Below, piece by piece: positions 1 through 64,000 of a DNA stretch of 64,000 bases. Source of the stretch: Spizellomyces punctatus DAOM BR117 (lineage: Eukaryota). Where the stretch lies: the NCBI GenBank assembly GCA_000182565.2, contig KQ257464.1; one strand, written 5' to 3'. Positions within the stretch are counted from its first letter, which is position 1. Each line of letters begins with the position of its first letter. The notes beneath the pieces were generated by a model, which was not told the DNA's origin, searched no databases, and saw nothing but the letters and a program-made list of their open reading frames with translations. The translations under genes were made by a program, and so were the position numbers.

Positions 1-456
1 ACCGAGCCTCAGACCAATCTTCAGCCGGCACAGCCCACATTCCAAGACTCCGCTGAGAGTGAAGAAGGAATCACCAGTGCTCTTCAACAGAGCAAAAATG
101 CCGTCGAAAAATCAGACACCTCCGTGAACGGATGTAGTAACTTGCTTAAAAAAAGCAAACTTGAATGTCCCGAGAAGAACGGAGGGGCAAGACCGCCCAA
201 CAAAAATTCCCTACCTAGTTCCTCTGCGTTGCATAATGATTCCGACTCTAGTGATATTCCACCAAACAACGTTCACCAGGAGGCAATGACGACATGGCTG
301 ACGAGCCTTCGTTCGCCATCACCGCCAATACCTACTCTCCAATTCAAGGATATAACAACCAGGTCTAAGCAGCAATCTATATCATTGTCTGTTGAGCAAC
401 CAAAGGTTGGTGGATGTGAAGTCGCAGTGAAACAACTTCATTTTGATGCTGTTTAA
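1..456 (+). CDS. 3' end of a hypothetical low-complexity protein (starts before the window)
   Basis: Frame 1 is open from base 1 to TAA at 454-456; S/P/Q-rich, no recognisable domain. Confidence 0.35.
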   Translation, partial: TEPQTNLQPAQPTFQDSAESEEGITSALQQSKNAVEKSDTSVNGCSNLLKKSKLECPEKNGGARPPNKNSLPSSSALHNDSDSSDIPPNNVHQEAMTTWLTSLRSPSPPIPTLQFKDITTRSKQQSISLSVEQPKVGGCEVAVKQLHFDAV

Positions 457-975
457 TTTGTATCATAGGACCCACCAACTTCCAAAAGACCGTCCTCGGA
501 CGAGCAGAAAGTAGCTGCAGCACTTGATCAGTTGCGTAATTTTGAAAGTATATTAGTGGAAGAAAGGCGACGATTGGATCAAGAAATGTCAAAGACTGCC
601 AAATAATATTAATACGCCTTTTCATTCGCTACGAGGTGCCTCTGAACGTTTCAAAATCATGATAACTGTATCACATGTAGTCCATAGAATGTGCATGCGG
701 AACGACGCAGCTTTTGGTGTAGAACATAGCAGCTTTTTGGTTAGAGGACTATCTCGTATCTCGTCAAGTGAACTCTAATGATTCCATGCGGAGTCTGTTC
801 AGATACTGACATTCCAAGATGAAGCTACCATAGTGCGGAAGTGATTGAAATGGCACTAGGACCCATTATTATCCGGATTAATCCGGTTAGTCATATCGCA
901 TAATCAGAACCCCCTTCTATCGCTTAATGTTTTTTTTTTTTTTCAGCTGGACCCCATTTTGCCACAATCGAGGTC

Positions 976-983
976 TATAAAAG
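976..983 (+). promoter_or_regulatory. TATA box inside ghost copy 1 (also at 3246-3253 in copy 2)
   Basis: CTATAAAAG followed by a pyrimidine-rich tract, identical in both copies. Confidence 0.5.
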
Positions 984-1079
984 GGGGTCATTACTCCCTC
1001 TTCCCTCTTTCCTCTTTACCCATCCTCGACTCTCGAAGCATCTGCGCAACGCCCACGCAGCACTCTCAAGTCCATCATC

Positions 1080-1314
1080 ATGAGAATGCCGCTCTGGTGC
1101 CGAGGACCTCGCCCTCCCAGCAAAAACAACATAACCCCTTGCAAACGCTGCTACTACTATATTGCTACGATCGCAGGTATGCATTATCTTTGTATTTTCC
1201 CACGCGGATTATCCAGTCTAATTATTCTGATCTACCTTAGTATCTGAACATCCTCCGACTAAAGAATTTCGGAATCAAGGGCTTAGTAGGATTTCTCTCG
1301 TGTGGTGGGCTTAG
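1080..1314 (+). CDS. Putative spliced 56-aa micro-ORF in ghost copy 1 (exons 1080-1176, 1241-1314)
   Basis: catcatcATG context; GTATGC...CTAAT...TTAG intron at 1177-1240; frame preserved in copy 2. Confidence 0.3.
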
Positions 1315-1399
1315 TTACCCGGTTAGAACAACCGTAATGTATTGCATGTGTAATTGGGCCTAGTAGTAGTTGGTTGGTTGTAAGGAGGGAATTACTTGG

Positions 1400-1489
1400 C
1401 TTTTCCGAACCAGTTGTCGCCGGTTTATTCCCTGGTGTAGTAGCTAGTGCCAGTTTCTGTCACCTAATACACTATCCAAGATCTCCGAC
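1400..1489 (+). ncRNA. Ghost omegaRNA 1 (scaffold ~1400-1474, guide from 1475 TCCAAGATCTCCGAC)
   Basis: CTTTTCCGAACCAGTTGTCGCCGGTTTATTCCCTGGTGTAGTAGCTAGTGCC aligns with the scaffold 3' of the Fanzor ORF (50931-50994); ends in CACTA. Guide length is inferred. Confidence 0.75.
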
Positions 1490-1611
1490 CAGCCTTATTT
1501 AACCTGATTGGATTCAGCATTGGATTGAAGTTCAACCGGAGAGAACCGTTTTACGGTTCTGCAAGCATGAAAGCAACTGTCAGATCTCACCTAGATCCTA
1601 TCAAGTAAAAC

Positions 1612-3063
1612 ATGCCATTAACAACCCTAGAACGAATCATAAACCTCAAGGAATCGTCGTCTTTGATAGTGATTGAAGACTCTACAAAACAGTCATGCGC
1701 TAGACTTTTGAAAGCTTTTGCAGCGTCAAGCATAGGTCCTGACAGGTAAGTTTCTTTGACCGTTGATTGACAAATAATCATGGCTAAAATTGCCTTGACA
1801 TCGAAGGAGGCTTGTGGTGGTGTCTGTCGAACAGGCGTACTGGAAATGGAAGCGAATACTGAATTTGGAGAGGTATGTGAAATGCTGAGGAATGCGGAAC
1901 CGATCGTTACTGACGGTACACTAAGCCTGACCATAATAGATGTATATTCCTCCTGCTTTTCATGGCTCGATCCTCCTGTGGCCGCCCCGGTCCGATCTGC
2001 TAATATCAAGAATCTGGTATCGGTAATCGAGACAGAGCTGCAAACCGGTACGCTCAATTGCTCTTTTGGATGTCGCGCTTTGGATTCACACCTGGAAATA
2101 TTCTCAGCGCAAAATGGACGAATCACTGTTCTATTTGATAGTATAAATCCGTTCCTGCTCCGTTATTCCTTGGCAACCGTGGCGCGATTGGTTAAGAGTC
2201 TATCTGCACTTGGTAGCGGTGAGGCAGCGCTGTTGGTTGATCCATGCATAACGGCAAAACCCCTCATGGATGTTATGGCGATTGCTAGATAATGTCCGAA
2301 TCATTCTCCCTTTCCACGGGGACGTACCCGTACTGGATGCGTCAGGAAATTCGCTAATACCTCCAATCGGGTCCGTCCTGGCGAACGCGGCCACAACATA
2401 TGTTACCGTCCGGCATGGAAAGGATTTTGGTATCATATTTGGACGCGATGGCGGAGCTGTGGATGTATTCGAAACTGTTGATGCGCATAATCCTGCCGGA
2501 GGAATATGTGAAGTACTTCACAAAAAGAAGTCTGGAAAGGTCCTACGTGAGGTTCGAAGCCGGGAATAATTGAGTTTGCTATTATATGAGGCGAATAGCT
2601 AAAGTGTGCCTTGCTACAGGCGGTGGCTTACAAAGTATCTGCTACGGACAGCGATCTCTTGACGTTTCACACGGTGGATGACCTGCGGTCTGTGAATGAT
2701 AGTCAGCCATCCCCCCCATCGAATCCCGCAGAGAGGACGGTATGCACAAAGACATCAATTGCGACTGATTCAATGAACCTATCTCATATATTGGTGTGCA
2801 GCCTGATCCGACCGCCAATCTTTCCTTCAACCTACGTCTAACCGATGAGCAGAAAGTAGCAAGAGCAGAGGTCGTGCTACCCTACATGAAGGCGCAAACT
2901 GCAGAAGGTCCATCTGAGACGGCAATATATTATGAGCCAGAGGATGATGATTACGATGACGAGGTACGTCTATTTAATCAGGATGATCTTATATTAGCAC
3001 ATCTGGCGCCTTTTAATATCACCATCCAATCGACAGGACCCGGATGCGGACCTGGATATATAA
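1612..3063 (+). CDS. ELP5: Elongator complex subunit 5 (Elp5/Iki1), multi-exon
   Basis: N-terminus MPLTTLERIINLKESSSLIVIEDS; C-terminal DPTANLSFNLRLTDEQKVARAEVVLPY..IYYEPEDDDYDDE|DPDADLDI* is typical of Elp5. Confidence 0.8.
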
Positions 3064-3098
3064 TTCCCACCAACGCAAATAAATACATATATACATAA

Positions 3099-3737
3099 AT
3101 TGATGGCACTAGAACTCATTATTATCCGGATTAATCCGGTTAATCATATCGCATAATCAGAACCCCCTTCTATCGCTCAAAGCGGTGAGGCATGCTAATG
3201 TATTTTTTTCTTTTTCAAACTGTGGTGAGGCGCATGCTGAAGGTCTATAAAAGGGGGTCATTACTCCCTCTTCCCTCTTTCCTCTTTACCCATCCTCGAC
3301 TCTCGAAGCATCTGCACAACGCCCACGCAGCACTCTCAAGTCCATCATCATGAGAATACTGCTCTGGTGCCGAGGACCTCGCCCTCCCAGCAAAAACAAC
3401 ATAACCCCTTGCAAACGCTGCTACTACTATATTGCTACGATCGCAGGTATGCATTGTCTTTGTATTTTCCCATGCATATTCCGAGTCTAATTCTGATCTA
3501 CCTTAGTATCTGAACATCCTCCGACTAAAGAATTTCGGAATCAAGGGCTTAGTAGGATTTCTCTCATGTGGTGGGCTTAGTTACCCGGTTAGAACAACCG
3601 TAATGTATTGCATGTGTAATTGGGCCTAGTGGTAGTTGGTTGGTTGTAAGGAGGGAATTACTTGGCTTTTCCGAACCAGTTGTCGCTGGTTTATTCCCTG
3701 GTGTAGTAGCTAGTGCCAGTTTCTGTCACCTCTACAC
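3099..3737 (+). mobile_element. Fanzor 'ghost' element, copy 2 (left TIR eroded)
   Basis: Direct repeat of 833-1472. CATA at 3094-3097, but the first ~11 bp of the left end (GTGCGGAAGTG) are missing. Right end ...CTCTACAC followed by TA (3738-3739). Confidence 0.85.
3350..3580 (+). CDS. Putative spliced 56-aa micro-ORF in ghost copy 2 (exons 3350-3446, 3507-3580)
   Basis: Same ATG, splice sites and stop as in copy 1. Confidence 0.3.
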
Positions 3738-3754
3738 TAAAAGTGCCAGCCCTG
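3666..3754 (+). ncRNA. Ghost omegaRNA 2 (scaffold ~3666-3739, guide from 3740 AAAGTGCCAGCCCTG)
   Basis: Scaffold homologous to 50931-50994; stems GAACCAG/CTGGTTT and GTGTAG/CTACAC can pair fully. Confidence 0.75.
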
Positions 3755-4265
3755 CTAGTGCGCACAGCTTGCGTTGTGTATGTGAGCGCGTGATTTTCCT
3801 TTCTCTTGCCTGCGCTTTCGAACAGATCTTGGTTCTCTTTCGTATGCATTGGGCTTGCTAGGGTCGTCATCTGATTCTGATCCTGACGATGATTCCGAGT
3901 CTGACGACTCGTCTATACTGTGTGGCTTGCGATATATGCAGCAGACTACAGAGATTGAAAAGGACCATGAGCAGCTGACAAATTCAACGTTATTCTACAA
4001 ACAGACAAGGCAGACCTTTGCTGCTTTTGCGGCCCATTCCCTCATTGTTCACAACATTTTCATCCCACTGAACTCGTCGTTCACTGAGGTTTCCGCCTCG
4101 GAGTAAGAGTGTTCCTGCATTCGGTATTTGCGTCGATGGTTGTTGGAGTAGTTGCTCTTCTTGGACTGTGATAGTTCGTGATCCAGTAGACAGAGGGGCG
4201 GTAGCCGTCACCAAGGACGAATTCGGTTCAGGTTCCGCCAGATGCGTTGTTTGTGGAGAGGGCAT
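3755..4265 (-). CDS. YPI1: PP1 regulator Ypi1/Inhibitor-3 (PPP1R11), two exons
   Basis: RRVQWDENVVNNEGMGRKSSK (RVxW PP1-binding motif), spliced to CCIYRKPHSIDESSDSESSS...PNAYER; stop at 3755-3757. Confidence 0.9.
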
Positions 4266-5337
4266 GTTGAGGTAATGAACAACTTGCAACCCACACGCAC
4301 ACGACGTCAAAGACCAGCTGTGAATCAAATGGGATGGAATGTATGCTTAGTCAGACGCCTCATTCTTTCGGGTCTTTTTGAGGATTTGCAACCAACACAA
4401 AGAAACGGGGGAACAATACAGGACACTCGCACACTTGCTGGTGGGGGAGGTGTGTGTTCGTTTTCTCTCCGCCGTCTCCCGTTGGAAATTGTCCTTTCTT
4501 GCTTACGCAGATCCCATCTGATCACTTGCATCATCTTAGAAGAAGGTGAGTATATCTGTCACACCCTGAAACCTAAAGCTGGTTGGTGAGGCGCGCAACA
4601 GTTTCAAGCAAAAAATCCTGTCTGGGTGTGTGTGGTCTATCCCTCGTTATGGGTTGCAAGCCCGTGACATCTCTTTGCGCCGTTTAAGCACTGGCCCCAT
4701 TGCACAACGAGCCTCGGACAACCTACCACACCTTGTTCTTACACCTATCGACGATTTAGATTTCGGTTCTTGTATTATCTACGAATCTGATCGGTGGTTG
4801 TCGCACGCATTGTGTCTCCATTTTTTTTTTTCAACTCGCATCGGTGGTCATCGGTCTCACCTTGAAAGACACTGCCCAGCTCGGAGATTATTTGTCACGC
4901 AGTCGTCTGTTGACCACTTGCAGAATTCTGGTGGATAGGGTGAGCGCCCTTTTCATCTTCCATTTCACGCGAAGATCGTATCGGGTTAAACCCATGCTTT
5001 CTTTTGTCTGACAACTAGTCACCTTCTACCCTGCAACCGTCCTGACTGATTCCGACTCTGCTGTCCATTATCCTTCTGCTCCGTTTCGATGACCCGGTAG
5101 CATCGACGCTTCCACAGCTTTCAATACCTGTAAAAATTCTTGTACAAAAGCACGACACTCCATTTTGTCCATACCCTCCTCTGTACAGCTCTTCCAAGCT
5201 ACACGTACTATTTCAGTAGTTTTGTACAACACGACCGACATCTGTTTATAAAAACCATTTTAACACACACTCGGCAACACCTCCGTACCTCCGACCAACG
5301 CTCAACATCTGTTTAATTATTGTTACGATCCGCAAGC

Positions 5338-8300
5338 ATGGGTGATTACAGTGGAATTGCGCAACCAAAGGCGAAAAACCAGCCTCAAGGACAGGTACGC
5401 GGAAAATCCCTTGCAGCGTCAGCACTCTGTGCGGTGTACTCATCTTGCAATTGTCCTCGCAGTTGGCCGCCCTTTTGCAAAGTCCTCTCAACTGGGACAT
5501 TGAACCAATGAACATGCCAAAGGAAATTGGCAGCAGGTCAAGTAGTGCACCTCCCGCCGGCATTCTAATGCCAGAAGGACCACGGGTATGTCTCCGAGAC
5601 GGCAGAGCGCTTTTGAGTTGATATCTCATGTCATTTCAATCAGGAGGTGGAAGAACCTGTCGTTGGCTCGGCCACCGATCCCCGTAGAGATCCTGAATAT
5701 GCCGCATACTATTATCATGCGTCAAGGCTAGACCCTCGTCTTCCTCCGCCTATCTATGCACCCGGCCAATCATGGCAAGTCTGGGCGCCGCCTGGGGTGA
5801 GCGGGAAAAACAAGGGACCTGAGGTGATGACACAGGCACCTGGGAAGAATTTGGAAAAGTTTAGAGGCTTCGGCATGGATGATGATTTCCTCAGTGATCA
5901 TCCGCTAGATGAAGTAAGTGGATATTATGAAATCCTACTTGGCGCGGTGATTAATTATAATGAATCCATTGCAGAGTTTGGAGCCAGAGGGCTTGTCGAC
6001 AAAGGATGGTAACGAGTATCGGTCACGCAGTAAAGCGCCTTTGCCTGATGCCAGAGCGGCCGCAGCAGATGCTCGCTTGAGCGATCCGCGATTATCCGAT
6101 CCTCGCTTGGCGGACCCAAGAATGGTCGACCCGCGAATGGCAGATCCTCGGTTGCTGGACCCGCGTTATGGTGATCCTCGGTTAGGTGATCCTCGAGTGA
6201 GCCCTGCATCTGCCTGGAGTAACGGAGATCTGCCGTCTCCTATGTCAATGCGAGGGGTTGACCTGGCAAGCTCTCCATCCAAGCGGAGAAACTTGGTGGA
6301 TTTAATTCAGGAAGATTTCCCACGGACTCCTTCTCCTGTTTTCGCAACTCGGCAAAGAATGGGCATGGATGAAAGTGGCGAAAAGCATGAGCTCAATGAT
6401 GTATTGAGAGATCAAATGCGCGCCGAACTTGAAGCGCAACTAGATCATTCCAACGACGATGAGCGATCTAGAATGGCCGCTGTCCTTAGTGCAGCAATGG
6501 ACACTCGTGATGAGTTGGCAACGGCCCCACCTCAGCGCTCCGCATCCACTCCGCCGTCGAATGTACACTACAATCAACTGCGAAATGCCATGCTACAAAA
6601 TTATGAAGATGAGATCCCACCAGAACTCCTACTTTCGATGAGAAATGTGAACCTAGGCGAAGTGAGAAATCTATTGACGAAATGTATCTGACTAGCTTCA
6701 CTTTTATTGACGCCGTAATTACTTCTAGTCATCATCCCAACAAAGAGTTGGCAACAAGCCACCAAAGATTGCGACTGGTTTTGATCGATTATACTCGGAT
6801 ATGTCTGCCCCTCGCAGCGCCGGCGCCTACCTTGGTGGATCGGCGCCATTGGCAAACTCGCTCATGGGAGGTTATCCAGGGACTTCAAGAGGTAGAGAAG
6901 CCGGTGGGTATGGTGATTTTCCTGTGGCAGCGCTCGCAAACTTACTCTTTTTGCGTTATATAGAGATGCTAGCTGCCTTAGAATTACAGCAACGCGCAGC
7001 CGCAGCTCGCAGCCCCATGTTTGAAGAAGAACTGCGGACGGGCGCCGCTCTCGGTTTAAACCATCCCAGTTTTGATCACAGACGATCCTATCCTGCTGGT
7101 ATTCCAGATGATTTGGCTTTGGCATATGCGTCTAGAAGGGCGGCTGCCAATCAACTCTACGAACCGAGTATGTTGCAAGCCTTAGCAAATCTGAACGGTG
7201 GGATGCCGGTAAATATGCCCATGAACATAGGGCGTGGCGGGGGATCTCTTTCTGAAAAAAAGCTGCGTTTGCTTGCCCAACAACAGTTGCTTCTTCGTGA
7301 ACAAATGCTTCGACGCGAATATTTTCAACAGTTGAATGGATTTCCTCCAGGCCGCAGACCTATTCCCTCTGATTTACCTTCACCCGGGGGACTAGCCGAT
7401 CCTGGACATGGGATGCGCAGCGCTCTCTTGGAGGAATTCCGTAATAATAAGAACAAGAAGTACGAATTGAGGGATATCGTTGGGAGTATCGTCGAGTTTA
7501 GCGGAGATCAGCACGGATCGCGGTTTATTCAACAGAAGCTCGAAACAGCCAACAGTGAGGAAAAGCAGTTGGTGTTTGACGAAATATTACCAAACGCTCT
7601 CCAGTTGATGACCGATGTATTCGGTAACTACGTTATCCAGAAGTTTTTTGAACATGGTACGTATCTTTGAAATTTTCATTATTGAAGTGAATGATTTTCT
7701 GATACCTTTCGCAGGCAACCAGATTCAAAAACAGATCCTAGCAAAGCAAATGGAAGGACATGTCCTCTCCTTGTCACTCCAGATGTACGGATGTCGTGTC
7801 GTTCAGAAGGCGCTCGAGCACGTGCTCACGGATCAGCAAGCAGTCTTGGTGCGGGAGCTCGATGGCAACGTTCTTAAATGTGTCAAAGATCAAAACGGCA
7901 ACCATGTTATTCAGAAGGCGATTGAGCGCGTTCCTGCAGAACATATCAAATTTATCATTGATGCCTTCCATGGGCAGGTGTACGCTCTTGCTACGCACCC
8001 ATACGGCTGCAGAGTGATACAAAGAATATTTGAGCACTGTGCTGACGAGGAGACAAAACCACTACTAGAAGAGCTTCACCGCTATACGATCAATCTCATT
8101 CAGGACCAGTACGGCAACTACGTCATCCAGCATGTTCTGGAGAGAGGAAAGCAGCAGGACAAGGGTTTGATCGTTAGCAAAGTCCGTGGGCAGGTTCTGC
8201 AACTTAGCAAACACAAGTTTGCAAGCAACGTTGTCGAAAAGTGTGTCGCCTTTGGTAGCAAAAAGGACCGCCAGCAATTGATTGACGAGGTTATTCAAAC

Positions 8301-8644
8301 GAGACCTGATGGGTAAGTAAATTGGATAGTACCAGTCGGATCCGATAGGCACTAACAGACAGAACAACTGCCACAGTACCTCTCCCCTAATCTTAATGAT
8401 GAAGGACCAGTTCGCCAATTACGTTGTACAGAAGATGTTGGACGTTGTTGATGGAGAACAACGTGAGATCTTGGTTCAAAGGATCAAGCCACACTTGCCT
8501 TCTTTGAAGAAGTACACTTATGGGAAACATTTGATAACAAGTAAGTTTAATGGGCAGCAGAGTGTAATTGAATCGTCGCTAGTTTCTTACACTGACCATT
8601 TTGCAGAAGTCGAAAAGTTGGTGATGCAACACAACATTCAGTAA
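5338..8644 (+). CDS. Pumilio/PUF RNA-binding protein, multi-exon
   Basis: Eight PUM repeats ([98 protein letters not shown]) and YTYGKHL. Start is approximate. Confidence 0.92.
6068..6200 (+). repeat. Nine 15-nt coding repeats encoding D(P/A)Rxx within Pumilio
   Basis: [44 protein letters not shown]. Confidence 0.85.
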
Positions 8645-9158
8645 ACGGGGTCAAGTCCGTTGAAAGGACGCGTGTAAAGCAATCGCGCACTGACTCGATC
8701 ATCGACTTTGTCAACACGCCGTATTTCCATCGCACTTCGCCATTACCCAAGTGTGGACACTGCGACTTTTGAGTGAATATCTGGCCAGCATGAGCATTTT
8801 TGGTTGAATATCTTGCTTCTAAGTTGGTTGGGTCTGGACAGTCCGGTTTTCTTCTAGTTCCTGTTTCCAGTTTTCGTTTTGTATTCATAGAATTGTTGGG
8901 TTGTGTATAAGGGTTGTAATACATGGTGTTCAGGGGTGCCCGAAGAGTACATACGCTCCCACATAATATACGCTTCAGTGTAAGCTCTGTTCCCTGCTAT
9001 CCTTTTGCCAAGGGTCTGACTCCATGGTGTTCCTGACCGTACCACGCGCGTCATCAAGGGTGAGCATATCACGTAACATGCAATAACTATGAAAGGCGTT
9101 GTTTGACAGATTGGTGCTCCTTTTATTGCACGTCAGATTTCAGATTGGTAACTTTATA

Positions 9159-9692
9159 ATGGCAGCATTGCTCAAACTTGCGGCAGCTACCACCTTTTCC
9201 AGAACCACCACCTTGGCTGGAATTGTCAGCAGACGCAATATCGTTCTGTCAAATCGTTACTTCGGTGACCGAAAACGGCGGGACTCACGCTCATCAGATG
9301 GAGCCGACGCAACAGAAAACCGGGTTGAAAAGAAGGGTGCTACCATCAAGCGCAAAGTCGACGAAATTGCCCAAAAGTTTGACGACATGATATCGGAAGA
9401 TAAGATCCTTCCAAATACCGATAATCCCATGAAGATGAACTATACTAGCCCCCCAGTAACCGAACGAGTAGTTGACTCGGTCAAGCAGATCTACCACAAG
9501 GCCGAAGAAGCGGTTGAAGACATGAAACAGAAAGGAAAACAAGTGCTGGGTGATTACTCTGATCAGAAAGAGGTTCAAAAGGGACGTTCGGGAACGACGC
9601 CTTACAGTGCCGCTGATGAGGCCAAGCAGGCATATGAAACTGCAAAGAAGAATGTAGTTGAGGGGGGCGACACTCCGCCGAGAAAGTTATAA
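9159..9692 (+). CDS. Hypothetical hydrophilic, LEA-like protein with probable mitochondrial presequence
   Basis: N-terminus rich in R/S/T/A and free of acidic residues; KAEEAVEDMKQKGK and AADEAKQAYETAKK amphipathic segments. Confidence 0.5.
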   Translation: MAALLKLAAATTFSRTTTLAGIVSRRNIVLSNRYFGDRKRRDSRSSDGADATENRVEKKGATIKRKVDEIAQKFDDMISEDKILPNTDNPMKMNYTSPPVTERVVDSVKQIYHKAEEAVEDMKQKGKQVLGDYSDQKEVQKGRSGTTPYSAADEAKQAYETAKKNVVEGGDTPPRKL

Positions 9693-10486
9693 GCGAATTT
9701 GATTACTGTAGAAGCAGATGCGATGTCGCTCGGGAGGAACGAGCTGCCAACTACATACACTTGCTGCGAAACCTTTGCTGCCTTTGAATTATCATCCGGG
9801 TCGCTTTTCGATCTACATTAGGCTTACCATTCCGTATACTTGGCTGATATCTACTTTCCAAATTTTGGTTCTTCCCTTCCGCATCTCCCTGTCTACGGGT
9901 GACACCTCTTATTGCTTTGCTTGAAATTCTCCATGTATCACCAGGAATTGTCATTCTTACCCAACTCTGATCAAGATCAACCGATGCTCGGAAACTGATA
10001 ATAGCGTTGTACCAATTACAATTTCAGATCTTTTAGTACGATATTGGGAGGACATTGACACTCGTCCACAAAACGGACCGCGAGCATAAAGAAAACACGG
10101 TGGTTGCTAGTGTAGTCAATAGTAATTCCTTCATTACCGGTATATTCTGGAACTGTCGATTCATGGCAGTCAGCAGCTCCACTAGACATGCAAAGCCCCC
10201 CTCGAATGATCCCAGTTCTCTTTCTCGCTACGGGGTAATCGAGGTTAGATACCTATAATGGCAAGTGGTGTTGTTCTGGATTGCAATACTTGCTGCGAAC
10301 ATGCTTAGGGCACAATATGGTGCATTGCTGTTATAATAAAAGAAAAGGTCACATTTACCCCAACCATGAGCATTCTGGTTGAAATTGGATGCGTTTTGAA
10401 GCGCTTTTGCACGTGACAGTTGGCCAGTTCCCGTACGATAACAAATAACAATACACTTATATGCATTCAGTTCCGAGATAGCGCCA

Positions 10487-12985
10487 ATGAACATCTCACC
10501 CCCGGCTTTTGCATCTCAACGTTCACCCGCCTTGTCCAGCCCCGGGTCAGTCCGAAGTCATACTCGCACGGCATCTCTCGATCATGGGCGGCGGGGACAT
10601 TCGCCGGCGCCGCCCAACCATCATCCGACCGCCTCGTTGTCAAAACTAGAGTCTGTCACATCAAAGGAAGATGAAGAGAGGACCGGGCCACCAACAGAGG
10701 ATCTCGATCTAGCAAGGATGCTGGAAGTGGAAAGAGAAAAGGGCTCCGTGAGTCTTAACCTCTCGCAACGCAACTTGGCCAACTTGCCCCGAGAAATTGG
10801 AACAATGGTCCTACTTGAAAGGTAATGGCACTTAGATGAACAGCATCGATCAAAGGCATCCTTGGTTCATGGAAAACTTATTCGGTGTTCACAGGCTCGG
10901 ACTTTCGAATAATATGTTATCCTCACTACCACCAGAATTGTGTGGGCTATCTCATTTGCGCTACCTGAATCTGCGATCAAATCGTATGCGTGAATTTCCT
11001 TTAGTGGTAATTACTTTAGTATTGAATCTCGTAATACGGGGGACGCATTGCTGAAAAGGAAATATCCAGATATGTCAGTTGCCGGCTTTAGAAATCTTGG
11101 GTATGGATACCATTGATTACCTCCCCTGTGAATTTCACCTCATATGGAATTAGATATGAGTCGAAATAAGCTAAAACGTCTGCCGAATAACTTTGGGACG
11201 TTGATGAACTTGAAGGTTTGCTATCTTCGTCCCTATGGCCAACCGCGGCGATGAACTCAAATTGAGCGACTTGGCCTCCGTAGGTACTGAGCCTAGCAAG
11301 AAATCGCATTCAAGAACTACCGATGTATCTGGGAGAGATGCAGGGTCTGAAGGTTTTGAAAATAGGTAACATCTCTCTGCGTTTCTTTCCTTGCTTGGTA
11401 CGCCAATTTACGTCTTTGTTGTGTAGAACACAATCCGATACAATGGCCCCCGCCTGATGTCCTGCAGTGTGAAGCAGACATTCCACACGAAACCTGGCTG
11501 CAGACTTTCAAGGATTTCCTTGTGCGAGAAGGTATGGCCTGTCGGTTCACCGTGAACATGACTCGACTGGAATGACCCATATGATGCGTAAATTGTAGGC
11601 AACCTTTCCAGGACTGGGACTAACGACGCAAGGTCTGTCTAATTTGACCAAAGTGCATATATGCAACGTTATTGATGTCACATATGATCTTACAGCGCAG
11701 ACGTCTCAAATCCTCAAAGTAGCGAGCTGCACACGTCCGGTGCGGGTCAACGGGGTCCACGCAGAGACAAGCAAATTGAGGAGTACACAGAAGAATGCGA
11801 CCAGCTACTACACTCTGTTCTCCGTAACGATAATCGAAGTTCTTATACTGCACAATCATCTCACGGGGCAGCAGAGTCCGAACGAGAGTTACAGTTGTTT
11901 GAAATTCTAGAGGGTGTTGCGTACGCGTTGACATGCATATACAGGATTGTAAGAGAGATTTATGCGCATGCTGCAGATCTTCCGGTGGACCATAGTATCC
12001 TGCGCTCCTGGAGAGGACAGATGGAAGATCTCAACCGAAACACATGCTCGTTGATATCCGTATTGTTCACCGAATCAGATGGAGAAGCACAGATAGCTGA
12101 TAGCCAGGTGGAGATTGGGGCCGGCATCCCACCTTCAGTAACTTCCTTAGCAGACCAATTACCAAGCAGTTCCATCGTGTTGGAGGAAGCGAAGAGGAAC
12201 ACTTTATTGGCTATTGCTTCTGCGAAGGCTCTGTCGTCTTTGGTGCAATCTTGCGGCAGCACGCTCATGAAAAATTTGGACGTCAGAACATCTCGATCCC
12301 TGATCACACAATGGTATAACGCAACAGCAGAGCTTGCAGATGTGCTATATACTGCCAGTGCATTGGTAGATTTTGGAACGGGTTTCCCAAAATCACCCGA
12401 ATCAGCTAGCTCCACGGACACAACGGATCACGAACCTCAACAACATGTTGTGCACCCGTCGTTCATTCAGGTGTTAGCAAAGTCCGCCACCGGGGCTGCA
12501 ATGAATGTTTTGGACTTGTTGAAAGACGTCAGTAAGCCTGGCGGTACTGGAGGCGAGAGTACAGGTACCGACAGACGAGAAGGCTCTAAGGCGGCTGGGC
12601 TGCATATCGAGCTTGCAAGTACAATGGCGACCGTTGCGGAGACAACAAGGGCATTATCTGAATGCCTAGCGGGGGAAGGAGGTGGTAATGACTGGCAGAA
12701 GAATATCACTGAAAGTGCTGGGCGATTCATAAAGGTACTAAATAGAAATTTCGTCTCTTCTCTCCACCTGACCTTCTCACATACTCTCTTGATACGCAGG
12801 CAATCGCACATATGAGCGCAGCTGCCCGCGCCGTTGCGATAAATAACCCGTTGGGCAAACCAGTAATGGCAGGGCTTCATAACGTTACAAGAACGACAAA
12901 AGAACTTGCCATGGCGGTTGCTACTCAGAAGTCAACCCCAAATCCCATTGTAGATACCACTGTACATTCTAGAACTGGAACGTAG
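10487..12985 (+). CDS. Leucine-rich-repeat protein, Sog2/Lrp1-like (RAM network), multi-exon
   Basis: LRRs (LNLSQRNLANLP, LGLSNNMLSSLP, LNLRSNRMREFP, MSRNKLKRLP, LSLARNRIQELP, HNPIQWPP) followed by a helical C-terminus ending LHNVTRTTKELA...GT*. May have an upstream exon near 10160. Confidence 0.65.
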
Positions 12986-13096
12986 ATTTCCTTTGTACGA
13001 TTCATTTGTTGTGTATTTTCTTATATAGAGGATCGATGATGTAAATATATTTGTCGTATGTTTTATGGTCAAGTTAACAATAACTAAAGTAATAGC

Positions 13097-15344
13097 TTAT
13101 TCAGCTGAAACGGCCATTGGACGGTGATCGGCGCATCCATTTGGGTGCGATGATGCCTGAATCCACATCACCACGGTTTCGGCGCGTTTGGTATGTAAAG
13201 GATATTGTTTCATTGTGGAGGAGGTTGGTGGCATTGGCTCGCCTGATGCTTCATCAGAAGAAGCTGTGGATGCAGATTGATGAGAACAGTCACACATCGG
13301 CATGAGGGAATTCGGTTCGCCGTCTTGCGAATCTGAATCGCAGTCACCAACAACTTCTGCATCGTCTTCTGCCTCGTCCTCTGCTCCAACATGCATCGGG
13401 GAAGCTTTGCCGCTCCCTTCCCGCTGATTTTGGAGAAGCCCGGACAACGTCGAGCCCCTCTCCCCAGTACCCGACGATCGCTCCCTCATTGCCTTCCTCA
13501 GTAAGGCCAGTATCTCCACATAGTCCGCCTGACTCATACTACGGGCGGGAAGAAAAACGGGGTATCCTTCTACCTGTTCTTGAGCGCGCACTGTCCGTTC
13601 ATGCCATACAGCTGCCGTTCGCCAATCGCGGAGGATTAGGTAATTAATGCCGATGGAGAACCATGCTTCAAGCTAAATGATCATTGTTAGCAACGTGGGG
13701 GACGATTAACACTGTAATTTAGTAACATACTAGCAGGGGATGGTATGTGCCGAGTGCACTTAGAGATTCTGGAAGTGTATCCGAACCAATGTGTTCAGCA
13801 TCATCGGCGTCTGTCGATGCTACAGTGCCAGGTAAGCTACTCGAAATGCTCCTCCGGCATACCGAGTTTGGAGCCATTTTCGAGGTCGCTTTCGTCGACA
13901 CGGACTTGAGAAAATCCGGCACGCCAGAAATGATAGGACCATCAAGAGACGGCAAACTCGTTACTGAAGACGGTGAGTCAGCACCGGGTTCCTGCACGTT
14001 CTCAAACGCATGAAGCGTGCTTGGGAAGAAACCCAGAAAGTGATGATAGTCACGCGTACTCCGACGGATCAGATTCTCGATTTGCTGAGAATGTGGCTCC
14101 AGGGCCGACCAATAGGGATTTGACAGTGACTGCTTGTCGTTACGAAGGGAGCAGGTTACGTCGATAGGTATGCCAGCCTCCTCGCAGGCTGCGGTATCCG
14201 GTCCATCATATGCGATGTCTTCCGACATTGTCCTCGCTTTCTTCTTCTTGCTTCGTTTCTTTTTCCGGATGTCGGCTGTAGCTGCATCCTCCACTTTGGT
14301 GAGCGCTTTATCAAGCAGATATATTGCATATTGATGAAAGCACGCAGCCCGCAGAAAGTACAGAATGGCCTCGCTACAACTCTCCTGGGACTCTGTATCC
14401 AGAAGTAGCGTATGTTTTGAGCTGTTTCCACCATGCACCAAAGCCTCGCAATCTACTCCATTCACATTGCGCTTTCTTTTCTTAATGAGGTTTATTGCTG
14501 ACTTAAAATCTCGGAGCGCCAAGGGGAATTCTTCTCGAAAGCAGTGGATCATGGCACGAGTTCGATAATACTCAGCAGCGGTGGGAGATGCCGCAATCAA
14601 AGTATCCAAAACTTGCGGGTGTGTGAATGATGCCAGCTTCCTCGACGGTATTTTTTCGTGGAAGTGGTGAACGTACATCGCATCCAAATTGTTCGGATCA
14701 CGCTTCAACACCTAAGTGCATTCGGTTATGAGAAATGGCCTCAGCGATATGTTTCCGGTAAAGGAAAGATGTACCTTTGCAGCTACATCATCTAATGAGC
14801 TCGCACTTTGCATCGTCAGCACACTTGTCGCTATCTTTATTACCCACATTAGAACATCAGACACTGGTAGTGCCTCCCAGATTTCACTGCTTCAGAATTA
14901 CCTCGTCGCATCGATATGCCGCGGCAAGCTTTGTGACCGCCAATTCACGAAGGCGGTGCTGTCGTATTGATGACATGCGAGTGGGCGCTGGGGAATAATC
15001 TCGAGACCCCGGCTGACTCCGCACCAGTCCCCCTGCGGCTTTGATCACCTTAGATCACTATGGTTAACAATTCGCCACAGGGTTAAGCAGCATATCTAAA
15101 TCTCTTATTATACCAGCTCGGATGCGTCGTCCACTAAAGTTCTTATAGTTATCAAGTGGCGAAAAGTAACGGGGTCAATTGGGTGTTCGGCAGCGGTGTC
15201 ACTATTAAGGGCGAACAATGACTGTAGTAGCTCAAGAGGAAGAGATAGCCAAGGGCCATGATAGCTTGCTATGTAAGGACTGTCAAGGTTTGAAAAACGA
15301 ATAGGTTTGAGCGCAAGAGAGGGGACACAACGGAAACCCTTCAC
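13097..15344 (-). CDS. Conserved fungal uncharacterised protein with TPR-like segment, multi-exon
   Basis: Collinear minus-strand ORFs (WLSLPLELLQSL; YVHHFHEKIPSRKLA; EYYRTRAMIHCFREEFPLALRDF; YPLHTKRA) joined by GT-AG introns. Start is uncertain. Confidence 0.6.
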
Positions 15345-15630
15345 GTACTAGTGTTTGTTGCGACAGATCATGATGGACCCACCGCTGTTGGCCATTGAAT
15401 CGCGGTCTGGGCAAGTGGACTTCGTCACCATGCGTGCGGAATCGAAACTGGGCTATATACCACGGCAAATGCGGCGGCCCCGTCAAGCTTCGGAAGATAA
15501 GGTAAGGAAAATCCGTCGTGAAGTAGCGTGTTCTTCATCACCAACGACGTATCACGTGCCTGTCTGCGTGATTTAGTCACGTGCATCTGGTAACCCCTCT
15601 CTCCCCGCTCATACACTATGCATGTTGCCA

Positions 15631-16178
15631 ATGACCTCGACATCTACTCGCCGCCATGGGAAAATTGTCCATATCGAAGAAATCCAGGCCCAGAGCATGT
15701 CGGGTTCCTCTGTTCGTGTGATAGGAACGTGGGTACCGCCTCTATGTTGAGCAACGCGCAGTTGAGGCTTCAACTTAATGAACGACCTGCCTTTGTCAGA
15801 CTACTGACATATGACACAAACACATCCCTGGCCGTTATTGAACATGCACGCTCGCAGCTCGTTGTGGACCTCAGTCTACTAGGACCCTTCTCAAATCGGA
15901 CGAAATCCCTTCTGCAATTCATCGGCGAGGTAGAAACATGGCAGGTAGCGTTCACATGATCTAGCCGTGAAGTCTCTGGTCTCTTGATGTTAACGGATAT
16001 TGCCACAAAGCCGCCACCGAATCTTCCGTTCTCTTGTCTTCCGTCTGCGTCTCGGAACTATCTTATTCTGCGCGCTCGAATTGCTCGAAATGTTGATGGT
16101 CTTGACCTGTCGATGTATGATCAAGCTTTACAGATCAGAAGGAAGTTTGAAGTTGAGAGAGAGTCTTTGAACTTTTGA
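15631..16178 (+). CDS. TEN1: CST complex subunit Ten1 (OB fold)
   Basis: SVRVIG|RLLTYD...LVVDLSLL...LLQFIGEVE...LRARIARNVDGLDLSMYDQALQIRRKF. Confidence 0.8.
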
Positions 16179-16836
16179 CATGATATTTCTTTCTGTTTCC
16201 AAATGGAGGGCGTTTCAGATCATACATAGATAGGGAGCATATCGTTAATCTGGTTTAATAGGCTCATCTGTGAGATTCTCCATAATATGACGCGTAATAG
16301 TATCACTTTGAAGACTCGTGGCCTTCTTGCGATGTGGGAAGCGAGTAAGATATCAAATAGATGCGCTCTTGGAAGATCCCTTGGCATCAGAAATGTCGCG
16401 CTACAACGAAGTCCGACGTTTATGCCTCGTATGCAACATCCACAAAAAGACATACCTCCAACTTTCGTACTCGCTCCCTGCTCAACCTAAGACGTAGCTC
16501 AATTGAAAGAGACTCTTGGAGTACTGAGTCTCTGGATTATGACTTTTTGCCGCTATTGTACTTGCGTTCCCAAGTAGCCACTTACGGAAATCAGAGAGGA
16601 CATCATGCCCAGTGCGATCGGCGTTCAGAGCAGCCTCTGAGGTGGACTCCTCAATCTCCGGTGTTATCGAACTTTCTGAACCGATGTACAGTGAGCTCAG
16701 TTCATTTTGTGCAGCTGGGACTTTGGAAGGATACAAGATGCGGCAACTGTCATGATCGAAATGAACGAGAATTGCATAAGTATCTCACCGTTTTCGACCT
16801 CGTTTCGAGTATTGGCGGTGCGGTATACTTCTATAA

Positions 16837-17706
16837 CTATGAGATGACGGCGTAAAGCCGTAGTTTTGAAATGTAACGGCCGGACAAGAACCGACCTTCA
16901 TTGAGCTTTTGCAACCCAAGCTCTATCTTTTCAACTAGATCTGCTCGCTTCTGCCGATCACCCAAATTGAGATTTTGCATTCCATCCGGGAACTTGGGTG
17001 ATATTCTTCGCAAGCAGTTTGCGAGTTGAGCCTCCCGCCTACTGCACATCTTTTGCAGCGACATTGTACGTGATGATTGCGCAAGGCTGCCAAATGTCCA
17101 ATGTTGGAATGTTCTCCTTTTCCTCAAGACGAGACCAAGGGCCTTGGATCCAATTACCTGAGTTGCGATACCCTTTCCTTAATGTGCACCAGCCTCTCAT
17201 CTTTATCCCATGTTGCCGCATTGGATGATTCTGCCTGGGTAAGGAGACTGAACAGTCCTCCAACGTTCAGAATGTAAATAAGTATAGGTGGCTGGAAAAA
17301 CTACGCACTCTCGAAGACTTCGATCTTGGTCTAACACCGTTTCGCTTAGTCTCGAGCGCTCTTCGGTCAGCTTTCTCAGTAGTTCAATCTTCTCCGCAAG
17401 TTTAAGCTCGGCTAAAGTACCAGTAACATATGTAAGACTGATGTAATCTTACAGCAGATATGGATAGCAATTGGTCTTCATCATGTGAGGCCTGCCTTGC
17501 GAGATCTTCTCGAGGAGAATGCTTTGCTCCGACTGACTCGGTCCACCAGAGGAAGCTACGGTAGCCCGGAGCCTGTCAAGAAAACTGCCAAGGTCGACTG
17601 CGCCCCTACGGGTACGAGGCCGCCTTGGTGTACGCACGAGAACTGGTATAGGCGGCGTACGATCTGTCATGCTGTGAAGATTCCCACACATCCGTCCATC
17701 GTCCAC
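16837..17706 (-). CDS. Hypothetical multi-exon protein (boundaries uncertain)
   Basis: Several short collinear ORFs with splice-like junctions; no domain recognised. Confidence 0.3.
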
Positions 17707-18180
17707 TGACCAGACGCGTTCGCTACGCCTCGCGATAAGCCTCAGCCTAAAGCTTACAGCGCGTAAGCATCTCGATCACCCAAGTGACAGTTTCTTCCCA
17801 GACATCTTGCAATTCATTCCAAATACGCAAGCTATGACAGGTATGTAATCGCTTTTCTGCTATGCGATATCTTTTCATTGACTTGGTACGGTCATAGTGA
17901 AACGAGTCATTTATGGTACCGACTGGGATATGGACGCCTTTCAAGGCGCAAGTCTTCAAAGTATAAGGTTGGGGCTTCGTGATCATGGGAAAGGTTGTGA
18001 GTTCTGGATATTCACAAAAAGAAACTATCCTTAGCACCATCTCAACGGAAACCCGTACTGCTATATGGTTCGACAAGGTCTGTAGCCTATCCCGTCAATG
18101 CTGACCAACAAACACCGTTTAAACGTTGGGTTTAAAAGGCGGCGGGAACGCTTGAGATTGAGGGCGACTCGGAAGAATCA

Positions 18181-18837
18181 GTGCACCAAGCGTACATATC
18201 GTTAGTTAAAATCCCACTGTTCCTCATACTGACGCCAGTCGCATTCAGCCACGCAGAAATCACCAAATTGCTGAGAGAAGACGTTGCCCAACAACCACGC
18301 CGAGGTGAATGGGCCAAACCCGACCGTCCTGGTTTATGGGGACAACGTCGAGATCTAAAGCGAAAGGCACCTGAAAAAGATGACGAAGACGAGAATGAAC
18401 AGGATGAAGAGAAGTCCGGTACAAGTCATGATCACTTTGACGGGGACGCCGAGCCACCAACGCTACCCGCACCATGGTTAATGGTCGCCGCAGCTTCCCC
18501 GGAAATTGATATTTTCAGACCAAGAATTTCTGCTGCTCAAAGTACCGTTCCAGAAGAACCTCACCGGGTGGTGGAGAAAGTTCTACCACGTCGAGATAGG
18601 TCTAGTCAGAAAGAATTTGTACTCCCTTTGGAACTAGGCATGCGGCGGAAGGTTTTCCAACTCCATGCATACGAAGCTTGCCTGCGTACATCTCACCAAA
18701 AAAAGTTCGAAATCAACTGGTGTTGCAAACCGCATATTATTGACAAGCTCACCCCCTGCGAAGAACGTGACTTGATCGTTAAATTGAAAGAGGTGATAAT
18801 TCGACAAGCTGCAGATAATGCATCAGCCCTACGTTAA
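18181..18837 (+). CDS. Hypothetical protein (probably a 3' exon)
   Basis: 218-aa ORF with a KRKAP basic patch and an acidic tract; no domain recognised. Confidence 0.35.
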   Translation: MHQAYISLVKIPLFLILTPVAFSHAEITKLLREDVAQQPRRGEWAKPDRPGLWGQRRDLKRKAPEKDDEDENEQDEEKSGTSHDHFDGDAEPPTLPAPWLMVAAASPEIDIFRPRISAAQSTVPEEPHRVVEKVLPRRDRSSQKEFVLPLELGMRRKVFQLHAYEACLRTSHQKKFEINWCCKPHIIDKLTPCEERDLIVKLKEVIIRQAADNASALR

Positions 18838-19754
18838 ACATCATGTCCTTACCAGATTGCAGAGAAGACCGGAGCTTGCTTCGCATATAAGAAAAGGCTA
18901 TATGTAGGCAAACGGACATGGCGACACAGAGATCTTGTACTTCCATTGATGAGCGTTTGGGCATAGGGCATACACCTGACCTCGGACAATCAGGAGGAAA
19001 TCGATTTTGCCAAAGAGTGGCTAATGGCGTTGGAACACTACCTTGATTCATTCGTGGTCAGCATCCCCCTCCTTCTGGCCCAGGTTGCGTTTGAGTCATA
19101 TGATAGACCATCTTTCTCGTAGGTCAATTTACCGATCCCCCTTTCGCAGTTGGGCTCGAATCCTCCGGACAGAGCCCGAAGAATGACAAAGGACAAAGGT
19201 TATGATAGCAATGGTGCAAATGGATCAATTGAAAACTAGCGTAGGTCGTGCTTGCAATGACGGACTATCTGCAGGTGAAATTGATATTTTCCTCTGTTCC
19301 ACAGCTTCAATGTATCGAATGCTAAAATGTTACATCTGGATGAAACAATATCTAGGTAGGTGGCAGGAATTCACACTAATCTCAAAGTTAAAACCATTCT
19401 GGTTGACTTTTATATTTTGTCGACTTTAGGTCTGCAACCAGGTTTTCAACCCTACTTGGTGGACAGTGATCCAATTCCAGTATCAGAATATTTTCATTTG
19501 CTTTATGCTGTAGTATAGCTATGGTGTTTTTTAGGACGAAAACCCAGATGATTTTGAATATGACTTTTGGAAAAGTCAAAACCGAAGCTGGGCGATTTTT
19601 GATCACATGAAATCGGAAGGATGCGGATCTTGCGTCATCACAAACATGGGGGGGAATAAAATGGAAAGGACCCCGTGGACTCCCACAATCTACTTTCTGT
19701 ACCCGGGCATCCACACACTTTACATTTCACTCAACCAAGCAGCAATCTTACATC

Positions 19755-21826
19755 ATGTCTGTAGCTACTGCAAAGGGAGTGTCCATCTTGGGCCCTGTAA
19801 AGCCTCAATATGCCGACATCCTCTCCATTCCCGCCCAGGAGTTTGTCGCTACCCTGCACAGGCATGTATGCTTGACCTCTGTTTGCATGCAGACGTCCCA
19901 ACTTACGCTTGTCTTTGGAATAGAGCCTTCAATGGCCGTCGCAAAGCCCTTCTTCAAAGGCGTGTCCAGAGACAAAAGGAAATTGATGCCGGTGTGTAGG
20001 CGCTGATTTGTTTCTAATCCGATTGGCGTTTTTGACATGATTTTGAATAGGACAATTCCCCGATTTCCTTCCCGAAACTCGCTGGATCCGGGAGGACCCT
20101 ACCTGGAGGGTAGGTATTCCATTTGGAATGCACCTATTTTGAACAATTCCATTTATTTTTTGGTTATGTAGGCTGCTCCCCCCGCACCTGGATTGGTCGA
20201 TCGTCGTGTGGAGATCACCGGACCCGTTGACAGGAAGATGGTCATCAATGCTCTGAACTCAGGAGCTTTGACCTACATGGCTGATTTCGAAGGTAGGTCT
20301 GCTAACACTACCAAGTCTCCCTAAAAGTGGGTACTGAGTGGTCGTGACTTCATGTAGACTCCAATGCACCAACCTGGGAGAACAACATCTCTGGTCAATT
20401 CAACATGCGTGACGCCGTACGTCGCACCATCAGCTTCGCTGCGCCTAACGGAAAGTACTACAAGCTGAAGGAGGGTAGACTTGCCACCTTGATTGTTCGG
20501 TAGGTGGGCGAGAATTTGTGAATACAATCCCTCGTGCCGCTAACATTTATTTATCACACATTCAGTCCTCGTGGATGGCACATGGAAGAGAAGCATTTCT
20601 TGGTGGATGGAGAGCCCGCCTCTGCGTCAATCTTTGACTTTGCCTTGTATTTCTTCCACAATGCTGCTGAGAGCGTGCGCAGAGGATTTGGCCCTTACTT
20701 CTACCTTCCCAAGATGGAGAGCCACCTTGAAGCTAGGTATGCGCTATTCAAATGAAAAGGAATCTCCTATACACTGTTGATTAATTCGCGGCGTTTTAGA
20801 TTGTGGAACGATGTTTTCAACTTGGCACAGGACATGTTGGCCATTCCTCGCGGAACCATTCGGGGGACTGTTTTGATTGAAACGATCATGGCTGCCTTTG
20901 AGATGGAGGAGATCATCTACGAGCTGCGCGAGCACTCTTCTGGTCTCAACTGTGGCCGTTGGGACTACATCTTCTCTTTCATTAAAAAGTTCAGGAACAA
21001 CCCCAACTTCCTTCTCCCTGACCGTGGCGACATCACGATGACAACTCCTTTCATGGACGCATATGTACGTCTTCTCATCAAAACTTGCCACAAGCGCGGT
21101 GTGCACGCTATGGGTGGCATGGCTGCATTTATCCCCATCAAGGACAATGCCGCTGCTAACGATGCAGCCATGGCCAAAGTCCGTGCTGACAAGCTAAGGG
21201 AAGTCCAAGCCGGGCATGACGGAACATGGGTCGCGCACCCTGATCTTGTTAAGCTTGCCAAGGCCATCTTCGACGAGCACATGCCGCAGCCCAACCAATT
21301 GTACGTCCGCCGTGAAGACGTCAAAGTATCTGGAGCCGACCTCATTTCGACTCAGGGCGTGAAGGGTGCTATCACCGACAAGGGTTTGCGAATGAATATC
21401 GATGTGGCCCTCCAATACATGGAGGCGTGGCTTCACGGAAACGGTTGTGTCCCTATCCACAACTTGATGGAGGACGCCGCCACAGCAGAGATCTCTCGTT
21501 CGCAATTGTGGCAGTGGGTGCGTCACCGTGCAAGGACTGCCGAGGGCAAGGAGATTACTCCCGAGTACGTCAACCAGTTGCTTGACGAGGAGATTGGTAA
21601 CATCAAGAGCCGCCTGGGAGAGAAGAAGTTTGCATCTTCCAAATTTGAGTTGGCGAAGAAGTTTTTGGCCAGCACTATCCAAGGAAAGGAATACTCTGAC
21701 TTTTTGACGGTAAGAACCAATAGCTTGTTGTTTTGAATTTAAGAATTTACTAACTCATTGTATGATTTCCAGACGCTTTGCTACGACTCCATTCTGACAT
21801 TGTCTCCAGGAGGCGCCAAACTCTAA
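19755..21826 (+). CDS. MLS1: Malate synthase A, peroxisomal
   Basis: [73 protein letters not shown]-terminal PTS1 -AKL*. Confidence 0.97.
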
Positions 21827-22295
21827 TTGCGTATCGTAGTGGGCTGTATATATAGTGTATTTCATTGTGCGTGTGCGAGTTATAACGGCTGGCTTTGCTT
21901 TTTTAATGATACGGCTTGTCCGTCCTCATTTTGGAGATGCCACCTGTGAAAGTTGTGCCGAACGACACCAAAGTGTCGTCTGAGGGCTTTTTTTCATAGT
22001 ATAGTAATCATAAACCGTCTCTTAAGATGTCTTTATATCTGTCTCCTTTTTATCCGTTTTTTTATTGATATTTCTCTGAACATTACAAAGACGATGGCTG
22101 GAGCGTCACGTGGGGATGTGGTGGCAAATTCGTCATTTAACCTAATTTAGTCAGATGCGCGGCGCGGTGACCTGCAACGAAAGGCCGTGGACCAATTGGG
22201 ACCCTCCAGCACCTTGGTCTGTGTGCGGCTGGCCATATAAAGGGCCCCCCCTACGCCTTCTGTGCACGCCCGACATCATCACCGCCGACATCATC

Positions 22296-23967
22296 ATGAA
22301 GGCATCCGCAACTCTCTTGTTGGCTCTTGCCGCTACAACAGCCCAAGTCCGGGCGGACGCGGCGGCAGACTCTGATGTGATTTCCCTTACCAAGGACACA
22401 TTCTCAGAGGTGGCCCAAAAGCCTCTGTCATTGATAGAGTTCTATGCGCCGTGGTGTGGGCACTGCAAAGCCTGTAAGTTGTCCGTTTTGGTCATGAGCA
22501 AATGTCAGACATATGTTTTGTTAAATGTCGCAATTTAGTGGCACCCGAGTACGAAAAGGCTGCGACTGAACTCAAGTCGTCGATCCCGCTCGCCAAGGTT
22601 GATTGTACCGAGCAAACCGAGTTGTGCCAGGAGCATGATGTGCGGGGGTACCCTACCATGAAAGTCTTCCGCGAGGGTGAACCTTCAGAATATAAGGGAC
22701 AGCGAACGGCGGAGAGTATTATTGGCTACATGAAAAAATTGGCGCTGCCTCCTGTATCTGATCTTTCCGCGGACAAGGTCAAGGAATTTGCGGAATCGGA
22801 CAAGGTGGTTGTCGTTGGGTTCTTTGAGGACAAAACTTCGGACGAGTACAAGGCTTTTGAGGCCGCCGCTAACAAACTCCGGGACACCTTTTTGTTTGGT
22901 GCAACGACCGAGGAGGAGGCGTTCAAAGCTCAAGGAGTGAAAGCTCCTGCAATTGTCTTGTTTAAAAAATTCGATGAGGGCAAGAACACATTTGATGCAA
23001 AGTTTGAGGAGGGTGCCATTTCAAATTTCGTCCAAACCGTGTCCGTACCCCTCATGGACGAGATTGGTCCCGAAAACTACGGTTACTACATGGAGAACGG
23101 CCTTCCTCTCGCCTACCTCTTTGTCTCTACCCCCGAAGAACGGGCCACTGTTGGAAAGGAGATCGAACCTCTTGCCAAAGATTTCCGCGGCAAAGTAAAC
23201 TTTGTGTACATTGATGCCTCCAAATTTGGGGGACATGCCAAAAACCTCAACCTAAAAGAAAGCTGGCCCGCATTTGTGATTCACGAGTCGGAAAAGAACC
23301 TTCGGTACCCGTTTGATCAGGGGAAGAAGGTGAACCATGCAGATGTCAAGGCGTTCGTTCAGGACTTTGTGAACGGAAAGTTGGAACCGTCGTTGAAATC
23401 TGAGGAGATCCCAAAAGAGAATGATGGGGACGTCAAGGTCGTTGTCGGCAAATCGTATGCCGATATTGTGTTGGACACAGACAAGGATGTATTGATTGAG
23501 TTTTATGCTCGTAAGTGTTGGAGTGGTTGGACTCAATGTTTGTCTGTTCTCACACTTTGTGGTTCCAGCTTGGTGTGGACACTGCAAAGCCCTTGCACCC
23601 ACCTGGGAGGAGCTCGGCAAAGAAGCCAAGAAGCTCTCTGACAAGATCGTCATTGCTAAAATGGATGGTACCGAAAACGACCTCCCTTCGGACGCTCCCT
23701 TCAGTGTTCAAGGATTCCCGACCATTAAATTGGTCAAGGCCGGCGACAATGAAGTGGTGGATTACGCAGGGTCAAGGACGCTCGAGTCTTTCATTGACTT
23801 TTTGAAGGCGAATGCAGTGTATGTATTTTTGGCGTTTGAATTGCGTGTTTTGCATGTGTTTTGATGACGTTTTGTGTACTCTTAGGCATGGTGGTGGCGC
23901 TGAGAAGAAGGAGGCCAAGGAAGGCGATGACAAGAAGACGGAGGAAGAGGGACATGATGAGTTGTAA
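22296..23967 (+). CDS. PDI1: Protein disulfide isomerase
   Basis: Signal peptide, two WCGHC thioredoxin motifs, C-terminal HDEL*. Confidence 0.97.
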
Positions 23968-24172
23968 GGTTGTTTGGGTGGTATGCGTCTCATAGGATGT
24001 GTTGGCATTTCGTTGCAAAACGACCTTCTGTCTTAATATGGACTGGCGTTGTGTTTTACATTATACATGAAGGCGATATGACGGGCATCTATCTTATCCA
24101 AAACTGTTGCACTGCCCTCTGAACGCTTGTTGTCGTCTTCATCATCATCTCCTTGCAAATTACTAGTGGTAT

Positions 24173-25449
24173 TCAAAACCAAAAGCTAACACTCAAGCTC
24201 GTACTCAACGCCCTCACATAATGCCACCAGCCCTTCTATACCCCATAAACAGTATGAACATTAACAACCAAAACAAGAAAAGAGACCATTCATTTTCCTT
24301 AGTACCTACCGGAATAAACAACATCTCCCCCGGCCGAACCACACACTCCAACCTCCCTTCAAGCCCTGGAAACTTGCTCGAATCCACATGCTCAACATCC
24401 ACTTGGCTCGTATTCCGCAACAAATCCGTGTCATGTGGGTACACATTCGCATCGGGTGGGTAGAGGACAATGAACTTCGTCCCAACGATTTGGGCGAAAA
24501 GGTTTTGATAAGGATCATGATGGAGTGGTGAGATGGTTCCTTTTGGACCAAACCAAGCATGTAAGAGGACATCACGACCATCATCACTATCATTATCATC
24601 CACAAAGCAATAATCCGGGACAAGAATATCCCTTCTCAACTGCGGGACATGGGCAAATAAATCATATTGAGCCAAATACCCACCACGCCCTTTGACAACC
24701 TCTTCCAACCATTCCCCAACCTTAACAAACCCCTGCGTCCATTCCCGTTCCGTATAATCTTTTCCAATCTCAATAGGCACTGTTCGGTTTCCTGCTTGTT
24801 GTGCAATGTAGGATGGGTTTTGCCATAAGTGTAGTGCAGGCCATTCTACCGCTCCTTGAATCAGTATCGGCTTATTTTGGTTTAAGTAGGTTTGGAATGT
24901 GAGGACCGAGGGGGCTTTTATGATGGGTGCCGGGTGCGTTATCGTCGGTTCTGGGTCACTCAATTTAGGGAATTGTGTACCGAGGTATGTGTAATCCCTA
25001 TCCCCCATAAGATCCTCTAGACTCGTTATCAATGCATGTAATATAGGATGAGATCCAACCATCACGAGCCCGATATCTACTGTCTGGAACGCAGCGGGTA
25101 GGTCATTGCAGAGTAATTGTGCACAGGCTTTTAGGATTGTTGCGTGGGTGTACTGTGTGCGATCTTGGGGTGGGATGAGATTGTAGGGGAGGGTGTGTAG
25201 GGTTTCGTGGGTGTGCTCGTGGAGGGCGGTTGCGTGTGATAGGGATTGAGGAGATTGGGTTTGGAGGTGGTGGAGTGTGCTGGTGTAAAGGTGATTTTGG
25301 GGAGTTGCATCTGTGATGCGGGGATTTTTGAAATGTTTTGGTGGTGGTGATGGAGTGAAATAGGGAACGTTACCAGTAAATGCACCTTCTTTAGAAATCT
25401 CAGACAAGCATGTCGTGATGATATCTCGTATGCGTTGCTCGGAATCCAT
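24173..25449 (-). CDS. JmjC protein, JMJD5/KDM8-like
   Basis: RTVPIEIG, GYLAQYDLF, AWFGPKGTISPLHHDPYQN, GEMLFIP|KGWWHYVRALSTSLSVSFWF*. Confidence 0.88.
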
Positions 25450-25615
25450 GTTCGCGTGTGCGAAATGTGCGAATGCCCCAAGACAGTCGATCTGTCCATG
25501 TAATCGTATATCATAGCCAAGCCACGCGTGTACCTCCCTGGTTACTGCGCCTCACTGGACTCTCCCCAAGGCCACTAATGCAGAAATGGGGATGGAATGG
25601 TATACAAATATAGAT

Positions 25616-28600
25616 TCACTCCCGTAACATACAATCCAAAACACGCTGACAAGACTTGACCAACGCCTTTAAGAACGGTTCAAGAACGTAATGTATATAT
25701 GCTTGACGGGTGGTTGCTTCAGCAGACGGTGCGAGTTCCGGGCGAGACATGACACGAAGCTACGAATAAAATAAGTATAATGTACAGAAAAAGAAAAATT
25801 CAGAATAATGGGAAACGTACGAGTAAATCGACAGTCGTTGATTCGTTTCTTGATTTAAAGTACGCTAAACCAACCACACACAAAAAAAAAATCAATACCT
25901 TTGTTACACGCAAACGTACTTGTAATACGCACCTATAGCAAACTCCAATACCACCACATCCCAAAACACAGACACAACACCCTCTACAGGGCCTTTATCC
26001 TCCACAATCCACTGTTGTGGACGCACTGATAAGGCTTTAGTTAATAACCCCAGCGTGCGCTGAATAGCAAGGGTGGGGTATAATTGGCAGAAAACGGTTG
26101 CAACAAGGTATTCTTAAAAAAATTGCGAATAGGTATTATTGTGTGGTTTTGTTAAAGGAAGTGGGGAGTTTTACCGTTGGATTGTTCGGCGCATTGAACA
26201 AGTCTTGGGAGGTGGTACCATTGGATTTGTGGGATATTCGTAAACCCTCGAGAAGAACATTCAAGTCCCATCACATACAAACTGCCAAAAACAAAAAACA
26301 AACAAAAACATCAACACCAAACCGATAAAAAAAAAACACCTAAAGAAAAGTTCATACCAAAACGCCTCCCGCACCGCTCCACAAGCAAAATACACATCCC
26401 CAAGTGCACCCACCACACGCTCATCAAAAGGATCCATATGTCGTATCGTCATATACACGCCTTTCAGGAATTCAAGAATGTTGGGTACCAGTTCCGGTCG
26501 AAGAAGGTGGGATGAACTGGGTGTAGGTGTCTTGAGGCGTGGGAGAATGTCTACAAAACTATTCAAGATGTTTTGCGTTATAATGTATTTACAATGTTTC
26601 ATTACATTAATGAAAATAATAACGTACCGAGGATCATGGGTAGCTTCGGAATCTGTTATATAAGCAAATGCCCCAAAATGCCCAACATGGATCTACACCA
26701 AAAAAAAAAAGGTATTTCAATACACCTTGATCCAAAATACCATCACAGTAATGACACATACCTTGGCATTCCCCAACAATCCATTCACAACACCAGCAAC
26801 AAGTCCACCAACACCCCATAAAAGCCGGATATCCCCACTCTTTTTTAACACATCCACGAAATGAATGCGCGCCTATATACAAAAACCACGGTATGAATAT
26901 CTTGTGGATGCATTTTGGATAGACAGGAACTTGCCGTAGAGATATTCTGGTCACCAACAGCAGCTGCTAGGACGTATCCTGTTTCTTTGAGCTGTTCAAT
27001 GAGATGTGGGACTTTAGTGATGCGGTCAAGGAGCGGAATGTCGTCGTAGACTAAGTCGTTGATGAGGTAACAGTCAGCCCCAAAAGTGGAATACATGAAA
27101 AAAAAAAAATACAAGAAGTGTACCGGTACTGTCTTGTCCAAGCGCCATGGCATCCATGATTTGGAAACATTGAGAAACCATTTGAGATAAACAACACAAC
27201 ATTCCACCTTGCTCAACATCTACAAATAAAATATTTTCAATTTTTGCCTTTTTGTAAAAGAATATCAAAAGCGGGGCATTTGTTTTGGGGGTTTTTCTTT
27301 TTTTTTCTGACGTACCGGTAATGGCCCCTTGTTGCAACATGTTCAATAACCGTGCAGCAAAATCTTGTAATAGGACACTGGTATGCTCATATCGTCCTCG
27401 TAATAACAAGGCAAAGATTCGTTTCTACCGTAAAAAGTTACTATGGACGCATACATACCAAAAACCAAACCACTAAAAAAAGAGGAAAATACAAACCATA
27501 AAGTCTGTCCGTGGTAAGACCTTTAACCATGTAAGTACCGCACATTCCAAATAACTCAAATGACATTTTGTAATGCTTACCTGACTCGACCTCAATTGCA
27601 TATAAACCTGCTCCAAAACCGCCGCAACAACAACAGGAGTCTTCTCACCCCGCTCCAGTTGCAACAACTGTCCCATCTCTGCTACAGATGTCAATTGAAT
27701 GGTATCAAGAGAAAAAGTTGAAGCGAGTTCGAGGATGTGACCCAAGAGTTTTTCGGCAAGGTGGATGTCGTTCTATACAATAAAGTTCAAGTTTTATTGT
27801 TGGAATGTAAGTTGTTTATATGTACCTTTTCGTATACGGTTTTGAGATGGGTTAGTAAGAGTGTTACTTGTCGTTGCTGTAAACGCAGTATATTTAAAGG
27901 AGTGTATGGATGTGTATGGATGATTTGTTTACAAGGGGTACGTACGGGTGCTATATCCATTCGTACGGATCGCAAGAGGTCTACATCGTCTTCCGTTATT
28001 TGGGTTAGGAGCGCAAAGTAAACCTGTTGGAATAAGTGTTGGCGATAATCTTATATATTAACAAAACAAGTTGTTGCTTACGCGTAGATTTGGATCATTA
28101 TGAAATAGCTGAAAGGGTCTCGTCTAAACAATAAAAAAGCCGTGAGATTTCGTTACATGTAATGTATACGGCGGGTATGCAGGCACAATGTTCTTACCTT
28201 TTGTATTGCACTTGATATCTTTTCTTCATTTGTATCTTCCATGGACGTTACTATAGACATGTCAACACCGTGTAATCTACAACCAAAGATATTCATAAAC
28301 ATACCCAATGCATCTTGAGGTAAACTAATCTTGCGCTCAATAACAGAAGTACACCCCCTAATCAAATCTTCGAGTCGTTTCCGATCAACCGTACTGTACA
28401 CATTCTCATGAGTACAAAAGATCAAAACCACCCAAACTGAACGACCAAATTATAAACAAACCAGAATAATGAATCATTAGATGATCCAAAAGCATCCAAA
28501 GCCCGTCCCAAAAACCGCCTAGCCTCCCCAAACTCATCAATACAAAAACAATATTCCCCCAATTCAGACGATAATTGACAAATCACAGTCGTATCTCGAG

Positions 28601-29427
28601 ATTCATCCAAAAAAGTTTTGAGTAGGTTTGTGTGTGGGATGATTCGGTCATTTGGTTCTGTGTTGGTTTGGGTGATGGTTCGGATTAGGTATCGACTGAT
28701 GAGGATGAATGGGTTGTGCGTGGTATCCGTTACGGCCCTTTCATTCCTAAATGAAAGCGCACGTTTATAAAACAACTCTGATTGAGAATGATCAAACACT
28801 ATAAAACGTACGTTATGAGGGCAAGGAGAATGTAAGGGATCGCTTGAGACGGAACGGTATTTTCTAATTCTTGAAGCGTCAACCCAGCGTCAAGATAAAT
28901 CTGAATAAAAATATATTTACGAAAACAATAAAGTGCATTAAAAAAAGAATAATGGCTTCTCATAATAGAATGTCGAGTATTTATTCCCCCACTACTGCTA
29001 GACGTCCAAAAGGAGCCAGATACCCATCTTCAAACCACCTCTTTTTGTTTCTTTTCTTGTTTTACCTGAGCAGCAATATGCACGATAACATCTTGTCTAT
29101 CGGTTAATTCCACGACAGTTGGTTTCTCCCCAAACGCCAAAACACTAAACACATCATCATTCGGAAATCCAAGGTTTTGAAAGAGCGATGCAAGAAAACT
29201 GATAACCGATGGTCGGTCTGTTTCATCGTTATCCCCTCTCTCGTTTTGCAAAAATCTTGTGCAAATGTCCAAACCTTTGTTTTGAAGAGCCGTATGAAGC
29301 TAGATCACACAAAAGGCGTTAGCGGTCATGCCATGTATTGCACATGTAGATTACAGTAAAATAAAGGACATGCCTTTGCAGAAATACTCTCTAAACGTAA
29401 TGTCGATAATGTCAAAAGGTTTTCCAT
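25616..29427 (-). CDS. Integrator subunit 8 (INTS8)-like, many exons
   Basis: Manually spliced C-terminus GDVYFACG..Y..G..SSRGF...RLVQC...TVFCQ...FWDVVVLEF...SRPEL...FLKAL follows the motif order I recall for INTS8 (ADIYFA...ILCQF...IWDVTILEY...TELN...FLQAM). Confidence 0.6.
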
Positions 29428-29579
29428 GTGTTCAATTCACTGTTAACCTTTGACCAGTCAACATCCCAACGACCCCCGTTCACTCCTCACCGATACATCA
29501 CGTGTACCGTGTTGTCATCAAAGCTAGTTTTGCATGTCAAAAACAGATTTCAACCATTCTTCTTGTCGTCCATCACACC

Positions 29580-31139
29580 ATGACCGAGGATCTATTTGTC
29601 GATATTTTAGAAGGAATATGTAAATCCGCCATACTATGTGGATCATTATACGAATTCAAGGAACGATGCCGTGTATCCGAATTGACTCGCTCGGAAGCAA
29701 CGAAACTCAAGCACTTGAATCCTCAGGTACACCGTCCATTTCACACCAACGATATTTACAAATGCACTTATACCAAAATACCAGGTCCTGAAAGAACTAG
29801 GTAAAACAAACACAAAAATAAAAAACAACAATTGAATATAATCTGATTCGTGGCGATGACTAGATCAGCAAGTCAATTCACTACGAGATGATATTACCCG
29901 TCTACAAATCCAGTACCAACAACAAGTCCAAAAAGTTGGCATGCAGTTTTCGCAAGCTGTTCATACGATGGTATCCAAAGCGTCGATGCAACCTAGTAAA
30001 GATAAAATGGATCGGGAAGTACAGAGTCTTCGAGATACGATTAAAGGCATGCGAGAGAAAATAAAAGTATGAGATGGATGTTTTAGCATTCTTTTCACAC
30101 AACCATTCTAATAAAACTCCTTACTTGACAGACAAACCAGCTTGACTTGACCCGCCTCGAAAAACGCATGGACGACCTAGTCCACGAAACCCAATCCCGA
30201 ACCACAATGCTAAATTCCCTCACAGACCAACTCGTCCACCACCGCGAAAAAGACACACAAAACATTAAAGAATGGATGAGCAAAAAACTAGACGACATTA
30301 CAAGTACTTCCATTACACCCCTCCAAAAACGTTTAAACCACCTCGCGCGCTCGATGGACCATCTCGACCAAGACTCCAAATCCGATCCAAAACCAGATTC
30401 TTCAACATTATTAAAAGGAGCTCAACCTCTCCCGATAGGTCTCCCCGGCCTCCCACTCATCGAAACCGAACGCCGTATCGCGAGATTACAAGCCAAAGCC
30501 CAAGAAACAAGTAAAAAAATCTCGGCATTGGATAAACCCTCTGATGAATTTAAATCGGAAATGGGACAATTGAAAAAGGATGTTTCGATGCTTTCTGATC
30601 ATGTTGTGGAGTTGCAGGGGGTTGCGGAGGGTGTCAAGGATTTGCCACCCAAACTCGAGGTACCCATCATAAACTTAAATTTTTTGGTTTTTGGGTCATG
30701 TTTATTAATGGATTTTTGGGGTGTATAGACATCTTTTCGTATCATTGCAACAAAACTCGAATCCATCACAACCGAAATGTCAACACTCCGATCCTACGTC
30801 ACCAGCACAATCCCAAAAACCGTTCCAACAATACCATCACCCACGTCACAAAATGATTTATCAAGTTATTTGGAAGTGGCTGTTCGGAATGCTTTGAATG
30901 ATTTGATGGTATCTTGGGAAACCAACATGTAAGAACCCCGTATTTTTGATTGTTTAGATTTTGTTGTTGTGTTTTTGTTAAGGTTTTGAATGGTGTGTAG
31001 GAAACAAGGGTTGAATGAAATTGGAGAAATTTATGAACGGAAATGTGTGGGGATGTTGGAGGGGTTACGTAGGGATGTGCAAGAACTACGGGAAATGGTT
31101 TTGGAGAGGCATGTGGATGGGGTGTCGAGATTCGTTTAA
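29580..31139 (+). CDS. Hypothetical coiled-coil protein, multi-exon
   Basis: Heptad-rich ORF 30147-30728 plus flanking exons with GT-AG boundaries. Confidence 0.45.
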
Positions 31140-31408
31140 ACTTGAGTATATATACATGGCGTTGATTGCAATAAACTCGTCGAGTTTTGCAAGTGCTTTA
31201 TTGGGGGATATGTTTCTATCATGCAACCCCATACAAAAAACAATAATCAAAAAAGAAATAACGCACTACTCCATTATCGTAGAAAAACGACACACATACA
31301 ACCACATACCGTCCCCCTGCCCCCAAAATTACAAGACCTATATAATATACAATACACTACCACGCCCATACAACTATAAAAGAGAAAAAGAACAAAAAAA
31401 AAACAAAT

Positions 31409-34400
31409 CTACATGACAAGACACCGCGTCCCCTTCTTGATCTTTTTCACACCCGGTTCGGCCACCTTGCGTTGTTTGCCCATCTCTGGTACACCCAACT
31501 CTTCCAATTTCTTTTTGGCTTTAGCGTCACCACCCGCCGCTGCTTTTCGGTACCATTCCAAAGCCTTTTCAAGGTGCTTATCACGTCCAATACCCATTTC
31601 GCAAAAGTAGCCCATGGCAAACATGGCTTTCGGGAGGCCGCCTTCGGCGGCGAGACTGACCCAGCGGTGAGCTTCCGTGTCGGATTGGATGAGGTGAAAG
31701 TCGGTTTTGGGATCGTCGGCGCCTGTGAGGTACCAGCCGCCCAATTCAAACATGGCCTAAAAAACGCGTGAGAGAGAGAAGGTGCGTGAGCCAGAGCAGG
31801 TTTGTGGGAAAATAGAAATTACAAGCTTACCTCCAAACTGCCATTCGCTGCAGCCAAAGAGTAATAATACACACTCCGCCCCGCATCTACAACAACACCA
31901 AAATGCCCATACTCGTACGCTTCTCCCAATTTAAATTGACTTGCACCGTGTCCCAAGGCTGCTCCCTGCGTCAGCAATTCAACAAGGTACTCGTGATCCG
32001 GCCAGACAACGTTATGGACGCCTCGGTCGTGCAAGAGGGCCAGTTCGTATAAGGCTTGAGGGTATTTTTCGTTGGCGTATTTTGCCGCAAGCTTGAGCCA
32101 TTTGACACCGTCGCGGGGATTTTTGCTTTGGCCGAGTTCGCCCTTGAGGAGGGACATGCCGAGTCGAAACATGGCACCTGGGTGGTTGCTACAAAAAATA
32201 AATAGCGTCAACAGAGGTTCACTTGGAAAAAAAAAAAAAGCCACAACGCTTACCTCACTGCCGCCTTGCGGTAATTGTGCAGCGCCCGGTTATTACTCTG
32301 CGCAACACCCGCTCCTTGCTCATAGCACAATCCAACATGAAACAGTGCCTCGGGGTGATCTTTTTTGGCCGCCGACGAGTACAAGTTGAACGCCTTTGAA
32401 TAGTCGGGCTTGTGCTTTTCCTGAAAGCCCGGTATACCGCTAATATACAGATTGGCCAACAAATATTGCGCCTCTACAGTTCCGGCAATAGACAACTTTT
32501 TGAGTTGCTTAATAGCCAACTCGCAGTACGGCTTTTGCTCCATCTTGTCGATAAACTGGACATTGTCGACAATAAACCGGGCCGCTTCAAAGGATTGGAG
32601 TCTGTCCTTTGCCTTTTTGGCGCGCTGTTTCATGACTTCCATGCGTTCTGTCAGCGAGGCATTGGCCATGGCATTGGAGGATATCGATCCAAGATCCGAT
32701 TCCAAATCCGAGCTTCCGCCGTCCATGGTAATAGACTCGCCAAAGGACGTGCCAGACTCGGATCCCTCGTCCACCGAGTGGAGGGAGGGGACAAGAGACT
32801 CGCGATGCTGTGATCTGAGCAAGACTTTGGGAGGAACAAATTCCGAGCTCGAGCTAACAGTCGACTCTGCGTAATCGTCCCCGAGCATTTGCCGGCCGTC
32901 TAAAATCGAGTCAGTCTGATCCGATTCCGGAGAGGCCTTTTCTGCATCTTCTGCCGAGGGTGCCACAGCGGGAATGACAATGGATGCTGGGAGGTGAGAG
33001 TGACGCTTTGGTTTCTCATCTTGTGAGTCGTCTGCAAGAGGTAGAGGCTCAGCCACGACGGGCTGCATGACCACCGACATGCGCTGGACACCTGCCGGCG
33101 TCAAACCCAGTGGCTTTTCTTCATCTTCGTCGATGGGTTTTGCATTTGTAGCCGTGACGACACGAAATGACATTCTGTGCGCCTTGTCGGTTGTTCGACC
33201 GGCCATTCGCTCCTTGTGAGGTCCATGTTCAATATGCTTTTCGTCGATACTGACTCGAGGCGGAAAGAGAACGCTGCTCAGATTCTGCTGACCATTTACA
33301 GACGTTCGCTCACCAGATTTCTGCAAGCACACATGGATCAGTATCTAATCATACTTTTTGCTGTGCACAAAATTTCCAACATTACCTCGGCAGAGACGGT
33401 CCTTGGGGGGAAATTTGAGGGCGATGAGGGAGGTGACTTTTGGGGCGACCGCGGAGGGCTCGTCTGAGGCTTGGCACTCGGCCCAAAGTGTGGACCATAG
33501 AAATGGACATTTCCCCCATTGGCCGAGCTGAGTAAAGCGGCGGGGACTTGGGAGCTTGGACTTGGCCCTTTTTTGCCATCGGATGGCGGAAACGAGAGAC
33601 CTCTCTGCGGTTGCACGTCGTTTCCAAACGGTCGTTTTCGATCGCGCGATGTTCGTGGGGTTGGCTAGAAAGTAGGAAAAGGACGGAGACAATGTGAGCG
33701 TTTTCATAAAAGAAAATAAAAAGGTGGCCTGGCCAAGGCTACCAAGCACGAGTGCTCTTGCATCTGCTTTTGCCTACATTCCCATTGCATGTCGCAATGA
33801 CGTAGCCTAAGTGTTACTGTCCCCGTCACTCACAGCATTGTGCGCAAAAGCATACTTTCCAACCTTTACAACAATATTCTACATAAAACGACAACTTGCC
33901 TGATTGTTTCCCACGACATTGATGCCTGGGGGAAGAGGAGTGTCTCTGAGCCATCTTTCCACGGCAGCGGCCTTTGTCGCTCTTGTCGCACTCGGTGCTG
34001 CCGTTGTGACATTCACACTCGCACTCGTCGCACTCGTTGTCGTTGTGGTTGTGGTGCCTGTGCTAGGAGTCGTAGTCGTTCCAGATGGTGGTGGTGGTGC
34101 GGGACCCGTCATGGGAGTGGGAACGGGCATGGGCCTCCTTGTACTAGTTGAAGAGTCTAAAAGAGAGTGACGCTTGTGTGGGGAATATGCACGAGAGCGC
34201 CGTTGATTGTTGTTGTGATGATGAAGAGTAAAAGAACAAGAGTCAACGACAAGCGGGGGCTGTGCCAACTGTTGCTGGTGGAATGAATGCGGGCGGGAAG
34301 TGCGTGCTGTGGCAAAGTTAACAGAAGAACAAGAGGGCGTAATCCCCTGCTCCAATGTGGTCAAACGCTTTGATGATACTCTTGAAGGAGAAGAAGAAGA

Positions 34401-34433
34401 AGAAGAAGGAGAAGAAGGAGAAGAAGAAGCCAT
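31409..34433 (-). CDS. Sel1-repeat chitin synthase activator, Skt5/Chs4-like
   Basis: Several Sel1 repeats (ALFHVGLCYEQGAGV, AMFAMGYFCEMGIG...ALEWYRKAAAGG); C-terminal CaaX CLVM*. 5' exons are uncertain. Confidence 0.82.
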
Positions 34434-35129
34434 GATGAGAATTCAAATAAAAAAAAAAAAAAAGAGAAAAAGAACGCGCGCACTTGAAGAGTGAGAGTGA
34501 ATTGAAATACTTTTCCTAAAAGAATAAATGTATATAACAAGCGTGTGTGTGTTTGATGATGACTGGGGGGATTAGGGGGGAATACTACTAATTGGAATTA
34601 GAGAGTAGAGAGGATATATGCATATCATTCATTCATTCAAACAAATACATTCACACACACTCTCTCTCTCTCACTCTCGTATGCATAGGGAAATATCCCA
34701 TATAATCATTTCATTCTCATTGCACTTGCTATTCCCATCTCTCTGTCTCTCTCTCTCATATTTCCTCGTGAGAATGACGCCATTTTCTCTCTCTCTTCTT
34801 CTTATTATCACGTGTTTATTCATTTCTCTCTTTCTTATTGAAGAGGGCTCAGCTACTGGTCATGTGATATTTCATCCACTCTTTATCGCACGTTTTTCTC
34901 TCTACTGCCGCTAGAGTTTTTGCACTTTGGTTTCAACTGGCTTGGACTGCAAGCGGCATGGCTTCTGCCAGAGATTGTATACGGAATCACTCAAGGTTGA
35001 CATGCCAATGCTTGTACTCTTTGTCAGCGGAGGGAGTGCTAGAGTGCAGAACAATCACAAATGGACTCCTTGTTCACTTACTGTATAATAATCTAAAGGG
35101 GAAGTTATTTGTGACGATATCAAAATTTG

Positions 35130-35537
35130 GATAGTTCATGAGCATGGCAAACTCGTTAGGACTCTCCTCAGCAGCTGGAGCCGCTCTTAATGGTTGAGGA
35201 GCTCCGCAGATCTCCCATTTCCCTATGCAGACGCATAGAGGTCACAACTCGCGTTACTCTTGAAATATTCGATATGAGTAAATAGGTCACAAAGTCGTTT
35301 CTGTGCATACCTCCTTGTTGACCAAAGCTTGGCCAACACAGCTGCCTTCCTGCGGCTTATCTGCCTTTGATTGTTGGACAAAAGTATGTGCCTCTCCGTC
35401 CACCTCCTTTCGACAGGCCACTCTGGCTCTTTCCTCCTCCGCTTTGAGCTCCTCAAGCTCCCTTTCCGTCAATCATGCTCTTTCTCCAACTTGGCCAACT
35501 CCTTCTCCAAGTGTTCTCGCTCCTCCTACTAGTGCAT
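35130..35537 (-). pseudogene. Coiled-coil family copy 1, pseudogene
   Basis: ATG CAC TAG TAG GAG GAG aligns with ATG CTC AAG TTG GAG GAG of copy 3; premature stops. Confidence 0.55.
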
Positions 35538-35842
35538 CCAATCTCCCACAGTTACGGGCCGTTGGATTGGAAAGATTCTGGCTTTTCTCGCCCATGGTAA
35601 ACATTCCAACCTGGCGGCACAGTCACGTACCAAGTATCTGTAACAACGTTACACGTCCTTTTTGGTCAACAAAAAGTCTTCCTGTGTTTAACAACTCGTA
35701 TCAATGTATCCGCCAGACAAGTCGTTCAAATCACAAAGAATTATGCTTGCTAATCATGTTGATGGAATGGCTTGATGAATCCATGAGTGTTTAGAATGAC
35801 GTTGGAATGGCGTGATGAGTCTATAATTGTTTAGAGTTGTCC

Positions 35843-36423
35843 TCAAATGCTAGGTTCGACGTCAAGATCCAGTTTCTTGGGAGCACCATCAGCAGCAGGA
35901 GCCGCATCATCCAAATCATCCAAATCATCCAAAGACGTCAATGGTGTCCTCAAAGCCCCCATCTCCCGATGGAGATACAATGAGGTCGCAGCTTGGGCAA
36001 CTAACGGAGCTTGACCTTGACGCTGAGATTCGAGATGTTTGCGGTTCTAGATATTGGATGTAAGGTCGAACATTGCAAAACGAGCAGTATAATAGGTATC
36101 GGTTTTGTGCTTACCGCCTTCCTGAGTTCCCTAAGTTTGTCCTCCACCGCTATCTTCTTCTTACGCAACTCTGTCTTCTTGTTAATCAACTCTATCCTCT
36201 TCTTGAGCAACTTATTCCTTGTCTCGGTCAACTCGTCCATCTTGTTCCACATCGCCCAAAGCTCCGCCCCCTTTACACGCTGGCTTTTCAACTCTAGCAG
36301 CTCAATTCTGATCGGCAATATCTCCAGCTGTAGCAAGTCATCCTCTTTGTTTACCTCGGCTGCCTCCTTCTCCAAATTTTCCAGCTCTTGTTCCAAACTT
36401 TCCCGCTCCTCCATCTTGAGCAT
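35843..36423 (-). CDS. Coiled-coil family copy 2 (two exons)
   Basis: MLKMEERESLEQEL...VEDKL, GTAAGCAC intron donor, exon 2 ...LHREMGALRTP...DDAAPAADGA...*. Confidence 0.6.
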
Positions 36424-36768
36424 TACCGTTGAATTGGAGAGAAGCTGGCCTTGATATAGTTTTTCTCGCCCATGGGCAAACATTTAGGAATGGCGGCACA
36501 GTCACATACTAAATGTAATCTGTACCAAGAATAACCATCGTTTTGGTCAACAAAAAGGCAAAGGAGTGTTTATTCATAGGATGTAGCCGCAACTATAGTC
36601 TAGAAGAAAAAGATGTGTTTAGCAGTGAACTACTGCGTCCGTAGGCTTCAACGTGGCAAAATATATGTGCGGCACTGCAAAAGTACAGATGCACGGCCTT
36701 AAAGAAACAAAATGCAAAAATTAGATGCTGGTCAATAAGATACAAAGATGCTGAATGGCATGATGAAT

Positions 36769-37339
36769 CTATGGTTGTTTAGAAATGCTGGTTTCGAAAT
36801 CCTGGGAAGCACCATCAGCAGCAGGAGCCGCATCATCCAAAGACGGCATTGGCTTCCTTAAAGCTCCCATCTCTCGATGGAAACGCAAAGAGGTCAAAAC
36901 TCTGGTCACTACCCGAGCTTGAGCTCGACGACGTTTGCGGGTCTTAATAATTATTGGATATGAGTGTTTGCAAGAAGGCAGTATAATAGGTAGGTTATCA
37001 AGTCGGTTTTGTGCTTACCTCCTTGATAAGCTTGTCCTCTGCCGCCTTTTTCTTCTGTCTCAACTCTTTTTCCCTCTGATACAACTGTTCCCTCCTCTCA
37101 TACAACTCGCTCCTCCTGTCAATCAACTCGCTCGTCCTGTCAATCAACTCTATCAATCTCTCCCGTAACTCATCCTCCCTATCCTCCAACCACGAAGGTT
37201 CCTCCACTAGTAAGCGCCGTCTTTTCAGCTCCTGCCGCTCAATGTCGACCGTTCTTATCTCCTGCTGCAGCATTTCATCCTCTTTCTTTAACTTGGCTAG
37301 CTCCTTCTCCAACTTATCCCGCTCCTCCAACTTGAGCAT
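36769..37339 (-). CDS. Coiled-coil family copy 3 (promoter inverted)
   Basis: MLKLEERDKLEKEL...AEDKL, same intron, exon 2 FHREMGALRKP..DDAAPAADGA. Confidence 0.55.
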
Positions 37340-37733
37340 CCAATCTCTTACAGTTAATGGCCGTTGAATTGGAAAGACGCTTTGTTTTGCCTTTCGCCTT
37401 TTTGTTGACCAAAACGATGGAACAGATTTCATTTGGTACGTGACTGTGCCGTTAATGTTGAATGTTTGGCCATGGGCGAGAAAGGCTATATCAATGCCAT
37501 CAATCGGTGTTTATTCATAGGATGTAGCCGCAACGGTGTGGCCTGGAAGAAGGCTTCAAAGTGGCAAAATATGTCTGCGCCAATGCATATGTACAGATGC
37601 ACGGCTTTAAGAAACTAGTGCAAAAAAGTTATGCTGGTTATATCCAAAAACGCTAAACATCTGAATGATTTGTTGCATCTATTGTTGATTAGAAAGATCC
37701 TGAACACTAGTTTTGAGATCCTGATGAGCACCA

Positions 37734-38406
37734 TCACGCGGCAGGAGCCGCGTCACCCAATAACGATTGCGTCCTCAAAGTGCCCATCTCCCGATGAAGA
37801 CGCAAAGAGGCCGCAACTTGGGTAACTACCCGAGCATGACCTCGACGCCGGGATTTGAGACGCCTGCGGTTCTTAAATATTGGATGTGAGGTTGAAATTT
37901 TGCAAGACAGCAATATAATAGGTAAGTCATAGACTTGGTTCTGTGCTTACCTTCTGGTGGACCTCCGCAAGCTCGGCAATCACCGTGTCTTTCCTCTGTA
38001 TCAACTCAAAGAGGCTATTTTCCAGCTCCCTCGTCCTATTTCGCAGCTCGATCATCCTTGTGAGCATAGCGTCCGCATTCCCGCCTCGTTCCACTACCCT
38101 ATCCCATTCAACCTGAACCGCCAGCAACCCTTGATCTGTCTGTTGCTCCTCTTTGCGTATCTCAGCCAGCTCTTTTTCCAACTTTGCCACGTCTATCTTA
38201 TGTCGCAGCTCATCCTTCCTATTTTGTAGCTCCATCATCCTTGTAATCAAAGCGTTCCCATTCCCACCCCGCCCCACTACCCCATTCCACTCAACTCGAG
38301 TCGCCCTCAACTCCTCCGCCGTCCGCTCCTCCTCGCTCTGTAACTCGGCAAGCTGCTCGCCCAAGTCTTTGCGCTGTTGCAGTGCAAGCATTCTATCCTC
38401 CACCAT
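37734..38406 (-). CDS. Coiled-coil family copy 4 (internal duplication)
   Basis: Two VEW..VV.RGGN..A..TRM.EL.NR units; same intron; exon 2 LHREMGTLRT..GDAAPAA*. Confidence 0.55.
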
Positions 38407-38789
38407 GGAGGGTAGTTTGCAGAAAAGACGCGGGCCTTGAATGTAGAATTATTGTTAGCAATTGACCTTTTGTTTTTGATCTCCCGAACCTAGAATTCAC
38501 CTCTAGGCCTGGATATAGTAATTGATCCTTTCTCGATCACGCAAAGGTGGCACGGTCACGTACCAAATGCACATCTGTAAACATCATTTTTGGGTCAACA
38601 AAATAGACAGAGGATGACAATTGGTGTTTCTTTATAGTAATAGCCTCATTTGGTTGAGTTCTGCATGTCTATTTCGATGGAATAAGTCAACAGCCCCGTA
38701 ATCTATAACAGACGTTGCTCCAGATCTACCGTGACTAAAATGACGGTCTTTAGCAAAGCTGCTGCAAACTACCCTCCATAGAGGATAGA

Positions 38790-38978
38790 ATGCGTGCGCT
38801 GCAGCAGCGCAGAGATTTGAAAGAGGACTTGGCCAAGTTACATAGAGAGCAGGCGGTATTGGACTGGCAGATTGAGGACGGGAGCCATGGACGAGATCCA
38901 ACGAAACAAGCAATGAAAGTGTATTTACAAGATGCAAAAAGAAAGACAAACCTACCCGTCATGTCGTTATTCACGTGA
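38790..38978 (+). pseudogene. Coiled-coil family copy 5, 5' fragment head-to-head with copy 4
   Basis: MRALQQRRDLKEDLAKL resembles MLALQQRKDLGEQLAEL; shares the upstream CAAACTACCCTCCAT in inverted orientation. Confidence 0.45.
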
Positions 38979-39408
38979 TATCTCCCAAATCTCTCACGTG
39001 AGATCGACAAGGGCGACCATGGAACACTCCCGATGGCTACCGTGGCTAACTCACACATCTTGAACGATTGCCTACTGTACATATCGACTATTTACAGCTG
39101 CAACTCGTTAAGCCAACGATAGAGAATCACATTAACATACTATTGCTTTTTTATTCTGACCTTTTGTTAGGCCGTACTCTGCAGCCTTAACTGCCAAGTC
39201 ACTATGAATAAAAACAAACATGCTTCCCTTTTTTCCCTTTTGCGTTTGAACGGGTGGTACGTGACTGTACCATCACACTCTTACCAGGGTCGGAAAGAAC
39301 TGGACTATTTATAAAAATGTGGGGATGAAGGAGGATCCTCCAATGCTAAAGCTAGAGATATAGTATTTACTTTACACATGCGGAGGGGAGAGTAAGTTGG
39401 AAGTCAGC

Positions 39409-39644
39409 ATGGCGGCCAATAGGATTTCCGCGGCAGAGAAGCTCAAGCGCGGATTGGCCAAGGTGGCAGAGTTGGATAAAGAGAGGGCATTACCCAAACT
39501 GTGACTTCGTTGCGTCTCAATCGGGAGATGGGGGCTCTGAGGACGCCATTGTCGTCTTTGGGTGACGCGGCTCCTGCCGCGGATGGTGCTCACCAGAACC
39601 TGGACATCAAACCTAGCGTTGAAGACTTTTCTGAACAATCATAG
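39409..39644 (+). pseudogene. Coiled-coil family copy 6, internally deleted
   Basis: Short exon-1 remnant fused out of frame to exon 2 (CGGGAGATGGGGGCTCTGAGGACGCC...GACGCGGCTCCTGCC). Confidence 0.5.
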
Positions 39645-39816
39645 ATTCATCCAAGCCATTCAGACGCCAACATGATTAGCAACTCGGATCTTCTTTTGTT
39701 AACCAGGATAATATTGCATTTGTTTGTCAAAAGCCGTACTTCGATCCATATGCAGTGTGAGAGCAACGCACATGTTCAATGATCCGTCTCCCGAATAAAA
39801 CTAGAGACACAGATGG

Positions 39817-40060
39817 CCACCTCGGAAGCCAACGACCACCCATTACCCCATCTCATCATAACGTTCTGGCTGTTTCTAGGCCACATAATCATCCCGGACT
39901 CATGTGGCGACGTACTACGATCGCCAGCCCTGTATGACTAAACACAAATCCCCACCTCGCCAGCCAACGCCCCCTATTACCCACTCATCAAAACATCTTT
40001 GGTCTGGCCTGTGCCTAGGCGATACATTCATCCCAGACTCAAGTGGCAACGTACTATGAA
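39817..40060. repeat. Degenerate ~105-bp direct repeat (39817-39920 and 39952-40060)
   Basis: CCACCTCG..AGCCAACG...ATTACCC...CTAGGC...TCATCCC.GACTCA.GTGGC.ACGTACTA occurs twice. Confidence 0.7.
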
Positions 40061-40660
40061 TAAACATAATTGAATCCTGCATTCTTGTACTACACTATGA
40101 ATAAGCAAATTGACCAAAACCACGGGTATTCTTGTAACAGATTTCATTTGCTACGTGACTGTGCCATCCATTTGTTTGCATGATCGAGAAAAGAACACTT
40201 ACTATATCAAAGCCCAGCGTCTTTGCTCTAATCCTGCTTTTCGCTAAAAAGCTGTTGGACTAGTTATTTTTGGCTCGAGCATTCAAGGTATGTACAAAGA
40301 GTAAAAGATATGGTGGGAATAACTTAAAAGGAGGGCAATGGGGGGGTCCCCCGAAGAGAGGTAACTAGTTTTGACAAGATGGATATTCCACTCACTCTTG
40401 AGCAAAGATGCAACTGAAAGGGCCATCAAGGAGCGCAAAAAGCGCACGAAGCGCGCAACACGAACGAGGTTCATTATTTTTTGAATGTATTTCACTGAAG
40501 TTTTACTGATCAAAAATTCATCTATTAGAGACATCGCCTCGAGGTTTGGCCATGGTGTTTGGACTGTTACACTATGAACTTCAACTTATAGTCACTTTTG
40601 CAATTAAGGTCCGACGTGATCAACGTCTTTTCCGGGCTTCTTCCCGTGAAGATTGCCGGG

Positions 40661-41292
40661 ATGGTGGCCGAAGAGCGGCCCCCAACGGCGGGGGCCAAGA
40701 TGCGTGCCTTGGGGGAGAGGGATAAGTTGCACGAGGACCTGGCTGCGTTGGTGAGAGAGCAGGAAGAGATGGAGGTGGAGATCCGGGCGGTGGAGAAGGA
40801 GGAGGACGAAACCAAGCAGAAGCTCGTTGCGGTGATGGCTGAGATGGGGGTGTTTGCAAAGCCGGGGCGAGAGGGGGAGGAATGGAAGGTGCTGTATGAC
40901 CGGATGAGAGAGTTGTGGGGGGTGCAGAGCGAGGTGGAGGCCAGGAAGAAAGAGCTGCAACGGAGGAGAAAGGTGGTGGAGGACAAGCTTACCGAGGTCT
41001 ATCAGCAGGTAAGCACAGAACCAAGTTTATGACCTACCTATTATACTGCTTTCTTGCAAACGTTCACCTCATGTCAAAAATATTCAAGATTCGCAAACGT
41101 CTTAGATCTCAGATTCGAGCTCAGGCTCGGATAGCGACCCGAGCCGTGACCTCTCTGCGTCTCCATCGGGAGATGGGAGCTCTGAGGACCTGCCCTTCCC
41201 CTGTGAGGGATGAGGCGGCTCTTGCCGCTGAGGGTGTTCTCGCACCATGCAAGTCCCCTGGGGAGACAGCAGGGGACGGATCCAGCAGTTGA
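40661..41292 (+). CDS. Coiled-coil family copy 7 (two exons)
   Basis: MRALGERDKLHEDL...VEDKL, GTAAGCAC donor at ~41009, exon 2 LHREMGALRT..DEAALAAEG. Confidence 0.6.
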
Positions 41293-41617
41293 GCCCAACG
41301 ATCAACACAGCTATCGGGAGGAGATGGATCCAGCGGTTGAGCCCAACGGTCAACACAGCTATCGGGAGGAGATGGATCCAGCGGTTGAGTCCAACGATCA
41401 CCACAGCTCTTGTTCTTTTGGCACGGGGAGACAGTAGAGAACGGATCCAGCAGTTGAGCCCAGCGATCACCACAGCTCTTGTTCTTTTTGCACGGGGAGA
41501 CAGTAGAGAACGGATCCAGCAGTTGAGCCCAGCGATCACCACAGCTCTTGTTTCTTTTGGCACGGGGAGACAGTAGGGATTGGATCCAGCAGTTGAGCCC
41601 AATGATCAACACAGCTA
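41262..41617. repeat. Compound minisatellite with six cores
   Basis: GGATCCAGC(A/G)GTTGAG(C/T)CCA at 41278, 41326, 41374, 41443, 41512 and 41582 (periods 48, 48, 69, 69, 70). Confidence 0.9.
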
Positions 41618-41694
41618 CCGGCAGACGACGAACCACCACCACAGATTTCGTACGTTTGGCACGGCTCAGTTTCCGTACTCCTTTGATCCAACCC

Positions 41695-41810
41695 GAACCC
41701 CTTGTCGTGCTCGCGATGACCCATTGTCATGACTTAACTCGAATCCTTTGTCATGCGCGATGACCCAATTGTCGTGACCCAGCTCAATCCCCTTGTCGTG
41801 CATGATGACG
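41695..41810. repeat. ~45-bp degenerate tandem repeat, ~2.5 copies
   Basis: CC(C/T)TTGTC(G/A)TGC...GATGAC units. Confidence 0.6.
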
Positions 41811-42436
41811 TATTGGCGCAACGAGGAACGAAGCCCAAGACAAAAGCACATCTCTGATACCTGAAAGTGTTCGAAACCAGAATGAGATAAGGACCAACCG
41901 TTGGAATAGCTACCTTTGCACATTTTTTGTAAAGATCGATGTACCATAGTCGAGATAGGATGAAGAAGGGCATATGGATCTGTAGTCAAGGGGAATCCGA
42001 CAATACTGGATTGGGGCTCTATTAGGTACTTACGCGCAAGCTTAGATACTGGAAAGCAACAAAATAGGCTTAGGATTAGCGTTAGATAGGTGTCCATGGC
42101 GGGTATTGTTGCGAATCATTCAGCCAGTAATCCGGTTATGAGATCGGCCTGGTTGACTACAATCATATTGTGTTTGGATGCTACAATTGAAAACGAGGAC
42201 GAGTGCGTTGAACGATGGTGTTCGTCCCTACAAAGAAACAGTTAACAATCGTCCGACGGGGTTCCCATTGCATAATCCAATTAATCACGTGGTTGATCAT
42301 CACATGACAAGTCCTTTGCCCTCCATTCAACAACGGATTCAACAACGACAAGGAAGCTTTGGAACACCCTCTGCTGCTACTGCTGGGTTGTTGCTGCAGG
42401 ACAGTTTCCAACTTTAGGGTTGGCCCACGTCGCAAG

Positions 42437-44982
42437 ATGCAAGACCCAGAAGCACTGGGCCGAATAGCCGACGAAGCACTCGCAAACCTTACCGGTGGTG
42501 ACACGCCCTCGGACGATAGACGGCCACCCTTTCCTCCCCAACGCTATTATGTCCCCAGTCCAGGCACACTGTATCCTGTAAGTGTTCTTCATTGCGCTCA
42601 TATGCACACGTACATATGCACACATATACTTATAATGGTTTATCGGCGTTCTTTTTTTTTCTGCTCGCGTGTTCCAGTCTCCCCATCCACCGCATCCCAT
42701 GGTCATCATGCCCATTTACAATGCCCCGCCTTACCCGCCCGTTTATCCCTACGCCCGGCGCCCATCCTTTGGGCAAGAAGGTTACCCGATACCCTATGGT
42801 GGATATCCCATGGTATATGCACCGCAAATGTACAGAGAGCGCCCCCAAAAGCAGGTCGACCAGGAGGAACGAGTCGACGTGAAAAGGAGGAGCATCAGTA
42901 CGCGAAGGGGGAGTGTTCCTGGAAGGAAACAGAGTAAACAAGAGCAGAGGGTTGTCAGTACAATGGATTTGGAGGAGCGGGATGCAGAAGGTGAAGAAGA
43001 CGAGGAAGAGCAAGAGGAAAAGAGAAGAGAGAGCGTGGTGAAACCGTTCGTACGGCCAGTGGTGCAACATGTGGCTCAACAAGTGGTTCAACCGGTGGGC
43101 TTGGAGCATTCGCGCGGCCTCGTATATGGCGTACCACCTCCATCCCAAAATACCGCAATTGAAAGTCTTACCAAAAAGCGAGCAAAACCACGCGACATGA
43201 CGCGCGACAAGATCAGCATCGCCGTCAAGCCAAATGGACCGCGTGAGGAGGGATCGCGTAAAGAGTCCAATCTATCTAGAAGGAAGTCGGATGGACCACA
43301 CGCTCAAATGAACGGAGCCGAAAAGCCAAAAGCACCAGTTGCCACGCATGATCACGACGTCGAAAAGGCGACTCTCGCCTCGACACTGCAACGCGGCCAG
43401 GGATCATGCGACGAACCTGACGTATCTGAAACGCTAAATGTGCCGCACCGAGAAACGATTGGCTCTGAACAATCTGCACGCCCTGCTGAAGGGACACCCG
43501 TCTCTGAAACGCCCGCCTACGAGGACATTCGCGACGCTTCAAAGCTCACTACATCGCCGCCACCAGCACCACCACCACCGCCGCTAGTAGAGCAAGAGGA
43601 AGAACAAGAAGAAGAACTGGGAGAAGAAGAGAGCACTCGACCCAAATCAGACGACGAAAGCTACATTGACATTACAGGCACGTCCACACCCGTCCCCGCC
43701 GAATCTGACGCCGATGGAGAGGCAGACATGAACTTGGCTGAACAGTTGGTGCACATTACTGACAAGAACATACTCAAAAACCGGAAAAAGGGCACTGGCA
43801 TGGGAAAGAAAAAAGGGGGAGTCAGTACCACACGAAAGCGAAAGGCTGTTGATGGGATCGATACTGGCAAAAAGGTAAGACCATCACGACTCGTCTTTCC
43901 TACCGCTATGCATACAGACGAGCTCACAAAATGTGCATTTCTATTAGAAGGTCAAGAACCGTAAAGAAGGCATCTCTGATCCACTGACCTACGACCTCTA
44001 CCACAGTCTCACCATGGGCCGAAAACGCAAGCGTATCGACTATGCAGCAATGTCTAGGGGCCAACCTTCAAAGTCCGACGACAATGACTCGCTTATTTCC
44101 CCTAGTCTCTCAGCAACACCTTCTGAACCCGACGAGACACATCCCACCCGACCCAGCGACCCCACCAAGCTCTACTGCATTTGTCGACAACCGTTAACCG
44201 ACGCGAATGACTCGCAATTCTTTATTGGATGTGACGGATGCGATGAATGGTTCCACGGAGACTGCGTTGGTATATCCGAAGAAGATGCAAAAGGGATTGC
44301 CAAATGGGTGTGTCCCGTCTGTCAAAAAGACCGTGGATTACAAACTGTTTGGAAAGAACGGTGCAAAGCTTGTTGTAACTATATCGAGACGGACAGTGCA
44401 CGCCACGGCTATTGTTCTGACACATGCGGCATGTCCACTGCCCGTGCCCTCCTCGAATCCCTCCACGTCGTCCTCAAACCCCTTCCCAAACGAAATCCCC
44501 ATAACGACGAAATCACCCGCACTGCTATCCTCACCGCAGACCAAGTAGACCAGTCCCACCTCCTCCACCTCCGCACCCGACGCCGCACACTCATCTCCCT
44601 CCTCCGCCGGCTCGAAACCCGCCGCACCCGCATACGAGACGCAATTATTAAATGCCTGGAATTGAATACCGATGCAGGCGTGTCAGACCCATCTGGCCGG
44701 ATATGCGGGTTCGATTCACGGATTGTCACTGTGTGGGTCGTTGACCACGGCATATCCACCACTATTGATAATGACGACCCGATGGAAACCCCTACCGAAG
44801 CATCCTTGTGCAAAATCACAGGAAAATGCCCACACCATGAACATTGGGAACGGATAAAGTACGCTGAAGTTGAACTTGAGGTCCGGCAGGTTTTGGCGGC
44901 TGTTGAGGATGCTGCCAAAGAGCGGAATATGGTGCTGGCGAGTTTGAGGAGGAGAAGACAAATATGTGGACGGCCAGCGTGA
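42437..44982 (+). CDS. COMPASS PHD-finger subunit, Spp1/CFP1-like
   Basis: PHD finger LYCICRQ...FIGCDGCDEWFHGDCVGI...WVCPVC, then YCSDTCGM and ICGFDSR...KCPHHEHW. Confidence 0.8.
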
Positions 44983-45256
44983 TTTCTTTTGGGTTTTGGA
45001 TTACTCGTTCATTTTTTCGTTTTGTATATATCTATTAGGTGATGGTATGGTATTGTATAAATTGCCTGTTTTTTTTTGCGAATAATGTGTTGGTTTTGAT
45101 TTTTGCCGTATTTAACTGTGAATGACTTTAAATGTTAATCCAAGACCACACTGGGGACACCATTTGGCATATCAATCCCAATGCGGTAAATGAATTACCC
45201 AGCCACCATACCCTTCGTTTGCACACCAACCATCTACTTTACTCATCTCACACGCC

Positions 45257-46309
45257 ATGCCTCAACATTCCACAAACCAAAAGGTCGTATTCATTACCGG
45301 AGCGTCATCTGGTATCGGTCGATCCCTAGCATTCGCATACGCATCCCACTATGCAAAGCAAGGTCTTGTTCTCGGACTCATATCCCGACGTGAAACCATC
45401 CTATCCGACATGAAATCCCAGATTGAAAAGGTATGCACCACTACTCCATGTTTATTCCCCCCAAAAAACATTGAACGCATTTTTTAAAAGGAATACAAAT
45501 CCATTCGAGTCGAAATCAGCGCCTGCGATATCACATCCCCTTCTACACCCACTCTTCTCGAAACTCTCACATCCCGCACAGGTATTCCCACCATAATGGT
45601 CCTCAACGCCGGAATCGGACACCAAGGCAAACAAATTGGACAAGGCGATATATCAGATGATGCAGCTGTCATTGAAACGAATTTGGTTGGGGCTATGAGA
45701 GTTTGTCATTGGGTTGTTGGGGTTTGGGAACGTGTTGGGTGTGTGGGGCATGTAGTCGGTGTTAGGTATGTTTTTGTTTGTTGTTTTTTTGTAAAGGTTG
45801 GTGTGCTTTTGGGTATTGATTTTGGTGATTAGTTCGGTAGCGGCTTGGAGAGGGTTGCCCACTAGTGCCGCTTACAGTGCTTCTAAAGCGGGATTGGACG
45901 TATACTTGGATGCATTGAGAGGTATGTTTCTGTCCTTTTTTGACTTTTTGAGAGAACGCTGTTGATGGTGATATGGACCATAGTGGAAAAGTATGGGAAA
46001 ATCAAGGTGACGGTGTTGCATCCAGGATATATTGATACGCCCATTAACGACATGATGGAGCATCGACCATATTGTATGTATCCTGAAATCCTACTCGTTT
46101 GCACGCACATGTTTTGACTCTTGCTTATTTTGGATTCTTTTTGGATAGTAATATCAGCGGATAAAGCTGCTCAGCTGGTTTTGAGTCGGATTGAGAGAGG
46201 TGTACGGCAGGCGTTTATACCATGGTGGCCTTGGACGGTGGTTGCGAGGTTGCTTGCAATGTTGCCGACGTGGGTGTTGGCCTTGGCGGCGAGAAAGTTT
46301 ACAAAGTAG
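45257..46309 (+). CDS. Short-chain dehydrogenase/reductase
   Basis: ITGASSGIG, LNAGIG, YSASK, HPGYIDT across five exons. Confidence 0.9.
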
Positions 46310-46517
46310 AAAAGAGTTGACCGGTTACCGGTGTCGTCCGATTTGAAAAAACTGGTGCAAATTGTTGGAAATGATTGCTGAGATGTTTACTACAAATGAG
46401 GGGTATATCTATTATTTTTTTGTTTGTTTTCTTTAGCATGACTGCTCAACAGTATGCTGTACACAGAGTACAAAATCAAAGAAAAACACATACACACACA
46501 CAAAGTAACTTTTGCCA

Positions 46518-48418
46518 TCAATACACAAACATCTGAGTTTGCCAAGGTTTCAAAACCACCCACAACCCCTTATTCCTCAATTCCTCCCGATCCCTTTGAT
46601 AAGTCACCCCACTCAACGCCTCGAGAACCTCCACCCCACCACTCCCCGTCACTTCAGGCAACTTTATCCGTCCATCCCCATAAGTATCCGACAAGTTCAC
46701 GACCACAAGCCTCCGATCCGAGTACGTCCATTTCCATGCGACGAGACGCCAACCTGTGTTGGACTGTTCCGGAACAACAGTCTCGAGCGTCCATGTTCCG
46801 TGTGTCATGGTCGGGTGGGCGAGCAGAGGGACGAGTGTATTGTACAGGGATTGAGTGGGTGCGTGGATCGGTTCTGGGTAGGATCGGCGAAGTTGGACGA
46901 GAAGACGGTTTCGTTTGCCTTCCCACTAATCCCCAACCCAAAAAACATGTTTAGTATTCGAAGTTCGTTTTTTTGTGACTAGGAGTTTTAACATTTACCT
47001 GACCAAACCACATCAACCTCGGCCCCGGCAACGTTAAACTCGCAACCGCACCCGCCATAGCCTGTTCGTACCCCCCAAAATGCACAGGCGCCCTAACTTC
47101 ATCATGGTTCTCCACAAAATGCACATGACGCACCATCTTCATCCCATCTGCTCCCAACGTGCTCCTCAAATTATCCAAATGCGGATTCACGAGGCGATCG
47201 TACAAGGCTTTCGCATACGTTGCGTCAAACCCCATTGTTTGCAGCTGAACATCCAGCGGCGGATTAAAGTTTGGCCAATCGTAAACTTCGGCCATGAGGT
47301 AAAAGGACGGGTACGCCGATCGGAGTCGTTGGATTGCTTCCAACCAAAACTCGGTTTGGGGAGCTGTGTACCCATTCGCTCGGTGTATCGGACCCCATAC
47401 CTACATACCCCATCAATCTCATTCCTTCCCTTTCTTGTTCTACACATGTTGATAACGTACCTGCTCGATCACACTATTCACAGACAACATGGCCATATCC
47501 ACTCGTAAACCATCACATAACGACGCAGCCTTTAACAATGCGTTCATCATCGCGGTCCGGAGTCGGGGGTTCCAGTAGTTGAGTTGAAGTGTATCGATCC
47601 ATGCGCCAGAGTAAAGATCCTAGAGTAAACAGTTTTGTTATTGCGTATAGAGCATATGGCGGGCATGTAAGATCTGTATGCTTACCCGTCCATAAGCACG
47701 TCCTTGACTATCAAACTCGATGCCACGCCCGATACTTGTGTCGGATGGTTTACGCACGAAATAGTCTTGGGTATCGGGTTGTGTCGCCCACACTGAATCC
47801 ACTGCTACATGCTAACCAAAACAACCAAAAATTATTAAACCTTGTTCTAAAAACAAATCAGCAAGTTGGATGGAAACTTACGTTGGGCACAAAATCCAAC
47901 ATCAACTTGATGCCCCGTTGCTTCAACCGCTTCCTAAACTCCTTTAGAGCCTCATCACCGCCCAACTCTGGATTCACCGTATCTAACCACCAAAAGCCAA
48001 AATCAATACCCCATCACCAACATAACCCAACAATGTAATCCTCACATTCAAAAACAGCATAAGGCGACCCAATCACATCCTCCATCCGAAAATCCACCAA
48101 CGCCTCCCGATAACTCTTGAGTCGTCCCGATTCAACTTTATCCACCTGCTCAAGTCCATATGTACCCAATCGCCAAACGCCCTGTAACCAAACCATATGT
48201 ACACCACGGGATGCGAGTGTGTCGAGCGCGGTATCGGGGACAGAGGACAGGGGTTGCGGTTGGGAAGATAAGCTGTAGAGGTACGGACGGGCAGGGATTT
48301 CATAGATGGTGAACCCCGAAGGAAAATCTGAACTTGAACTGGTGGTCATGGTGGAATTTAAAAGTGGCAGGCCCACTATACTGTGGAGAAAGCATAGAAA
48401 GAGTATAAAGGTAAACAT
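46518..48418 (-). CDS. Secreted GH13 alpha-amylase-family glycosidase
   Basis: Signal peptide; GSPYAV, LDFVPN, CDGLRVDMAML (nucleophile), MAEVY (acid/base), FVENHDE. Confidence 0.85.
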
Positions 48419-48867
48419 GGTTGATGAGGTTCGTATCTCAAGTGAACCCCGATTACAAAAGGGATTCGTTATGATGGGGGAGAGCCTACCCAGTTCTACC
48501 TACTTTATAAAACCAAGTTACTTGCAACACTGAAAAATTACAAGGTTTTTTTCTTTGATTTTGTTTGTTTGGCGGTTCACAAATGATCTATAGCTCACTA
48601 AAAACTAGCGTACTATACCCTTTACGCGTTTCCTCCAATTTTGTTCTTCTTCTGCTGGATTGGTGCTAGAATTCGGCTTTTGCAAAAAAGATGGGGGATT
48701 TTTGTATCATCAAAGAATGCCGTCGTTGTTCAACGAAAACGTGACAAGCACACTCTGGTGTGCAGTCCACCACGCCAAAGTTATCTGCCAAGATTTCTGC
48801 ACACCCAATACTGCGCGTACAAGGGCGGATCTTTGTTGGAACGTCACCGCGCGTGTGTGTATGCATA

Positions 48868-48898
48868 GTGCGGAGCCGATGGGTATTGGCACTAGTAC
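48868..48898 (+). repeat. Left terminal inverted repeat (~31 bp), preceded by TAM CATA (48864-48867)
   Basis: Its reverse complement GTACTAGTGCCAATACCCATCGGCTCCGCAC matches the visible part of the right end. Confidence 0.85.
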
Positions 48899-48972
48899 AA
48901 AGATTCCAACCATTTTAATCATAATTTTACTCGATTTAGACTCATGAACTATGGTTTGATCCAAAAAAATCC

Positions 48973-48979
48973 TATATAA
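48973..48979 (+). promoter_or_regulatory. TATA-like box upstream of Fanzor
   Basis: TATATAA ~50 bp before atcatcATG. Confidence 0.45.
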
Positions 48980-49029
48980 GTTGTCGTGCCCATTTTCCCA
49001 GGCTTTCATCTTTTTCCACAGATATCATC

Positions 49030-50916
49030 ATGCCACCAAAAAAGAAGCAAAAGCTTGAAAACCCTACTTGCTTACATACCTGCAACAAGACTTCCTTTGC
49101 AAAAGCTTTCCTGCCAAACGACATCTACCGCCAACGGCTTTTAGATTACATCGCCATCATCCATCAACTTGCTGACCATGCTTCCCACGCTCTCAAATTC
49201 TACATCCTATCTGCACCATCCTTTCCCACGTTAGATCAAGATACAATCGAAGCGATTCTCTATCTTCTCAACAAAGGAGAGGCTTGGCAACCAAAAGCTG
49301 ATGCAAAGAAGGCGCTACGTGGATGCTTGGTGCCATATATTCGTCGGTACTGCCACATCGTCAGCTTCGTTCATCCAAATCTACAAAAAGAGCAGCAGTC
49401 AATCAATTACCTGACAGCGAGTATGATGACGAACCTGAAAGTCAACGTTCAAGAGCATTTCATGCAGATGCTCCTTCGGTATATCAATCTGCGGCTCGAT
49501 GTGAAGGGACAGAAGCAGCGACTGCCACTGAAAAGCGATGCACGGAAAGCTTTCTTTACTCGACTACGCTACTTAAAGTCAGTTTTTCTTTTTGATATCG
49601 TGCCCGAGTCGCTGGATGACTTGACCGCTGAAGAGAGTGAGCTTCTAGAAGAGATGTGGTCCTTCATTCCCCTTTCCGACCAGCCGCTCGCATATTCGGT
49701 TGCTGTTGACCCTCTCGCTTTCTTTCCTGCTTACTGCAAACTCTCTGTGCTGTATGAACGACATGGCTTCCGTCGGTTCAGCGCAATACCTCTTCGTCGG
49801 TCTCTGATTCAGTCCCATATTCGCATCGACACGGTCATCCTGTACCAGCATATCCTTTGCATCACGCGACGGGAAGCGGAAACTGTTGAAAAGGTCGACT
49901 TATGGTTGCGCATCTGTAATCTGCGGAACAAGGCTTTTAGATCTCGTCGTGGAATGTGTTTTGAAGGCTCGATCACGACAGACGGTACCTCGGTGTCAGT
50001 TTACTTGAAACATCCTGAAGCTGACAAGTATGGAAAGCGCAGCGGCGGAGGGAAAAAGTCAGCAAACACAATGGAGGCAGAGGTTAAAGCGCAATATGTG
50101 GAGAAAAACTTACCTGCTTGTCGAGTAGCAGAGAATGTTGTTGTTATCGACCCAAACAAGCGCGACATTCTCTACTGCCAAGACAGCATTGGTACAACAT
50201 TTCGCTACACCGCCAACCAGCGAGCCATGGAGACAGGTAGCCGTCGACAGCAAAAGGAACGACAGCAGATGAAGAAGGGGGAAATTGACCTCATAGAATC
50301 ACGTATCCCTAGCCACAAAACAATGAACCTCATGGATTTTACTCGCTACCTTCTCGTTCGCCGCGCGGATTCGGATCGTCGCAAGGAATTCTACTCACAT
50401 CCTGCCCACACGCGGTGGAAGTGGCACTCCTTCATCAATCGGCAGCGAAGCGAATCAGACCTCATAAGCGCCATGCGCAACAAATACGGTGAAAACTTTA
50501 CCGTTGTGATGGGTGATTGGAGCGACGCCGGTCGAACTGCCAGATTTCAGACCTCATCAAAGACAAAAGGTTGGCGCACCCTCTTTAAGCGGAACAGGAT
50601 CAACTGCTTCCTTCTCGACGAGTACAAGACCTCATCTGTCTGCCCTCACTGTTCATCCGATGACTTCCTTGAAAAAGGCTTCAAAACACGACCTCATTCA
50701 AGACCTTGGCGACGACGAGAAGGCAATGTTGAAAAAGTCCATGGATTGCTGGGTTGTACCAACCCTAACTGTTTGCAGCAAGACTGGACATCGGGAATGC
50801 GCTACTGGAACAGGGACACACTGAGCACCTGCAATATGCTGATGATCGTGCAATCAATTATGGATGGACACGGTAGACCAGAGGTGTTCAGCAGGAGTGT
50901 TCCAGCCGTAGCGTAG
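49030..50916 (+). CDS. Fz1: Fanzor1 RNA-guided DNA endonuclease (eukaryotic TnpB/Cas12 relative), 628 aa, intronless
   Basis: NLS-like PPKKKQK; TDG motif; RuvC I VVIDPNKRD (D374), RuvC II LLDEYKTSSVC (E531), zinc finger CPHC...CTNPNC, RuvC III WNRD (D596). Closely resembles SpuFz1 as I recall it. Confidence 0.96.
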   Translation: MPPKKKQKLENPTCLHTCNKTSFAKAFLPNDIYRQRLLDYIAIIHQLADHASHALKFYILSAPSFPTLDQDTIEAILYLLNKGEAWQPKADAKKALRGCLVPYIRRYCHIVSFVHPNLQKEQQSINYLTASMMTNLKVNVQEHFMQMLLRYINLRLDVKGQKQRLPLKSDARKAFFTRLRYLKSVFLFDIVPESLDDLTAEESELLEEMWSFIPLSDQPLAYSVAVDPLAFFPAYCKLSVLYERHGFRRFSAIPLRRSLIQSHIRIDTVILYQHILCITRREAETVEKVDLWLRICNLRNKAFRSRRGMCFEGSITTDGTSVSVYLKHPEADKYGKRSGGGKKSANTMEAEVKAQYVEKNLPACRVAENVVVIDPNKRDILYCQDSIGTTFRYTANQRAMETGSRRQQKERQQMKKGEIDLIESRIPSHKTMNLMDFTRYLLVRRADSDRRKEFYSHPAHTRWKWHSFINRQRSESDLISAMRNKYGENFTVVMGDWSDAGRTARFQTSSKTKGWRTLFKRNRINCFLLDEYKTSSVCPHCSSDDFLEKGFKTRPHSRPWRRREGNVEKVHGLLGCTNPNCLQQDWTSGMRYWNRDTLSTCNMLMIVQSIMDGHGRPEVFSRSVPAVA

Positions 50917-50930
50917 ATTGGTTAGATTAG

Positions 50931-50994
50931 CTTTTCCGAACCGGTTATCGCCGGTTCAATCCCTGGTGCGGGTGCTAGTGCAATACCCATCCGC
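50931..50994 (+). ncRNA. Fanzor omegaRNA scaffold (3' end and guide hidden by gap)
   Basis: Starts 14 nt after the stop; hairpin GAACCGG-TTATCG-CCGGTTC, then AATCCCTGGTGCGGGTGCTAGTGC-AATACCC; overlaps the right TIR. Confidence 0.88.
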
Positions 50995-51094
50995 NNNNNN
51001 NNNNNNNNNNNNNNNNNNNNNNNNNNNNNNNNNNNNNNNNNNNNNNNNNNNNNNNNNNNNNNNNNNNNNNNNNNNNNNNNNNNNNNNNNNNNNN
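50995..51094. other. Assembly gap (100 N)
   Basis: Run of N. Confidence 1.
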
Positions 51095-51268
51095 CGTGCT
51101 AGCCAAGGTGGCACCGACGGTTGTCCTTTATCCAAAAAGCATAGAGCCCATCATTTTATAAAATTCCAATACCCAACCAAAACCTCATGTAAAAAAATTA
51201 TCAAAATACAAAAAAATAATAAACCCTCCACACCACACTCACAAAAAAAGAAACACATGTAGCACCTC

Positions 51269-54200
51269 TTATCCTCCACCCCTCCTCCGCTCTTGCAAAC
51301 GTCCATTCATACCCCTGGACACTGGCGCCCACCGCGGTGAAAGCTGCCCAGATCGATTCGATCCCCGGTACGCAGTGGACTCATTGGAATATGTACTTGT
51401 GCTCTCCCCATAATACCGGCCTGAACTCGACACCCGCTGCCGGTCTTCGTACGTATCCCGTTCGGTGCGATCGTCTTCTCGTGTGTATGCGTCCCGAAGA
51501 CTTCGTCGTTCCCTCAACATTTCCCTCCCAGAGTCTCTAGCAGGCTCTCTGGCCACCTCCCACCCCCGCTCCTCCTCACCCTCCCGCACCCTCAAATGAT
51601 GCAAAGAAGCCACCGCTTTTGCTAACCTCTCATTCTCATTCTCCAAAGCCAATTTCGCATCTTTAAGCCGTATCACCTCCTCCTCCAATTCCCTCATACG
51701 TGGGTCATCCTGTTCAAGGTCCAACAAATTCTCCCAGCTGCCTACCGCGCTACGTGATAAAATCGGTTCCGTGTCACCACAGAGTTCTGCGAAAAAATGC
51801 TGTTGGCTTTCGGATAGGGCTTGTTTCCAGTTACGTGCTAGTATCCTATATCATTCGATCCAGTCAGTGATGGTTTGGCACAAACTCCTTTGTGTTTATA
51901 CACGTACCGCATTCGAATGAGACTCCTCACGACATCCACACATCTCTTCAACTTGATAACAGGTTTGTCGGACCCGACGCCAGAGGGTTCAAGCCCCACT
52001 CCTGCCAATGTCGCTCTGTGACTTTGTACAGTTAAAGAGAGATACAATTTCTGGTACTTGAGGTCTGCTCGCCAGGTCGACAGCCTGTCAACCAGTGCGC
52101 GGAGGTAGAGAACCTCGGATATGAGCTGACGGCACTGTTCCTTAATACTACAAAAAAAGCACCCCCACAGATTCGGTGAGTACGATATAAACACTCGTAA
52201 CAAACACAATACAAAAAGGGGAAGCTTACCGAGACATGTCCACCTTGGCCACTTTGTCATCATTCTCCCCGAGAACAGCCATCACATCATGCCCAGACCC
52301 AGATACATCCCCAATGGTGTTCTTCAACGTCTCTCGTAACACAACCATCATCTCCCGACTACTCTGCCTGATCTTTTTCAATTCCTTTTGCAACAAGCCC
52401 ACCTCATCTCGTAAGCCTTCATCTCCCGCATCGCTTGGCGACTGGGTTTTCGCATCAGAAGGATGCCGACGGTCGACTAGACGCCCTCGCTCCTTTTCGA
52501 GCCGCAACACTTGAATTTCAGCACTACGCCGTGCGTCTTCCAAATGCTGAACACGTCCATCAAGCCGTCTGATTCGGTCATCCTTCTCAAGTGAAACCTC
52601 TTCCAAATGTCGTATTTGAGTTTCACCTTGCAAGATTTTTTCTTCCAGTCGTTCCTTGACACGACGGAAATCATCCACAATGCGATCTCGCTCTCTTTCC
52701 AAAGCGTCCACAAGTCCTTCAAGTGCCTTGCGCTCAGCAGTGTGCATCTCTTCTTGTGCACTAGCTGCCTCTTGATGCTCGAAAAACTGATTGTTCAGCT
52801 TATCTTCCAGTAGTTTGACATCACTTCGAGCCATTTCCGCATCCTTTGTAGCGGCATCCAATAAATCCACAAGCTCATCAAATTCTTCTCGCATACGAGC
52901 CTGAGCTGCTCGAGCTTTATCTTGTGCATGCATAGCATCCCGCTGCGTTCGGGTGATCAACTCACGTAATGCGGTATTCGCTTCCAGTTCATGTGTCCAC
53001 ACTCTTCGAAGCTCGTCCAACTGTCGCTGGAGCACCTTTTCATTTCCGTTCTGCCGTTGCGTAGACGTTGATTCTTGCGTCATGGATTGGAGAGCATCCT
53101 TCAAGACTTGTGTTTGCATGGCATGGTCCTTGAGCAATGCGTGTGAGTTCTCCAATTGCCGCTGGTACTGCTCGGCTGCTGCTGCCTTTTCGTACAAATC
53201 GGCATACTCGCCAGGCGTAAGGTGATAATTCCCTTCATGGTCAGAGACAGGACGTCCTAATCCACCTTTTGCTGTCGTGTCAATTAATGCCCCCACGGAA
53301 CTGAGTTCCTTTCCAAGAATGACATGCTGATCCTCGACATCATGCAGCTTTGTAATCAAAATATTTAGATCGTCCAAAATCCGCTTTGGCAGGCGCTCAT
53401 AGCCGCCCACTGTCGTGCTGCGCAATAGATCCAAAAATCCATCTTTCCTAGCTACCAGTGCAGCAACCGCCGACTGATAGTCTCCGACAACACCAACCAC
53501 GTGAGAGACTAGGCTTCGCATGTCCGCGATAGAGCTTGTGGCCACGTTCCCGGATGGTGTACGCTTCGCAGGACGCCTAACACGGCCCCCACGAGCCGCT
53601 AACCCATCCTCTTCGTCGTCAGCCTCATATGTATCAGTAGTGTGCCCATCGCGGTTACTCCGCAAATAAAGAGCCTTTTCCTCTGCCAATCGGGCGTCAA
53701 AATCTGCCGCCATGTGTCGAATCTGAGCAGACTTGGCTTCCACCATCTCGCGCAGACCATCAACTTCTTTCTTGAGCTCGTCCCGTGCTATTGCGGCGTC
53801 TTCCAATTGCAATACCCTACTTTGAAGGGCAGTGATTTCCTCTTCCAGTTTGACCACGAGTGCCCGCTTGTCGTCTAGCTCTTCCAGTACCAAATTGTTC
53901 CTTCGTAATTCAATCTCGTTTTCTCGTAGTACTTCATCCGCTTCTCCAAGAGCTCTCTCCAAGCTCTGGACGTCAGCTTCTAAGGTACTCGTTCTGACAT
54001 GTAGCTCATCAATCATCCGCGTTTTTTCCCGTACTTCACTTCTCATTAGGTCTCTCTCCTCAGTCAGCATCGTTACACGATGTCGCAATTGGTCGACGGT
54101 TGCTGCTGTCACGGGCGGCTGAGATAAATCTTTGGAGTGCAGTGTGTCATGGCTCACAGGCGACGTTGCACTGGTATCTGACATCTGGCTCTCGGACACT

Positions 54201-57200
54201 CTTTGCAAATCACGTTTGAGCACCTCCAAGGCGCGTTCCTTGCCCTCCAACTTGAGTTTCACATCGGCCAGCTCCATGGCCAAGGCACTCGACCGGTCCT
54301 GCTCTTCCCGCAGCTTCTCCAGCGCATCGGGGAGGCTCGAGTCTAGGCTGTGGGCCTGAGTAGCCTCATATAGCTCTTTGCTGACGCGCTGAACTTCTTG
54401 TCGCGCATTCTCCAACTCGGTAACGAGTCGAGCAGCCTCATCCCGGCTTTGTTGAACCAGCGCATTATGGCTCTTCTCCATGACCTCCTTCTCGCGTTCA
54501 AGTGCATCAACAGTCGCCCGTAATTGTCGTGACTCTTCTTCGCGTGAGGCAGACAACTCGATGGCCTCATCGAGCTGTCCTCGCAGCTCTGTTTCCACCC
54601 CCTCCAATTTCTTAACCCGCTGCTCCAGCTTGGTCTTTGCTTGCGAGACCGCATCATGTTCGGCGCGTATCTGGTGCAGCCGTTGCTCTACTTCCCCAGC
54701 TGATGCGAGAGACAAGCTTTGCATCTCGACCATGTCTCGCATCTTCCGAGCCAAATCGTTGATGCGCACCAAGAGACGCGTTCGGCTTGCAGTCAGCTCG
54801 TCTAGAGAGCCTTCTGGCGTCGACTCCCAATCAACTGGTGATTGCTCACCTCCACCCACAGCCCCAACGACCCCCTTCATCACATTAACGATATCTTGTA
54901 GCTTCAGTTTCTCCTCTTCATCCCGCTCAGCGAAGCTCTTGATCATAGCGGATTTCTCCTCTTCATGCGCATTCTTCTGTTCACCCATTCTAGTTCGTAT
55001 TTCCTCAAAACTAGTCTGCAAATCCTCCAAGGCCTTCTGAAGTTCCTGTACAAGGGCCCTCTCTTCCTCTAGCAGGCGACCATTTTGCTCCGTACTCTTC
55101 GTCAGAAGCTCGATTTCAGCTTCCAATACAGTATTACGGTGCGCAAATTCATCTTTGGTCGTCTGCAAGTCAATTAGCACTTTGCCTCGTTCATCGAGCC
55201 TGCTTTCGTAGTCCTCTTCTAGCATTGAGATTGTTTCTTCCATTTCGACCAGCTGCCCTTGAAGGGTCTGTACGATGGCAGTACTTCGATCGCGCTCTTC
55301 CATAAGTGAATGCCGCTCCTCTTCCAGAGCAGTCACTTGCGCCTGCAGTTCCTGTGTTCGTGCTTCCAGCACATCCCGCTCAGATGCCAACGTTTCGCGC
55401 TCTTGGGTGATTCTCAAAACTTGGGCGCCTACATCCTCTAATGATGACTGCGCGACAGCATGCCGCTGCTCAGCTTCTTTTTGTGCGGCGGATAATACCC
55501 CACGTTCCTGCTCCATTTGCGCTTCCAGCTCAGGTATCATTTGTTCAAGGGCAGCAACCTTCTCAAGCGCATCTTCCCGTTCCTTCCGGATAATCTCTGA
55601 GACAGTTTCAAGTTCTTGCCGCGCGGCAACTTGCTCGTTTGATGCGGTTTCCAGATCTGTCAACTTTTGTGATATCTCAGCAACAGAAAGCTGCTCTCGC
55701 TCCAATTCCTCTTGTAGATAGGCGATATGCGTTTCCCTTGCATTAAGGGATTGTAGCAAGCGCTCATTCTCTTCGCTTATTTCTCCTACTCTGGCATTGA
55801 CCTCTTCGATTCTTTGTTTCCACACCGAACGCTCTTTCTCTTCCTCATCCTTCCTCTGCCGGAAAGTATCCACGGTCTCCTTCAAAGAATCTAATTCTCT
55901 AATCAAAGCAGCCCGTTCCTCTTCACGAATATCAACTTCCTCGCGCAATGCTCCCTTTTCCTCTTCCAGTGTCATCACACGGGCTTCTAACTCTGTCATT
56001 TTGACAACGCCCTCCTCCATGGCGGTATGAACTCGTTTTCTTTCTACTTCCACAAGCTCAATCTGAGCCTGCAGCTCGTCACATTCTGCTGCCATCCGCT
56101 CGCGCTCCTGCAGCGCTGCGTCGCGTTCTTGGTGCAGACGCTCGATTTCTTCTGTCCTTCCATCAAACTTCTCCATTATTCTAGCTATTCGATCGTGCAG
56201 GCCATCCCGTTCGGCGACAAGTTCGTTGACTTCCGCTAGCCTGCGGTCTCTCTCTTCAGTAACTATATCGAGCTCCTTTTTCAGTTCCTTCGCCTTGTCC
56301 CCGCCTTCAGATACTAAATGATTATACCGCTCGTTCGCCTCAGCAAGTTGGGCTCGCAACACCCTATCGGCTTCTGCCATAGCCATCTGGAGCATCTCTT
56401 TTTCCTCGTTCAACATATCTAACGCCGCTTCAGCATCCGCTAGACCGGCACTCAGCTCCGTAACCTGTCGTGCAGCATTGTCTTTCTCCGTGGCGAACTC
56501 ACGAAGTTTGAGAACCAAGGCTTCTTTCTGAGCTGTTAGCGTTGCAATCTCTCTTTCGCGCGCAATTTTTTCTGGTTGCATGCCTTCAAGTAACTGTTCG
56601 AGTTCAGCTCTTGCAGCTACGACGGAAGCTAGTTGTTCCTGCGCTTCCATCAACTCTTTGATGGATTGGTCCCGCTGATCAAGTACCCCTTCAATTTCAA
56701 GGCTTCTTTCGCGGGTAATGGACGCAATAAGTTCCTCTCGTGCCTGAAGCTCCGCCTCCAACAAGCGCACACGGTCCTCCGTTGATTCTCTTTTCTGAAT
56801 CTCCTCCGCAAGTTGTTGTTGCAATGAATGGACTTCAACAGTCAACTCTTCCGCAGAAGCAGCCAATTGCTCTTCTTTCGCCGCATGCTCCTGAAGCTTC
56901 TGGTTCAAGGATTTGATGTCGTTGTCTTTTGCGGTAGATTCACTGGCTGAGCGGATTCGAAGATCTTCCAACTGTGCAGAGACTTCCTGGAGCTGTCTGG
57001 CCTTTTCGGCCAATTCGGCAGTAGCGTCATTCCGAACCACATCGAGCTGCGATTGTAAATCAGAGATCAAAGCTTGCCGCTCGTTCAACTCATCCATCAT
57101 CATCGACTGCGATCGGTGCAACTCCTCCTTATGGGTCGCGTCCACGCTAGATAATTCTTCAACCTTCCGTTCCAAGGCATCCTTTTCCAACACCGCGTCG

Positions 57201-59188
57201 GCCTTTTCTTTGGTCAGCTGAGTAATCTGCTTTTTCAGATCCGCCACTTGATCAGTTAAATCTCGCATGGTTTCCACGAGTGTGTTGGTATCTTCTGCTG
57301 CTCTCAACTCCCGTTCCTTGATGTTTTCCTTCATCAGGTCCATTTCAGTAAGGAGCTGCTCACGTTCCGTGCGTAAATATTCTACGTCTGATTCCAACTG
57401 TTGGAGTTTACTTTCAGCCTCAGCATTGGCCGAGAGCAATGTGGGGTACTCGTTCCGCACACGTTTCACCTCCTCCTCCAACTCACGTACTCGTATTGTC
57501 ATCGCTTCCTTTTCTCGTGTCGCAGCAGCGCTGCGCCCGCTCATATCCTCTAGCAGCTTCCGCATGTTTCCTACGACCGTGACGTGTTGCCGTCGTATTG
57601 CTTCATTGTCTTGAGCCAGTGTCTGAACTTGCATCTGTAGCTCGCCCTGTGTGCTACTCAGCTCTTCCATTTGCGATGCGTGGGCGTCACGGTCTGCCAT
57701 CAATGTCGCATTTTCGTCGCGTAATGTAGTGACCTCTGCCTTGCATTGCTCGTACTCTTCAGTGATGGCCTGCAGCTCCTCCTTCAGCTTTTGCACCTGA
57801 GAAGTCAATTCGTCTCGTTCTAAAACCAGATCAGCATCGGGCACTGTGGAGGGCCCACTAGACGCCGCTGTGGCAGCTTTGCTTGCTAACAGCTCGTTCT
57901 CCGTAGCAAGGTCGCCATGCGCTTTCTCTAACACAGCCAGCTGCTGCCTGATTTCCGTAATTTCGGACGCTTGCTCCTTGGTAGTTTCTTTGGCATTTGC
58001 AAGCTGATTGCGCAAGTCTTCGATCACTCCCGTTTGTTCTTCGGACGACGTGGCTGCTCCCTGCCCAGCCACCGCCTGCATCCGTTCCAGCTCGCCCCGT
58101 ACTTCCTCCAACTCTGTTGCTTGCTGCTGAATAGTATTTTGTGCACTATCCAGTTGACTTCTTGTCATCTCTAGATCGGCATTCAACTGGGCGCTGTCAT
58201 GATCTACAGATCCGGGTACTTCTGCCGATTGCAGCTGAGAAAGCTCCAACTCCAATTGCTTTATCTTACTCTCGCCCGCAAGCTTCTCCTTTCTAAATAT
58301 CTCCGCATCCTCCCGCATCTGCTGTATCATCTCCAGTGCTTCATCTGAATGTTGTTGTTGCTCCGTGCGCCCTTGTCGCAGATTTTCGTTTTCCTCCTTC
58401 AGCGCTTCCAGCTGCTGTGCCAGTGTGTCCGTTTCATCCAATCTGGTTCGCAGTTGCTGAAGCTCCCGACTAAGCTCGGTACGCTCAGCTTCTGCTTCTG
58501 TTGCAGCACTGCGAGCTTCTTCGAGGTGCGCTGTCAGTTCCGCAATCCGCCCGTCCATATCCGCTGCGACTTCCGCTTTCTCCTGTGGAACACCATGCAC
58601 CTCGAATTGTTTCATCTTCTCCTTGAGCTCCCGATTCTCGTTGGAAAGCTCCCGCATGCGTCTCGCCAAATGTTGATTGTCTGAAGCAAGCTCCCTTACT
58701 CGCTGTATCAGGTCTGGCTCGGCGGGTGGAGGTGGTGTAGCTATTCTTTGTACATTGGGAGGAAATGTGGGCACAGGCGAGCCAGATCTGGGTGGATCCG
58801 TTCGGTTTCGCAGACCTGTGAGGGTTCCCAGTGGCGACGCTGACCTGTTCCAAGACCGCATGAGCATCTTTCTCTCACTTAGAGCCATCCAGAAGAAATC
58901 TAACACATTCTACCACTCCACTTTCACATCCTAGACATACCTCTCATCAGCTGCGATACTGCTCGTGGATAACATACTTCCTGTTCGCGGCCGGCCGCCA
59001 GCATCCGCATGTAAATTCTCCACTGAGCTTTCCGGAGACACAACTCTCGAGTCGGGTGGCGACCCAGCCGTTTCGCTCGGCGTAGCACTCGTGGACCGTG
59101 GGAGGCCAGCAGCTCGTTGCTTCTGGTATTTTGCCAGCTTCTTTTTTGCTGCCGCGAGCTTTTGCTCGCGCATCGATGACGTGTACAT
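51269..59188 (-). CDS. Giant centrosomal coiled-coil protein with PACT domain (pericentrin/AKAP9/Pcp1-like)
   Basis: >2200-aa coiled-coil exon; N-terminal REQKLAAAKKKLAKYQKQR; C-terminal WRADLKYQKLYL...KLKRCVDVVRSLIRMR|ILARNW. Confidence 0.75.
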
Positions 59189-59478
59189 GGTGAAAAGTAG
59201 ACGGGGTGCAATAGCACCCACTTCTTACGTGGTATGCTCCACCTGCCTTAGGAACTAGATTGTAAAGACAGGCAAGCGACAAGATTGCGTTCCAAAACCG
59301 GAAATGGCCAACCTGTGCTCATGACATGCTTGAAGGACCGCGATATGCTCACGTGACTTGTGATCAGGGGAACCCCAGCCCTTGAGGATCAAAATGGGAG
59401 CATATCAAGGATTTATTTACGGAAATTTGGCATAACACCTCATATGTAGAGTATGCTTGTCGGGCATATCAGCGCACC

Positions 59479-60745
59479 CTAATAGTATCCCCTCTTTGCG
59501 CAAAATTCTCTAAGCGCCTTTGTTTGGATGTTCATTTTCTCCACAGCAAACCATCCATCAAAACGGTCTCTCTTCACCGTTGTCTTGCCAGTTGCGTCAA
59601 TTCGCATGTTTACGTGCACAAAGCTGCCTACAGATCTCTCGTCTTCCATCGTAGCCAGCAGGCATTGCATAGCACCTCCCCCATCTCCCCGCTCCGCCAT
59701 CTCGGTGTGTCCATGGTCTTACACTCGCCACAGACCCCGTCTTCAACAACAACTTGCCGTGTTCGCTGGGAGGAAGGCGTTGCTAAAGGCAGCTCCTCAA
59801 AATGTTTTCCAGTCGGTCTCCAAAGCTTGCCCTTACTGTGGTAGTGATAGTGTCCAGATGAAACGAAATTCGTCAGTTCCGCAGCAATGCTCTTGATTGT
59901 GGCCCGGATGCTATTACGATGTAGACATTCCTGCATCCAGTGCGTCGTGTGACTTACAGCACCCTGTGTGGCGAGGAGTCTGGCTGAAATCTCGGAAATG
60001 GCGTCGTGAAGGTTTATGGAGTGTCGTCGGGGAAGCTCTATGATGGGGAGGTTGTCAGGATGATGGGTTCTATGATTATCTGGCGTTGCACTTGAACCCT
60101 ACTGAATATGTGAACATCGAAATACAACGCCATACACTCTGAAATAAACGTTCCTTACCGGTTGTACGCTGGGGGATGTCGGCAGGCCTTCGCTATCTCG
60201 TATACTTCTCTGAGAGATGGGTTCACGTACCTAGATATCATTACGTAAGCAGGGACAACGAGAGGTAACAAGGCTCTTGTCAAGTCACACAACACTACCA
60301 GAGGTGACAACGGAGACGGCGTAGACCCAACCCGGATAGTCGTAAATTGCCGGCTTGAGCTCGCTTCCCTCCTCTGCTCCAGTTTAATAGGTGTGCTATC
60401 GTCTCCGAGTAGAGGTACCGGGGTGGCAGCGATCGGCGTCCGCGATACAGGTGTTTCAGCGCCTCTTAAATCTATCCGAAAGACAAGTGGATTTGTCTTT
60501 GTCCTCTCTATCAACTCCTTCACATTAGAGCCTTCAAAAGGACTGTCATCGAGGAAGAAGGTCAATTTCTCTGCGTGTCTGTCCAATCGATTCCATTCTG
60601 CGATTCGGAGGACGATCTGTGCCCAGTTGTCTTGATAGGCACTGACGGGGAGGAGGATAGGTTCTGGAATGTCGTCACGCCGTATGCTTATTAGTTCCAT
60701 TATTTGACGAGCAAAGTCTACGGAGGAAAGTAAAATGGCATCCAA
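59479..60745 (-). CDS. GATA zinc-finger protein (structure uncertain)
   Basis: CGECKTMDTPRWRSGEMGEVLCNACWLRWK; linkage to the upstream ORF 60155-60745 is inferred. Confidence 0.55.
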
Positions 60746-61218
60746 AGCATGTCGTTGTTTGGGGCTGCGCTTGTGTGCTTTTGATGAGTCATCGCGCTCA
60801 GGGTTTCATTGGAATTTACAATATCCAATGCAAGATATCATTGCATTCATGCGTCGCAGACATGCGCAGACATCAAAAGAGACGAGCAAGCGTCCACAGA
60901 CATTGCAGCAACAGGCTGGCGAAATATCTAATCCATCGGACGTCATTGCAGCTGATTAAAGGGCTGTCTATAGGAAATCTCCGATCCCTTCCAAATAACC
61001 TTTTGTTTTCGCGGGTAACTCTTTATCCCAGTAACCAGGAATACAAAAAACCTCCGAAAATATCAGGAATGTTAGGCTTCATGCTTACACACAAAATCTT
61101 TCTCTATGGTGAAATATCCAAAATGATAGATAATTGCACCCCTGTATAAACAAGACAACAAAAAGCATGTCATACAAAAAAGGACCCCACTGTATTTGCA
61201 ACTAACCAACGACAACAT

Positions 61219-64000
61219 ATGGCCACGCCGACCTTATCACCTGCCGAACGACTCGCAGCTTTGGAACGAGCTATCCGACGTCGCTCTGATGCGTCGGATG
61301 CGTCCATCATCAGCGGGACCGATGATGAGGATGATGTCGAGACGGCAAGACGAAAAAGCACTGCGGGGAGGCTGGTGTGGGGTGAAGGCGGTGAAGGGAC
61401 ATGGATGCCTTATGGAACTGAAGAGGAGGCAGGGACAATTTTGCCGGGGTCCGGGAGGAGGATTGGAGGTGTCAAAAAGGTGGAAAAGGATGATACAGAG
61501 GCCGATGGTGAGGAGTACAAAGAGAATAGTGGAGTAGACGAGGTTGAAGGGGCTGATGAAAATACTGACATGATCCCCGCATCCGAGGCAGATTCAATGC
61601 ACCATCCCGAAATATCAGGAGCACCTATACACAGAGTTGGATCAGATCTTCCCCTTTCACCATCACCACCACTTGTAGAATCCACCTCAAACATCACATC
61701 GGAGGCATCTCTGTCATCCGCCATCCCTCTCCCACGAAGCGATACCCGAGCCGTGAGCTGGGCCGATGCCAACAAAGATCGAATCATTGTGGGCGAGATC
61801 CCTGCATTCGCTATGCGCCCATTGCACGAACCCACCGAAGGATTGACATCTTTATCATCGTCTTCATCTTCCTTGAGTGGATTTACAGGGGATATTGCGT
61901 CAGATGCTAGACGCGGTAAGCTTGCATTTTGTCGTCGTCGATGATTTTGAACTGTAGGATTTGATGCGCTGTTGGAATTTCAGTGCATTCCGCTCTTCAG
62001 GCTATGGAAGCAGTGGACAGATTTCTCTTGGGTTTAGACCGACCTTCAATGGGATTAGATAGTCAGACCACCGATGCTGTGTCGACCGAGGAGGCAGAGA
62101 CAGCGGCAAGTCCTGCCAGTGGACCCGTCCTGCGGCCAACCTCTGCATCCGTTCGATTAAGCGATTCAGCATACTTGCAAAGCCATCGAACCCAATCAAC
62201 CCCCATAACTCACGACGAACCCCTAAAGCCATACAACCGTGTCCAATCTGCTCCCGCTTCCCGGTCCAGAGGCACGTCTTTATGGCGAGGGAGTCGAACG
62301 TCGATATCAGCAAGCGGATCCCGTCCCAGTTGGTCCGCCTCGGCGGATTTTCGCAGACCTTCCGTTCAATTTTCTCTTTCATCTTTTCCACATACCGATT
62401 CGGATCCTGCTGAAGTTCGGAGGGATGCCAGTGCACAGGCCTTGAGGAACTCTCGGACCAGTATTACCGAGCCCAAACCACGGACAAGGGAGCGATCTTC
62501 CATGTCGGCCCGTATGGAAGATCTAGAAGTCGCCAAAGCCCGGTCCATTGCAGAAGCGATCACCCGAGCTGCTGCACAATGGGATCCATCTCAACGCCAA
62601 AGCAACAGCTCCTTGTACAGTTCTACTCGACCCAGCCGACCTGCTTCGGCACTGACGCTTGAAAAGAGAGCTGCATCGGCTGCATCGTGTGCGGCTGCTG
62701 CTACTGGTGGGAGGAGAAGCCGACCAGCCAGTGGGCGAATTGGTACTTCAGTACAAAATCTGGACACTAAGCCAAGTGAACCGCACCAAACCGGATTCCG
62801 TCTACCTAAAACCCCAAAAGAGCTCTGGTCTCTCGTTCGCGAAACCTACTGTCCGCGAATTTTTGATGCATTATCGGCTCGTGTTCCCCAGCCAATTCCG
62901 TACACCCTAACACTTCGCCATGGATTTCAGTTCAAGTATAGCCTTCGACATAGGCAAGCTCTAATCTGGGTGTGCCCGCATCTCAAAGTCCCTATCCACC
63001 ACGCAGACGGAAAGCTTGAGTCTGAGATGGACGGCGAAGAGGAAAGCCAGTCCCCAAAGGACAATGTCGATGATTCCGAATTCGATCTAAGAGCGCTTCC
63101 AGGACAATCAAAGTACCATTCGTACACCTTTGCTGCGGTCGACCGAACCGGCACTATTTCCTTATGGGATGTGGCGAGAAACACGGACACCAATCGTCCT
63201 AGGGGAGTCGTCAAATTGATGACTGAAATTACGGAGTTTGTCTTTATAAAGAAGTTTGCCGTATATGCTGCGTGTTCGCAGGATAAGAATATCAAGGTGC
63301 GTAGTATCTAGTACCTTCTTAACGTTGTTCATGTATCGGTTAACTGATGCAACGACCGTATCTACTCAGTTCTTTAACTCGCGATTTGAAATGACAAATC
63401 TACACCATACAATGGAGCCAATTCTATTGTAAGTATTCTACCAAGTCAAGATTCCTGGGCATGTCCATCTCATTAACTCGGCGTTACCAAAGCATACGCT
63501 ATAATTCCCTCAACCATGGTCTCGTTACTGCTGGATCACATTCAATTTGTGTGAGTACGTTAGACAAGCTACTGCCTCGGTGCGAGATACTAAACTGCGA
63601 CAACAGGTTTGGACAATGGAGGCTACAAAACATCGGTGCGTATAAAATCCGCATATGACGAGTTTCCTAGACTGACCAGGCATCCGACACTCTCTAGCAA
63701 CATTATCCGCGTCGTACCAACTGTAAAACATACGTTCCACACGCACCTTCCTCGCGACGAATGGATCTCTAATCTTTACCTTGACGAGAAGAATCTCCGT
63801 ATCTATGCCGTGGTCGATACGAAGATTTTGGTAGAGGGCAAGATGGCTTTCCATGCACTGCGTACTCGCTAGATACTGACCATGGATGGCGTAGGTATTT
63901 CACCAGACCCACGGCACTCATATCGACACCCTTCGCAACATCTCAACCCGCCACGTAAGCGCCCTTATCCACCACGACTTTTATCAATACACCTTGATTG
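61219..64000 (+). CDS. Large protein with disordered N-terminus and WD40-like repeats (runs off the window)
   Basis: VDRTGTISLWD, ACSQDKNIK|FF, LVTAGSHSIC|VW; several GT-AG introns. Confidence 0.55.

Follow-up and report, generated by a model that had tools for sequence, protein, structure and literature searches.

How does an element that carries the ends of a Fanzor transposon, and no nuclease gene, persist at its site in a eukaryotic genome? The question is raised by a locus near the start of the window, that is, the 64,000-nucleotide stretch of contig KQ257464.1 of Spizellomyces punctatus DAOM BR117 (GCA_000182565.2) analysed here; published work is cited from the parts of each source that were consulted. 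A sequence-only reading had described a 640-bp element bounded by CATA and TA that would supply a guide in trans against its own empty site. The boundaries proved exact. On the + strand, the CATA TAM (829..832) contributes its TA as the left copy of a TA target-site duplication, the element runs from GTG to CAC (833-1472, 640 bp), and the right TA lies at 1473-1474; both junctions are clean, without a scar. The left terminal inverted repeat (TIR; 831..860, +) is of the ghost L1 type. As had been claimed, it is similar to its counterpart in the Fanzor element at 48864, but it is nearer to the ghost-type TIR, and it also resembles the reverse complement of this ghost's right end. No ORF of at least 150 aa was found inside 833-1472, bearing out the absence of a Fanzor ORF, and the interior matches the conserved ~550-nt ghost interior. 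The combination of TIRs and a TA target-site duplication is typical of Tc1/mariner/IS630 elements.

Saito's study (PMC10432273) described 134 ghost loci with 30-nt inverted repeats preceded on the left by CA, 550 nt of interior sequence and a scaffold of 75 nt with CACTA at its end; no transposase was found there between the inverted repeats. The window ghost has inverted repeats homologous to those of Fanzor elements and CA before the left one. It is a copy of this published kind, ghost Spu-1 (PMC10432273), and the locus is an ordinary one for S. punctatus. At least 40 ghost copies were found in the genome, where the left-TIR pattern had 115 matches compared to 0 for a control pattern, and the recurrence of the element is thus not due to chance. 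Among other copies, one (L018 1165-2067) contains a tandem internal duplication of ~340 bp, and another (L156) is inserted directly behind the right end of a further ghost.

The neighbouring gene is ELP5, encoding Elongator subunit Iki1 (1612..3063, +; Pfam Elong_Iki1), whose ATG at 1612 lies 137 bp after the end of the ghost, in agreement with the ~140 bp of the sequence-only reading. Directly after its stop codon, in the same orientation, lies a second ghost (3103..3739, +) that shares 91% identity with the first; its left TIR is missing the outer 19 bp, its scaffold is intact (3664-3739), and together the two ghosts bracket ELP5. An Rfam scan of 700-3900 returned no family reaching its gathering score. 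Elsewhere, the window holds a cluster of direct and inverted repeats with a ~900-bp period and coiled-coil-like ORFs (35200-41650), tandem units of 48/69 nt (41248-41622), an ORF with a PHD finger and a weak C-terminal CpG-binding match (44014-44982, +) and a 2220-codon intronless coiled-coil ORF with weak Pfam matches only (52226-58888, -).

The right end of the window ghost contains a 75-nt SpuFz1-type ghost omegaRNA scaffold (1400..1474, +) that overlaps both the right TIR (1445-1474) and the right TA and ends in CACTA, as in the published ghosts. A covariance model was built solely from the 11 scaffolds that follow Fanzor ORFs. Positions 1398-1474 aligned over all 76 positions of this model with 46.6 bits (E 8e-10), confirming that the right end is like a Fanzor omegaRNA scaffold and providing the covariance-model alignment for which the sequence-only reading had asked. 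The alignment contains paired changes in stem 2 and one A-C mismatch in stem 1, and by eye the scaffold differs at ~4 positions from ghost scaffolds that worked in cells.

In the published system, four ghost scaffolds were functional with SpuFz1, the functional SpuFz1 omegaRNA was 88-90 nt long and reached 14-15 nt into the flank, and SpuFz1 cut the non-target strand after base 16-17; ghost action in trans was already proposed in the discussion (PMC10432273). The premises of the sequence-only reading, namely a CATA TAM, a guide taken from the 3' flank and the existence of ghost loci in Spizellomyces, agree with these rules (PMC10432273). With the register set by the published scaffold rule, the predicted guide consists of the 15 bases 3' of the right TA (1475..1489, +), TCCAAGATCTCCGAC. 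The 5' flank of the window ghost is the SpuFz1 TAM, and in the filled allele no TAM precedes the guide match. Elsewhere in the genome no perfect CATA-plus-guide site was found, the best having one mismatch, and the empty allele would therefore be the sole perfect target. The TAM is preceded, at a distance of 9 bp, by CAT and the first 8 guide bases (810..820, +). Family-wide, such an 8-nt repeat occurred in 1/99 elements (null 0.22, p 0.21), and it was rejected as a signal.

A possible source of nuclease in trans, judged from its sequence, is the SPu-1 Fanzor element of the window itself (48864..50994, +), which has CATA, a left TIR and a 628-aa ORF (49030-50916). The 49030 protein is a close relative of the solved S. 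punctatus Fanzor, and by eye its visible 400 residues read the same as Saito's FZID20, whose TAM was measured as CATA (PMC10432273). The scaffold of this element is interrupted by an assembly gap of 100 N (50995-51094), and the bases that follow the gap look partly inverted.

RNA data showed that the ghost interior is a transcription unit. A TATA box (976..982, +), kept in most copies, lies 104 bp before an ATG at 1080. In run X22, RNA depth climbed from 34 to ~20,000 in the bin after the TATA box, consistent with a start at ~1010-1040, and stayed at ~20,000 from the 1009-1152 bin to 1440, while depth over ELP5 was below 1. The transcript comprises the portion of a 56-codon mini-ORF that lies in exon 1 (1080..1176, +), a 64-nt GT..AG intron (1177..1240, +) that is spliced in reads of the family, and an exon 2 leader (1241..1399, +) in which the mini-ORF ends at 1314 and which continues into the scaffold. 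Depth past 1440 fits a transcript end near 1474, in a library unsuited to small RNA. Splicing was seen in 442 X22 reads that skip 1177-1240 and a further 3,688 that end in spliced sequence, as well as in one contig of run X12, from another study; the transcript is assigned to the + strand because the intron is GT..AG on that strand. Ghost copies have in common the TATA box, a pyrimidine-rich leader and an ATG in the context of the Fanzor ATG, and the intron position is identical in two interior subtypes. No intronless copy was found among the loci examined.

Of the 26.4 million X22 reads, 284,361 matched the two window ghosts at 90% likeness, which is a family signal, most reads carrying alleles of other ghost copies: at position 1120, at most 276 of 9,424 reads fit the allele exclusive, among 110 elements, to the two window ghosts. 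Runs X10 and X12 had small shares of ghost reads, uninformative as to habitat or strain; run X1 retains introns and looks like DNA. At the level of the family, the ghost interior is therefore a TATA-driven, spliced and very abundant transcript. The mini-ORF was rejected as a selected peptide: a synonymous excess was not significant (P 0.16 and 0.24), exon 1 contained stops in 8/46 and 8/39 copies, and C-termini vary by frameshift. C>T and G>A changes make up about half of the variants in the exon 1 alignments, the pattern expected if methylated repeats were deaminated.

The claim that this locus supplies a guide in trans against its empty site was upheld in part. It accords with the published rules and with the family-wide signs of homing presented below; on the other side, the joint of the empty allele was not seen in 4 sequencing runs, and the reads, from a library unsuited to small RNA, did not show RNA over the guide at 1475-1489. 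The mechanism is plausible, with its support at the level of the family. A somewhat unlikely alternative is that the family homes while the window copy has been functionally retired, a recombinant stem 1 and a low transcript share leaving it with no working guide. Consistent with this, stem 1 holds the A-C mismatch, folding of the scaffold alone is weak (z -1.56, compared to -4.39 for the neighbour ghost), the predicted fold with the guide attached pairs the guide with stem 1, the covariance score is the lowest of the three scaffolds in the window, and few reads are of the locus type. Against retirement, however, the TIRs, target-site duplication, TATA box, splice sites and stem 2 are all intact, and it may account for up to ~3% of the family reads, a level well above that of ELP5.

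Family-wide evidence came from a second kind of ghost. Five of the first 30 ghost loci depart from the SpuFz1 scaffold and end in another module of ~180 nt, which has 27 matches in the genome; ~25 ghosts combine the common body with this type-B 3' module, and one module lies directly 3' of an intact SPu-3 ORF. By its sequence, this second nuclease is the SPu-3 of Bao and Jurka 2013, reported with 2 copies and a TA target-site duplication (PMC3627910), and its protein is 23% identical to the Fanzor of the window (49030). Removal of a 63-nt GT..AG intron, at a position where homologues have no insert, yields a protein of 607 aa that keeps the D, E and D residues and four cysteines (zinc ligands) and displays the Fanzor1 motifs (DPG in RuvC-I, a shifted glutamate before CxxC, and the RuvC-III aspartate). 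Its AlphaFold model, with a mean pLDDT of 48, was set aside. No SPu-3 relatives were found in viral contigs.

At the junction, type-B ghosts retain trimmed remnants of the last SPu-3 codons, indicating that the ghost body captured the 3' end of SPu-3. The module does not fit the SpuFz1 covariance model, and from its position behind the SPu-3 ORF we infer that it is a putative SPu-3 omegaRNA. Its folding is not unusual (z -1.25), and two deletions in it remove just the tip of the long stem. The intact SPu-3 (G000:C7 72780-75069; L058 4781-7070), source of the type-B module, has as its left arm an inverted, internally deleted ghost fragment. A decayed second SPu-3 is represented by a 5' gene piece with its own left TIR at CT|TA (L141 about 1900-2150) and, 11.7 kb further, by a degenerate module (L142 3737-3821; G000:C8 486.4 and 498.2 kb).

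The exchange of modules was accompanied by a change in the 5' flank. Counts were restricted to elements with both ends called, which excluded 21 of 120 right ends; the register of L023 was reset by hand. CATA preceded 61/71 ghosts with a SpuFz1 scaffold and 8/8 Fanzor elements, across four left-TIR types. Type-B ghosts showed CATA in 0/20, while 19/20 had T at -3 and never G at -4 (HTTA-like; Fisher 2e-17), and one copy lay at CA-GA. The difference persisted among elements that share the L1 left TIR, where CATA was found in 49/55 with the SpuFz1 scaffold compared to 0/20 of type B, and T at -3 in 0/55 compared to 19/20. Among all SpuFz1-scaffold ghosts T at -3 was seen in 1/71, a scar artefact; L144, scored as ATTA in the flank count, in fact has CATA followed by a scar. 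As a held-out set, 37 elements were chosen by the left end, 33 of them with a recognised scaffold. CATA was present in 30/33 and T at -3 in none, bringing the CATA count for SpuFz1-scaffold ghosts to 91/104 over both sets; the single held-out ATTA element is cut off just before the module. Among TA sites in the window, 7% follow CA and 22.5% follow T.

The CATA and HTTA motifs are confined to the 5' side. A separate A/T bias at -6/+4 is symmetric and common to both types (57 and 59 of 71; 18 and 19 of 20; background 57%), a pattern expected from a transposase dimer. On the tree of ghost bodies, type B occurs in dispersed positions (12 changes compared to 13.3 after shuffling), and a single type-B clade was rejected. 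Linkage decays along the body (permutation p <0.0005), and together with this scatter it indicates that ghost bodies are mosaics that recombine freely. The 5' flank thus switches with the RNA module and not with the TIR; as the cause, the nuclease served by each module is suggested, with HTTA as the TAM predicted for SPu-3.

It is unlikely, in our assessment, that SpuFz1 acts alone, with the type-B module a dead passenger, HTTA the preference of the naked transposase and CATA the product of SpuFz1 homing; the reading of the window ghost would then be unchanged and the two-nuclease part would fall. The type-B sites are partly palindromic, with A at +1 in 12/20, the module shows next to no covariation (1/55 pairs), and the intact SPu-3 sits at CATA and not at HTTA, which counts against the flank rule and for which the foreign left arm offers an explanation only after the fact. 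However, T at -3 (19/20) and A at +1 (12/20) are asymmetric, and T at -3 hardly occurs in SpuFz1-scaffold ghosts. Two type-B copies bear scars after HTTA, spliced SPu-3 has kept its D, E, D and four cysteines, and type-B copies preserved the full 180-nt module while trimming the coding remnants, all of which count against SpuFz1 acting alone.

The same flanks could arise if, besides refilling empty sites, Fanzor-omegaRNA directed an IS630/Tc1-type transposase without TIRs to new TA sites that bear a TAM; an exchange of modules on the common promoter-bearing body would then shift the target of a eukaryotic transposon from CATA to HTTA. On that view, the TAM match of ~90%, compared to 7% among TA sites, would result from directed insertion and not from survival. 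For IS607, insertion was suggested to be looser, with TnpB selecting afterwards for sites that bear a TAM (Yoon et al., bioRxiv 10.1101/2023.08.09.552727). We regard directed insertion by Fanzor as doubtful, to the same degree as the action of SpuFz1 alone.

The junctions of damaged copies bear directly on whether empty sites are cut. In 10 of 124 elements, the left end was replaced by the TAM and 4-16 bases of the element's own guide target. When left and right ends were paired at random, 1.4 such scars were obtained on average (maximum 6 in 1000 shuffles); scars of at least 7 bases were present in 7 elements compared to 0.07 under the null. Five further right ends had failed the scaffold filter, and 4 of them were added to the scar count. 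All eight scars of the SpuFz1 type followed CATA and both scars of type B followed HTTA. In the longest, that of L067, CATA and 16 bases, one of them mismatched, adjoin a right-end remnant of 59 bp, and no scar exceeded the SpuFz1 cut position of 16-17. In addition, single-base changes at the first TIR position equalled the first guide base in 8/11 cases (3.8 expected, p 0.008). From general double-strand-break repair, scars of this kind are expected when a cut empty allele is repaired from the filled allele with an incompletely trimmed non-homologous tail. As no intronless copy was found among the loci examined, the scars do not stem from reverse transcription. They provide indirect evidence of copying back into cut empty sites. 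Miniature ghosts of ~60 to 255 bp that keep both ends or one were also seen (L062, L067, L191, L192, L209).

That transposases alone set the flanks, either as two separate enzymes or under the influence of the right TIR, with the scars being one-ended faulty insertions and Fanzor uninvolved in siting, appears distinctly unlikely. The right TIRs do differ between the types, and the search for a transposase covered one family (PF13358). Nevertheless, four TIR pairs with the SpuFz1 scaffold all lie at CATA, type B shares the L1 left TIR, and the motif is one-sided and equal to the measured SpuFz1 TAM. The scars, moreover, are in-register replacements that come after the TAM and never extend beyond 16 bases. 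Mirror scars at the right junction were found in 0/99 elements and in 0/37 of a left-ascertained set, with only 3 elements right-truncated. One-ended insertion is somewhat weakened by this comparison; the elements were mostly collected via intact right ends, which would hide mirror scars, and the mirror control is small and biased.

The transposase search returned as its sole intact DDE_3 match an HTH-DDE ORF (2 matches of 4 candidates), which keeps D, D and E with some conserved positions changed. The ORF follows one ghost by 180 bp and is ~2.5 kb away from a second, and both ghosts face it; it has no TIRs of its own, and ghosts cluster elsewhere too. By its sequence it is a lead only as a candidate ghost transposase. 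At this locus (G000:C3 530171-535499; L104, L105, L059), the transposase and a 294-codon ORF with a weak SUKH-3 match stand between inward-facing ghosts in a composite-transposon-like arrangement. A transposase-Fanzor link via relatives was rejected, a Fanzor lying beside a related transposase in 0/20 metagenome loci; several contigs with relatives look like giant-virus or other contigs. On one metagenome contig, a 1.3-kb stretch with 40-nt inverted ends (TAGTGG...CTACTA) lies near such a relative (L122 4400-5716). Seeding of new sites by related guides was not supported, with 18 pairs compared to 11.4 expected for SpuFz1-type ghosts (p 0.053) and 1 compared to 1.4 for type B.

Taken together, the flank switch and the scars support a model, probably correct in our judgement, in which ghosts are non-autonomous TA-inserting elements held in place by Fanzor homing in trans. 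The window ghost would be such a TA-duplicating TIR element with a self-contained guide-RNA gene. Its own TATA promoter would produce a spliced Pol II-type RNA, as seen across the family, with the omegaRNA scaffold in the 3' part. The scaffold and ~15 flank bases would be excised and loaded onto SpuFz1 encoded elsewhere, for example at 49030, a step proposed because ghost scaffolds work with SpuFz1 in Saito's assays (PMC10432273). By the published rules, the RNP would cleave CATA|TCCAAG..., the empty allele, at 16-21 bases beyond the TAM; in the filled allele ACTA precedes the guide match, which would protect that allele from cleavage. With the filled allele as template, repair would copy the ghost back, as the family-wide scars suggest. 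Given homing, elements would persist solely at sites whose 5' flank matches the TAM recognised by the nuclease that their RNA serves, presumably CATA for ghosts with the SpuFz1 scaffold and HTTA for those with the captured SPu-3 3' module. New sites would tentatively be ascribed to a transposase, probably of the Tc1/mariner/IS630 type, acting in trans. The benefit of homing to such an element is debated, because excision by DDE enzymes already tends to leave a footprint or a break (PMC13565253).

Use of the ghost by the host as a regulator, its guide or promoter controlling ELP5 or other genes, is very improbable: although the ghosts flank the gene closely on both sides and 30 genome sites, compared to 9 for a control, match the TAM and 12 guide bases when at most 2 mismatches are allowed, no site is perfect, the guides of different copies are unrelated flanks, the guide target on the filled allele has no TAM, no read-through was seen (ELP5 depth below 1 compared to 20,000 for the family), and neither position nor RNA depth gave evidence of a link between ELP5 and ghost function.

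The module swap amounts to a natural experiment: left TIR and body are held constant, the scaffold is exchanged, and the site motif changes along with it. Together with scars that end at the known cut, this suggests that Fanzor cleaves empty sites within its host by means of ghost RNAs that act in trans. The ghost family therefore bears on the biological role of Fanzor, called unknown in the consulted part of Saito's report (PMC10432273). By sequence, the model predicts that SPu-3 is a 607-aa Fanzor with an RNA of ~180 nt and an HTTA TAM. The interior, a native Pol II cassette making guide-RNA precursors that accounts for ~1% of reads in one library, may be of use for guide expression.

How does the ghost family compare with known systems? 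The ghost class and the idea of action in trans are already published, and the elements described here share with ghost Spu-1 the 30-nt repeats, the CA before the left one, the ~550-nt interior and the 75-nt scaffold (PMC10432273). As consulted, that account is without promoter, intron, expression, second RNA module, second flank motif or scars; type-B sequence is present in its ghost file at no fewer than three places and is not singled out there (PMC10432273). The second nuclease has the same left sequence and protein start as SPu-3, which was given as one exon with X at stops, whereas the 63-nt intron restores 607 aa here; no omegaRNA, TAM or ghost derivatives of SPu-3 are described in the consulted text (PMC3627910), and two SPu-3 peptides are absent from 8 of Saito's supplement files (PMC10432273). 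Type-B ghosts with the SPu-3 module, the flank switch and the family-wide scars are new relative to the literature searched, in which they were not found in print; most subscription papers and Repbase lay outside that search. The parts consulted of Yoon et al., Jiang et al., Xu et al. and a 2026 review (PMC13565253) likewise contain no second ghost type, flank switch or scars.

The proposed cycle resembles the restorative homing of TnpB in IS200/IS605 and IS607 elements, with a flank-derived guide, a TAM at the 5' junction, a cut at the empty site and copying back; the same review regards homing as shown for the prokaryotic TnpB and IscB and not for Fanzor (PMC13565253). Unlike TnpB elements, the ghosts reside in a eukaryote, have TIRs and a TA target-site duplication, keep RNA and nuclease at separate loci and use one element body for two nucleases. 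Stowaway-type MITEs of the Tc1/mariner group are short, non-coding elements with TIRs and a TA duplication that occur in many copies and are mobilised in trans. Ghosts are like them in being short and numerous, with TIRs and a TA duplication, but differ in carrying a promoter, an intron, a guide-RNA scaffold and a one-sided flank motif.

What the first reader, a model, noticed from the sequence alone, without database searches (positions are those of the whole stretch)
976..1474. Ghost interior looks like a spliced Pol II unit with a 56-codon ORF leading into the omegaRNA
Seen in both copies: TATAAAAG; a catcatcATG context matching PDI (catcatcATG) and Fanzor (tatcatcATG); a GTATGC...CTAAT...TAG intron (64 and 60 nt); and a spliced ORF MR(M/I)(P/L)LWCRGPRPPSKNNITPCKRCYYYIATIAVSEHPPTKEFRNQGLSRISL(V/M)WWA. 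Differences between copies, including indels, cluster in the intron. I see no homology to the Fanzor ORF, so this is not a simple internal deletion. Inference: a dedicated host transcript for guide production, possibly encoding a micropeptide. Caveat: all three exon substitutions are non-synonymous, so the peptide may be unconstrained.
Basis: partly seen in the sequence, partly recalled or inferred. Interest (0 to 1): 0.78.

Follow-up and report, generated by a model that had tools for sequence, protein, structure and literature searches.

The report
Ghost Fanzor element carries spliced gene
The short Fanzor "ghost" transposon copies in this chytrid fungus carry their own promoter, a short reading frame and a real intron, and RNA data show that this unit is transcribed at very high levels and spliced just upstream of the guide-RNA scaffold.

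Summary
Both copies (about 829-1474 and 3103-3739) hold TATAAAAG, catcatcATG, a GTATGC..CTAAT..TAG intron of 64 or 60 nt, and a 56-codon spliced ORF.

The object is already known. It is a "ghost Spu-1" element of Spizellomyces punctatus (Saito 2023, PMC10432273), and copy 1 is letter for letter one of the published loci.

- Sense-strand depth rises from 3 reads at 1003-1010 to 7,563 at 1035, which is 28-60 nt behind the TATA box.
- Depth stays at 5,500-50,000 up to the right end, against 0-8.5 in the flanking genes.
- Depth inside the intron is only 9-18.
- 442 reads carry the exact 1176/1241 junction, and about 18,000 more begin in exon 2 with an unplaced exon-1 tail.
- The DNA run keeps the intron.

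These depths are sums over the family. At most 1-3% of reads carry the alleles of copies 1 and 2.

Across 19 copies, the splice signals are kept in 19 and the exon-1 frame is open in 16. The exon-2 part of the ORF varies in frame and length (45 to about 92 codons). A conserved 56-aa micropeptide is therefore not supported, but selection to keep exon 1 open is plausible.

It is inferred, not shown, that this RNA is the omegaRNA precursor. My searches found no description of the interior unit in print.

The parts
829..832 (+). CATA: the conserved CA plus the TA target-site duplication. It equals the published SpuFz1 TAM.
   Evidence: Read directly. The CA motif and the CATA TAM are stated in PMC10432273. 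The same CATA precedes the Fanzor element near 48868.
831..860 (+). 5' inverted repeat of ghost copy 1 (30 nt)
   Evidence: It is the inverted complement of 1445-1474 and is similar to the left end of the Fanzor element. It is near-identical to the annotated 'end' features of published ghost loci.
976..983 (+). TATA box (TATAAAAG)
   Evidence: It is exact in 17 of 19 copies examined. RNA coverage starts 28-60 nt downstream.
1011..1035 (+). Interval that holds the transcription start. It is bracketed, not pinpointed.
   Evidence: sense depth is 3 reads at 1003-1010, 7,563 at 1035 and 33,603 at 1053.
1080..1176 (+). Exon-1 part of the short ORF (32 codons plus 1 base), ATG in a catcatcATG context
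   Evidence: No indel reaches 5% of reads here, and 6 of 10 listed variant sites are synonymous. The frame is open in 16 of 19 copies.
1177..1240 (+). Spliceosomal intron, 64 nt, GTATGC..CTAAT..TAG
   Evidence: RNA depth is 9-18 inside the intron against 5,521 and 14,702 beside it; 442 junction reads; the intron is present in the DNA run X1 (contigs 1125-1196 and 1167-1302, 0 differences).
1241..1314 (+). Exon-2 part of the 56-codon ORF, stop TAG at 1312-1314. It is not conserved as coding sequence.
   Evidence: Frameshifting indels occur at 1261 (21% of reads), 1273 (22%) and 1301 (19%). Other copies use other frames and lengths.
1315..1399 (+). Transcribed spacer between the ORF and the scaffold. 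It has stops in all three frames, and part of it is conserved across subfamilies.
   Evidence: Depth 35,000-50,000; stop positions; similarity to other subfamilies by eye.
1400..1474 (+). 75-nt omegaRNA scaffold, including the 3' inverted repeat (1445-1474) and the TA
   Evidence: Matches the Fanzor 3' region 50930-50968. The published definition is a 75-nt scaffold that encompasses the 3' IR. The stem-1 variants at 1412 and 1421 give A-U or G-C.
1475..1489 (+). Expected 14-15-nt guide (flank). Inferred only.
   Evidence: By analogy with the published transcripts, which extend 14-15 nt beyond the scaffold. Not resolved; depth at 1501-1600 is 0.13.
3103..3739 (+). Ghost copy 2: TATA 3246-3253, ATG 3350, exon 1 3350-3446, intron 3447-3506, ORF stop 3578-3580, scaffold 3666-3739. 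Its 5' inverted repeat lacks about 11 nt.
49030..50916 (+). Full-length Fanzor (SpuFz1-family) gene, the likely protein partner acting in trans. Its own 3' omegaRNA region 50917-50995 is cut by a run of N.
   Evidence: It is 80-87% identical to about 20 S. punctatus proteins.

Best explanation
The stretch 829-1474 (and its copy at 3103-3739) is a non-autonomous 'ghost Spu-1' element of the SpuFz1 Fanzor transposon family. Its roughly 550-nt interior is a small gene-like unit that belongs to the element.

The unit runs in this order: a TATA-box promoter; a start site about 30-60 nt downstream; a leader with an AUG-initiated short ORF; one spliceosomal intron; then a second exon that runs without a break into the 75-nt omegaRNA scaffold at the right end.

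Shown here:
- The family is transcribed on the sense strand at very high levels from just behind the TATA box.
- The intron is removed from more than 99% of the RNA.
- The promoter and splice signals are kept across copies.

Inferred:
- RNA polymerase II makes the transcript.
- The spliced RNA is the precursor from which Fanzor proteins, made in trans by the full-length copies, take the 3' scaffold plus a 14-15-nt guide copied from the flank. This would let the ghost be restored at CATA-flanked empty sites.
- The short ORF is kept open across the exon junction mainly to make the RNA behave like a normal mRNA (export, stability, escape from nonsense-mediated decay), not to encode a defined 56-aa product.
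For: RNA run X23:
- Sense depth is 22.6 at 901-1000, 21,375 at 1001-1100, 45,232 at 1301-1400 and 0.13 at 1501-1600. The flanking genes show 0-8.5.
- More than 99% of reads lie on one strand. That strand is the sense strand, calibrated by the GT..AG joint and by the + strand neighbour gene at 2801-3000.
- Depth in the intron is 9 (place 1186) and 18 (place 1232).
- 442 reads carry the 64-nt GT..AG skip at 1176/1241.
- Loose ends at 1239 (12,437 reads) and 1247 (5,839 reads) carry the end of exon 1.

Other runs:
- Run X3, which is cDNA because its contigs skip six neighbour-gene introns, shows the same intron depletion: 186-279 against 8,213-30,254.
- DNA run X1 keeps the intron and shows no joint.

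Family conservation (plus the window):
- GT..AG borders and a branch-like CTGAC or CTAAT in 19 of 19 copies, although the intron sequence differs between subfamilies.
- TATAAAAG in 17 of 19 copies.

Public gene models: two NCBI mRNA models shown in the supplement of PMC10432273 start in a ghost, use the ghost intron and run through the right end. They are SPPG_07821 and SPPG_05704. One molecule can therefore span exon 1 to beyond the scaffold.

Scaffold:
- 39 nt at 90% identity to the Fanzor 3' region.
- Variant frequencies at 1412 (A>G, 27%) and 1421 (C>T, 65%) fit the compensating pairs A-U and G-C in stem 1.
- Ghost scaffolds guide SpuFz1 in human cells (PMC10432273 section 9; PMC13434818; passages read).
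Against: - All depths are sums over more than 100 copies laid at 92% identity or more. Only 54-170 of 5,505 reads carry the AG at 1119-1120 that copies 1 and 2 have, so transcription of these two copies themselves is not shown.
- Reads are 60 nt or shorter, so no read links exon 1 to the scaffold.
- The start site is only bracketed. The tool listed no sharp sense-strand start (table 6).
- Depth falls from 31,088 at 1421 to 4,684 at 1453, and the guide region could not be resolved. Whether the abundant RNA carries a guide is unknown.
- The published native small-RNA data were reported for four Fanzor loci, not for ghosts.
- Copy 1 has an A.C mismatch in stem 1, and copy 2 has a truncated 5' repeat.
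- Polymerase II was not tested.
- One annotated mRNA starts 4 nt upstream of the TATA box, so annotated 5' ends are imprecise.
Confidence: 0.68

Rival explanations
1. The unit is a protein-coding micropeptide gene. The spliced ORF, or at least its first 15-40 residues with the kept motif W-C-R-G-P-R-P-P-(D), is translated into a product that selection keeps, for example a regulatory nascent peptide.
For: - In exon 1, 6 of 10 variant sites seen in reads are synonymous against 21.5% expected (P = 0.009; the other two frames give 2 and 1).
- In the CRGPRPP codons, all 5 variable sites among copies are third positions (P = 0.001, chosen after seeing the pattern).
- Indels in exon 1 among open copies are all multiples of three (by eye).
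- The ATG context has A at -3 in every copy seen.
- The exon-1 frame is open in 16 of 19 copies.
Against: - The three exon differences between copies 1 and 2 are all non-synonymous.
- 3 of 19 copies have stops or frameshifts in exon 1 but keep the promoter and splice sites.
- Among the long-exon subfamily, changes outside the motif are mostly non-synonymous (about 15 against 3, by eye).
- The exon-2 part has frameshifting indels in 19-22% of reads. It is read in different frames, giving 45, 56, 72, 75, about 79 and about 92 codons in different copies.
- No homologue longer than 98 aa was found (weak evidence).
- No translation data were available.
Confidence: 0.2
2. The unit mainly acts as a mobile promoter and first exon. 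Ghost insertions upstream of host genes supply a strong TATA promoter and a spliced 5' leader, and that is why the structure is kept. Guide production is incidental.
For: Two NCBI mRNA models start in a ghost, splice its intron and run through the right end into host coding sequences: exportin CRM1 SPPG_07821 and SPPG_05704, whose CDS starts about 200 nt past the right end.
Against: - At copy 1 there is no read-through: depth is 0.13 at 1501-1600, and the downstream gene at 1601-2800 has 0-0.7.
- The unit is kept in copies that are not followed by a gene in the same direction.
- The scaffold is the best conserved part in the published alignment (legend of Extended Data Fig. 3).
- I saw the annotation of only a few loci.
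Confidence: 0.08
3. The abundant spliced RNA and the omegaRNA are separate products. The 5' unit is a relic of a captured or ancestral gene that is still transcribed, and guides are made from another start near the scaffold.
For: - Depth over the scaffold-proximal part (35,000-50,000) is higher than over exon 1 (5,500-7,900).
- A shorter ghost form lacking 916-1341 exists in DNA (X1 joint 915 to 1342, depth 6), so an element can exist without the unit.
Against: - The depth difference is explained by more subfamilies sharing the 5'-most leader and the 3' part than share this exon 1. For example, at 1053, 99.5% of reads carry the allele of other subfamilies.
- Coverage has no gap between exon 2 and the scaffold.
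- No second TATA-like element was noted by eye in 1241-1399; no scan was run.
Confidence: 0.12

Closest known systems
Ghost Spu-1 elements of Spizellomyces punctatus (Saito et al. 2023, PMC10432273; sections 7, 9 and 11 and figure legends read, supplement 6 read in part)
   Same: This is the same object. It has 30-nt inverted repeats with CA upstream, a conserved interior of about 550 nt, no Fanzor ORF and a 75-nt 3' scaffold like that of the Fanzor loci. Copy 1 is letter for letter one of the 134 published loci.
   Different: The paper treats the interior only as a 'conserved region of around 550 nt'. Its main text contains neither 'intron' nor 'TATA', and 'promoter' appears only for vectors. 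The promoter, short ORF, intron, very high expression and read-through into host genes are not described there. I could not see its PDF supplements or the figures themselves.
Chlamydomonas reinhardtii Fanzor guide RNA from the 3' UTR of the Fanzor mRNA, plus 20 stand-alone copies (Jiang et al. 2023, PMC10530073; passages read)
   Same: A eukaryotic guide RNA lies at the 3' end of a polymerase II-type transcript, and extra guide copies exist without the protein gene.
   Different: There the host transcript is the Fanzor mRNA itself, and no promoter or intron of the stand-alone copies is described in the passages read. Here the protein ORF is replaced by a short ORF with its own intron.
Bacterial non-autonomous IS200/IS605 derivatives that keep the omegaRNA, and TnpB processing of its own mRNA into omegaRNA
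   Same: A short element keeps the transposon ends and the guide scaffold and relies on the nuclease in trans. The guide is cut out of a longer transcript.
   Different: These are prokaryotic, with no spliceosomal intron, no TATA promoter and no AUG-led leader.
Spliced non-coding host genes of small RNAs in animals and fungi, such as snoRNA host genes with short ORFs (recalled from memory)
   Same: An mRNA-like polymerase II transcript with a short, poorly conserved ORF and introns, whose useful product is a small structured RNA.
   Different: In those genes the small RNA usually lies in an intron. Here it is the 3' end of the last exon, and the whole unit is mobile.

Membership tests
Ghost Spu-1 element (Saito et al. 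2023) | Two 30-nt inverted repeats similar to, but distinct from, those of the Fanzor loci | tested here: met
   831-860 and 1445-1474 are inverted complements. They resemble the Fanzor-element ends near 48870-48900 and 50960-50995.
Ghost Spu-1 element (Saito et al. 2023) | Conserved CA upstream of the 5' repeat (with TA it gives the CATA TAM) | tested here: met
   CA at 829-830 before TA at 831-832. CATA also precedes copy 2 and the Fanzor element.
Ghost Spu-1 element (Saito et al. 2023) | Conserved interior of about 550 nt without a Fanzor ORF | tested here: met
   The interior is about 585 nt. The only similarity to the Fanzor element outside the ends is 1399-1437.
Ghost Spu-1 element (Saito et al. 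2023) | The 3' 75 nt are similar to the region between the Fanzor stop codon and the 3' repeat | tested here: met
   39 nt at 90%, E 6e-7; alignment.
Ghost Spu-1 element (Saito et al. 2023) | Listed among the published loci | tested here: met
   The sequence from exon 1 to about 880 nt past the right end (window 1051-2350) is identical in supplement 6, part 76.
Spliceosomal GT-AG intron | GT and AG borders, a branch-like site, absent from RNA but present in DNA | tested here: met
   One search gives the signals. One search gives the 64-nt GT..AG skip in 442 reads, intron depth of 9-18 against thousands beside it, and DNA contigs that cross both borders.
TATA-box polymerase II promoter | TATAWAWR box with transcription starting a few tens of bases downstream | tested here: met
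   TATAAAAG at 976-983. Coverage starts between 1011 and 1035; the start is bracketed, not mapped.
TATA-box polymerase II promoter | Dependence on RNA polymerase II (cap, alpha-amanitin sensitivity) | not testable with these tools
   Inferred from spliceosomal splicing and the mRNA-like layout only.
Functional SpuFz1 omegaRNA | Scaffold fold with stem 1 kept by compensating changes | tested here: inconclusive
   The allele frequencies at 1412 and 1421 fit A-U or G-C pairs. Their linkage on single reads was not seen, and the fold z-scores of -1.1 to -2.4 are weak.
Functional SpuFz1 omegaRNA | Mature RNA of scaffold plus a 14-15-nt guide, bound by Fanzor and directing cleavage | not testable with these tools
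   Published for other ghost scaffolds in human cells, not for these copies. The 3' end was not resolved.
Micropeptide (sORF) gene | Amino-acid sequence and length conserved among copies | tested here: not met
   The exon-2 part differs in frame and length (45 to about 92 codons). 3 of 19 copies are broken in exon 1. Only the N-terminal motif looks constrained.
Micropeptide (sORF) gene | Evidence of translation | not testable with these tools
   No ribosome profiling or proteomic data were at hand.

The most novel reading that the evidence does not exclude
A transposon-borne guide-RNA gene disguises itself as a host mRNA. The ghost carries a strong TATA promoter, a well-placed AUG, a reading frame that selection keeps open across a real intron, and then the omegaRNA as its 3' end.

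Translation through the exon junction would clear the junction complex and shield the precursor from nonsense-mediated decay. The kept N-terminal W-C-R-G-P-R-P-P-D peptide might in addition stall ribosomes to control how much RNA is released for Fanzor loading.

This would be the first native pathway described for making eukaryotic OMEGA guides. The same unit also hands strong promoters to host genes.
Probability: 0.25. Interest if true: 0.8.

Novelty: new variant of a known kind. Interest (0 to 1): 0.6.

Why it matters
How Fanzor guide RNAs are made in their native hosts is an open point. Published work used U6 or yeast promoters, and native small-RNA data were reported only for four Fanzor loci.

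Ghost elements outnumber Fanzor genes (134 loci against 42), and their scaffolds give some of the best editing activity. If they are expressed from their own polymerase II promoter as spliced, mRNA-like precursors at three to four orders of magnitude above the neighbouring genes (family sum), three things follow:
1. The guide pool in the cell is likely dominated by ghost guides.
2. There is a natural design for polymerase II-driven guide expression in eukaryotes.
3. A mobile strong promoter with a first exon is being scattered next to host genes; two annotated chimeric mRNAs were seen.

All of this can be tested directly in S. punctatus, which can be transformed (PMC7213984, search listing only).

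Tried and rejected
- The window's own genome could not be searched; none is held.
- Earlier scan notes: none for this genome.
- A metagenome scan with the scaffold motif found 0 loci. No second scan was made.
- Rfam found no family in 700-3900 at E up to 1.
- Pfam found nothing in the window's Fanzor ORF, although its relatives carry a precomputed PF26935.
- A search for proteins longer than 98 aa that share the 56-aa peptide gave 2 word candidates and none scored. This is weak evidence that exon 1 is not the start of a longer annotated protein. The 'near' length class was not searched.
- Single-sequence folds of the scaffold were not clearly better than shuffles (z = -1.1, -2.4 and -1.3). One search failed on an N and was repeated one base shorter.
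- A word search of the supplement for this subfamily's exon 1 gave mostly chance hits in flanks. Only two useful loci came from it.
- Stops in all three frames ahead of the scaffold could mean a 'stop wall'. I rejected this as evidence, because a stop within 160 nt of non-coding sequence is expected by chance.
- Simple internal deletion of the window's Fanzor gene was rejected. The interior shares nothing with that ORF or with its promoter region beyond the repeats.
- siRNA or DNA contamination as the source of the reads was rejected, because more than 99% of reads lie on one strand and the intron is depleted.
- Run X10 (root metatranscriptome) holds one 153-nt contig over 1273-1425 with 5 differences. 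I draw no conclusion about habitat from it.

Full report
WHAT IS THERE

The window is fungal-type eukaryotic DNA with short GT..AG introns. It holds two copies of a roughly 640-nt repeat, at about 829-1474 and 3103-3739. Over 971-1474 the copies differ by 15 events.

- TATAAAAG at 976-983 and 3246-3253.
- The ATG at 1080 and 3350, in a catcatcATG context.
- Introns 1177-1240 (64 nt) and 3447-3506 (60 nt), with GTATGC, CTAAT and TAG.
- A 56-codon spliced ORF.

Seven of the 15 differences between the copies fall in the 64-nt intron (P = 0.0013).

A full-length Fanzor ORF lies at 49030-50916. The repeat shares with that element only two things. One is the inverted-repeat ends. The other is 39 nt at 90% identity just upstream of the right end (1399-1437 against 50930-50968).

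IDENTITY

The Fanzor ORF is 80-87% identical to about 20 proteins of Spizellomyces punctatus DAOM BR117. This is the SpuFz1 family.

Saito et al. 2023 (PMC10432273; sections 7, 9 and 11 and legends read) describe 134 'ghost Spu-1' loci in that genome. Each has a conserved region of about 550 nt between 30-nt inverted repeats, with CA upstream of the 5' repeat. The 3' 75 nt resemble the omegaRNA scaffold of the Fanzor loci. Ghost scaffolds guided SpuFz1 in human cells. A 2026 paper reused 126 of these scaffolds (PMC13434818, passages read).

The window's copy 1 meets each of these features: CA at 829-830, repeats at 831-860 and 1445-1474, TA at both ends. From exon 1 to about 880 nt past the right end (window 1051-2350), it is letter for letter identical to one locus in Supplementary Data 2 of that paper. 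The object is therefore already catalogued. What is in question is its interior.

RNA EVIDENCE

I laid four runs on window 1-3000 at 92% identity or more.

Run X23 consists of raw RNA reads of 60 nt or less, from the same species label as the best DNA holder.
- Sense-strand depth is 0-7.5 over 1-800 and 22.6 at 901-1000.
- It then reaches 21,375 at 1001-1100, 6,711 at 1101-1200, 17,273 at 1201-1300, 45,232 at 1301-1400 and 14,542 at 1401-1500.
- It falls to 0.13 at 1501-1600 and stays at 0-8.5 out to 3000.
- The opposite strand has 37-175 over the same bins, less than 1%.

The sense assignment rests on two checks: the GT..AG orientation of the joint, and the + strand neighbour gene at 2801-3000, whose reads also have the first mate on +.

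At single places the sense depth is 3 at 1003-1010, 7,563 at 1035, 27,305 at 1046 and 33,603 at 1053. The RNA therefore begins between 1011 and 1035, which is 28-60 nt behind the TATA box. The tool listed no sharp start place, so this is a bracket.

Inside the intron the sense depth is 9 (place 1186) and 18 (place 1232), against 5,521 at 1172 and 14,702 at 1279.
- A 64-nt GT..AG skip, equal to 1176/1241, is carried by 442 reads from 17 start places.
- A further 12,437 reads beginning at 1239 and 5,839 beginning at 1247 carry unplaced 5' tails. Their consensus is the end of exon 1 joined to the start of exon 2.
- More than 99% of the RNA is therefore spliced.

Run X3 was guessed to be DNA, but its contigs skip six GT..AG introns of the neighbour gene, so it is cDNA. 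It shows the same picture: 186-279 in the intron against 8,213-30,254 beside it, and a loose end at 1176 that continues with exon 2.

Run X1 is DNA. It has an unspliced contig over 1445-1804 and a flank depth of 2.1-3.4. It holds the intron at the same depth as the exons (25-54 against 54-78). Its contigs 1125-1196 and 1167-1302 cross both intron borders with no difference, and it shows no joint. The ghost depth in X1 is 44-292, that is, tens of copies.

LIMITS OF THE RNA EVIDENCE

- All of this is a family sum. At 1119-1120 only 54 and 170 of 5,505 reads carry the AG of copies 1 and 2. At 1035, 1046 and 1053, 98.6-99.5% of reads carry alleles of other copies.
- The peaks at the 5'-most leader and at 1300-1420 are higher than exon 1 because more subfamilies share those parts.
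- Transcription of copy 1 itself is not shown. If copy 1 is transcribed, its RNA does not run past about 1500.
- Reads this short cannot join exon 1 and the scaffold on one molecule.
- The guide region (1475-1489) could not be resolved.

OTHER COPIES

I read parts of Supplementary Data 2 of PMC10432273. I found loci by word searches for exon-1 motifs, so the sample leans towards copies that keep that motif. With the two window copies this gives 19 distinct copies. One further record repeated a sequence already counted and was dropped. Counts are by eye.
- GT at the 5' border, AG at the 3' border and a CTGAC or CTAAT branch-like site: 19 of 19. This holds although the intron of the long-exon subfamily cannot be aligned with the one here.
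- TATAAAAG: 17 of 19. One copy has TGTAAAAG and one has TATAAAAT.
- Exon-1 frame open from the ATG to the 5' splice site: 16 of 19. The three broken copies have a frameshift, a CGA-to-TGA change, and a TGG-to-TGA change with a 1-nt deletion.
- Three 9-letter words from the R-G-P-R codons occur 23, 29 and 28 times in the file. About 27 would be expected if all 134 loci held them, because a word is visible in only 2 of 10 line phases. This is a rough estimate that includes some chance hits.

Two NCBI mRNA models shown in that file start inside a ghost, use the ghost intron and run through the right end into a host gene.
- SPPG_07821, exportin CRM1.
- SPPG_05704, join(706..889,949..1558), with the ghost ends at 550-579 and 1154-1184 and the host CDS starting at 1388. 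Its splice borders are the exact counterparts of 1176/1241.

The spliced unit is therefore implicit in the public annotation, and single models span exon 1 to beyond the scaffold.

IS THE ORF CODING?

For:
- In exon 1, 6 of the 10 variant sites that reach 5% of reads are synonymous third positions, against 21.5% expected (P = 0.009). The other two frames give 2 and 1. The table omits 8 less-supported rows.
- No indel reaches 5% of reads in exon 1.
- Among the open copies, the exon-1 indels I saw are all multiples of three.
- In the codons for C-R-G-P-R-P-P, all five variable sites are third positions (P = 0.001, a test chosen after seeing the pattern).

Against:
- The three exon differences between copies 1 and 2 are all non-synonymous.
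- 3 of 19 copies are broken in exon 1.
- In the long-exon subfamily, changes outside the motif are mostly non-synonymous (by eye, about 15 against 3).
- Exon 2 carries frameshifting indels in 21%, 22% and 19% of reads (places 1261, 1273 and 1301).
- The ORF ends after 45, 56, 72, 75, about 79 or about 92 codons in different copies, using different frames of homologous sequence.
- No protein longer than 98 aa shares the peptide (weak evidence).

My reading is that a defined 56-aa micropeptide is not supported. Selection to keep exon 1 open across the junction, and perhaps for the N-terminal motif, is plausible but unproven.

MECHANISM

Shown:
- An element-borne unit with a TATA box, a start about 30-60 nt downstream and an efficiently removed spliceosomal intron.
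- Continuous sense coverage into the scaffold.
- Very high family-level expression.

Known from the literature: the 75-nt scaffold plus a 14-15-nt flank guide works with SpuFz1 at CATA-flanked targets.

Inferred:
- Polymerase II makes the transcript.
- The spliced RNA is the precursor. Fanzor protein from the full-length copies binds the 3' scaffold and the leader is trimmed away.
- The guide copied from the flank (1475-1489 for copy 1) matches the CATA-flanked empty site, which would allow restoration of the ghost after excision.

Stem 1 of the scaffold shows alleles at 1412 (A>G, 27% of reads) and 1421 (C>T, 65%). These frequencies fit A-U or G-C pairs. Copy 1 itself has A.C.

NOVELTY

- The words Fanzor and ghost occur together in 2 papers of the library. 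I read the relevant passages of both.
- The Saito main text contains neither 'intron' nor 'TATA', and it uses 'promoter' only for vectors.
- Searches for Fanzor with non-autonomous, with intron and promoter, and with polymerase II gave no description of such a unit in the listings and passages I read.
- Jiang et al. (PMC10530073, passages read) report Chlamydomonas guides from the Fanzor mRNA 3' UTR and 20 stand-alone copies. That is the nearest precedent.
- I could not see the figures, the PDF supplements or subscription journals.

I therefore rate this a new feature of a known element.

VERDICT

Interest 0.6.

Noticed in passing
window 389-475: A cDNA contig of run X3 skips 87 nt with CT..AC borders, that is, an intron on the minus strand. 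The stranded RNA reads over 101-700 lie mostly on the plus strand, and a plus-strand ORF ends at 606. This may be an antisense transcript.
   Followed up: no
window 915-1342: DNA run X1 holds a shorter ghost form in which 916-1341 (promoter, both exons and intron) is replaced by 37 other letters, at depth 6. This is a mini-ghost with only the ends and the scaffold (tables 5 and 5c).
   Followed up: no
window 1439: 5,574 RNA reads leave the ghost sequence at 1439 and continue with one uniform 16-nt sequence (agreement 0.98) instead of the 3' inverted repeat. One or a few highly expressed copies therefore have a different 3' end (table 7).
   Followed up: no
window 901-1000: Upstream of the TATA box, both strands have about 22 reads of depth, and minus-strand molecules end at 919-924. 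This suggests weak divergent transcription from the ghost promoter.
   Followed up: no
window 925-970 against 3178-3240: The stretch just upstream of the TATA box is unrelated in the two copies. Copy 2 and most published loci have a repeated GGTGAGGC(G)CATGC-type motif there. Copy 1 has another sequence, also seen in one published locus. These are two promoter-proximal variants.
   Followed up: partly
window 3090-3125: The 5' inverted repeat of copy 2 lacks about 11 nt relative to copy 1 and to the Fanzor element, so copy 2 may no longer be mobile.
   Followed up: partly
window 1412 and 1421: Copy 1 has an A.C mismatch in stem 1 of the scaffold. Copy 2 and the Fanzor locus have A-U and G-C.
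   Followed up: partly
window 48868-51095: The Fanzor element has CATA before its left repeat, TATATAAG about 55 nt before the ATG, and an intact 628-codon ORF. Its right end is cut by a run of N at 50996-51095. No identical protein appeared in the protein collection.
   Followed up: partly
published ghost loci (supplement 6 of PMC10432273): The 5' leader of the long-exon subfamily holds one to four tandem copies of a unit of about 21-22 nt (of the type CTCATxGCGACCCACAxxGCAAC) between the start site and the ATG.
   Followed up: no
window 35876-41622: There are several inverted repeats of 63-115 nt (35925-41189) and tandem repeats of 48 and 69 nt at 41248-41622. They are unrelated to the finding.
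   Followed up: no

Follow-up and report, generated by a model that had tools for sequence, protein, structure and literature searches.

A ghost Spu-1 element of Spizellomyces punctatus with a damaged left end, and guide-matching scars at left ends across its family

The element at 3100-3739 of Spizellomyces punctatus contig KQ257464.1 (coordinates refer to the window, the whole 64,000-nt stretch of DNA analysed), here called copy 2, is a ghost Spu-1 element: an ordinary ghost of an already-known class with a damaged left end, whose anatomy the original prediction had read correctly. The explanation that best covers the whole, to which we assign a probability of roughly 0.7, is that the ghost inserted at CA^TA, took one repair lesion and carries a young, inherited scaffold. 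Inspection of junctions across the family revealed that altered left ends often start with the element's own guide; across the family this scar signal is strong, with Fanzor-driven homing and one-ended transposition as candidate causes, whereas copy 2 exemplifies it only weakly.

Ghost Spu-1 elements of S. punctatus were published as a class in 2023 (Saito et al., 134 loci; PMC10432273). In keeping with the predicted ghost Fanzor element of constant scaffold and variable guide, copy 2 shares with them, as far as the available text of that paper describes them: i) a conserved body of ~550 nt between 30-nt inverted repeats (IRs); ii) CA upstream of the left IR; iii) the absence of a Fanzor ORF; iv) a 75-nt right-end scaffold with two stems; and v) a flank-derived guide of 14-15 nt. 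It departs from them in its missing outer left IR, so that a complete 30-nt left IR is not present; copy 2 is a damaged member of the ghost Spu-1 elements, not of a different family. All 75 nt of its scaffold are identical to gst91 of PMC13434818, an entry that need not be the copy 2 locus since the sequence occurs in at least 5 genomic copies, and the main text of that paper, in the part available, neither names gst91 nor gives an activity value for it. Compared with the autonomous-type SPu-1 element encoding SpuFz1 (Bao and Jurka 2013, PMC3627910), the ghost likewise has terminal inverted repeats (TIRs), a TA duplication and the same scaffold stem 1, but another IR sequence and a spliced, non-coding-type interior in place of the ORF. 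The available text of PMC10432273 describes no internal spliced unit, junction scars or empty alleles ("intron" has 0 hits in it), and literature searches outside subscription papers returned no report of Fanzor scars or homing, or of ghost splicing.

Copy 2 starts 30 nt past the presumed stop (read by eye) of an Elp5/Iki1 gene, and a Ypi1-like gene of the opposite strand has its 3' end beyond the element. Copy 1 (829-1489, plus strand) is a separate ghost insertion with a TAM, a near-intact left TIR, a weaker scaffold (identical to gst99/gst112) and its own guide; its stem 1 holds an A-C mismatch, shared by 2 of 90 scaffolds, and its right end is class C-like. Further along the window, a full Spu-1 element (48864-50995) contains a SpuFz1 paralogue of 628 aa (49030-50916, plus strand; match to 8gkh, 1204 bits), which is a possible source of nuclease in trans for copy 2. 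The right end and omegaRNA of this Fanzor element (50927-51095) are truncated by a run of N, which leaves its guide unreadable. Two other regions of the window stood out: a cluster of direct and inverted repeats at 35200-41800, with a ~900-bp period and tandem units of 48/69 nt, and a strongly skewed region at 52226-58906 with an open frame of 2226 aa on the minus strand.

The left junction of copy 2 is damaged (all features below are on the plus strand). CATA, published as the TAM of SpuFz1 (PMC10432273), occupies 3094-3097, its TA being the target-site duplication, and the outer terminal sequence is indeed gone after it. Two retained host letters, AA (3098-3099), stand where the outer TIR should begin; they equal the first two letters of both the copy 2 guide and the empty target, and host sequence up to 3099 is common to the empty allele of X15, a related strain. 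Next comes the left TIR remnant (3100-3112), consisting of TTGA and the inner TIR word TGGCACTAG (3104-3112), with AATTGA thus lying between CATA and the word. The family consensus of the outer left TIR is GTGTGGAGGTGATTGAAAA (101 copies), against which the outer 12 bases and three further A are absent. The loss of the outer TIR therefore stood as predicted, while the sequence quoted as lost, GTGCGGAAGTG, turned out to be copy 1's own variant. Nor is the TIR "eroded" as had been proposed: there is a single junction lesion, and elsewhere copy 2 has 1 private substitution (82 aligned copies). Under a motif rule the outer left TIR was unrecognisable in 8 of 119 elements, one of which, L072, has an internal deletion instead. 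Inward of the remnant, a conserved subterminal region with a palindrome follows at 3113-3180, and its inner 27-mer has 134 genomic matches.

The interior appears to hold a transcription unit. A TATA box (3246-3252) is the predicted promoter of an internal Pol II unit, in which a first-exon part with a short ORF (3350-3446) precedes a 60-nt GT..AG intron (3447-3506); downstream lies the 75-nt omegaRNA scaffold (3665-3739), whose end is formed by the right TIR (3710-3737) together with the TA duplication. An intron of this kind was found in 104 of 112 copies by a motif rule, and contigs of RNA run X8 and of X13 skip it at the same sites, although the exon-2 letters in these contigs belong to paralogous copies and not to copy 2. 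All runs were seen as contigs, from which strand, ends and level of a transcript are not readable, and none of the reads or contigs of the runs searched was tied to copy 2. Judged from its motifs copy 2 is likely expressed; moreover, since promoter, intron and scaffold are intact, it is probably still able to make a guide, as first proposed, in an RNA that would measure 88-90 nt. A conserved ghost peptide was considered and rejected: the exon-1 frame is often kept, but the spliced frames vary in length between 5 and 111 aa and are shifted many times in exon 2, where the 56-aa spliced frame of copy 2 is not maintained across copies. According to PMC10432273, SpuFz1 is active with four ghost scaffolds; scaffolds near-identical to that of copy 2 are published as active, and by analogy copy 2 RNA would be bound by the nuclease and direct cleavage.

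Copies 1 and 2 can be aligned over about 640 nt, and segments of copy 2 find their best matches in different relatives, so that it is a mosaic; ghost copies in general look like mosaics. Identity between the two copies ends abruptly after CACTA (3739), and both guides read as originally quoted. Two 8-mers are common to the flank and the scaffold of copy 2; such words occur in 4 of 88 copies and are probably due to chance.

The scaffold of copy 2 pairs more strongly than that of copy 1, as had been noticed: the minimum free energies were -21.9 kcal/mol (z -3.1) and -15.9 kcal/mol (z -1.2), respectively. Against the family, however, copy 2 is typical: the median energy of the class A/C scaffolds (n=90) was -21.5, with 44 of 90 folding at least as well as copy 2 and 5 of 90 having the same sequence as its scaffold. 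The outlier is copy 1, with as poor a fold in just 5 of 90. To judge selection, private substitutions were compared in 82 copies, a one-genome proxy (35 scaffold events, low power, compatible with mild selection) rather than population data: scaffold and interior carried 5.7 and 5.0 per 1000 sites (35 vs 241 events; ratio 1.14, p 0.45), and 61 of the 82 copies had no private scaffold change at all. Within this proxy the scaffold thus changes at a neutral-looking rate, the outcome that had been named in advance as arguing against a preserved guide; at this low power there is no sign of locus-level purifying selection, and the idea that selection preserves the scaffold, a family-median one, at the copy 2 locus is not supported. 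On the other hand, variants shared between copies were rare in the scaffold (17.7 per 1000 sites vs 72-182 in promoter, exons and intron), and the states of the stem-1 pair were G-C in 56, A-U in 17 and other in 8. Rare shared variants together with an equal private rate point to selection acting on spreading lineages, while single copies decay in a neutral-looking manner. On the favoured explanation, copy 2 owes its intact scaffold to its youth and to descent from a subfamily in which that scaffold is common, and not to local selection.

The empty allele of X15 anchors the reading of the insertion. In this strain, whose flanks are about 93% alike, one 84-kb contig spans the locus without the element and joins 3099 to 3740 via 7 other letters; the insertion is thus real, and the host boundary lies two letters past the TAM. 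The predicted 15-nt guide (3740-3754), host flank, is 9 nt short of the TAM-adjacent sequence in the X15 empty allele. Read from the TAM, that allele matches the copy 2 guide at 5 of 15 positions (by the displayed X15 differences), departing from position 3 onward, so that TAM plus copy 2 guide corresponds neither to the X15 empty allele nor to an exact genomic site. The difference would reflect a loss of 9 nt next to the right end in the copy 2 lineage or a gain in X15; if the 7 letters are an X15 gain, the copy 2 guide would fit its own empty site normally. A metagenome scan for sequence to polarise these letters returned 4 distant Elp5 relatives (53-71% identity), and the X8 and X13 contigs stop short of the junction. 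The genome-wide search for CATA followed by the guide, proposed as a check, yielded 0 exact targets of CATA plus 11 nt and 3 with one mismatch (2 in the reversed control), and a target rebuilt from the X15 empty allele had 3 two-mismatch matches vs 9. The guides of copies 1 and 2 are absent from 9 supplementary files of PMC10432273. The X15 allele is in any case a warning that the flank taken as guide may differ from the true pre-insertion site.

In the sequence of events that we favour, a non-autonomous ghost Spu-1 transposon entered the CA^TA site that separates the 3' ends of the Elp5/Iki1 and Ypi1-like genes, as the empty site in X15 shows. Error-prone repair of that site would then, in a single event, have removed the outer left TIR and kept two target letters after the TAM, and the same event probably also took 9 nt from the start of the guide, unless X15 gained them. 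The element would give rise to a TATA-driven, spliced transcript (splicing is seen in paralogues and by extension expected of copy 2) whose 3' part is the omegaRNA, to be loaded onto SpuFz1 made elsewhere, as published for other ghost scaffolds. The result would be a copy with a guide without known target and, because the repair event removed its outer left TIR, probably stuck; the immobility originally predicted for copy 2 is accordingly plausible.

The family was surveyed genome-wide and by junction. The family has at least 134 left ends, counted as genomic matches to an inner word, and 190 matches to scaffold stem 1 (reversed controls 0 and 1), the latter being scaffolds of class A, class C or Fanzor type, to which 27 class B matches are added. 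The census on selected genomic stretches comprised 119 left ends (class A/B inner word) and 170 distinct right ends; excluded were 6 of 88 class A copies whose length fell outside the range 560-900 nt, L131, 11 of 112 elements without a TAM word, 5 of 170 with too little upstream DNA, and 23 matches that were right ends read backwards. Under a rule fixed without reference to the guide, the consensus G after the TAM was missing in 15 of 101 elements: 12 of these matched the first base of their own guide and 6 shared 4-9 nt with it, where shuffled means were 5.5 and 0.14 and where 107 and 0 of 200000 shuffles reached the observed values, although this test was run on the same data that suggested it. 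A second test, independent of the left end, found TAM plus 6-11 nt of own guide in 7 of 165 elements (0.17 expected) and matches of 12 nt or longer in none. The 7 scars span class A, B, C and Fanzor-coding elements, 4 of them come from loci added after the hypothesis was set, and all are shorter than the published cut at +16/17; for SpuFz1, PMC10432273 places the cuts behind bases 16-17 and 20-21 counted from the TAM. Left junctions made of TAM plus 5-11 nt of own guide are those of L057, L062, L104, L139, L176, L184, L191 and L194. At right ends true mirror scars numbered 0 of 121, with one hit inside an intron set aside, and the contrast between left and right ends is a weak one (Fisher p 0.022; 0.14 with the intron hit kept). 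In copy 2 the prefix is 2 nt (AA), which 9% of guides would share by chance, and the consensus-G rule chose an upstream CATA there and scored 0. Two element pairs, L176/L178 and L177/L179 (G000:C3), have identical flanks about 37.5 kb apart, as in a segmental duplication or an assembly repeat. Two diverged SpuFz1 paralogues, L160 and L161 (G000:C9), show 58-61% identity and have stops and a truncated scaffold.

A second ghost class suggests a link between flank motif and nuclease. At L199:779-3070 (G000:C7) lies a second Fanzor1 gene. It is distant, sharing 24-26% identity with the SpuFz1 copies, and ends in a class B right end; its apparent stop probably lies inside a GT..AG intron ahead of the last RuvC motif. 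Class B ghosts share left end and promoter with class A, while their final 175-nt segment is 98% identical to the 3' end of L199; they would thus carry the omegaRNA of the second Fanzor behind the same left end. Most of the 27 class B right ends belong to ghosts after HTTA, not CATA. Among elements with an intact left end, 16 of 18 in class B followed HTTA and 0 followed CATA, whereas 70 of 77 in class A followed CATA. This suggests that the nuclease of the omegaRNA sets the flank motif, although the two classes also have different right TIRs and the element that encodes the second Fanzor sits behind CATA. The published gst8 and gst16 are class B and edited poorly with SpuFz1. In Supplementary Data 1 of PMC13434818, gst71 equals, letter for letter and in reverse complement, the outermost 75 nt at the left of a ghost (L010), and ~60 of 113 entries examined (counted by eye) are of left-end type, including the low-activity gst7, gst73 and gst98; on these entries, the second clade of that paper may be left ends read backwards.

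How did copy 2 acquire its present form? That an old copy eroded slowly and neutrally, or that the junction was misassembled, would find room in the fact that no unique X1 contig runs over the left junction; yet copy 2 has just its single private substitution elsewhere, X15 sets the host boundary at 3099, and an X1 contig covers the right junction without a difference, which together make this reading very improbable. Slightly less credible still is domestication, in which the immobilised ghost would be a stand-alone guide gene selected to steer Fanzor to a useful target. Its intact promoter, intron and well-paired scaffold would suit such a role, as would the function of close ghost scaffolds with SpuFz1 in human cells, but the scaffold is the family median found in 5 of 90, private changes are not depleted in it, the element is missing from X15 and the target search came up empty.

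More weight attaches to two accounts of the junction itself. In the first, which refines the favoured insertion-and-lesion explanation and does not replace it, the left lesion of copy 2 would have been left behind when Fanzor drove restorative homing. Once the element had been excised, its own omegaRNA would direct SpuFz1 to cut the empty allele at 16-21 nt from the TAM; the element would be re-copied by recombination with the filled sister, and a non-homologous tail, incompletely trimmed, would let TAM and first guide letters replace the outer TIR. Sister-templated repair of such a cut would leave a guide-derived tail on the TAM side only, which fits the scars: first-base matches in 12 of 15, 7 of 165 with 6-11 nt, none reaching the cut, 4 of 7 in later loci, and no right-end mirror in 121. 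The same left end joined to the second nuclease's right end and found after HTTA, not CATA, points the same way, although CATA stands at the left end of the element that encodes this nuclease. TnpB/IscB homing (PMC13565253, in the part available) is alike in that TAM and guide rebuild the empty site and cut plus recombination would restore the element; experimental restoration is listed there for TnpB/IscB and not for Fanzor, and here the evidence consists of sequence scars. Against homing at copy 2 stand its mere 2 nt and zero score under the fixed rule, the first test having been made on the data that prompted it, the weak asymmetry, and the right flank, which clean allelic repair should restore but which lacks 9 nt relative to X15; we hold it for copy 2 only tentatively, at rather less than even odds. 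The other account is one-ended transposition, in which the transposase would join the right end at TA and host repair would join the left, copying target letters and trimming the TIR with no Fanzor cut. By cut-and-paste chemistry it would produce the same junction of TAM and target prefix, and under it a fresh insertion may be damaged at either side or both, which is how copy 2 compares with X15. It would, however, lead one to expect mirror scars unless the enzyme favours one end, it does not predict the exact register present in 3 of 6 scars of 4 nt or more, and a transposase between Spu-1 IRs was not found in the literature; we consider it unlikely, without dismissing it. For the family as a whole, the view that damaged left ends are relics of cuts made by Fanzor in the empty allele and of recombination that then copied the element back, with gene-less ghosts borrowing the nuclease in trans, comes close to an even chance but falls short of it.

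The copy 2 locus itself adds little, as ghosts are published and its scaffold is listed; the value lies in the family-wide scar. The scars form a signature that can be counted and tested: they are confined to left ends, match the element's own guide and stay short of the cut. The biological role of Fanzor is described in PMC10432273 as unknown. If the homing reading is true, copy 2 would be a botched case in which mobility and the original guide seed were both lost, and the scars, together with the class B ghosts, would be genomic evidence that an RNA-guided nuclease of a eukaryote carries out restorative homing in the host to which it is native. The family-wide scars may record Fanzor cutting and re-copying its own elements.

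Follow-up and report, generated by a model that had tools for sequence, protein, structure and literature searches.

The window, a 64 000 nt stretch of Spizellomyces punctatus DNA, contains at positions 3666–3739 (+) a 74 nt segment with two stems that ends in a terminal inverted repeat (TIR). The question it raises is whether base changes in these stems record selection on an RNA, on the TIR or on both, and which nuclease the RNA serves. It is the omegaRNA scaffold that forms the right end of a ghost Spu-1 element, a non-autonomous transposon here called ghost 2. Spu-1 and ghost Spu-1 elements, with 134 ghost loci, were reported previously (Saito et al. 2023, PMC10432273); as the ghost-2 locus is catalogued and scaffold function already published, the locus itself matters little. 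The original prediction was that compensatory changes mark ghost scaffolds as selected for RNA structure, not as TIRs, and as a distinct subtype for a different Fanzor paralog. The explanation we hold to be quite probable is that the ghost right end is read twice, as a TIR in DNA and as an omegaRNA scaffold in RNA, the compensatory changes being neutral alternatives in one fold and not a specificity switch.

Two gene-less elements (approximately 829–1474, ghost 1, and 3094–3739, ghost 2) and one Fanzor1 element (48864–50994) are present in the window. Ghost Spu-1 elements described in the text of PMC10432273 have 30 nt inverted repeats at their ends; like them, ghost 2 is gene-less, with CA before the left repeat and a right-end scaffold of 74–75 nt. 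Both window ghosts have CA before the left repeat, reading CATA (829–832 and 3094–3097), and share an interior of about 550 nt (direct repeats D1, D2 and D15). Ghost 1 retains both TIRs; its left end (829–859, +) is CA plus a 29 nt TIR with an atypical GTGCGG, and its 75 nt scaffold lies at 1400–1474 (+). The ghost-2 right TIR is intact, while comparison with the left-end consensus showed that its left end (3094–3112, +) is CATA plus a partly deleted TIR. None of the 71 Fanzor tblastn matches listed genome-wide falls within either ghost, and the list of open reading frames shows no Fanzor there. The family is multi-copy, with at least 110 main-class scaffolds, and 90 full elements were aligned.

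The Fanzor1 element begins with CA plus a 30 nt TIR (48864–48895, +), and its 628 aa ORF (49030–50916, +), which is free of internal stops and carries RuvC motifs IDPN, LDEY and NRDT, encodes a close relative of SpuFz1 (PDB 8GKH, 1204.6 bits). Within the SPu-1, SPu-2 and SPu-3 Fanzor1 families (Bao and Jurka 2013, PMC3627910), it is an SPu-1 member. Its omegaRNA scaffold (50931–50994, +) ends at a 100-N assembly gap (50995–51094) that interrupts the right end of the element; a complete close relative is L032. A Pfam scan of the window Fanzor protein returned no families at E 0.1, and an Rfam scan of the window returned no matches at the gathering score.

The ghost-2 scaffold is near-identical to published scaffolds and has the SpuFz1 omegaRNA layout of two stems, a 6 nt linker and a C6–G20 contact. 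Stem 1 (3673–3692, +) has the arms GAACCAG and CTGGTTT (3673–3679 and 3686–3692) where the Fanzor locus has GAACCGG and CCGGTTC, as had been claimed, with an A-U pair at 3678/3687 and a loop CG at 3684–3685. The 5′ arm of stem 2 (3699–3706, +) lies outside the TIR, and the 30 nt right TIR (3710–3739, +) forms the 3′ part. The terminal arms GTGTAG (3701–3706) and CTACAC (3732–3737) were also correctly read, with changed bases at 3704–3705 and 3733–3734. The Fanzor 3′ half, originally supplied across the gap by inference, is safe: the set described below contains 43 SPu-1-type right ends, two without a callable end, and among the matches listed all of the remaining 41 are CCGCACTA. Ghost 1 has one mismatch per stem, A.C in stem 1 and G.A in stem 2. 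The ghost-2 scaffold folds at −21.9 kcal/mol (z −3.36; 1/200 shuffles as good), and the fold of ghost 1 is not above chance (z −1.50). Behind the scaffold, 3740–3754 (+) is the predicted 14–15 nt guide taken from flanking DNA, by extension from the text of PMC10432273.

For comparison, at least 187 stem-1-bearing scaffolds were collected by BLAST from genome G000, in which the window is G000:C15. This is a sample and not a full census, drawn from the first 100 of 179, 111, 141 and 122 pattern matches. The 187 comprise 110 main-class ghosts, 43 of SPu-1 type, 29 of two further end types, two SPu-2 and three broken scaffolds. As 30 of the loci were picked by likeness to ghost 2, key counts were repeated on a set picked by left end alone. 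The ghost family is mosaic, and a tree of 102 ghost interiors cannot count origins of the A-U pair. A metagenome scan for outgroup Fanzor loci gave 169 pattern matches, none confirmed, so there is no cross-species alignment and base changes carry no direction.

The A-U pair had been taken as the mark of a ghost subtype. It is real in ghost 2 and is a minority allele among ghosts: the 110 listed main-class ghosts have G-C in 72, A-U in 29, G-U in four, A.C in four and another state in one, and A-U is found in 13/74 of the matches listed by left end alone. At the ghost-1 stem-1 position, 883/1147 reads of run X21 carry G. Ghosts with the A-U pair are dispersed across the tree of interiors, and in only 10/33 cases is the pair also present in the closest neighbour upstream. 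The A-U stem 1 is joined to three different right-end classes, which argues against its marking a subtype for one paralog. The stem-2 mismatch of ghost 1 is likewise a shared allele (9/90 of the listed ghosts) and not private decay. The letters of the proposed double compensatory terminal change are also real, and it occurs in 88/110 of the main-class ghosts listed; it is probably a single, family-wide event. The change falls on C40–G70 and G41–C69 of the solved structure numbering, in a segment where SpuFz1 makes no contact: the C40–G70 region is without protein contact in the SpuFz1 RNP and can be trimmed, at the cost of some activity with later SpuFz1 variants according to the text of PMC13434818.

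That the fold is selected is supported by covariation, by a deficit of shared variants and by TIR differences that pair. Across 100 full-length scaffolds, all distinct, pairing holds in 97.4% of cells against 28–46% in slid controls, and both sides have changed in 7/16 pairs, one of the seven resting on a single poorly aligned row. Covariation exceeded 500/500 shuffles, a significance that is overstated because the copies are related and mosaic and relatedness alone may beat shuffles. Among the 187 scaffolds listed, one stem-1 pair is C-G in 159, U-G in 16 and U-A in 10, a second is A-U in 174 and G-C in eight, and a third is G-C in 63, G-U in 115 and A-U in seven, and the swaps show wobble intermediates. 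In the cryo-EM structure of the SpuFz1 RNP a loop G pairs with C6, while the loop CpG is unpaired in the plain hairpin; the C6 pair is kept in 183/187 of the listed scaffolds. RNAalifold does not recover the outermost three pairs of stem 2, and its predicted U-G pair in the loop is at odds with the cryo-EM text.

In the 90 full ghosts among the matches listed, private changes per site are 0.53 in the core and 0.45 in the interior, and shared changes are 0.22 and 0.61, respectively (Fisher p 0.002); in 72 of the matches listed by left end the core deficit has p 4e-5. An equal private rate with a low shared rate indicates free decay after insertion, with the core kept in the lineages that multiplied. 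Shared changes preserve pairing more often than private ones (5/6 vs 6/17, p 0.07), which is suggestive. Constraint is also seen in the left subterminal region, where columns 46–90 have 12 shared and 32 private changes; a scarcity of shared variants is therefore not peculiar to RNA. A palindrome with CCGG arms lies just inside the left end of both window ghosts (865–894 and 3118–3147); its region is conserved in multiplying lineages and is possibly a subterminal binding site.

CpG sites mutate fast where transposons are methylated. The best surviving alternative, though improbable, is that the paired changes arose without RNA selection, through deamination of CpGs in both arms, copying templated by the hairpin and gene conversion, and were multiplied by shared descent. 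The two-sided changes originally singled out all lie at CpG sites, 5mC in Spizellomyces is confined to transposons in the available text of PMC12695648, and the family is mosaic. Interior CpGs decay heavily, down to 15/90 kept among the matches listed, and A.C (five) and G-U (six) intermediates are equally rare among those listed, as neutral decay predicts. However, the loop CpG is intact in 90/90 of the listed ghosts, where the three other scaffold CpGs survive in 65–82 of 89–90. This alternative also leaves unexplained the non-CpG swap from A-U to G-C in eight listed copies, the 3- to 4-fold depletion of shared changes and a flank motif, described below, that tracks the right-end type.

The ends of IS200/IS605 and Helitron elements are recognised by their transposases as single-stranded DNA hairpins. 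By analogy, the ghost hairpins might be selected as ssDNA structures that a transposase recognises, which we regard as somewhat less probable again. Covariation is blind to the difference between RNA and ssDNA, the real right end folds better than a symmetric one as DNA too (−5.0 vs −0.9 kcal/mol), the SPu-3 left boundary is a terminal hairpin without stem 1, and the text of PMC10432273 raises ssDNA transposons as a possibility, having found no transposase. Against this, G-U wobbles are frequent (115/187 of the listed scaffolds at one pair) and suit RNA better, the conserved unpaired bases are RNP contacts, TA duplications with TIRs indicate cut-and-paste, and the RNA is known to exist and to function.

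Selection on the RNA fold does not replace selection on the TIR. The original prediction held that the right-end change breaks symmetry with the left-end GTGCGG. The G-to-A part is indeed specific to the right end, and the C-to-T part is common to both TIRs. Among the 101 ghost left ends listed, 74 have GTGTGG, four GTGTAG and one GTGCGG; the ghost-1 left end is thus an outlier, and 4/101 argues against homogenisation of the TIRs to GTGTAG. The combination of TG on the left with TA on the right and TA in the 5′ arm is found in 76/90 of the listed ghosts. At four positions the ghost left TIR is unlike the right one, and each of these differences contributes a base pair to the hairpin of the right end, giving −12.6 kcal/mol vs −3.7 for a symmetric end; 52/5000 random four-base changes do as well.

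The claim that ghost ends are not selected as TIRs did not survive, as the TIR is conserved too. The seven inverted repeat differences from Fanzor loci given in the text of PMC10432273 were reproduced here. The right TIR of ghosts departs from that of Fanzor loci at nine positions, and five of these changes are mirrored in the left TIR. The distal part of the TIR, dispensable for nuclease cleavage, has the fewest shared variants (one in 25 sites among the matches listed, and the same in the left-end set). Median fold energy is weaker for ghost scaffolds (−21.9) than for Fanzor loci (−29.0). The right end is constrained both as an RNA fold and as a TIR, RNA or TIR being a false choice; structural selection on the scaffold is mostly upheld, in a weaker form and alongside the TIR constraint.

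Which nuclease the ordinary ghosts use is answered largely by published scaffolds. Of the ghost scaffolds tested in PMC10432273, Ghost1 and Ghost2 have both the A-U pair and the terminal change, and Ghost3 and Ghost4 have G-C. According to the text, each of the four was on a par with the improved canonical scaffold when used with SpuFz1 in human cells. SpuFz1 thus uses A-U and G-C ghosts alike. Ghost1 and Ghost2 each differ from 3666–3739 at one distal-stem base, and from scaffolds this close SpuFz1 cleavage programmed by the ghost-2 scaffold would be expected. In the gst1–gst126 survey (PMC13434818, Nat Commun 2026), gst91 is 3666–3739 plus a leading base and gst99 and gst112 are the ghost-1 scaffold plus a leading base; in the available text, relatives are active with SpuFz1-v3 and gst91 is absent from the named tested entries. 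The source row for gst2 nearly repeats the canonical row and was left out.

The flanks agree. The SpuFz1 TAM is CATA, which precedes 80/92 of the listed main-class ghosts and 14/16 Fanzor left ends. Flank position −3 is A in 90/92 and T in none of the main-class ghosts listed, and A-U ghosts keep this A like the others; the full CATA flank is found in 15/22 A-U and 58/63 G-C ghosts among the matches listed.

With near-identical scaffolds working with SpuFz1 and the ghosts sitting at CATA, the proposal that the ghost-2 scaffold is a separate subtype for another Fanzor paralog finds no support here and is the least likely of the alternatives, at very long odds. SPu-2, a divergent paralog (58–61% identical, two copies), does have the A-U pair, its stem 1 (TTTACG loop) and leader are close to those of six ghosts, and A-U is found in none of the 41 Fanzor-linked SPu-1-type ends listed. 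However, SPu-2 stem 2 is unlike ghost stem 2, the SPu-2 end motif occurs only three times, all at the two SPu-2 copies, and the SPu-2-like gst28, which has the A-U pair, is the best tested SpuFz1-v3 scaffold in the text of PMC13434818 (55.8–61.1% vs 37.0–42.6% for the canonical scaffold). The A-U allele may be old and may stem from the SPu-2 lineage. SPu-2 as a living partner was rejected, as both copies contain stops. Both broken copies lie at L196 (G000:C9:616500–625500); there the left flank differs from CATA, stem 1 of the right end is followed by a stem 2 of very few pairs, and the linker falls within the inverted repeat.

An SpuFz1 omegaRNA would be a small RNA of 88–90 nt. The ghost family is transcribed on the sense strand, including the scaffold, in run X21 (60 nt reads mapped at family level, not a small-RNA library), and depth in the unique flank behind 3739 falls below 4 in the next bin. 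Runs X22, X1 and X2 gave zero, one and one contigs and no evidence of expression. Within 971–1241, a TATA-like box is followed by an intron (1174–1241, +; 64 nt skipped, GT..AG) supported by 391 spliced X21 reads mapped at family level; one strand is covered thousands of times at this level. A single soil metatranscriptome contig from run X2, which may be DNA, matches 3591–3705 and joins the A-U stem 1 to another right-end type.

Both stems persisted in the lineages that multiplied, an inserted copy decays at the background rate, and stem 1 moves between end types as a short module. Under the dual reading of the right end, the ghost transcript would be trimmed to the scaffold plus approximately 15 nt of flank and loaded on SpuFz1 supplied in trans by Spu-1 elements, such as that encoding 49030–50916. 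After excision, the loaded SpuFz1 would cut the empty CATA-plus-guide site, and repair would restore the ghost. The fold would then be selected at the level of the transposon, and the TIR by a transposase. The right-flank guide, left-flank TAM and empty-site cutting follow the model of TnpB-mediated retention of IS200/IS605 elements set out in the texts of PMC10432273 and PMC10690162. Unlike those elements, ghosts have TIRs and TA duplications, their nuclease would act in trans, and their retention is proposed by analogy. The selection analysis lends modest evolutionary support to ghost guides working in the fungus, a point that the text of PMC10432273 leaves open. Covariation or selection analysis, left/right TIR asymmetry and right-end classes are absent from that text and are added here; PMC11423790 makes no mention of ghosts, covariation or paralogs.

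A paralog-specific guide may exist elsewhere in the family. No stem 1 was found within 1 kb in 23 of the 100 left ends listed, and for approximately 17 of these the partner is a right end of another kind. Pattern search recovered 26 such ends (a BLAST-type genome search recovered one), one of which belongs to SPu-3, a single-copy Fanzor1 that is 23% identical to the window protein and, like SPu-2, is present in G000. The other 25 (L252–L277 with the SPu-3 end, e.g. L255, G000:C2:750238–753262) match the last 170–190 bases of SPu-3 (270 in one), mostly at 94–99%, and 24/25 of these elements also match ghost 1 to about base 545 at 74–89%. Left TIRs were callable in 20 and were without exception those of ordinary ghosts. 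In 19 of these 20, a T precedes the TA (CTTA in seven, TTTA in six, ATTA in five and two others, making the flank (C/T/A)TTA in 18/20), against 0/92 in the main-class ghosts listed (Fisher p 2e-20). As the left end is unchanged, the flank motif may be set by the guide-RNA end.

Judged by sequence, the SPu-3-end class is likely a paralog-specific omegaRNA subtype. In its simplest reading, it would be a second class of guides for SPu-3 with a TTA-type TAM. We give an even chance to the wider reading that one ghost cassette (left TIR, promoter-like box and intron) is an interchangeable chassis expressing guides for two orthogonal Fanzors in the same genome: the class in the window has the SpuFz1 scaffold and lies at CATA, and the second class has the last 160–190 or so bases of SPu-3 and lies at (C/T/A)TTA. 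Against the two-Fanzor arrangement, CATA is also what flanks the one SPu-3 gene copy at its left boundary, an atypical one formed by the inverted hairpin end of another class, and the flank motif could instead come from a transposase that chooses targets by right-end sequence. In the text of PMC13434818, gst8 and gst16 gave 6–9% editing with SpuFz1-v3 vs 37–43% for the canonical scaffold. Both are SPu-3-type scaffolds, a link made here and absent from that text, and as tested 75 nt fragments they may be too short.

If the cassette does serve both Fanzors, the flanks would be evidence, from the genome itself, that the sites at which gene-less elements persist are decided by a Fanzor in trans, and a biological role for Fanzor in helping transposons in trans would become testable provided that the flank motif follows the guide-RNA end. 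A TTA-type TAM would be predicted for SPu-3, adding a Fanzor1 that has a scaffold of its own and differs from SpuFz1 in its TAM, and the poor performance of some catalogued ghost scaffolds with SpuFz1 would be explained. A full-text search of openly available papers for SPu-3 with Fanzor returned none, and searches of this literature for the SPu-3-end class found no account of it. The available text of PMC3627910 predates omegaRNAs, ties no gene-less elements to SPu-2 or SPu-3 and lists SPu-3 as single-exon with X residues. The SPu-3 gene (L249:534–2430, G000:C7:73033 onward) contains a probable 63 nt GT..AG intron at approximately L249:2211–2273, judging from its letters; removal of this putative intron would open the C-terminus, so the gene may be intact.

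Some further end types and rearrangements were seen. Stem 1 recurs in two additional right-end types (L200, L210 and L215; L219–L248), one of them joined to SPu-1-like ORFs in three loci, and the match between the tail of ghost 1 and the tail of these types suggests end swapping. Many entries in the survey of PMC13434818, among them gst3, gst4, gst7, gst73 and gst98, match the left end of ghosts in reverse complement (window 831–907 compared), which may explain their low activity. L087 and L128 are rearranged ghosts, with an inverted second scaffold and an insertion, respectively, inside stem 2, and L063 is a minimal element in which a left-end fragment is fused to a right TIR. The Spu-1 loci L043, L046 and L051 have the same unrelated insert upstream of the scaffold.

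Elsewhere in the window, a 2227-codon open frame with strong strand skew (52226–58909, −) adjoins the Fanzor element. A cluster of direct and inverted repeats with a period of about 900 bp and 48/69 nt tandem units (35200–41700) is unrelated to the ghosts. Between the ghosts and this cluster lies a spliced gene (5951–8316, +), the translation of which resembles, by eye, what we take to be a Pumilio-repeat protein.

Follow-up and report, generated by a model that had tools for sequence, protein, structure and literature searches.

A deposited Fanzor1 copy of Spizellomyces punctatus, very probably an SPu-1 element whose right end lies in an assembly gap

INTRODUCTION

The first eukaryotic TnpB-like protein came from the genome of Spizellomyces punctatus, in which Bao and Jurka discovered the SPu-1 element in 2013 (PMC3627910). 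As described there, SPu-1 is about 2100 bp long, has terminal inverted repeats (TIRs) of 33 bp as well as a TA duplication, and exists in 17 full-length copies, nine of which carry intact open reading frames (ORFs). A later survey of the same genome (PMC10432273, section 7) counts 42 Fz loci, i.e. 19 full-length and 23 partial ones, plus 134 ghost loci; it puts the identity shared by the Fz proteins of this fungus at ‘around 82%’ and reports that no transposase was found in any Spu-1 element.

One copy of the family, SpuFz1 (SPPG_07727, 638 aa; structures 8GKH and 9CEU-9CEZ; Saito et al. 2023, PMC10432273; PMC11423790), is the characterised one, and it is for this copy only that omegaRNA- and TAM-dependent cleavage of dsDNA was shown (PMC10432273). 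According to the same article, the SpuFz1 TAM is 5′-CATA-3′, with a CA conserved upstream of a left inverted repeat (IR) of about 30 nt, and the Spu-1 omegaRNA consists of a 75-nt scaffold, which runs across the right end, and behind it a guide of 14–15 nt that varies in sequence. The basal part of scaffold stem 2 contacts the protein and the distal part, C40-G70, is dispensable (PMC10432273). A more distant relative is TnpB of ISDra2 (IS200/IS605), which is likewise a RuvC nuclease with a guide RNA transcribed across the right end and a TAM beside the left end (PMC10432273); it differs in being bacterial and much smaller, in the pseudoknot of its omegaRNA and in the presence of TnpA in the element, whereas the Fanzor1 element has no transposase.

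Here we analyse a Fanzor1 gene located at 49030-50916 in a stretch of S. punctatus DNA of 64 000 nt, hereafter the window. We conclude, with a probability of about 0.9, that it belongs to an already deposited copy of the SPu-1 Fanzor1 element, for which a mechanism can be proposed by homology to its sister copy SpuFz1.

RESULTS AND DISCUSSION

The 628-aa protein and its family

The features of the element and its surroundings are as follows.

48864-48867, + strand: CATA, a TAM-like motif read from the sequence, its CA being part of the flank
48866-48895, + strand: left-end inverted repeat, 30 nt, complete, found by IR comparison; it aligns with the left IR of ghost element A (see below)
48973-48979, + strand: TATATAA, similar to a TATA box, about 50 nt 5′ of the ATG and inside the element; read from the sequence, with a putative role as promoter
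49030-50916, + strand: Fanzor1 ORF, 628 aa, intronless, stop included (ORF list, homology, alignment)
50931-50994, + strand: first 64 nt of the putative omegaRNA scaffold, cut off by the gap (alignment to the ghost scaffolds, folding)
50975-50994, + strand: right-end inverted repeat, represented by its inner 20 nt; these match the left IR in reverse complement with one deletion and one mismatch
50995-51094, no strand: assembly gap of 100 N, in which the tip of the right end, the guide and the actual right flank are lost

The frame at 49030-50916 is uninterrupted over its 628 codons and free of frameshifts, as expected from the single intronless ORF that the preliminary description had reported. 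Its product starts with MPPKKKQKLE, a lysine-rich and NLS-like sequence that had also been pointed out; a start of this type is found in 9 of 10 aligned relatives, P0011 being the exception. A BLASTP-type comparison had been proposed as a check, and it returned the expected family: when all PDB chains are searched, the best match is 8GKH, an MBP fusion of SpuFz1 (also represented by 9CEU-9CEZ), with 1204 bits and E = 0. The match joins residues 2-628 of the query to residues 396-1032 of the chain, i.e. it spans the whole protein, and at this score chance resemblance is not an issue. Weaker matches are those to PpFz1 (4.2e-48) and GtFz1 (5.2e-10). A local Pfam-A scan of the protein gave no family at E <= 1, and the precomputed family PF26935.1 is assigned to all 47 of the relatives listed. 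A tblastn search of the 64-kb window with the 628-aa product found no further copy or fragment beyond 49030-50916.

The exact 628-aa sequence is already present in NCBI, UniRef, NCBI nr, EukProt and MetaClust, where its cluster includes SPPG_09322 of S. punctatus DAOM BR117 (a representative of 300 aa). The adjoining ORF of 2220 aa (52226-58888, - strand) is 100% identical to SPPG_07328 of the same strain, so that the window is assigned to the reference genome of DAOM BR117; this neighbour, together with the occurrence of the exact protein in EukProt and NCBI, supports a eukaryotic origin of the copy. Exact look-up of five other ORFs of the window in the protein collection gave no match; they probably represent exons of spliced genes, which would explain this. 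The sequence of the Fanzor1 ORF itself is backed by reads, since DNA run X1, which may be the source sample of the assembly, covers the unique left flank (48524-48842) and four pieces of the ORF with 0 differences.

In what follows, P0001 designates the product of the 628-aa ORF, P0003 SPPG_07727, P0006 SPPG_02771 and P0049 SPPG_09322. The characterised SpuFz1 was taken to be P0003, which matches the 8GKH chain without gaps (1493 bits). Global alignment of P0001 and P0003 gives 532 identical residues out of 625 aligned (85%), hence 93 substitutions; P0001 is 10 residues shorter, it lacks six residues after the N-terminal KLE and shows small indels elsewhere. The remark that the protein resembles SpuFz1 and yet departs from it is thus borne out, but the departure is no sign of novelty: pairwise identity among eight near full-length deposited copies ranges from 82.5 to 88.6%, and that of P0001 with the other near full-length copies (83.0–88.6%) lies within this norm. 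The closest paralogues on deposit are P0006 (605 aa), with 89% identity, which as annotated lacks the stretch holding the first catalytic aspartate, and P0049 (300 aa, an N-terminal fragment), with 90% over 291 aa. P0049 is 98–100% identical to P0001 over residues 121-270, and the best-matching paralogue of P0001 shifts along the length of the protein. Nothing thus sets the 628-aa protein apart within its Fanzor1 family, which has been catalogued; it is already deposited, and its locus is almost certainly one of the 19 full-length copies counted in 2023. The proposal of an uncharacterised natural variant overstates the novelty of the copy, the exact protein being deposited and the family having been described in 2013 and catalogued and characterised in 2023. 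The founding SPu-1 / SPu-1-1p (PMC3627910) is likewise a unit of about 2.1 kb with one ORF of about 630 aa, TIRs and TA ends; compared by description, its prototype protein has 633 aa vs 628 aa here.

With its intact frame and its place between host genes, the ORF could in principle be a domesticated gene that has ceased to belong to a mobile element, although neither trait is specific to that situation. We consider this extremely improbable: the left IR with its CATA, the inner right IR and the omegaRNA scaffold are retained, the genome contains many copies of the family, and reads from paralogues pile up on the element in every run mapped.

Residues shared with SpuFz1 and residues that differ

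Four residues of the 628-aa protein, D374, N376, E531 and D596, align with D383, N385, E541 and D606 of SpuFz1, which are metal ligands in the structure (PMC10432273, section 10), so that all four ligands are identical in the two proteins. The complete RuvC triad (D374, E531, D596) of the preliminary description is included in this set. The four-cysteine zinc finger that it had also recognised is present as C538, C541, C576 and C581 (CxxC ... Cx4C, in the NUC/TNB domain), cysteines that are shared with SpuFz1 and are invariant or nearly so across the aligned family; they were assigned by alignment, as PMC10432273 names the motif in a figure legend only. The full-length match to 8GKH, the open frame and the retention of active-site and zinc-finger residues bear out the designation of the gene as an intact Fanzor1.

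When the comparison is extended to the 48 positions for which section 10 of PMC10432273 gives a catalytic, TAM, omegaRNA or heteroduplex contact, 43 are identical. The five differences are, from SpuFz1 to the 628-aa protein, R96 to K89, R419 to E410, K483 to R473, R550 to H540 and M607 to T597. Five of the six TAM contacts are conserved, the exception being R96, which reads the first base of the TAM (PMC10432273). In an alignment of 19 S. punctatus copies, some of whose annotated C-terminal tails are frameshifted and whose counts in the last 100 columns are accordingly rough, only 3 of 16 copies (P0001, P0006 and P0013) have K at the R96 site. Other states of P0001 are common: 10 of 18 copies have E at the R419 site, 11 of 13 have T at the M607 site, and R at the C310 site (R299 in the 628-aa protein) is the family majority with 11 of 18. 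At the D300 site of SpuFz1, the 628-aa protein has a natural V. Judged from this alignment, it is the published SpuFz1 ‘wild type’ that departs from the rest of the family at several positions.

These substitutions can be read in two other ways. One is that the gene only looks intact and is inert, owing to the contact substitutions, to changes of the scaffold or to lack of expression; the copy would have died recently and been kept similar to the others by recombination. We regard this as rather unlikely, but part of the protein data agrees with it. Five of the 48 contacts differ, among them the arginine for the first TAM base, and the 43 identities compare with about 41 expected from the overall identity of 85%, so that there is no clear excess of conservation at contact sites. 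Moreover, because the best paralogue changes along the protein, the similarity may stem from gene conversion rather than selection, and 23 of the 42 Fz loci of the genome are partial according to PMC10432273. Against inertness stand the 628 open codons without a frameshift, the retention of all four metal ligands and all four cysteines, and the fact that most of the differing residues are states common to other copies.

The other reading takes the copy for a natural variant whose properties, such as TAM stringency or activity, are meaningfully unlike those of SpuFz1, and which would be a worthwhile new enzyme. It draws on K89 at the TAM-reading site, a state of so few copies, and on the natural R299 at a site where the engineered change C310R raised the activity of SpuFz1 (PMC10432273); in addition, our literature searches returned tests of the 638-aa protein and of no other S. 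punctatus Fanzor1 copy. We find it unlikely all the same. The left flank of the element still reads CATA, so nothing in the sequence indicates that the TAM has changed; P0001 is not alone in having R at the C310 site; and the class, the structure, the mechanism and the use in editing have been published for a sister copy that is 85% identical. A narrower version, in which P0001, as a member of the minority sub-lineage P0001/P0006/P0013 with K at the R96 site and as a carrier of R at the C310 site, would have a relaxed or shifted TAM reading or a higher intrinsic activity than SpuFz1, seems to us quite improbable; if it were true, the 628-aa protein would be useful as an editing scaffold.

Ends of the element and the assembly gap

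The reading that we prefer, a deposited SPu-1 copy, also rests on the ends of the element. Like SpuFz1, the copy has a CATA at its left end, and the left IR preceded by CA at 48864-48865 fits the SPu-1 element criterion; the TA within CATA may be counted as the start of the IR, i.e. its first two bases, or as a TA target-site duplication, the latter being the reading of PMC3627910. Between the repeats, the Fanzor ORF is the only one found and there is no transposase. The statement that the gene lies inside TIRs therefore holds in full for the left side, with a complete IR at 48866-48895 and its CATA, and in part for the right side, where 20 nt of the IR precede the gap. The known sequence 3′ of the stop codon amounts to 78 bases and is followed by the 100 N. 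By comparison with the left IR and with the right end of a paralogue, about 9 nt of the outer right IR are probably missing; the paralogue end in question, a loose end of one contig of run X1, finishes with the complement of the first bases of the left repeat and then passes to flanking sequence. None of the contigs from DNA runs X1, X2 and X5 bridges the gap at 50995-51094, and because of this gap the native guide of the copy cannot be obtained from the reference genome. The loss of the right end and of the native guide to an assembly gap had escaped the preliminary description.

Ghost elements and the omegaRNA scaffold

The 3′ flank of the Fanzor1 gene matches the window at two other places, 1396-1450 and 3662-3716, with 82–84% identity. 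Both belong to ghost elements, which lie upstream of the gene and have these features.

831-1474, + strand: ghost element A, devoid of a Fanzor ORF, with CATA (829-832), left IR (831-859) and a 75-nt scaffold (1400-1474)
1475-1489, + strand: guide of ghost A, 15 nt 3′ of the right end; divergence from ghost B starts here
3100-3739 (start approximate), + strand: ghost element B, no Fanzor ORF; 74-nt scaffold at 3666-3739
3740-3754, + strand: guide of ghost B, 15 nt 3′ of the right end, in the region of divergence from ghost A

The two ghost guides announced for this window thus have their elements, at 831-1474 and at about 3100-3739. The length of the guides, 14–15 nt, was taken from PMC10432273. 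The left IR of ghost A measures 29 nt; that of ghost B is damaged, with about 13 nt of its outer half lost, and the element is homologous to ghost A throughout. Using P0001 as query, tblastn gave no match inside either ghost, and neither guide has a second match in the window at up to 3 mismatches.

Counted from the C of CUUUUCC, the right end of ghost A is reached after exactly 75 nt, the published scaffold length, which places U5, C6, C7 and G20 as in PMC10432273; these nucleotides and the 75-nt ghost A scaffold set the numbering used here. The canonical features of the scaffold were deduced from residue and nucleotide numbers given in PMC10432273, from read differences and from loose ends. 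On folding, both ghost scaffolds show a 5′ tail of 7 nt, stem-loop 1, a linker of 6 nt and stem 2, which is long and whose base is formed with the last bases of the right end.

The 64 nt of scaffold left in the Fanzor1 copy contain the 5′ single strand CUUUUCC, stem-loop 1, the linker and, from stem 2, the 5′ strand together with the distal part, i.e. the plan of the SpuFz1 scaffold (5′ CUUUUCC, stem-loop 1, 6-nt linker, stem 2). If the full length is taken as about 73–75 nt, the assembly lacks the last 9–11 nt or so, on which the 3′ strand of basal stem 2 depends, as well as the whole guide. The omegaRNA said to follow the gene is therefore there as 64 nt of scaffold at 50931-50994, without these last nucleotides and the guide, and the locus as assembled cannot supply a usable omegaRNA. 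The T-loop-like appearance of the 3′ flank was also considered as a possible tRNA and rejected: it corresponds to stem-loop 1 of the scaffold, and a tRNA scan of the window gave 0 genes.

The scaffold of this copy differs from that of SpuFz1 in sequence. Nucleotide 17 (position 50947) is A, whereas G17 is a protein-contacted base in the SpuFz1 structure (PMC10432273), and the canonical G22 appears to be absent, judging from a single loose end in DNA run X2. Counting this apparent loss, the scaffold appears to be altered at two nucleotides contacted by the protein, as would suit an inert copy. G22 is likewise absent from both ghost scaffolds, though, and SpuFz1 works in human cells with ghost scaffolds that have no canonical G22 (PMC10432273), which speaks against inertness.

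Transcription of the scaffold family

RNA run X22, which was assigned to the species by its label only and of which about 6% was read, has a depth of 240 over 50925-51021 for first mates on the + strand vs 4.5 on the - strand. Most of these reads derive from other loci. In 488 of them the sequence before 50927 is unlike that of the window; at 50947 (scaffold nucleotide 17), 467 of 586 + strand reads have G, 108 have C and at most 11 have the A of this copy; and at 50959, 313 of 390 reads have the ghost-type T. All of the X1 contig depth at scaffold nucleotide 17 also shows G. The scaffold family is strongly expressed, and the omegaRNA of the Fanzor1 copy is at best a very minor part of this output. 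Over the body of the ORF (49276-50536), the + strand depth of X22 does not exceed 1.15. First mates make up 2069 of the 2084 mapped reads, and coverage piles up at transcript ends; the library may consequently be end-biased, and we do not judge mRNA expression from it. Our literature searches on antisense RNA for the Fanzor1 element returned nothing relevant.

Both the scarcity of reads with the copy's own base and the very low sense depth over the ORF would be expected of an inert copy. On the other side, the small fraction of X22 that was sampled has to be taken into account, and a short RNA from one of about 176 loci is hard to single out.

Proposed mechanism and its bearing

For the copy of the SPu-1 Fanzor1 element that we favour, homology to SpuFz1 suggests the following scheme. 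The element would measure about 2.1 kb between its TIRs, and its one gene, which has no intron, codes for a TnpB-like nuclease that would be guided by omegaRNA. An omegaRNA of about 90 nt would be transcribed across the right end, so as to combine a scaffold of about 75 nt with 14–15 nt of flanking DNA serving as guide. The protein would bind this RNA and recognise 5′-CATA-3′ beside a sequence that matches the guide, and the dsDNA would then be cut by the RuvC site D374/E531/D596 with two Mg2+.

That the 628-aa protein is catalytically competent seems fairly likely from its sequence. The intact frame, the active site, the zinc finger, the 43 conserved contacts out of 48 and the fact that the changes are mostly shared within the family favour it, while the R96K change and those at two protein-contacted nucleotides of the scaffold weaken the case. 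It is plausible, by analogy, that the protein could use ghost omegaRNAs in trans, including those of the two ghosts of the window, since SpuFz1 was functional in human cells with the ghost scaffolds of four loci (PMC10432273).

The value of the locus as a discovery is small, because the class, the family, the copies of this genome, the structure, the TAM and the ghost omegaRNAs have been published and the exact protein is deposited. Its practical value is that of a natural variant for comparison with SpuFz1, especially for R96K and for the R at the site of C310R.

Ghost A allows a prediction about target choice, which combines its sequence with the TnpB model discussed in PMC10432273. In an empty site the guide sequence would come after CATA, whereas in the occupied site it is preceded by ACTA; the omegaRNA of ghost A would thus target empty sites only. 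The ghosts of the window, at about 640 nt, are somewhat longer than the ‘around 550 nt’ given in PMC10432273.

Sequence relationships among the Fanzor copies

When the 628 residues of P0001, the protein encoded by the intronless Fanzor1 ORF, were compared segment by segment with the deposited S. punctatus copies (window 49030-50913), the closest paralogue was found to switch along its length: P0049 is the best match for residues 121-270, at 98-100%, and the best matches elsewhere are P0002, P0013, P0003 (SpuFz1, the characterised copy) and P0004. As judged from these comparisons, P0001 is a mosaic, and such variation of the best paralogue suggests that the copies have recombined or undergone gene conversion with one another.

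The alignment of S. punctatus copies also bears on SpuFz1. Its C310 and D300 sites correspond to R299 and V289 of P0001. At the former, 11 of the 18 copies carry R and only 2 carry C; at the latter, V is present in 15 of 18, the D of SpuFz1 being the minority state. Within this alignment, therefore, the published 'wild type' SpuFz1 is an outlier at both sites, and the engineered, activity-raising C310R change is one that brings it back to the family-majority residue.

The ghost elements

Alignment and folding of the omegaRNA scaffolds place nucleotides 13 and 22, counted from CUUUUCC, opposite each other in stem-loop 1. They form a G-C pair in the Fanzor copy (50943/50952) and an A-U pair in ghost B (3678/3687); in ghost A (1412/1421) A faces C as a mismatch. 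The two ghosts are elements with a scaffold and no Fanzor ORF. By this comparison the pair covaries among the three copies, the ghost A state being mismatched. Ghost B still has a complete scaffold and guide; its left end (3088-3112) retains CATA and the inner left repeat, but the outer half has lost about 13 nt, and the element is probably immobile.

The ghost and Fanzor-element TATA-like motifs listed here may be internal Pol II promoters.

Putative promoter motifs and associated short ORF
975-990 and 3243-3258: TATA-box-like TATAAAAG, in both ghost elements; opens the most conserved block, ~420 nt upstream of the scaffold
48973-48979: TATATAA, in the Fanzor element, ~50 nt before the ATG
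1080-1247: short ORF (55 aa), downstream of the ghost TATA-box-like motif

Inside the short ORF, ~100 nt past its ATG, lies a GTATGC with the look of a splice donor.

A possible minus-strand RNA at the left end of the Fanzor element

The strand of the signal was judged against the gene adjoining the element.

51095-58888 (-): SPPG_07328, large coiled-coil gene (precomputed Pfam PF10495)

In X22, an RNA run picked by species label, the 3' part of this minus-strand gene (51216-51400) has first-mate-on-minus reads at 18-21 versus 0-1, and reads in the omegaRNA region are first-mate-on-plus; because of this the library looks forward-stranded, this one gene being the sole control. Across the UTR next to the left end and the opening ~250 nt of the Fanzor ORF (48888-49275), reads with the first mate on minus reach depths of 47-150, dropping to 7 or less deeper in the ORF; 1973 of the 2084 reads lie only partly on the examined stretch, paralogues being the source of most. 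Given a forward-stranded library, the signal at 48888-49275 would thus be a family-wide antisense RNA with an end near the left end. A literature search found no report of such an antisense RNA.

The database record of SPPG_07328 is 'partial'; the probable reason is that the gene's 3' end runs up against the 100-N gap beside the Fanzor element.
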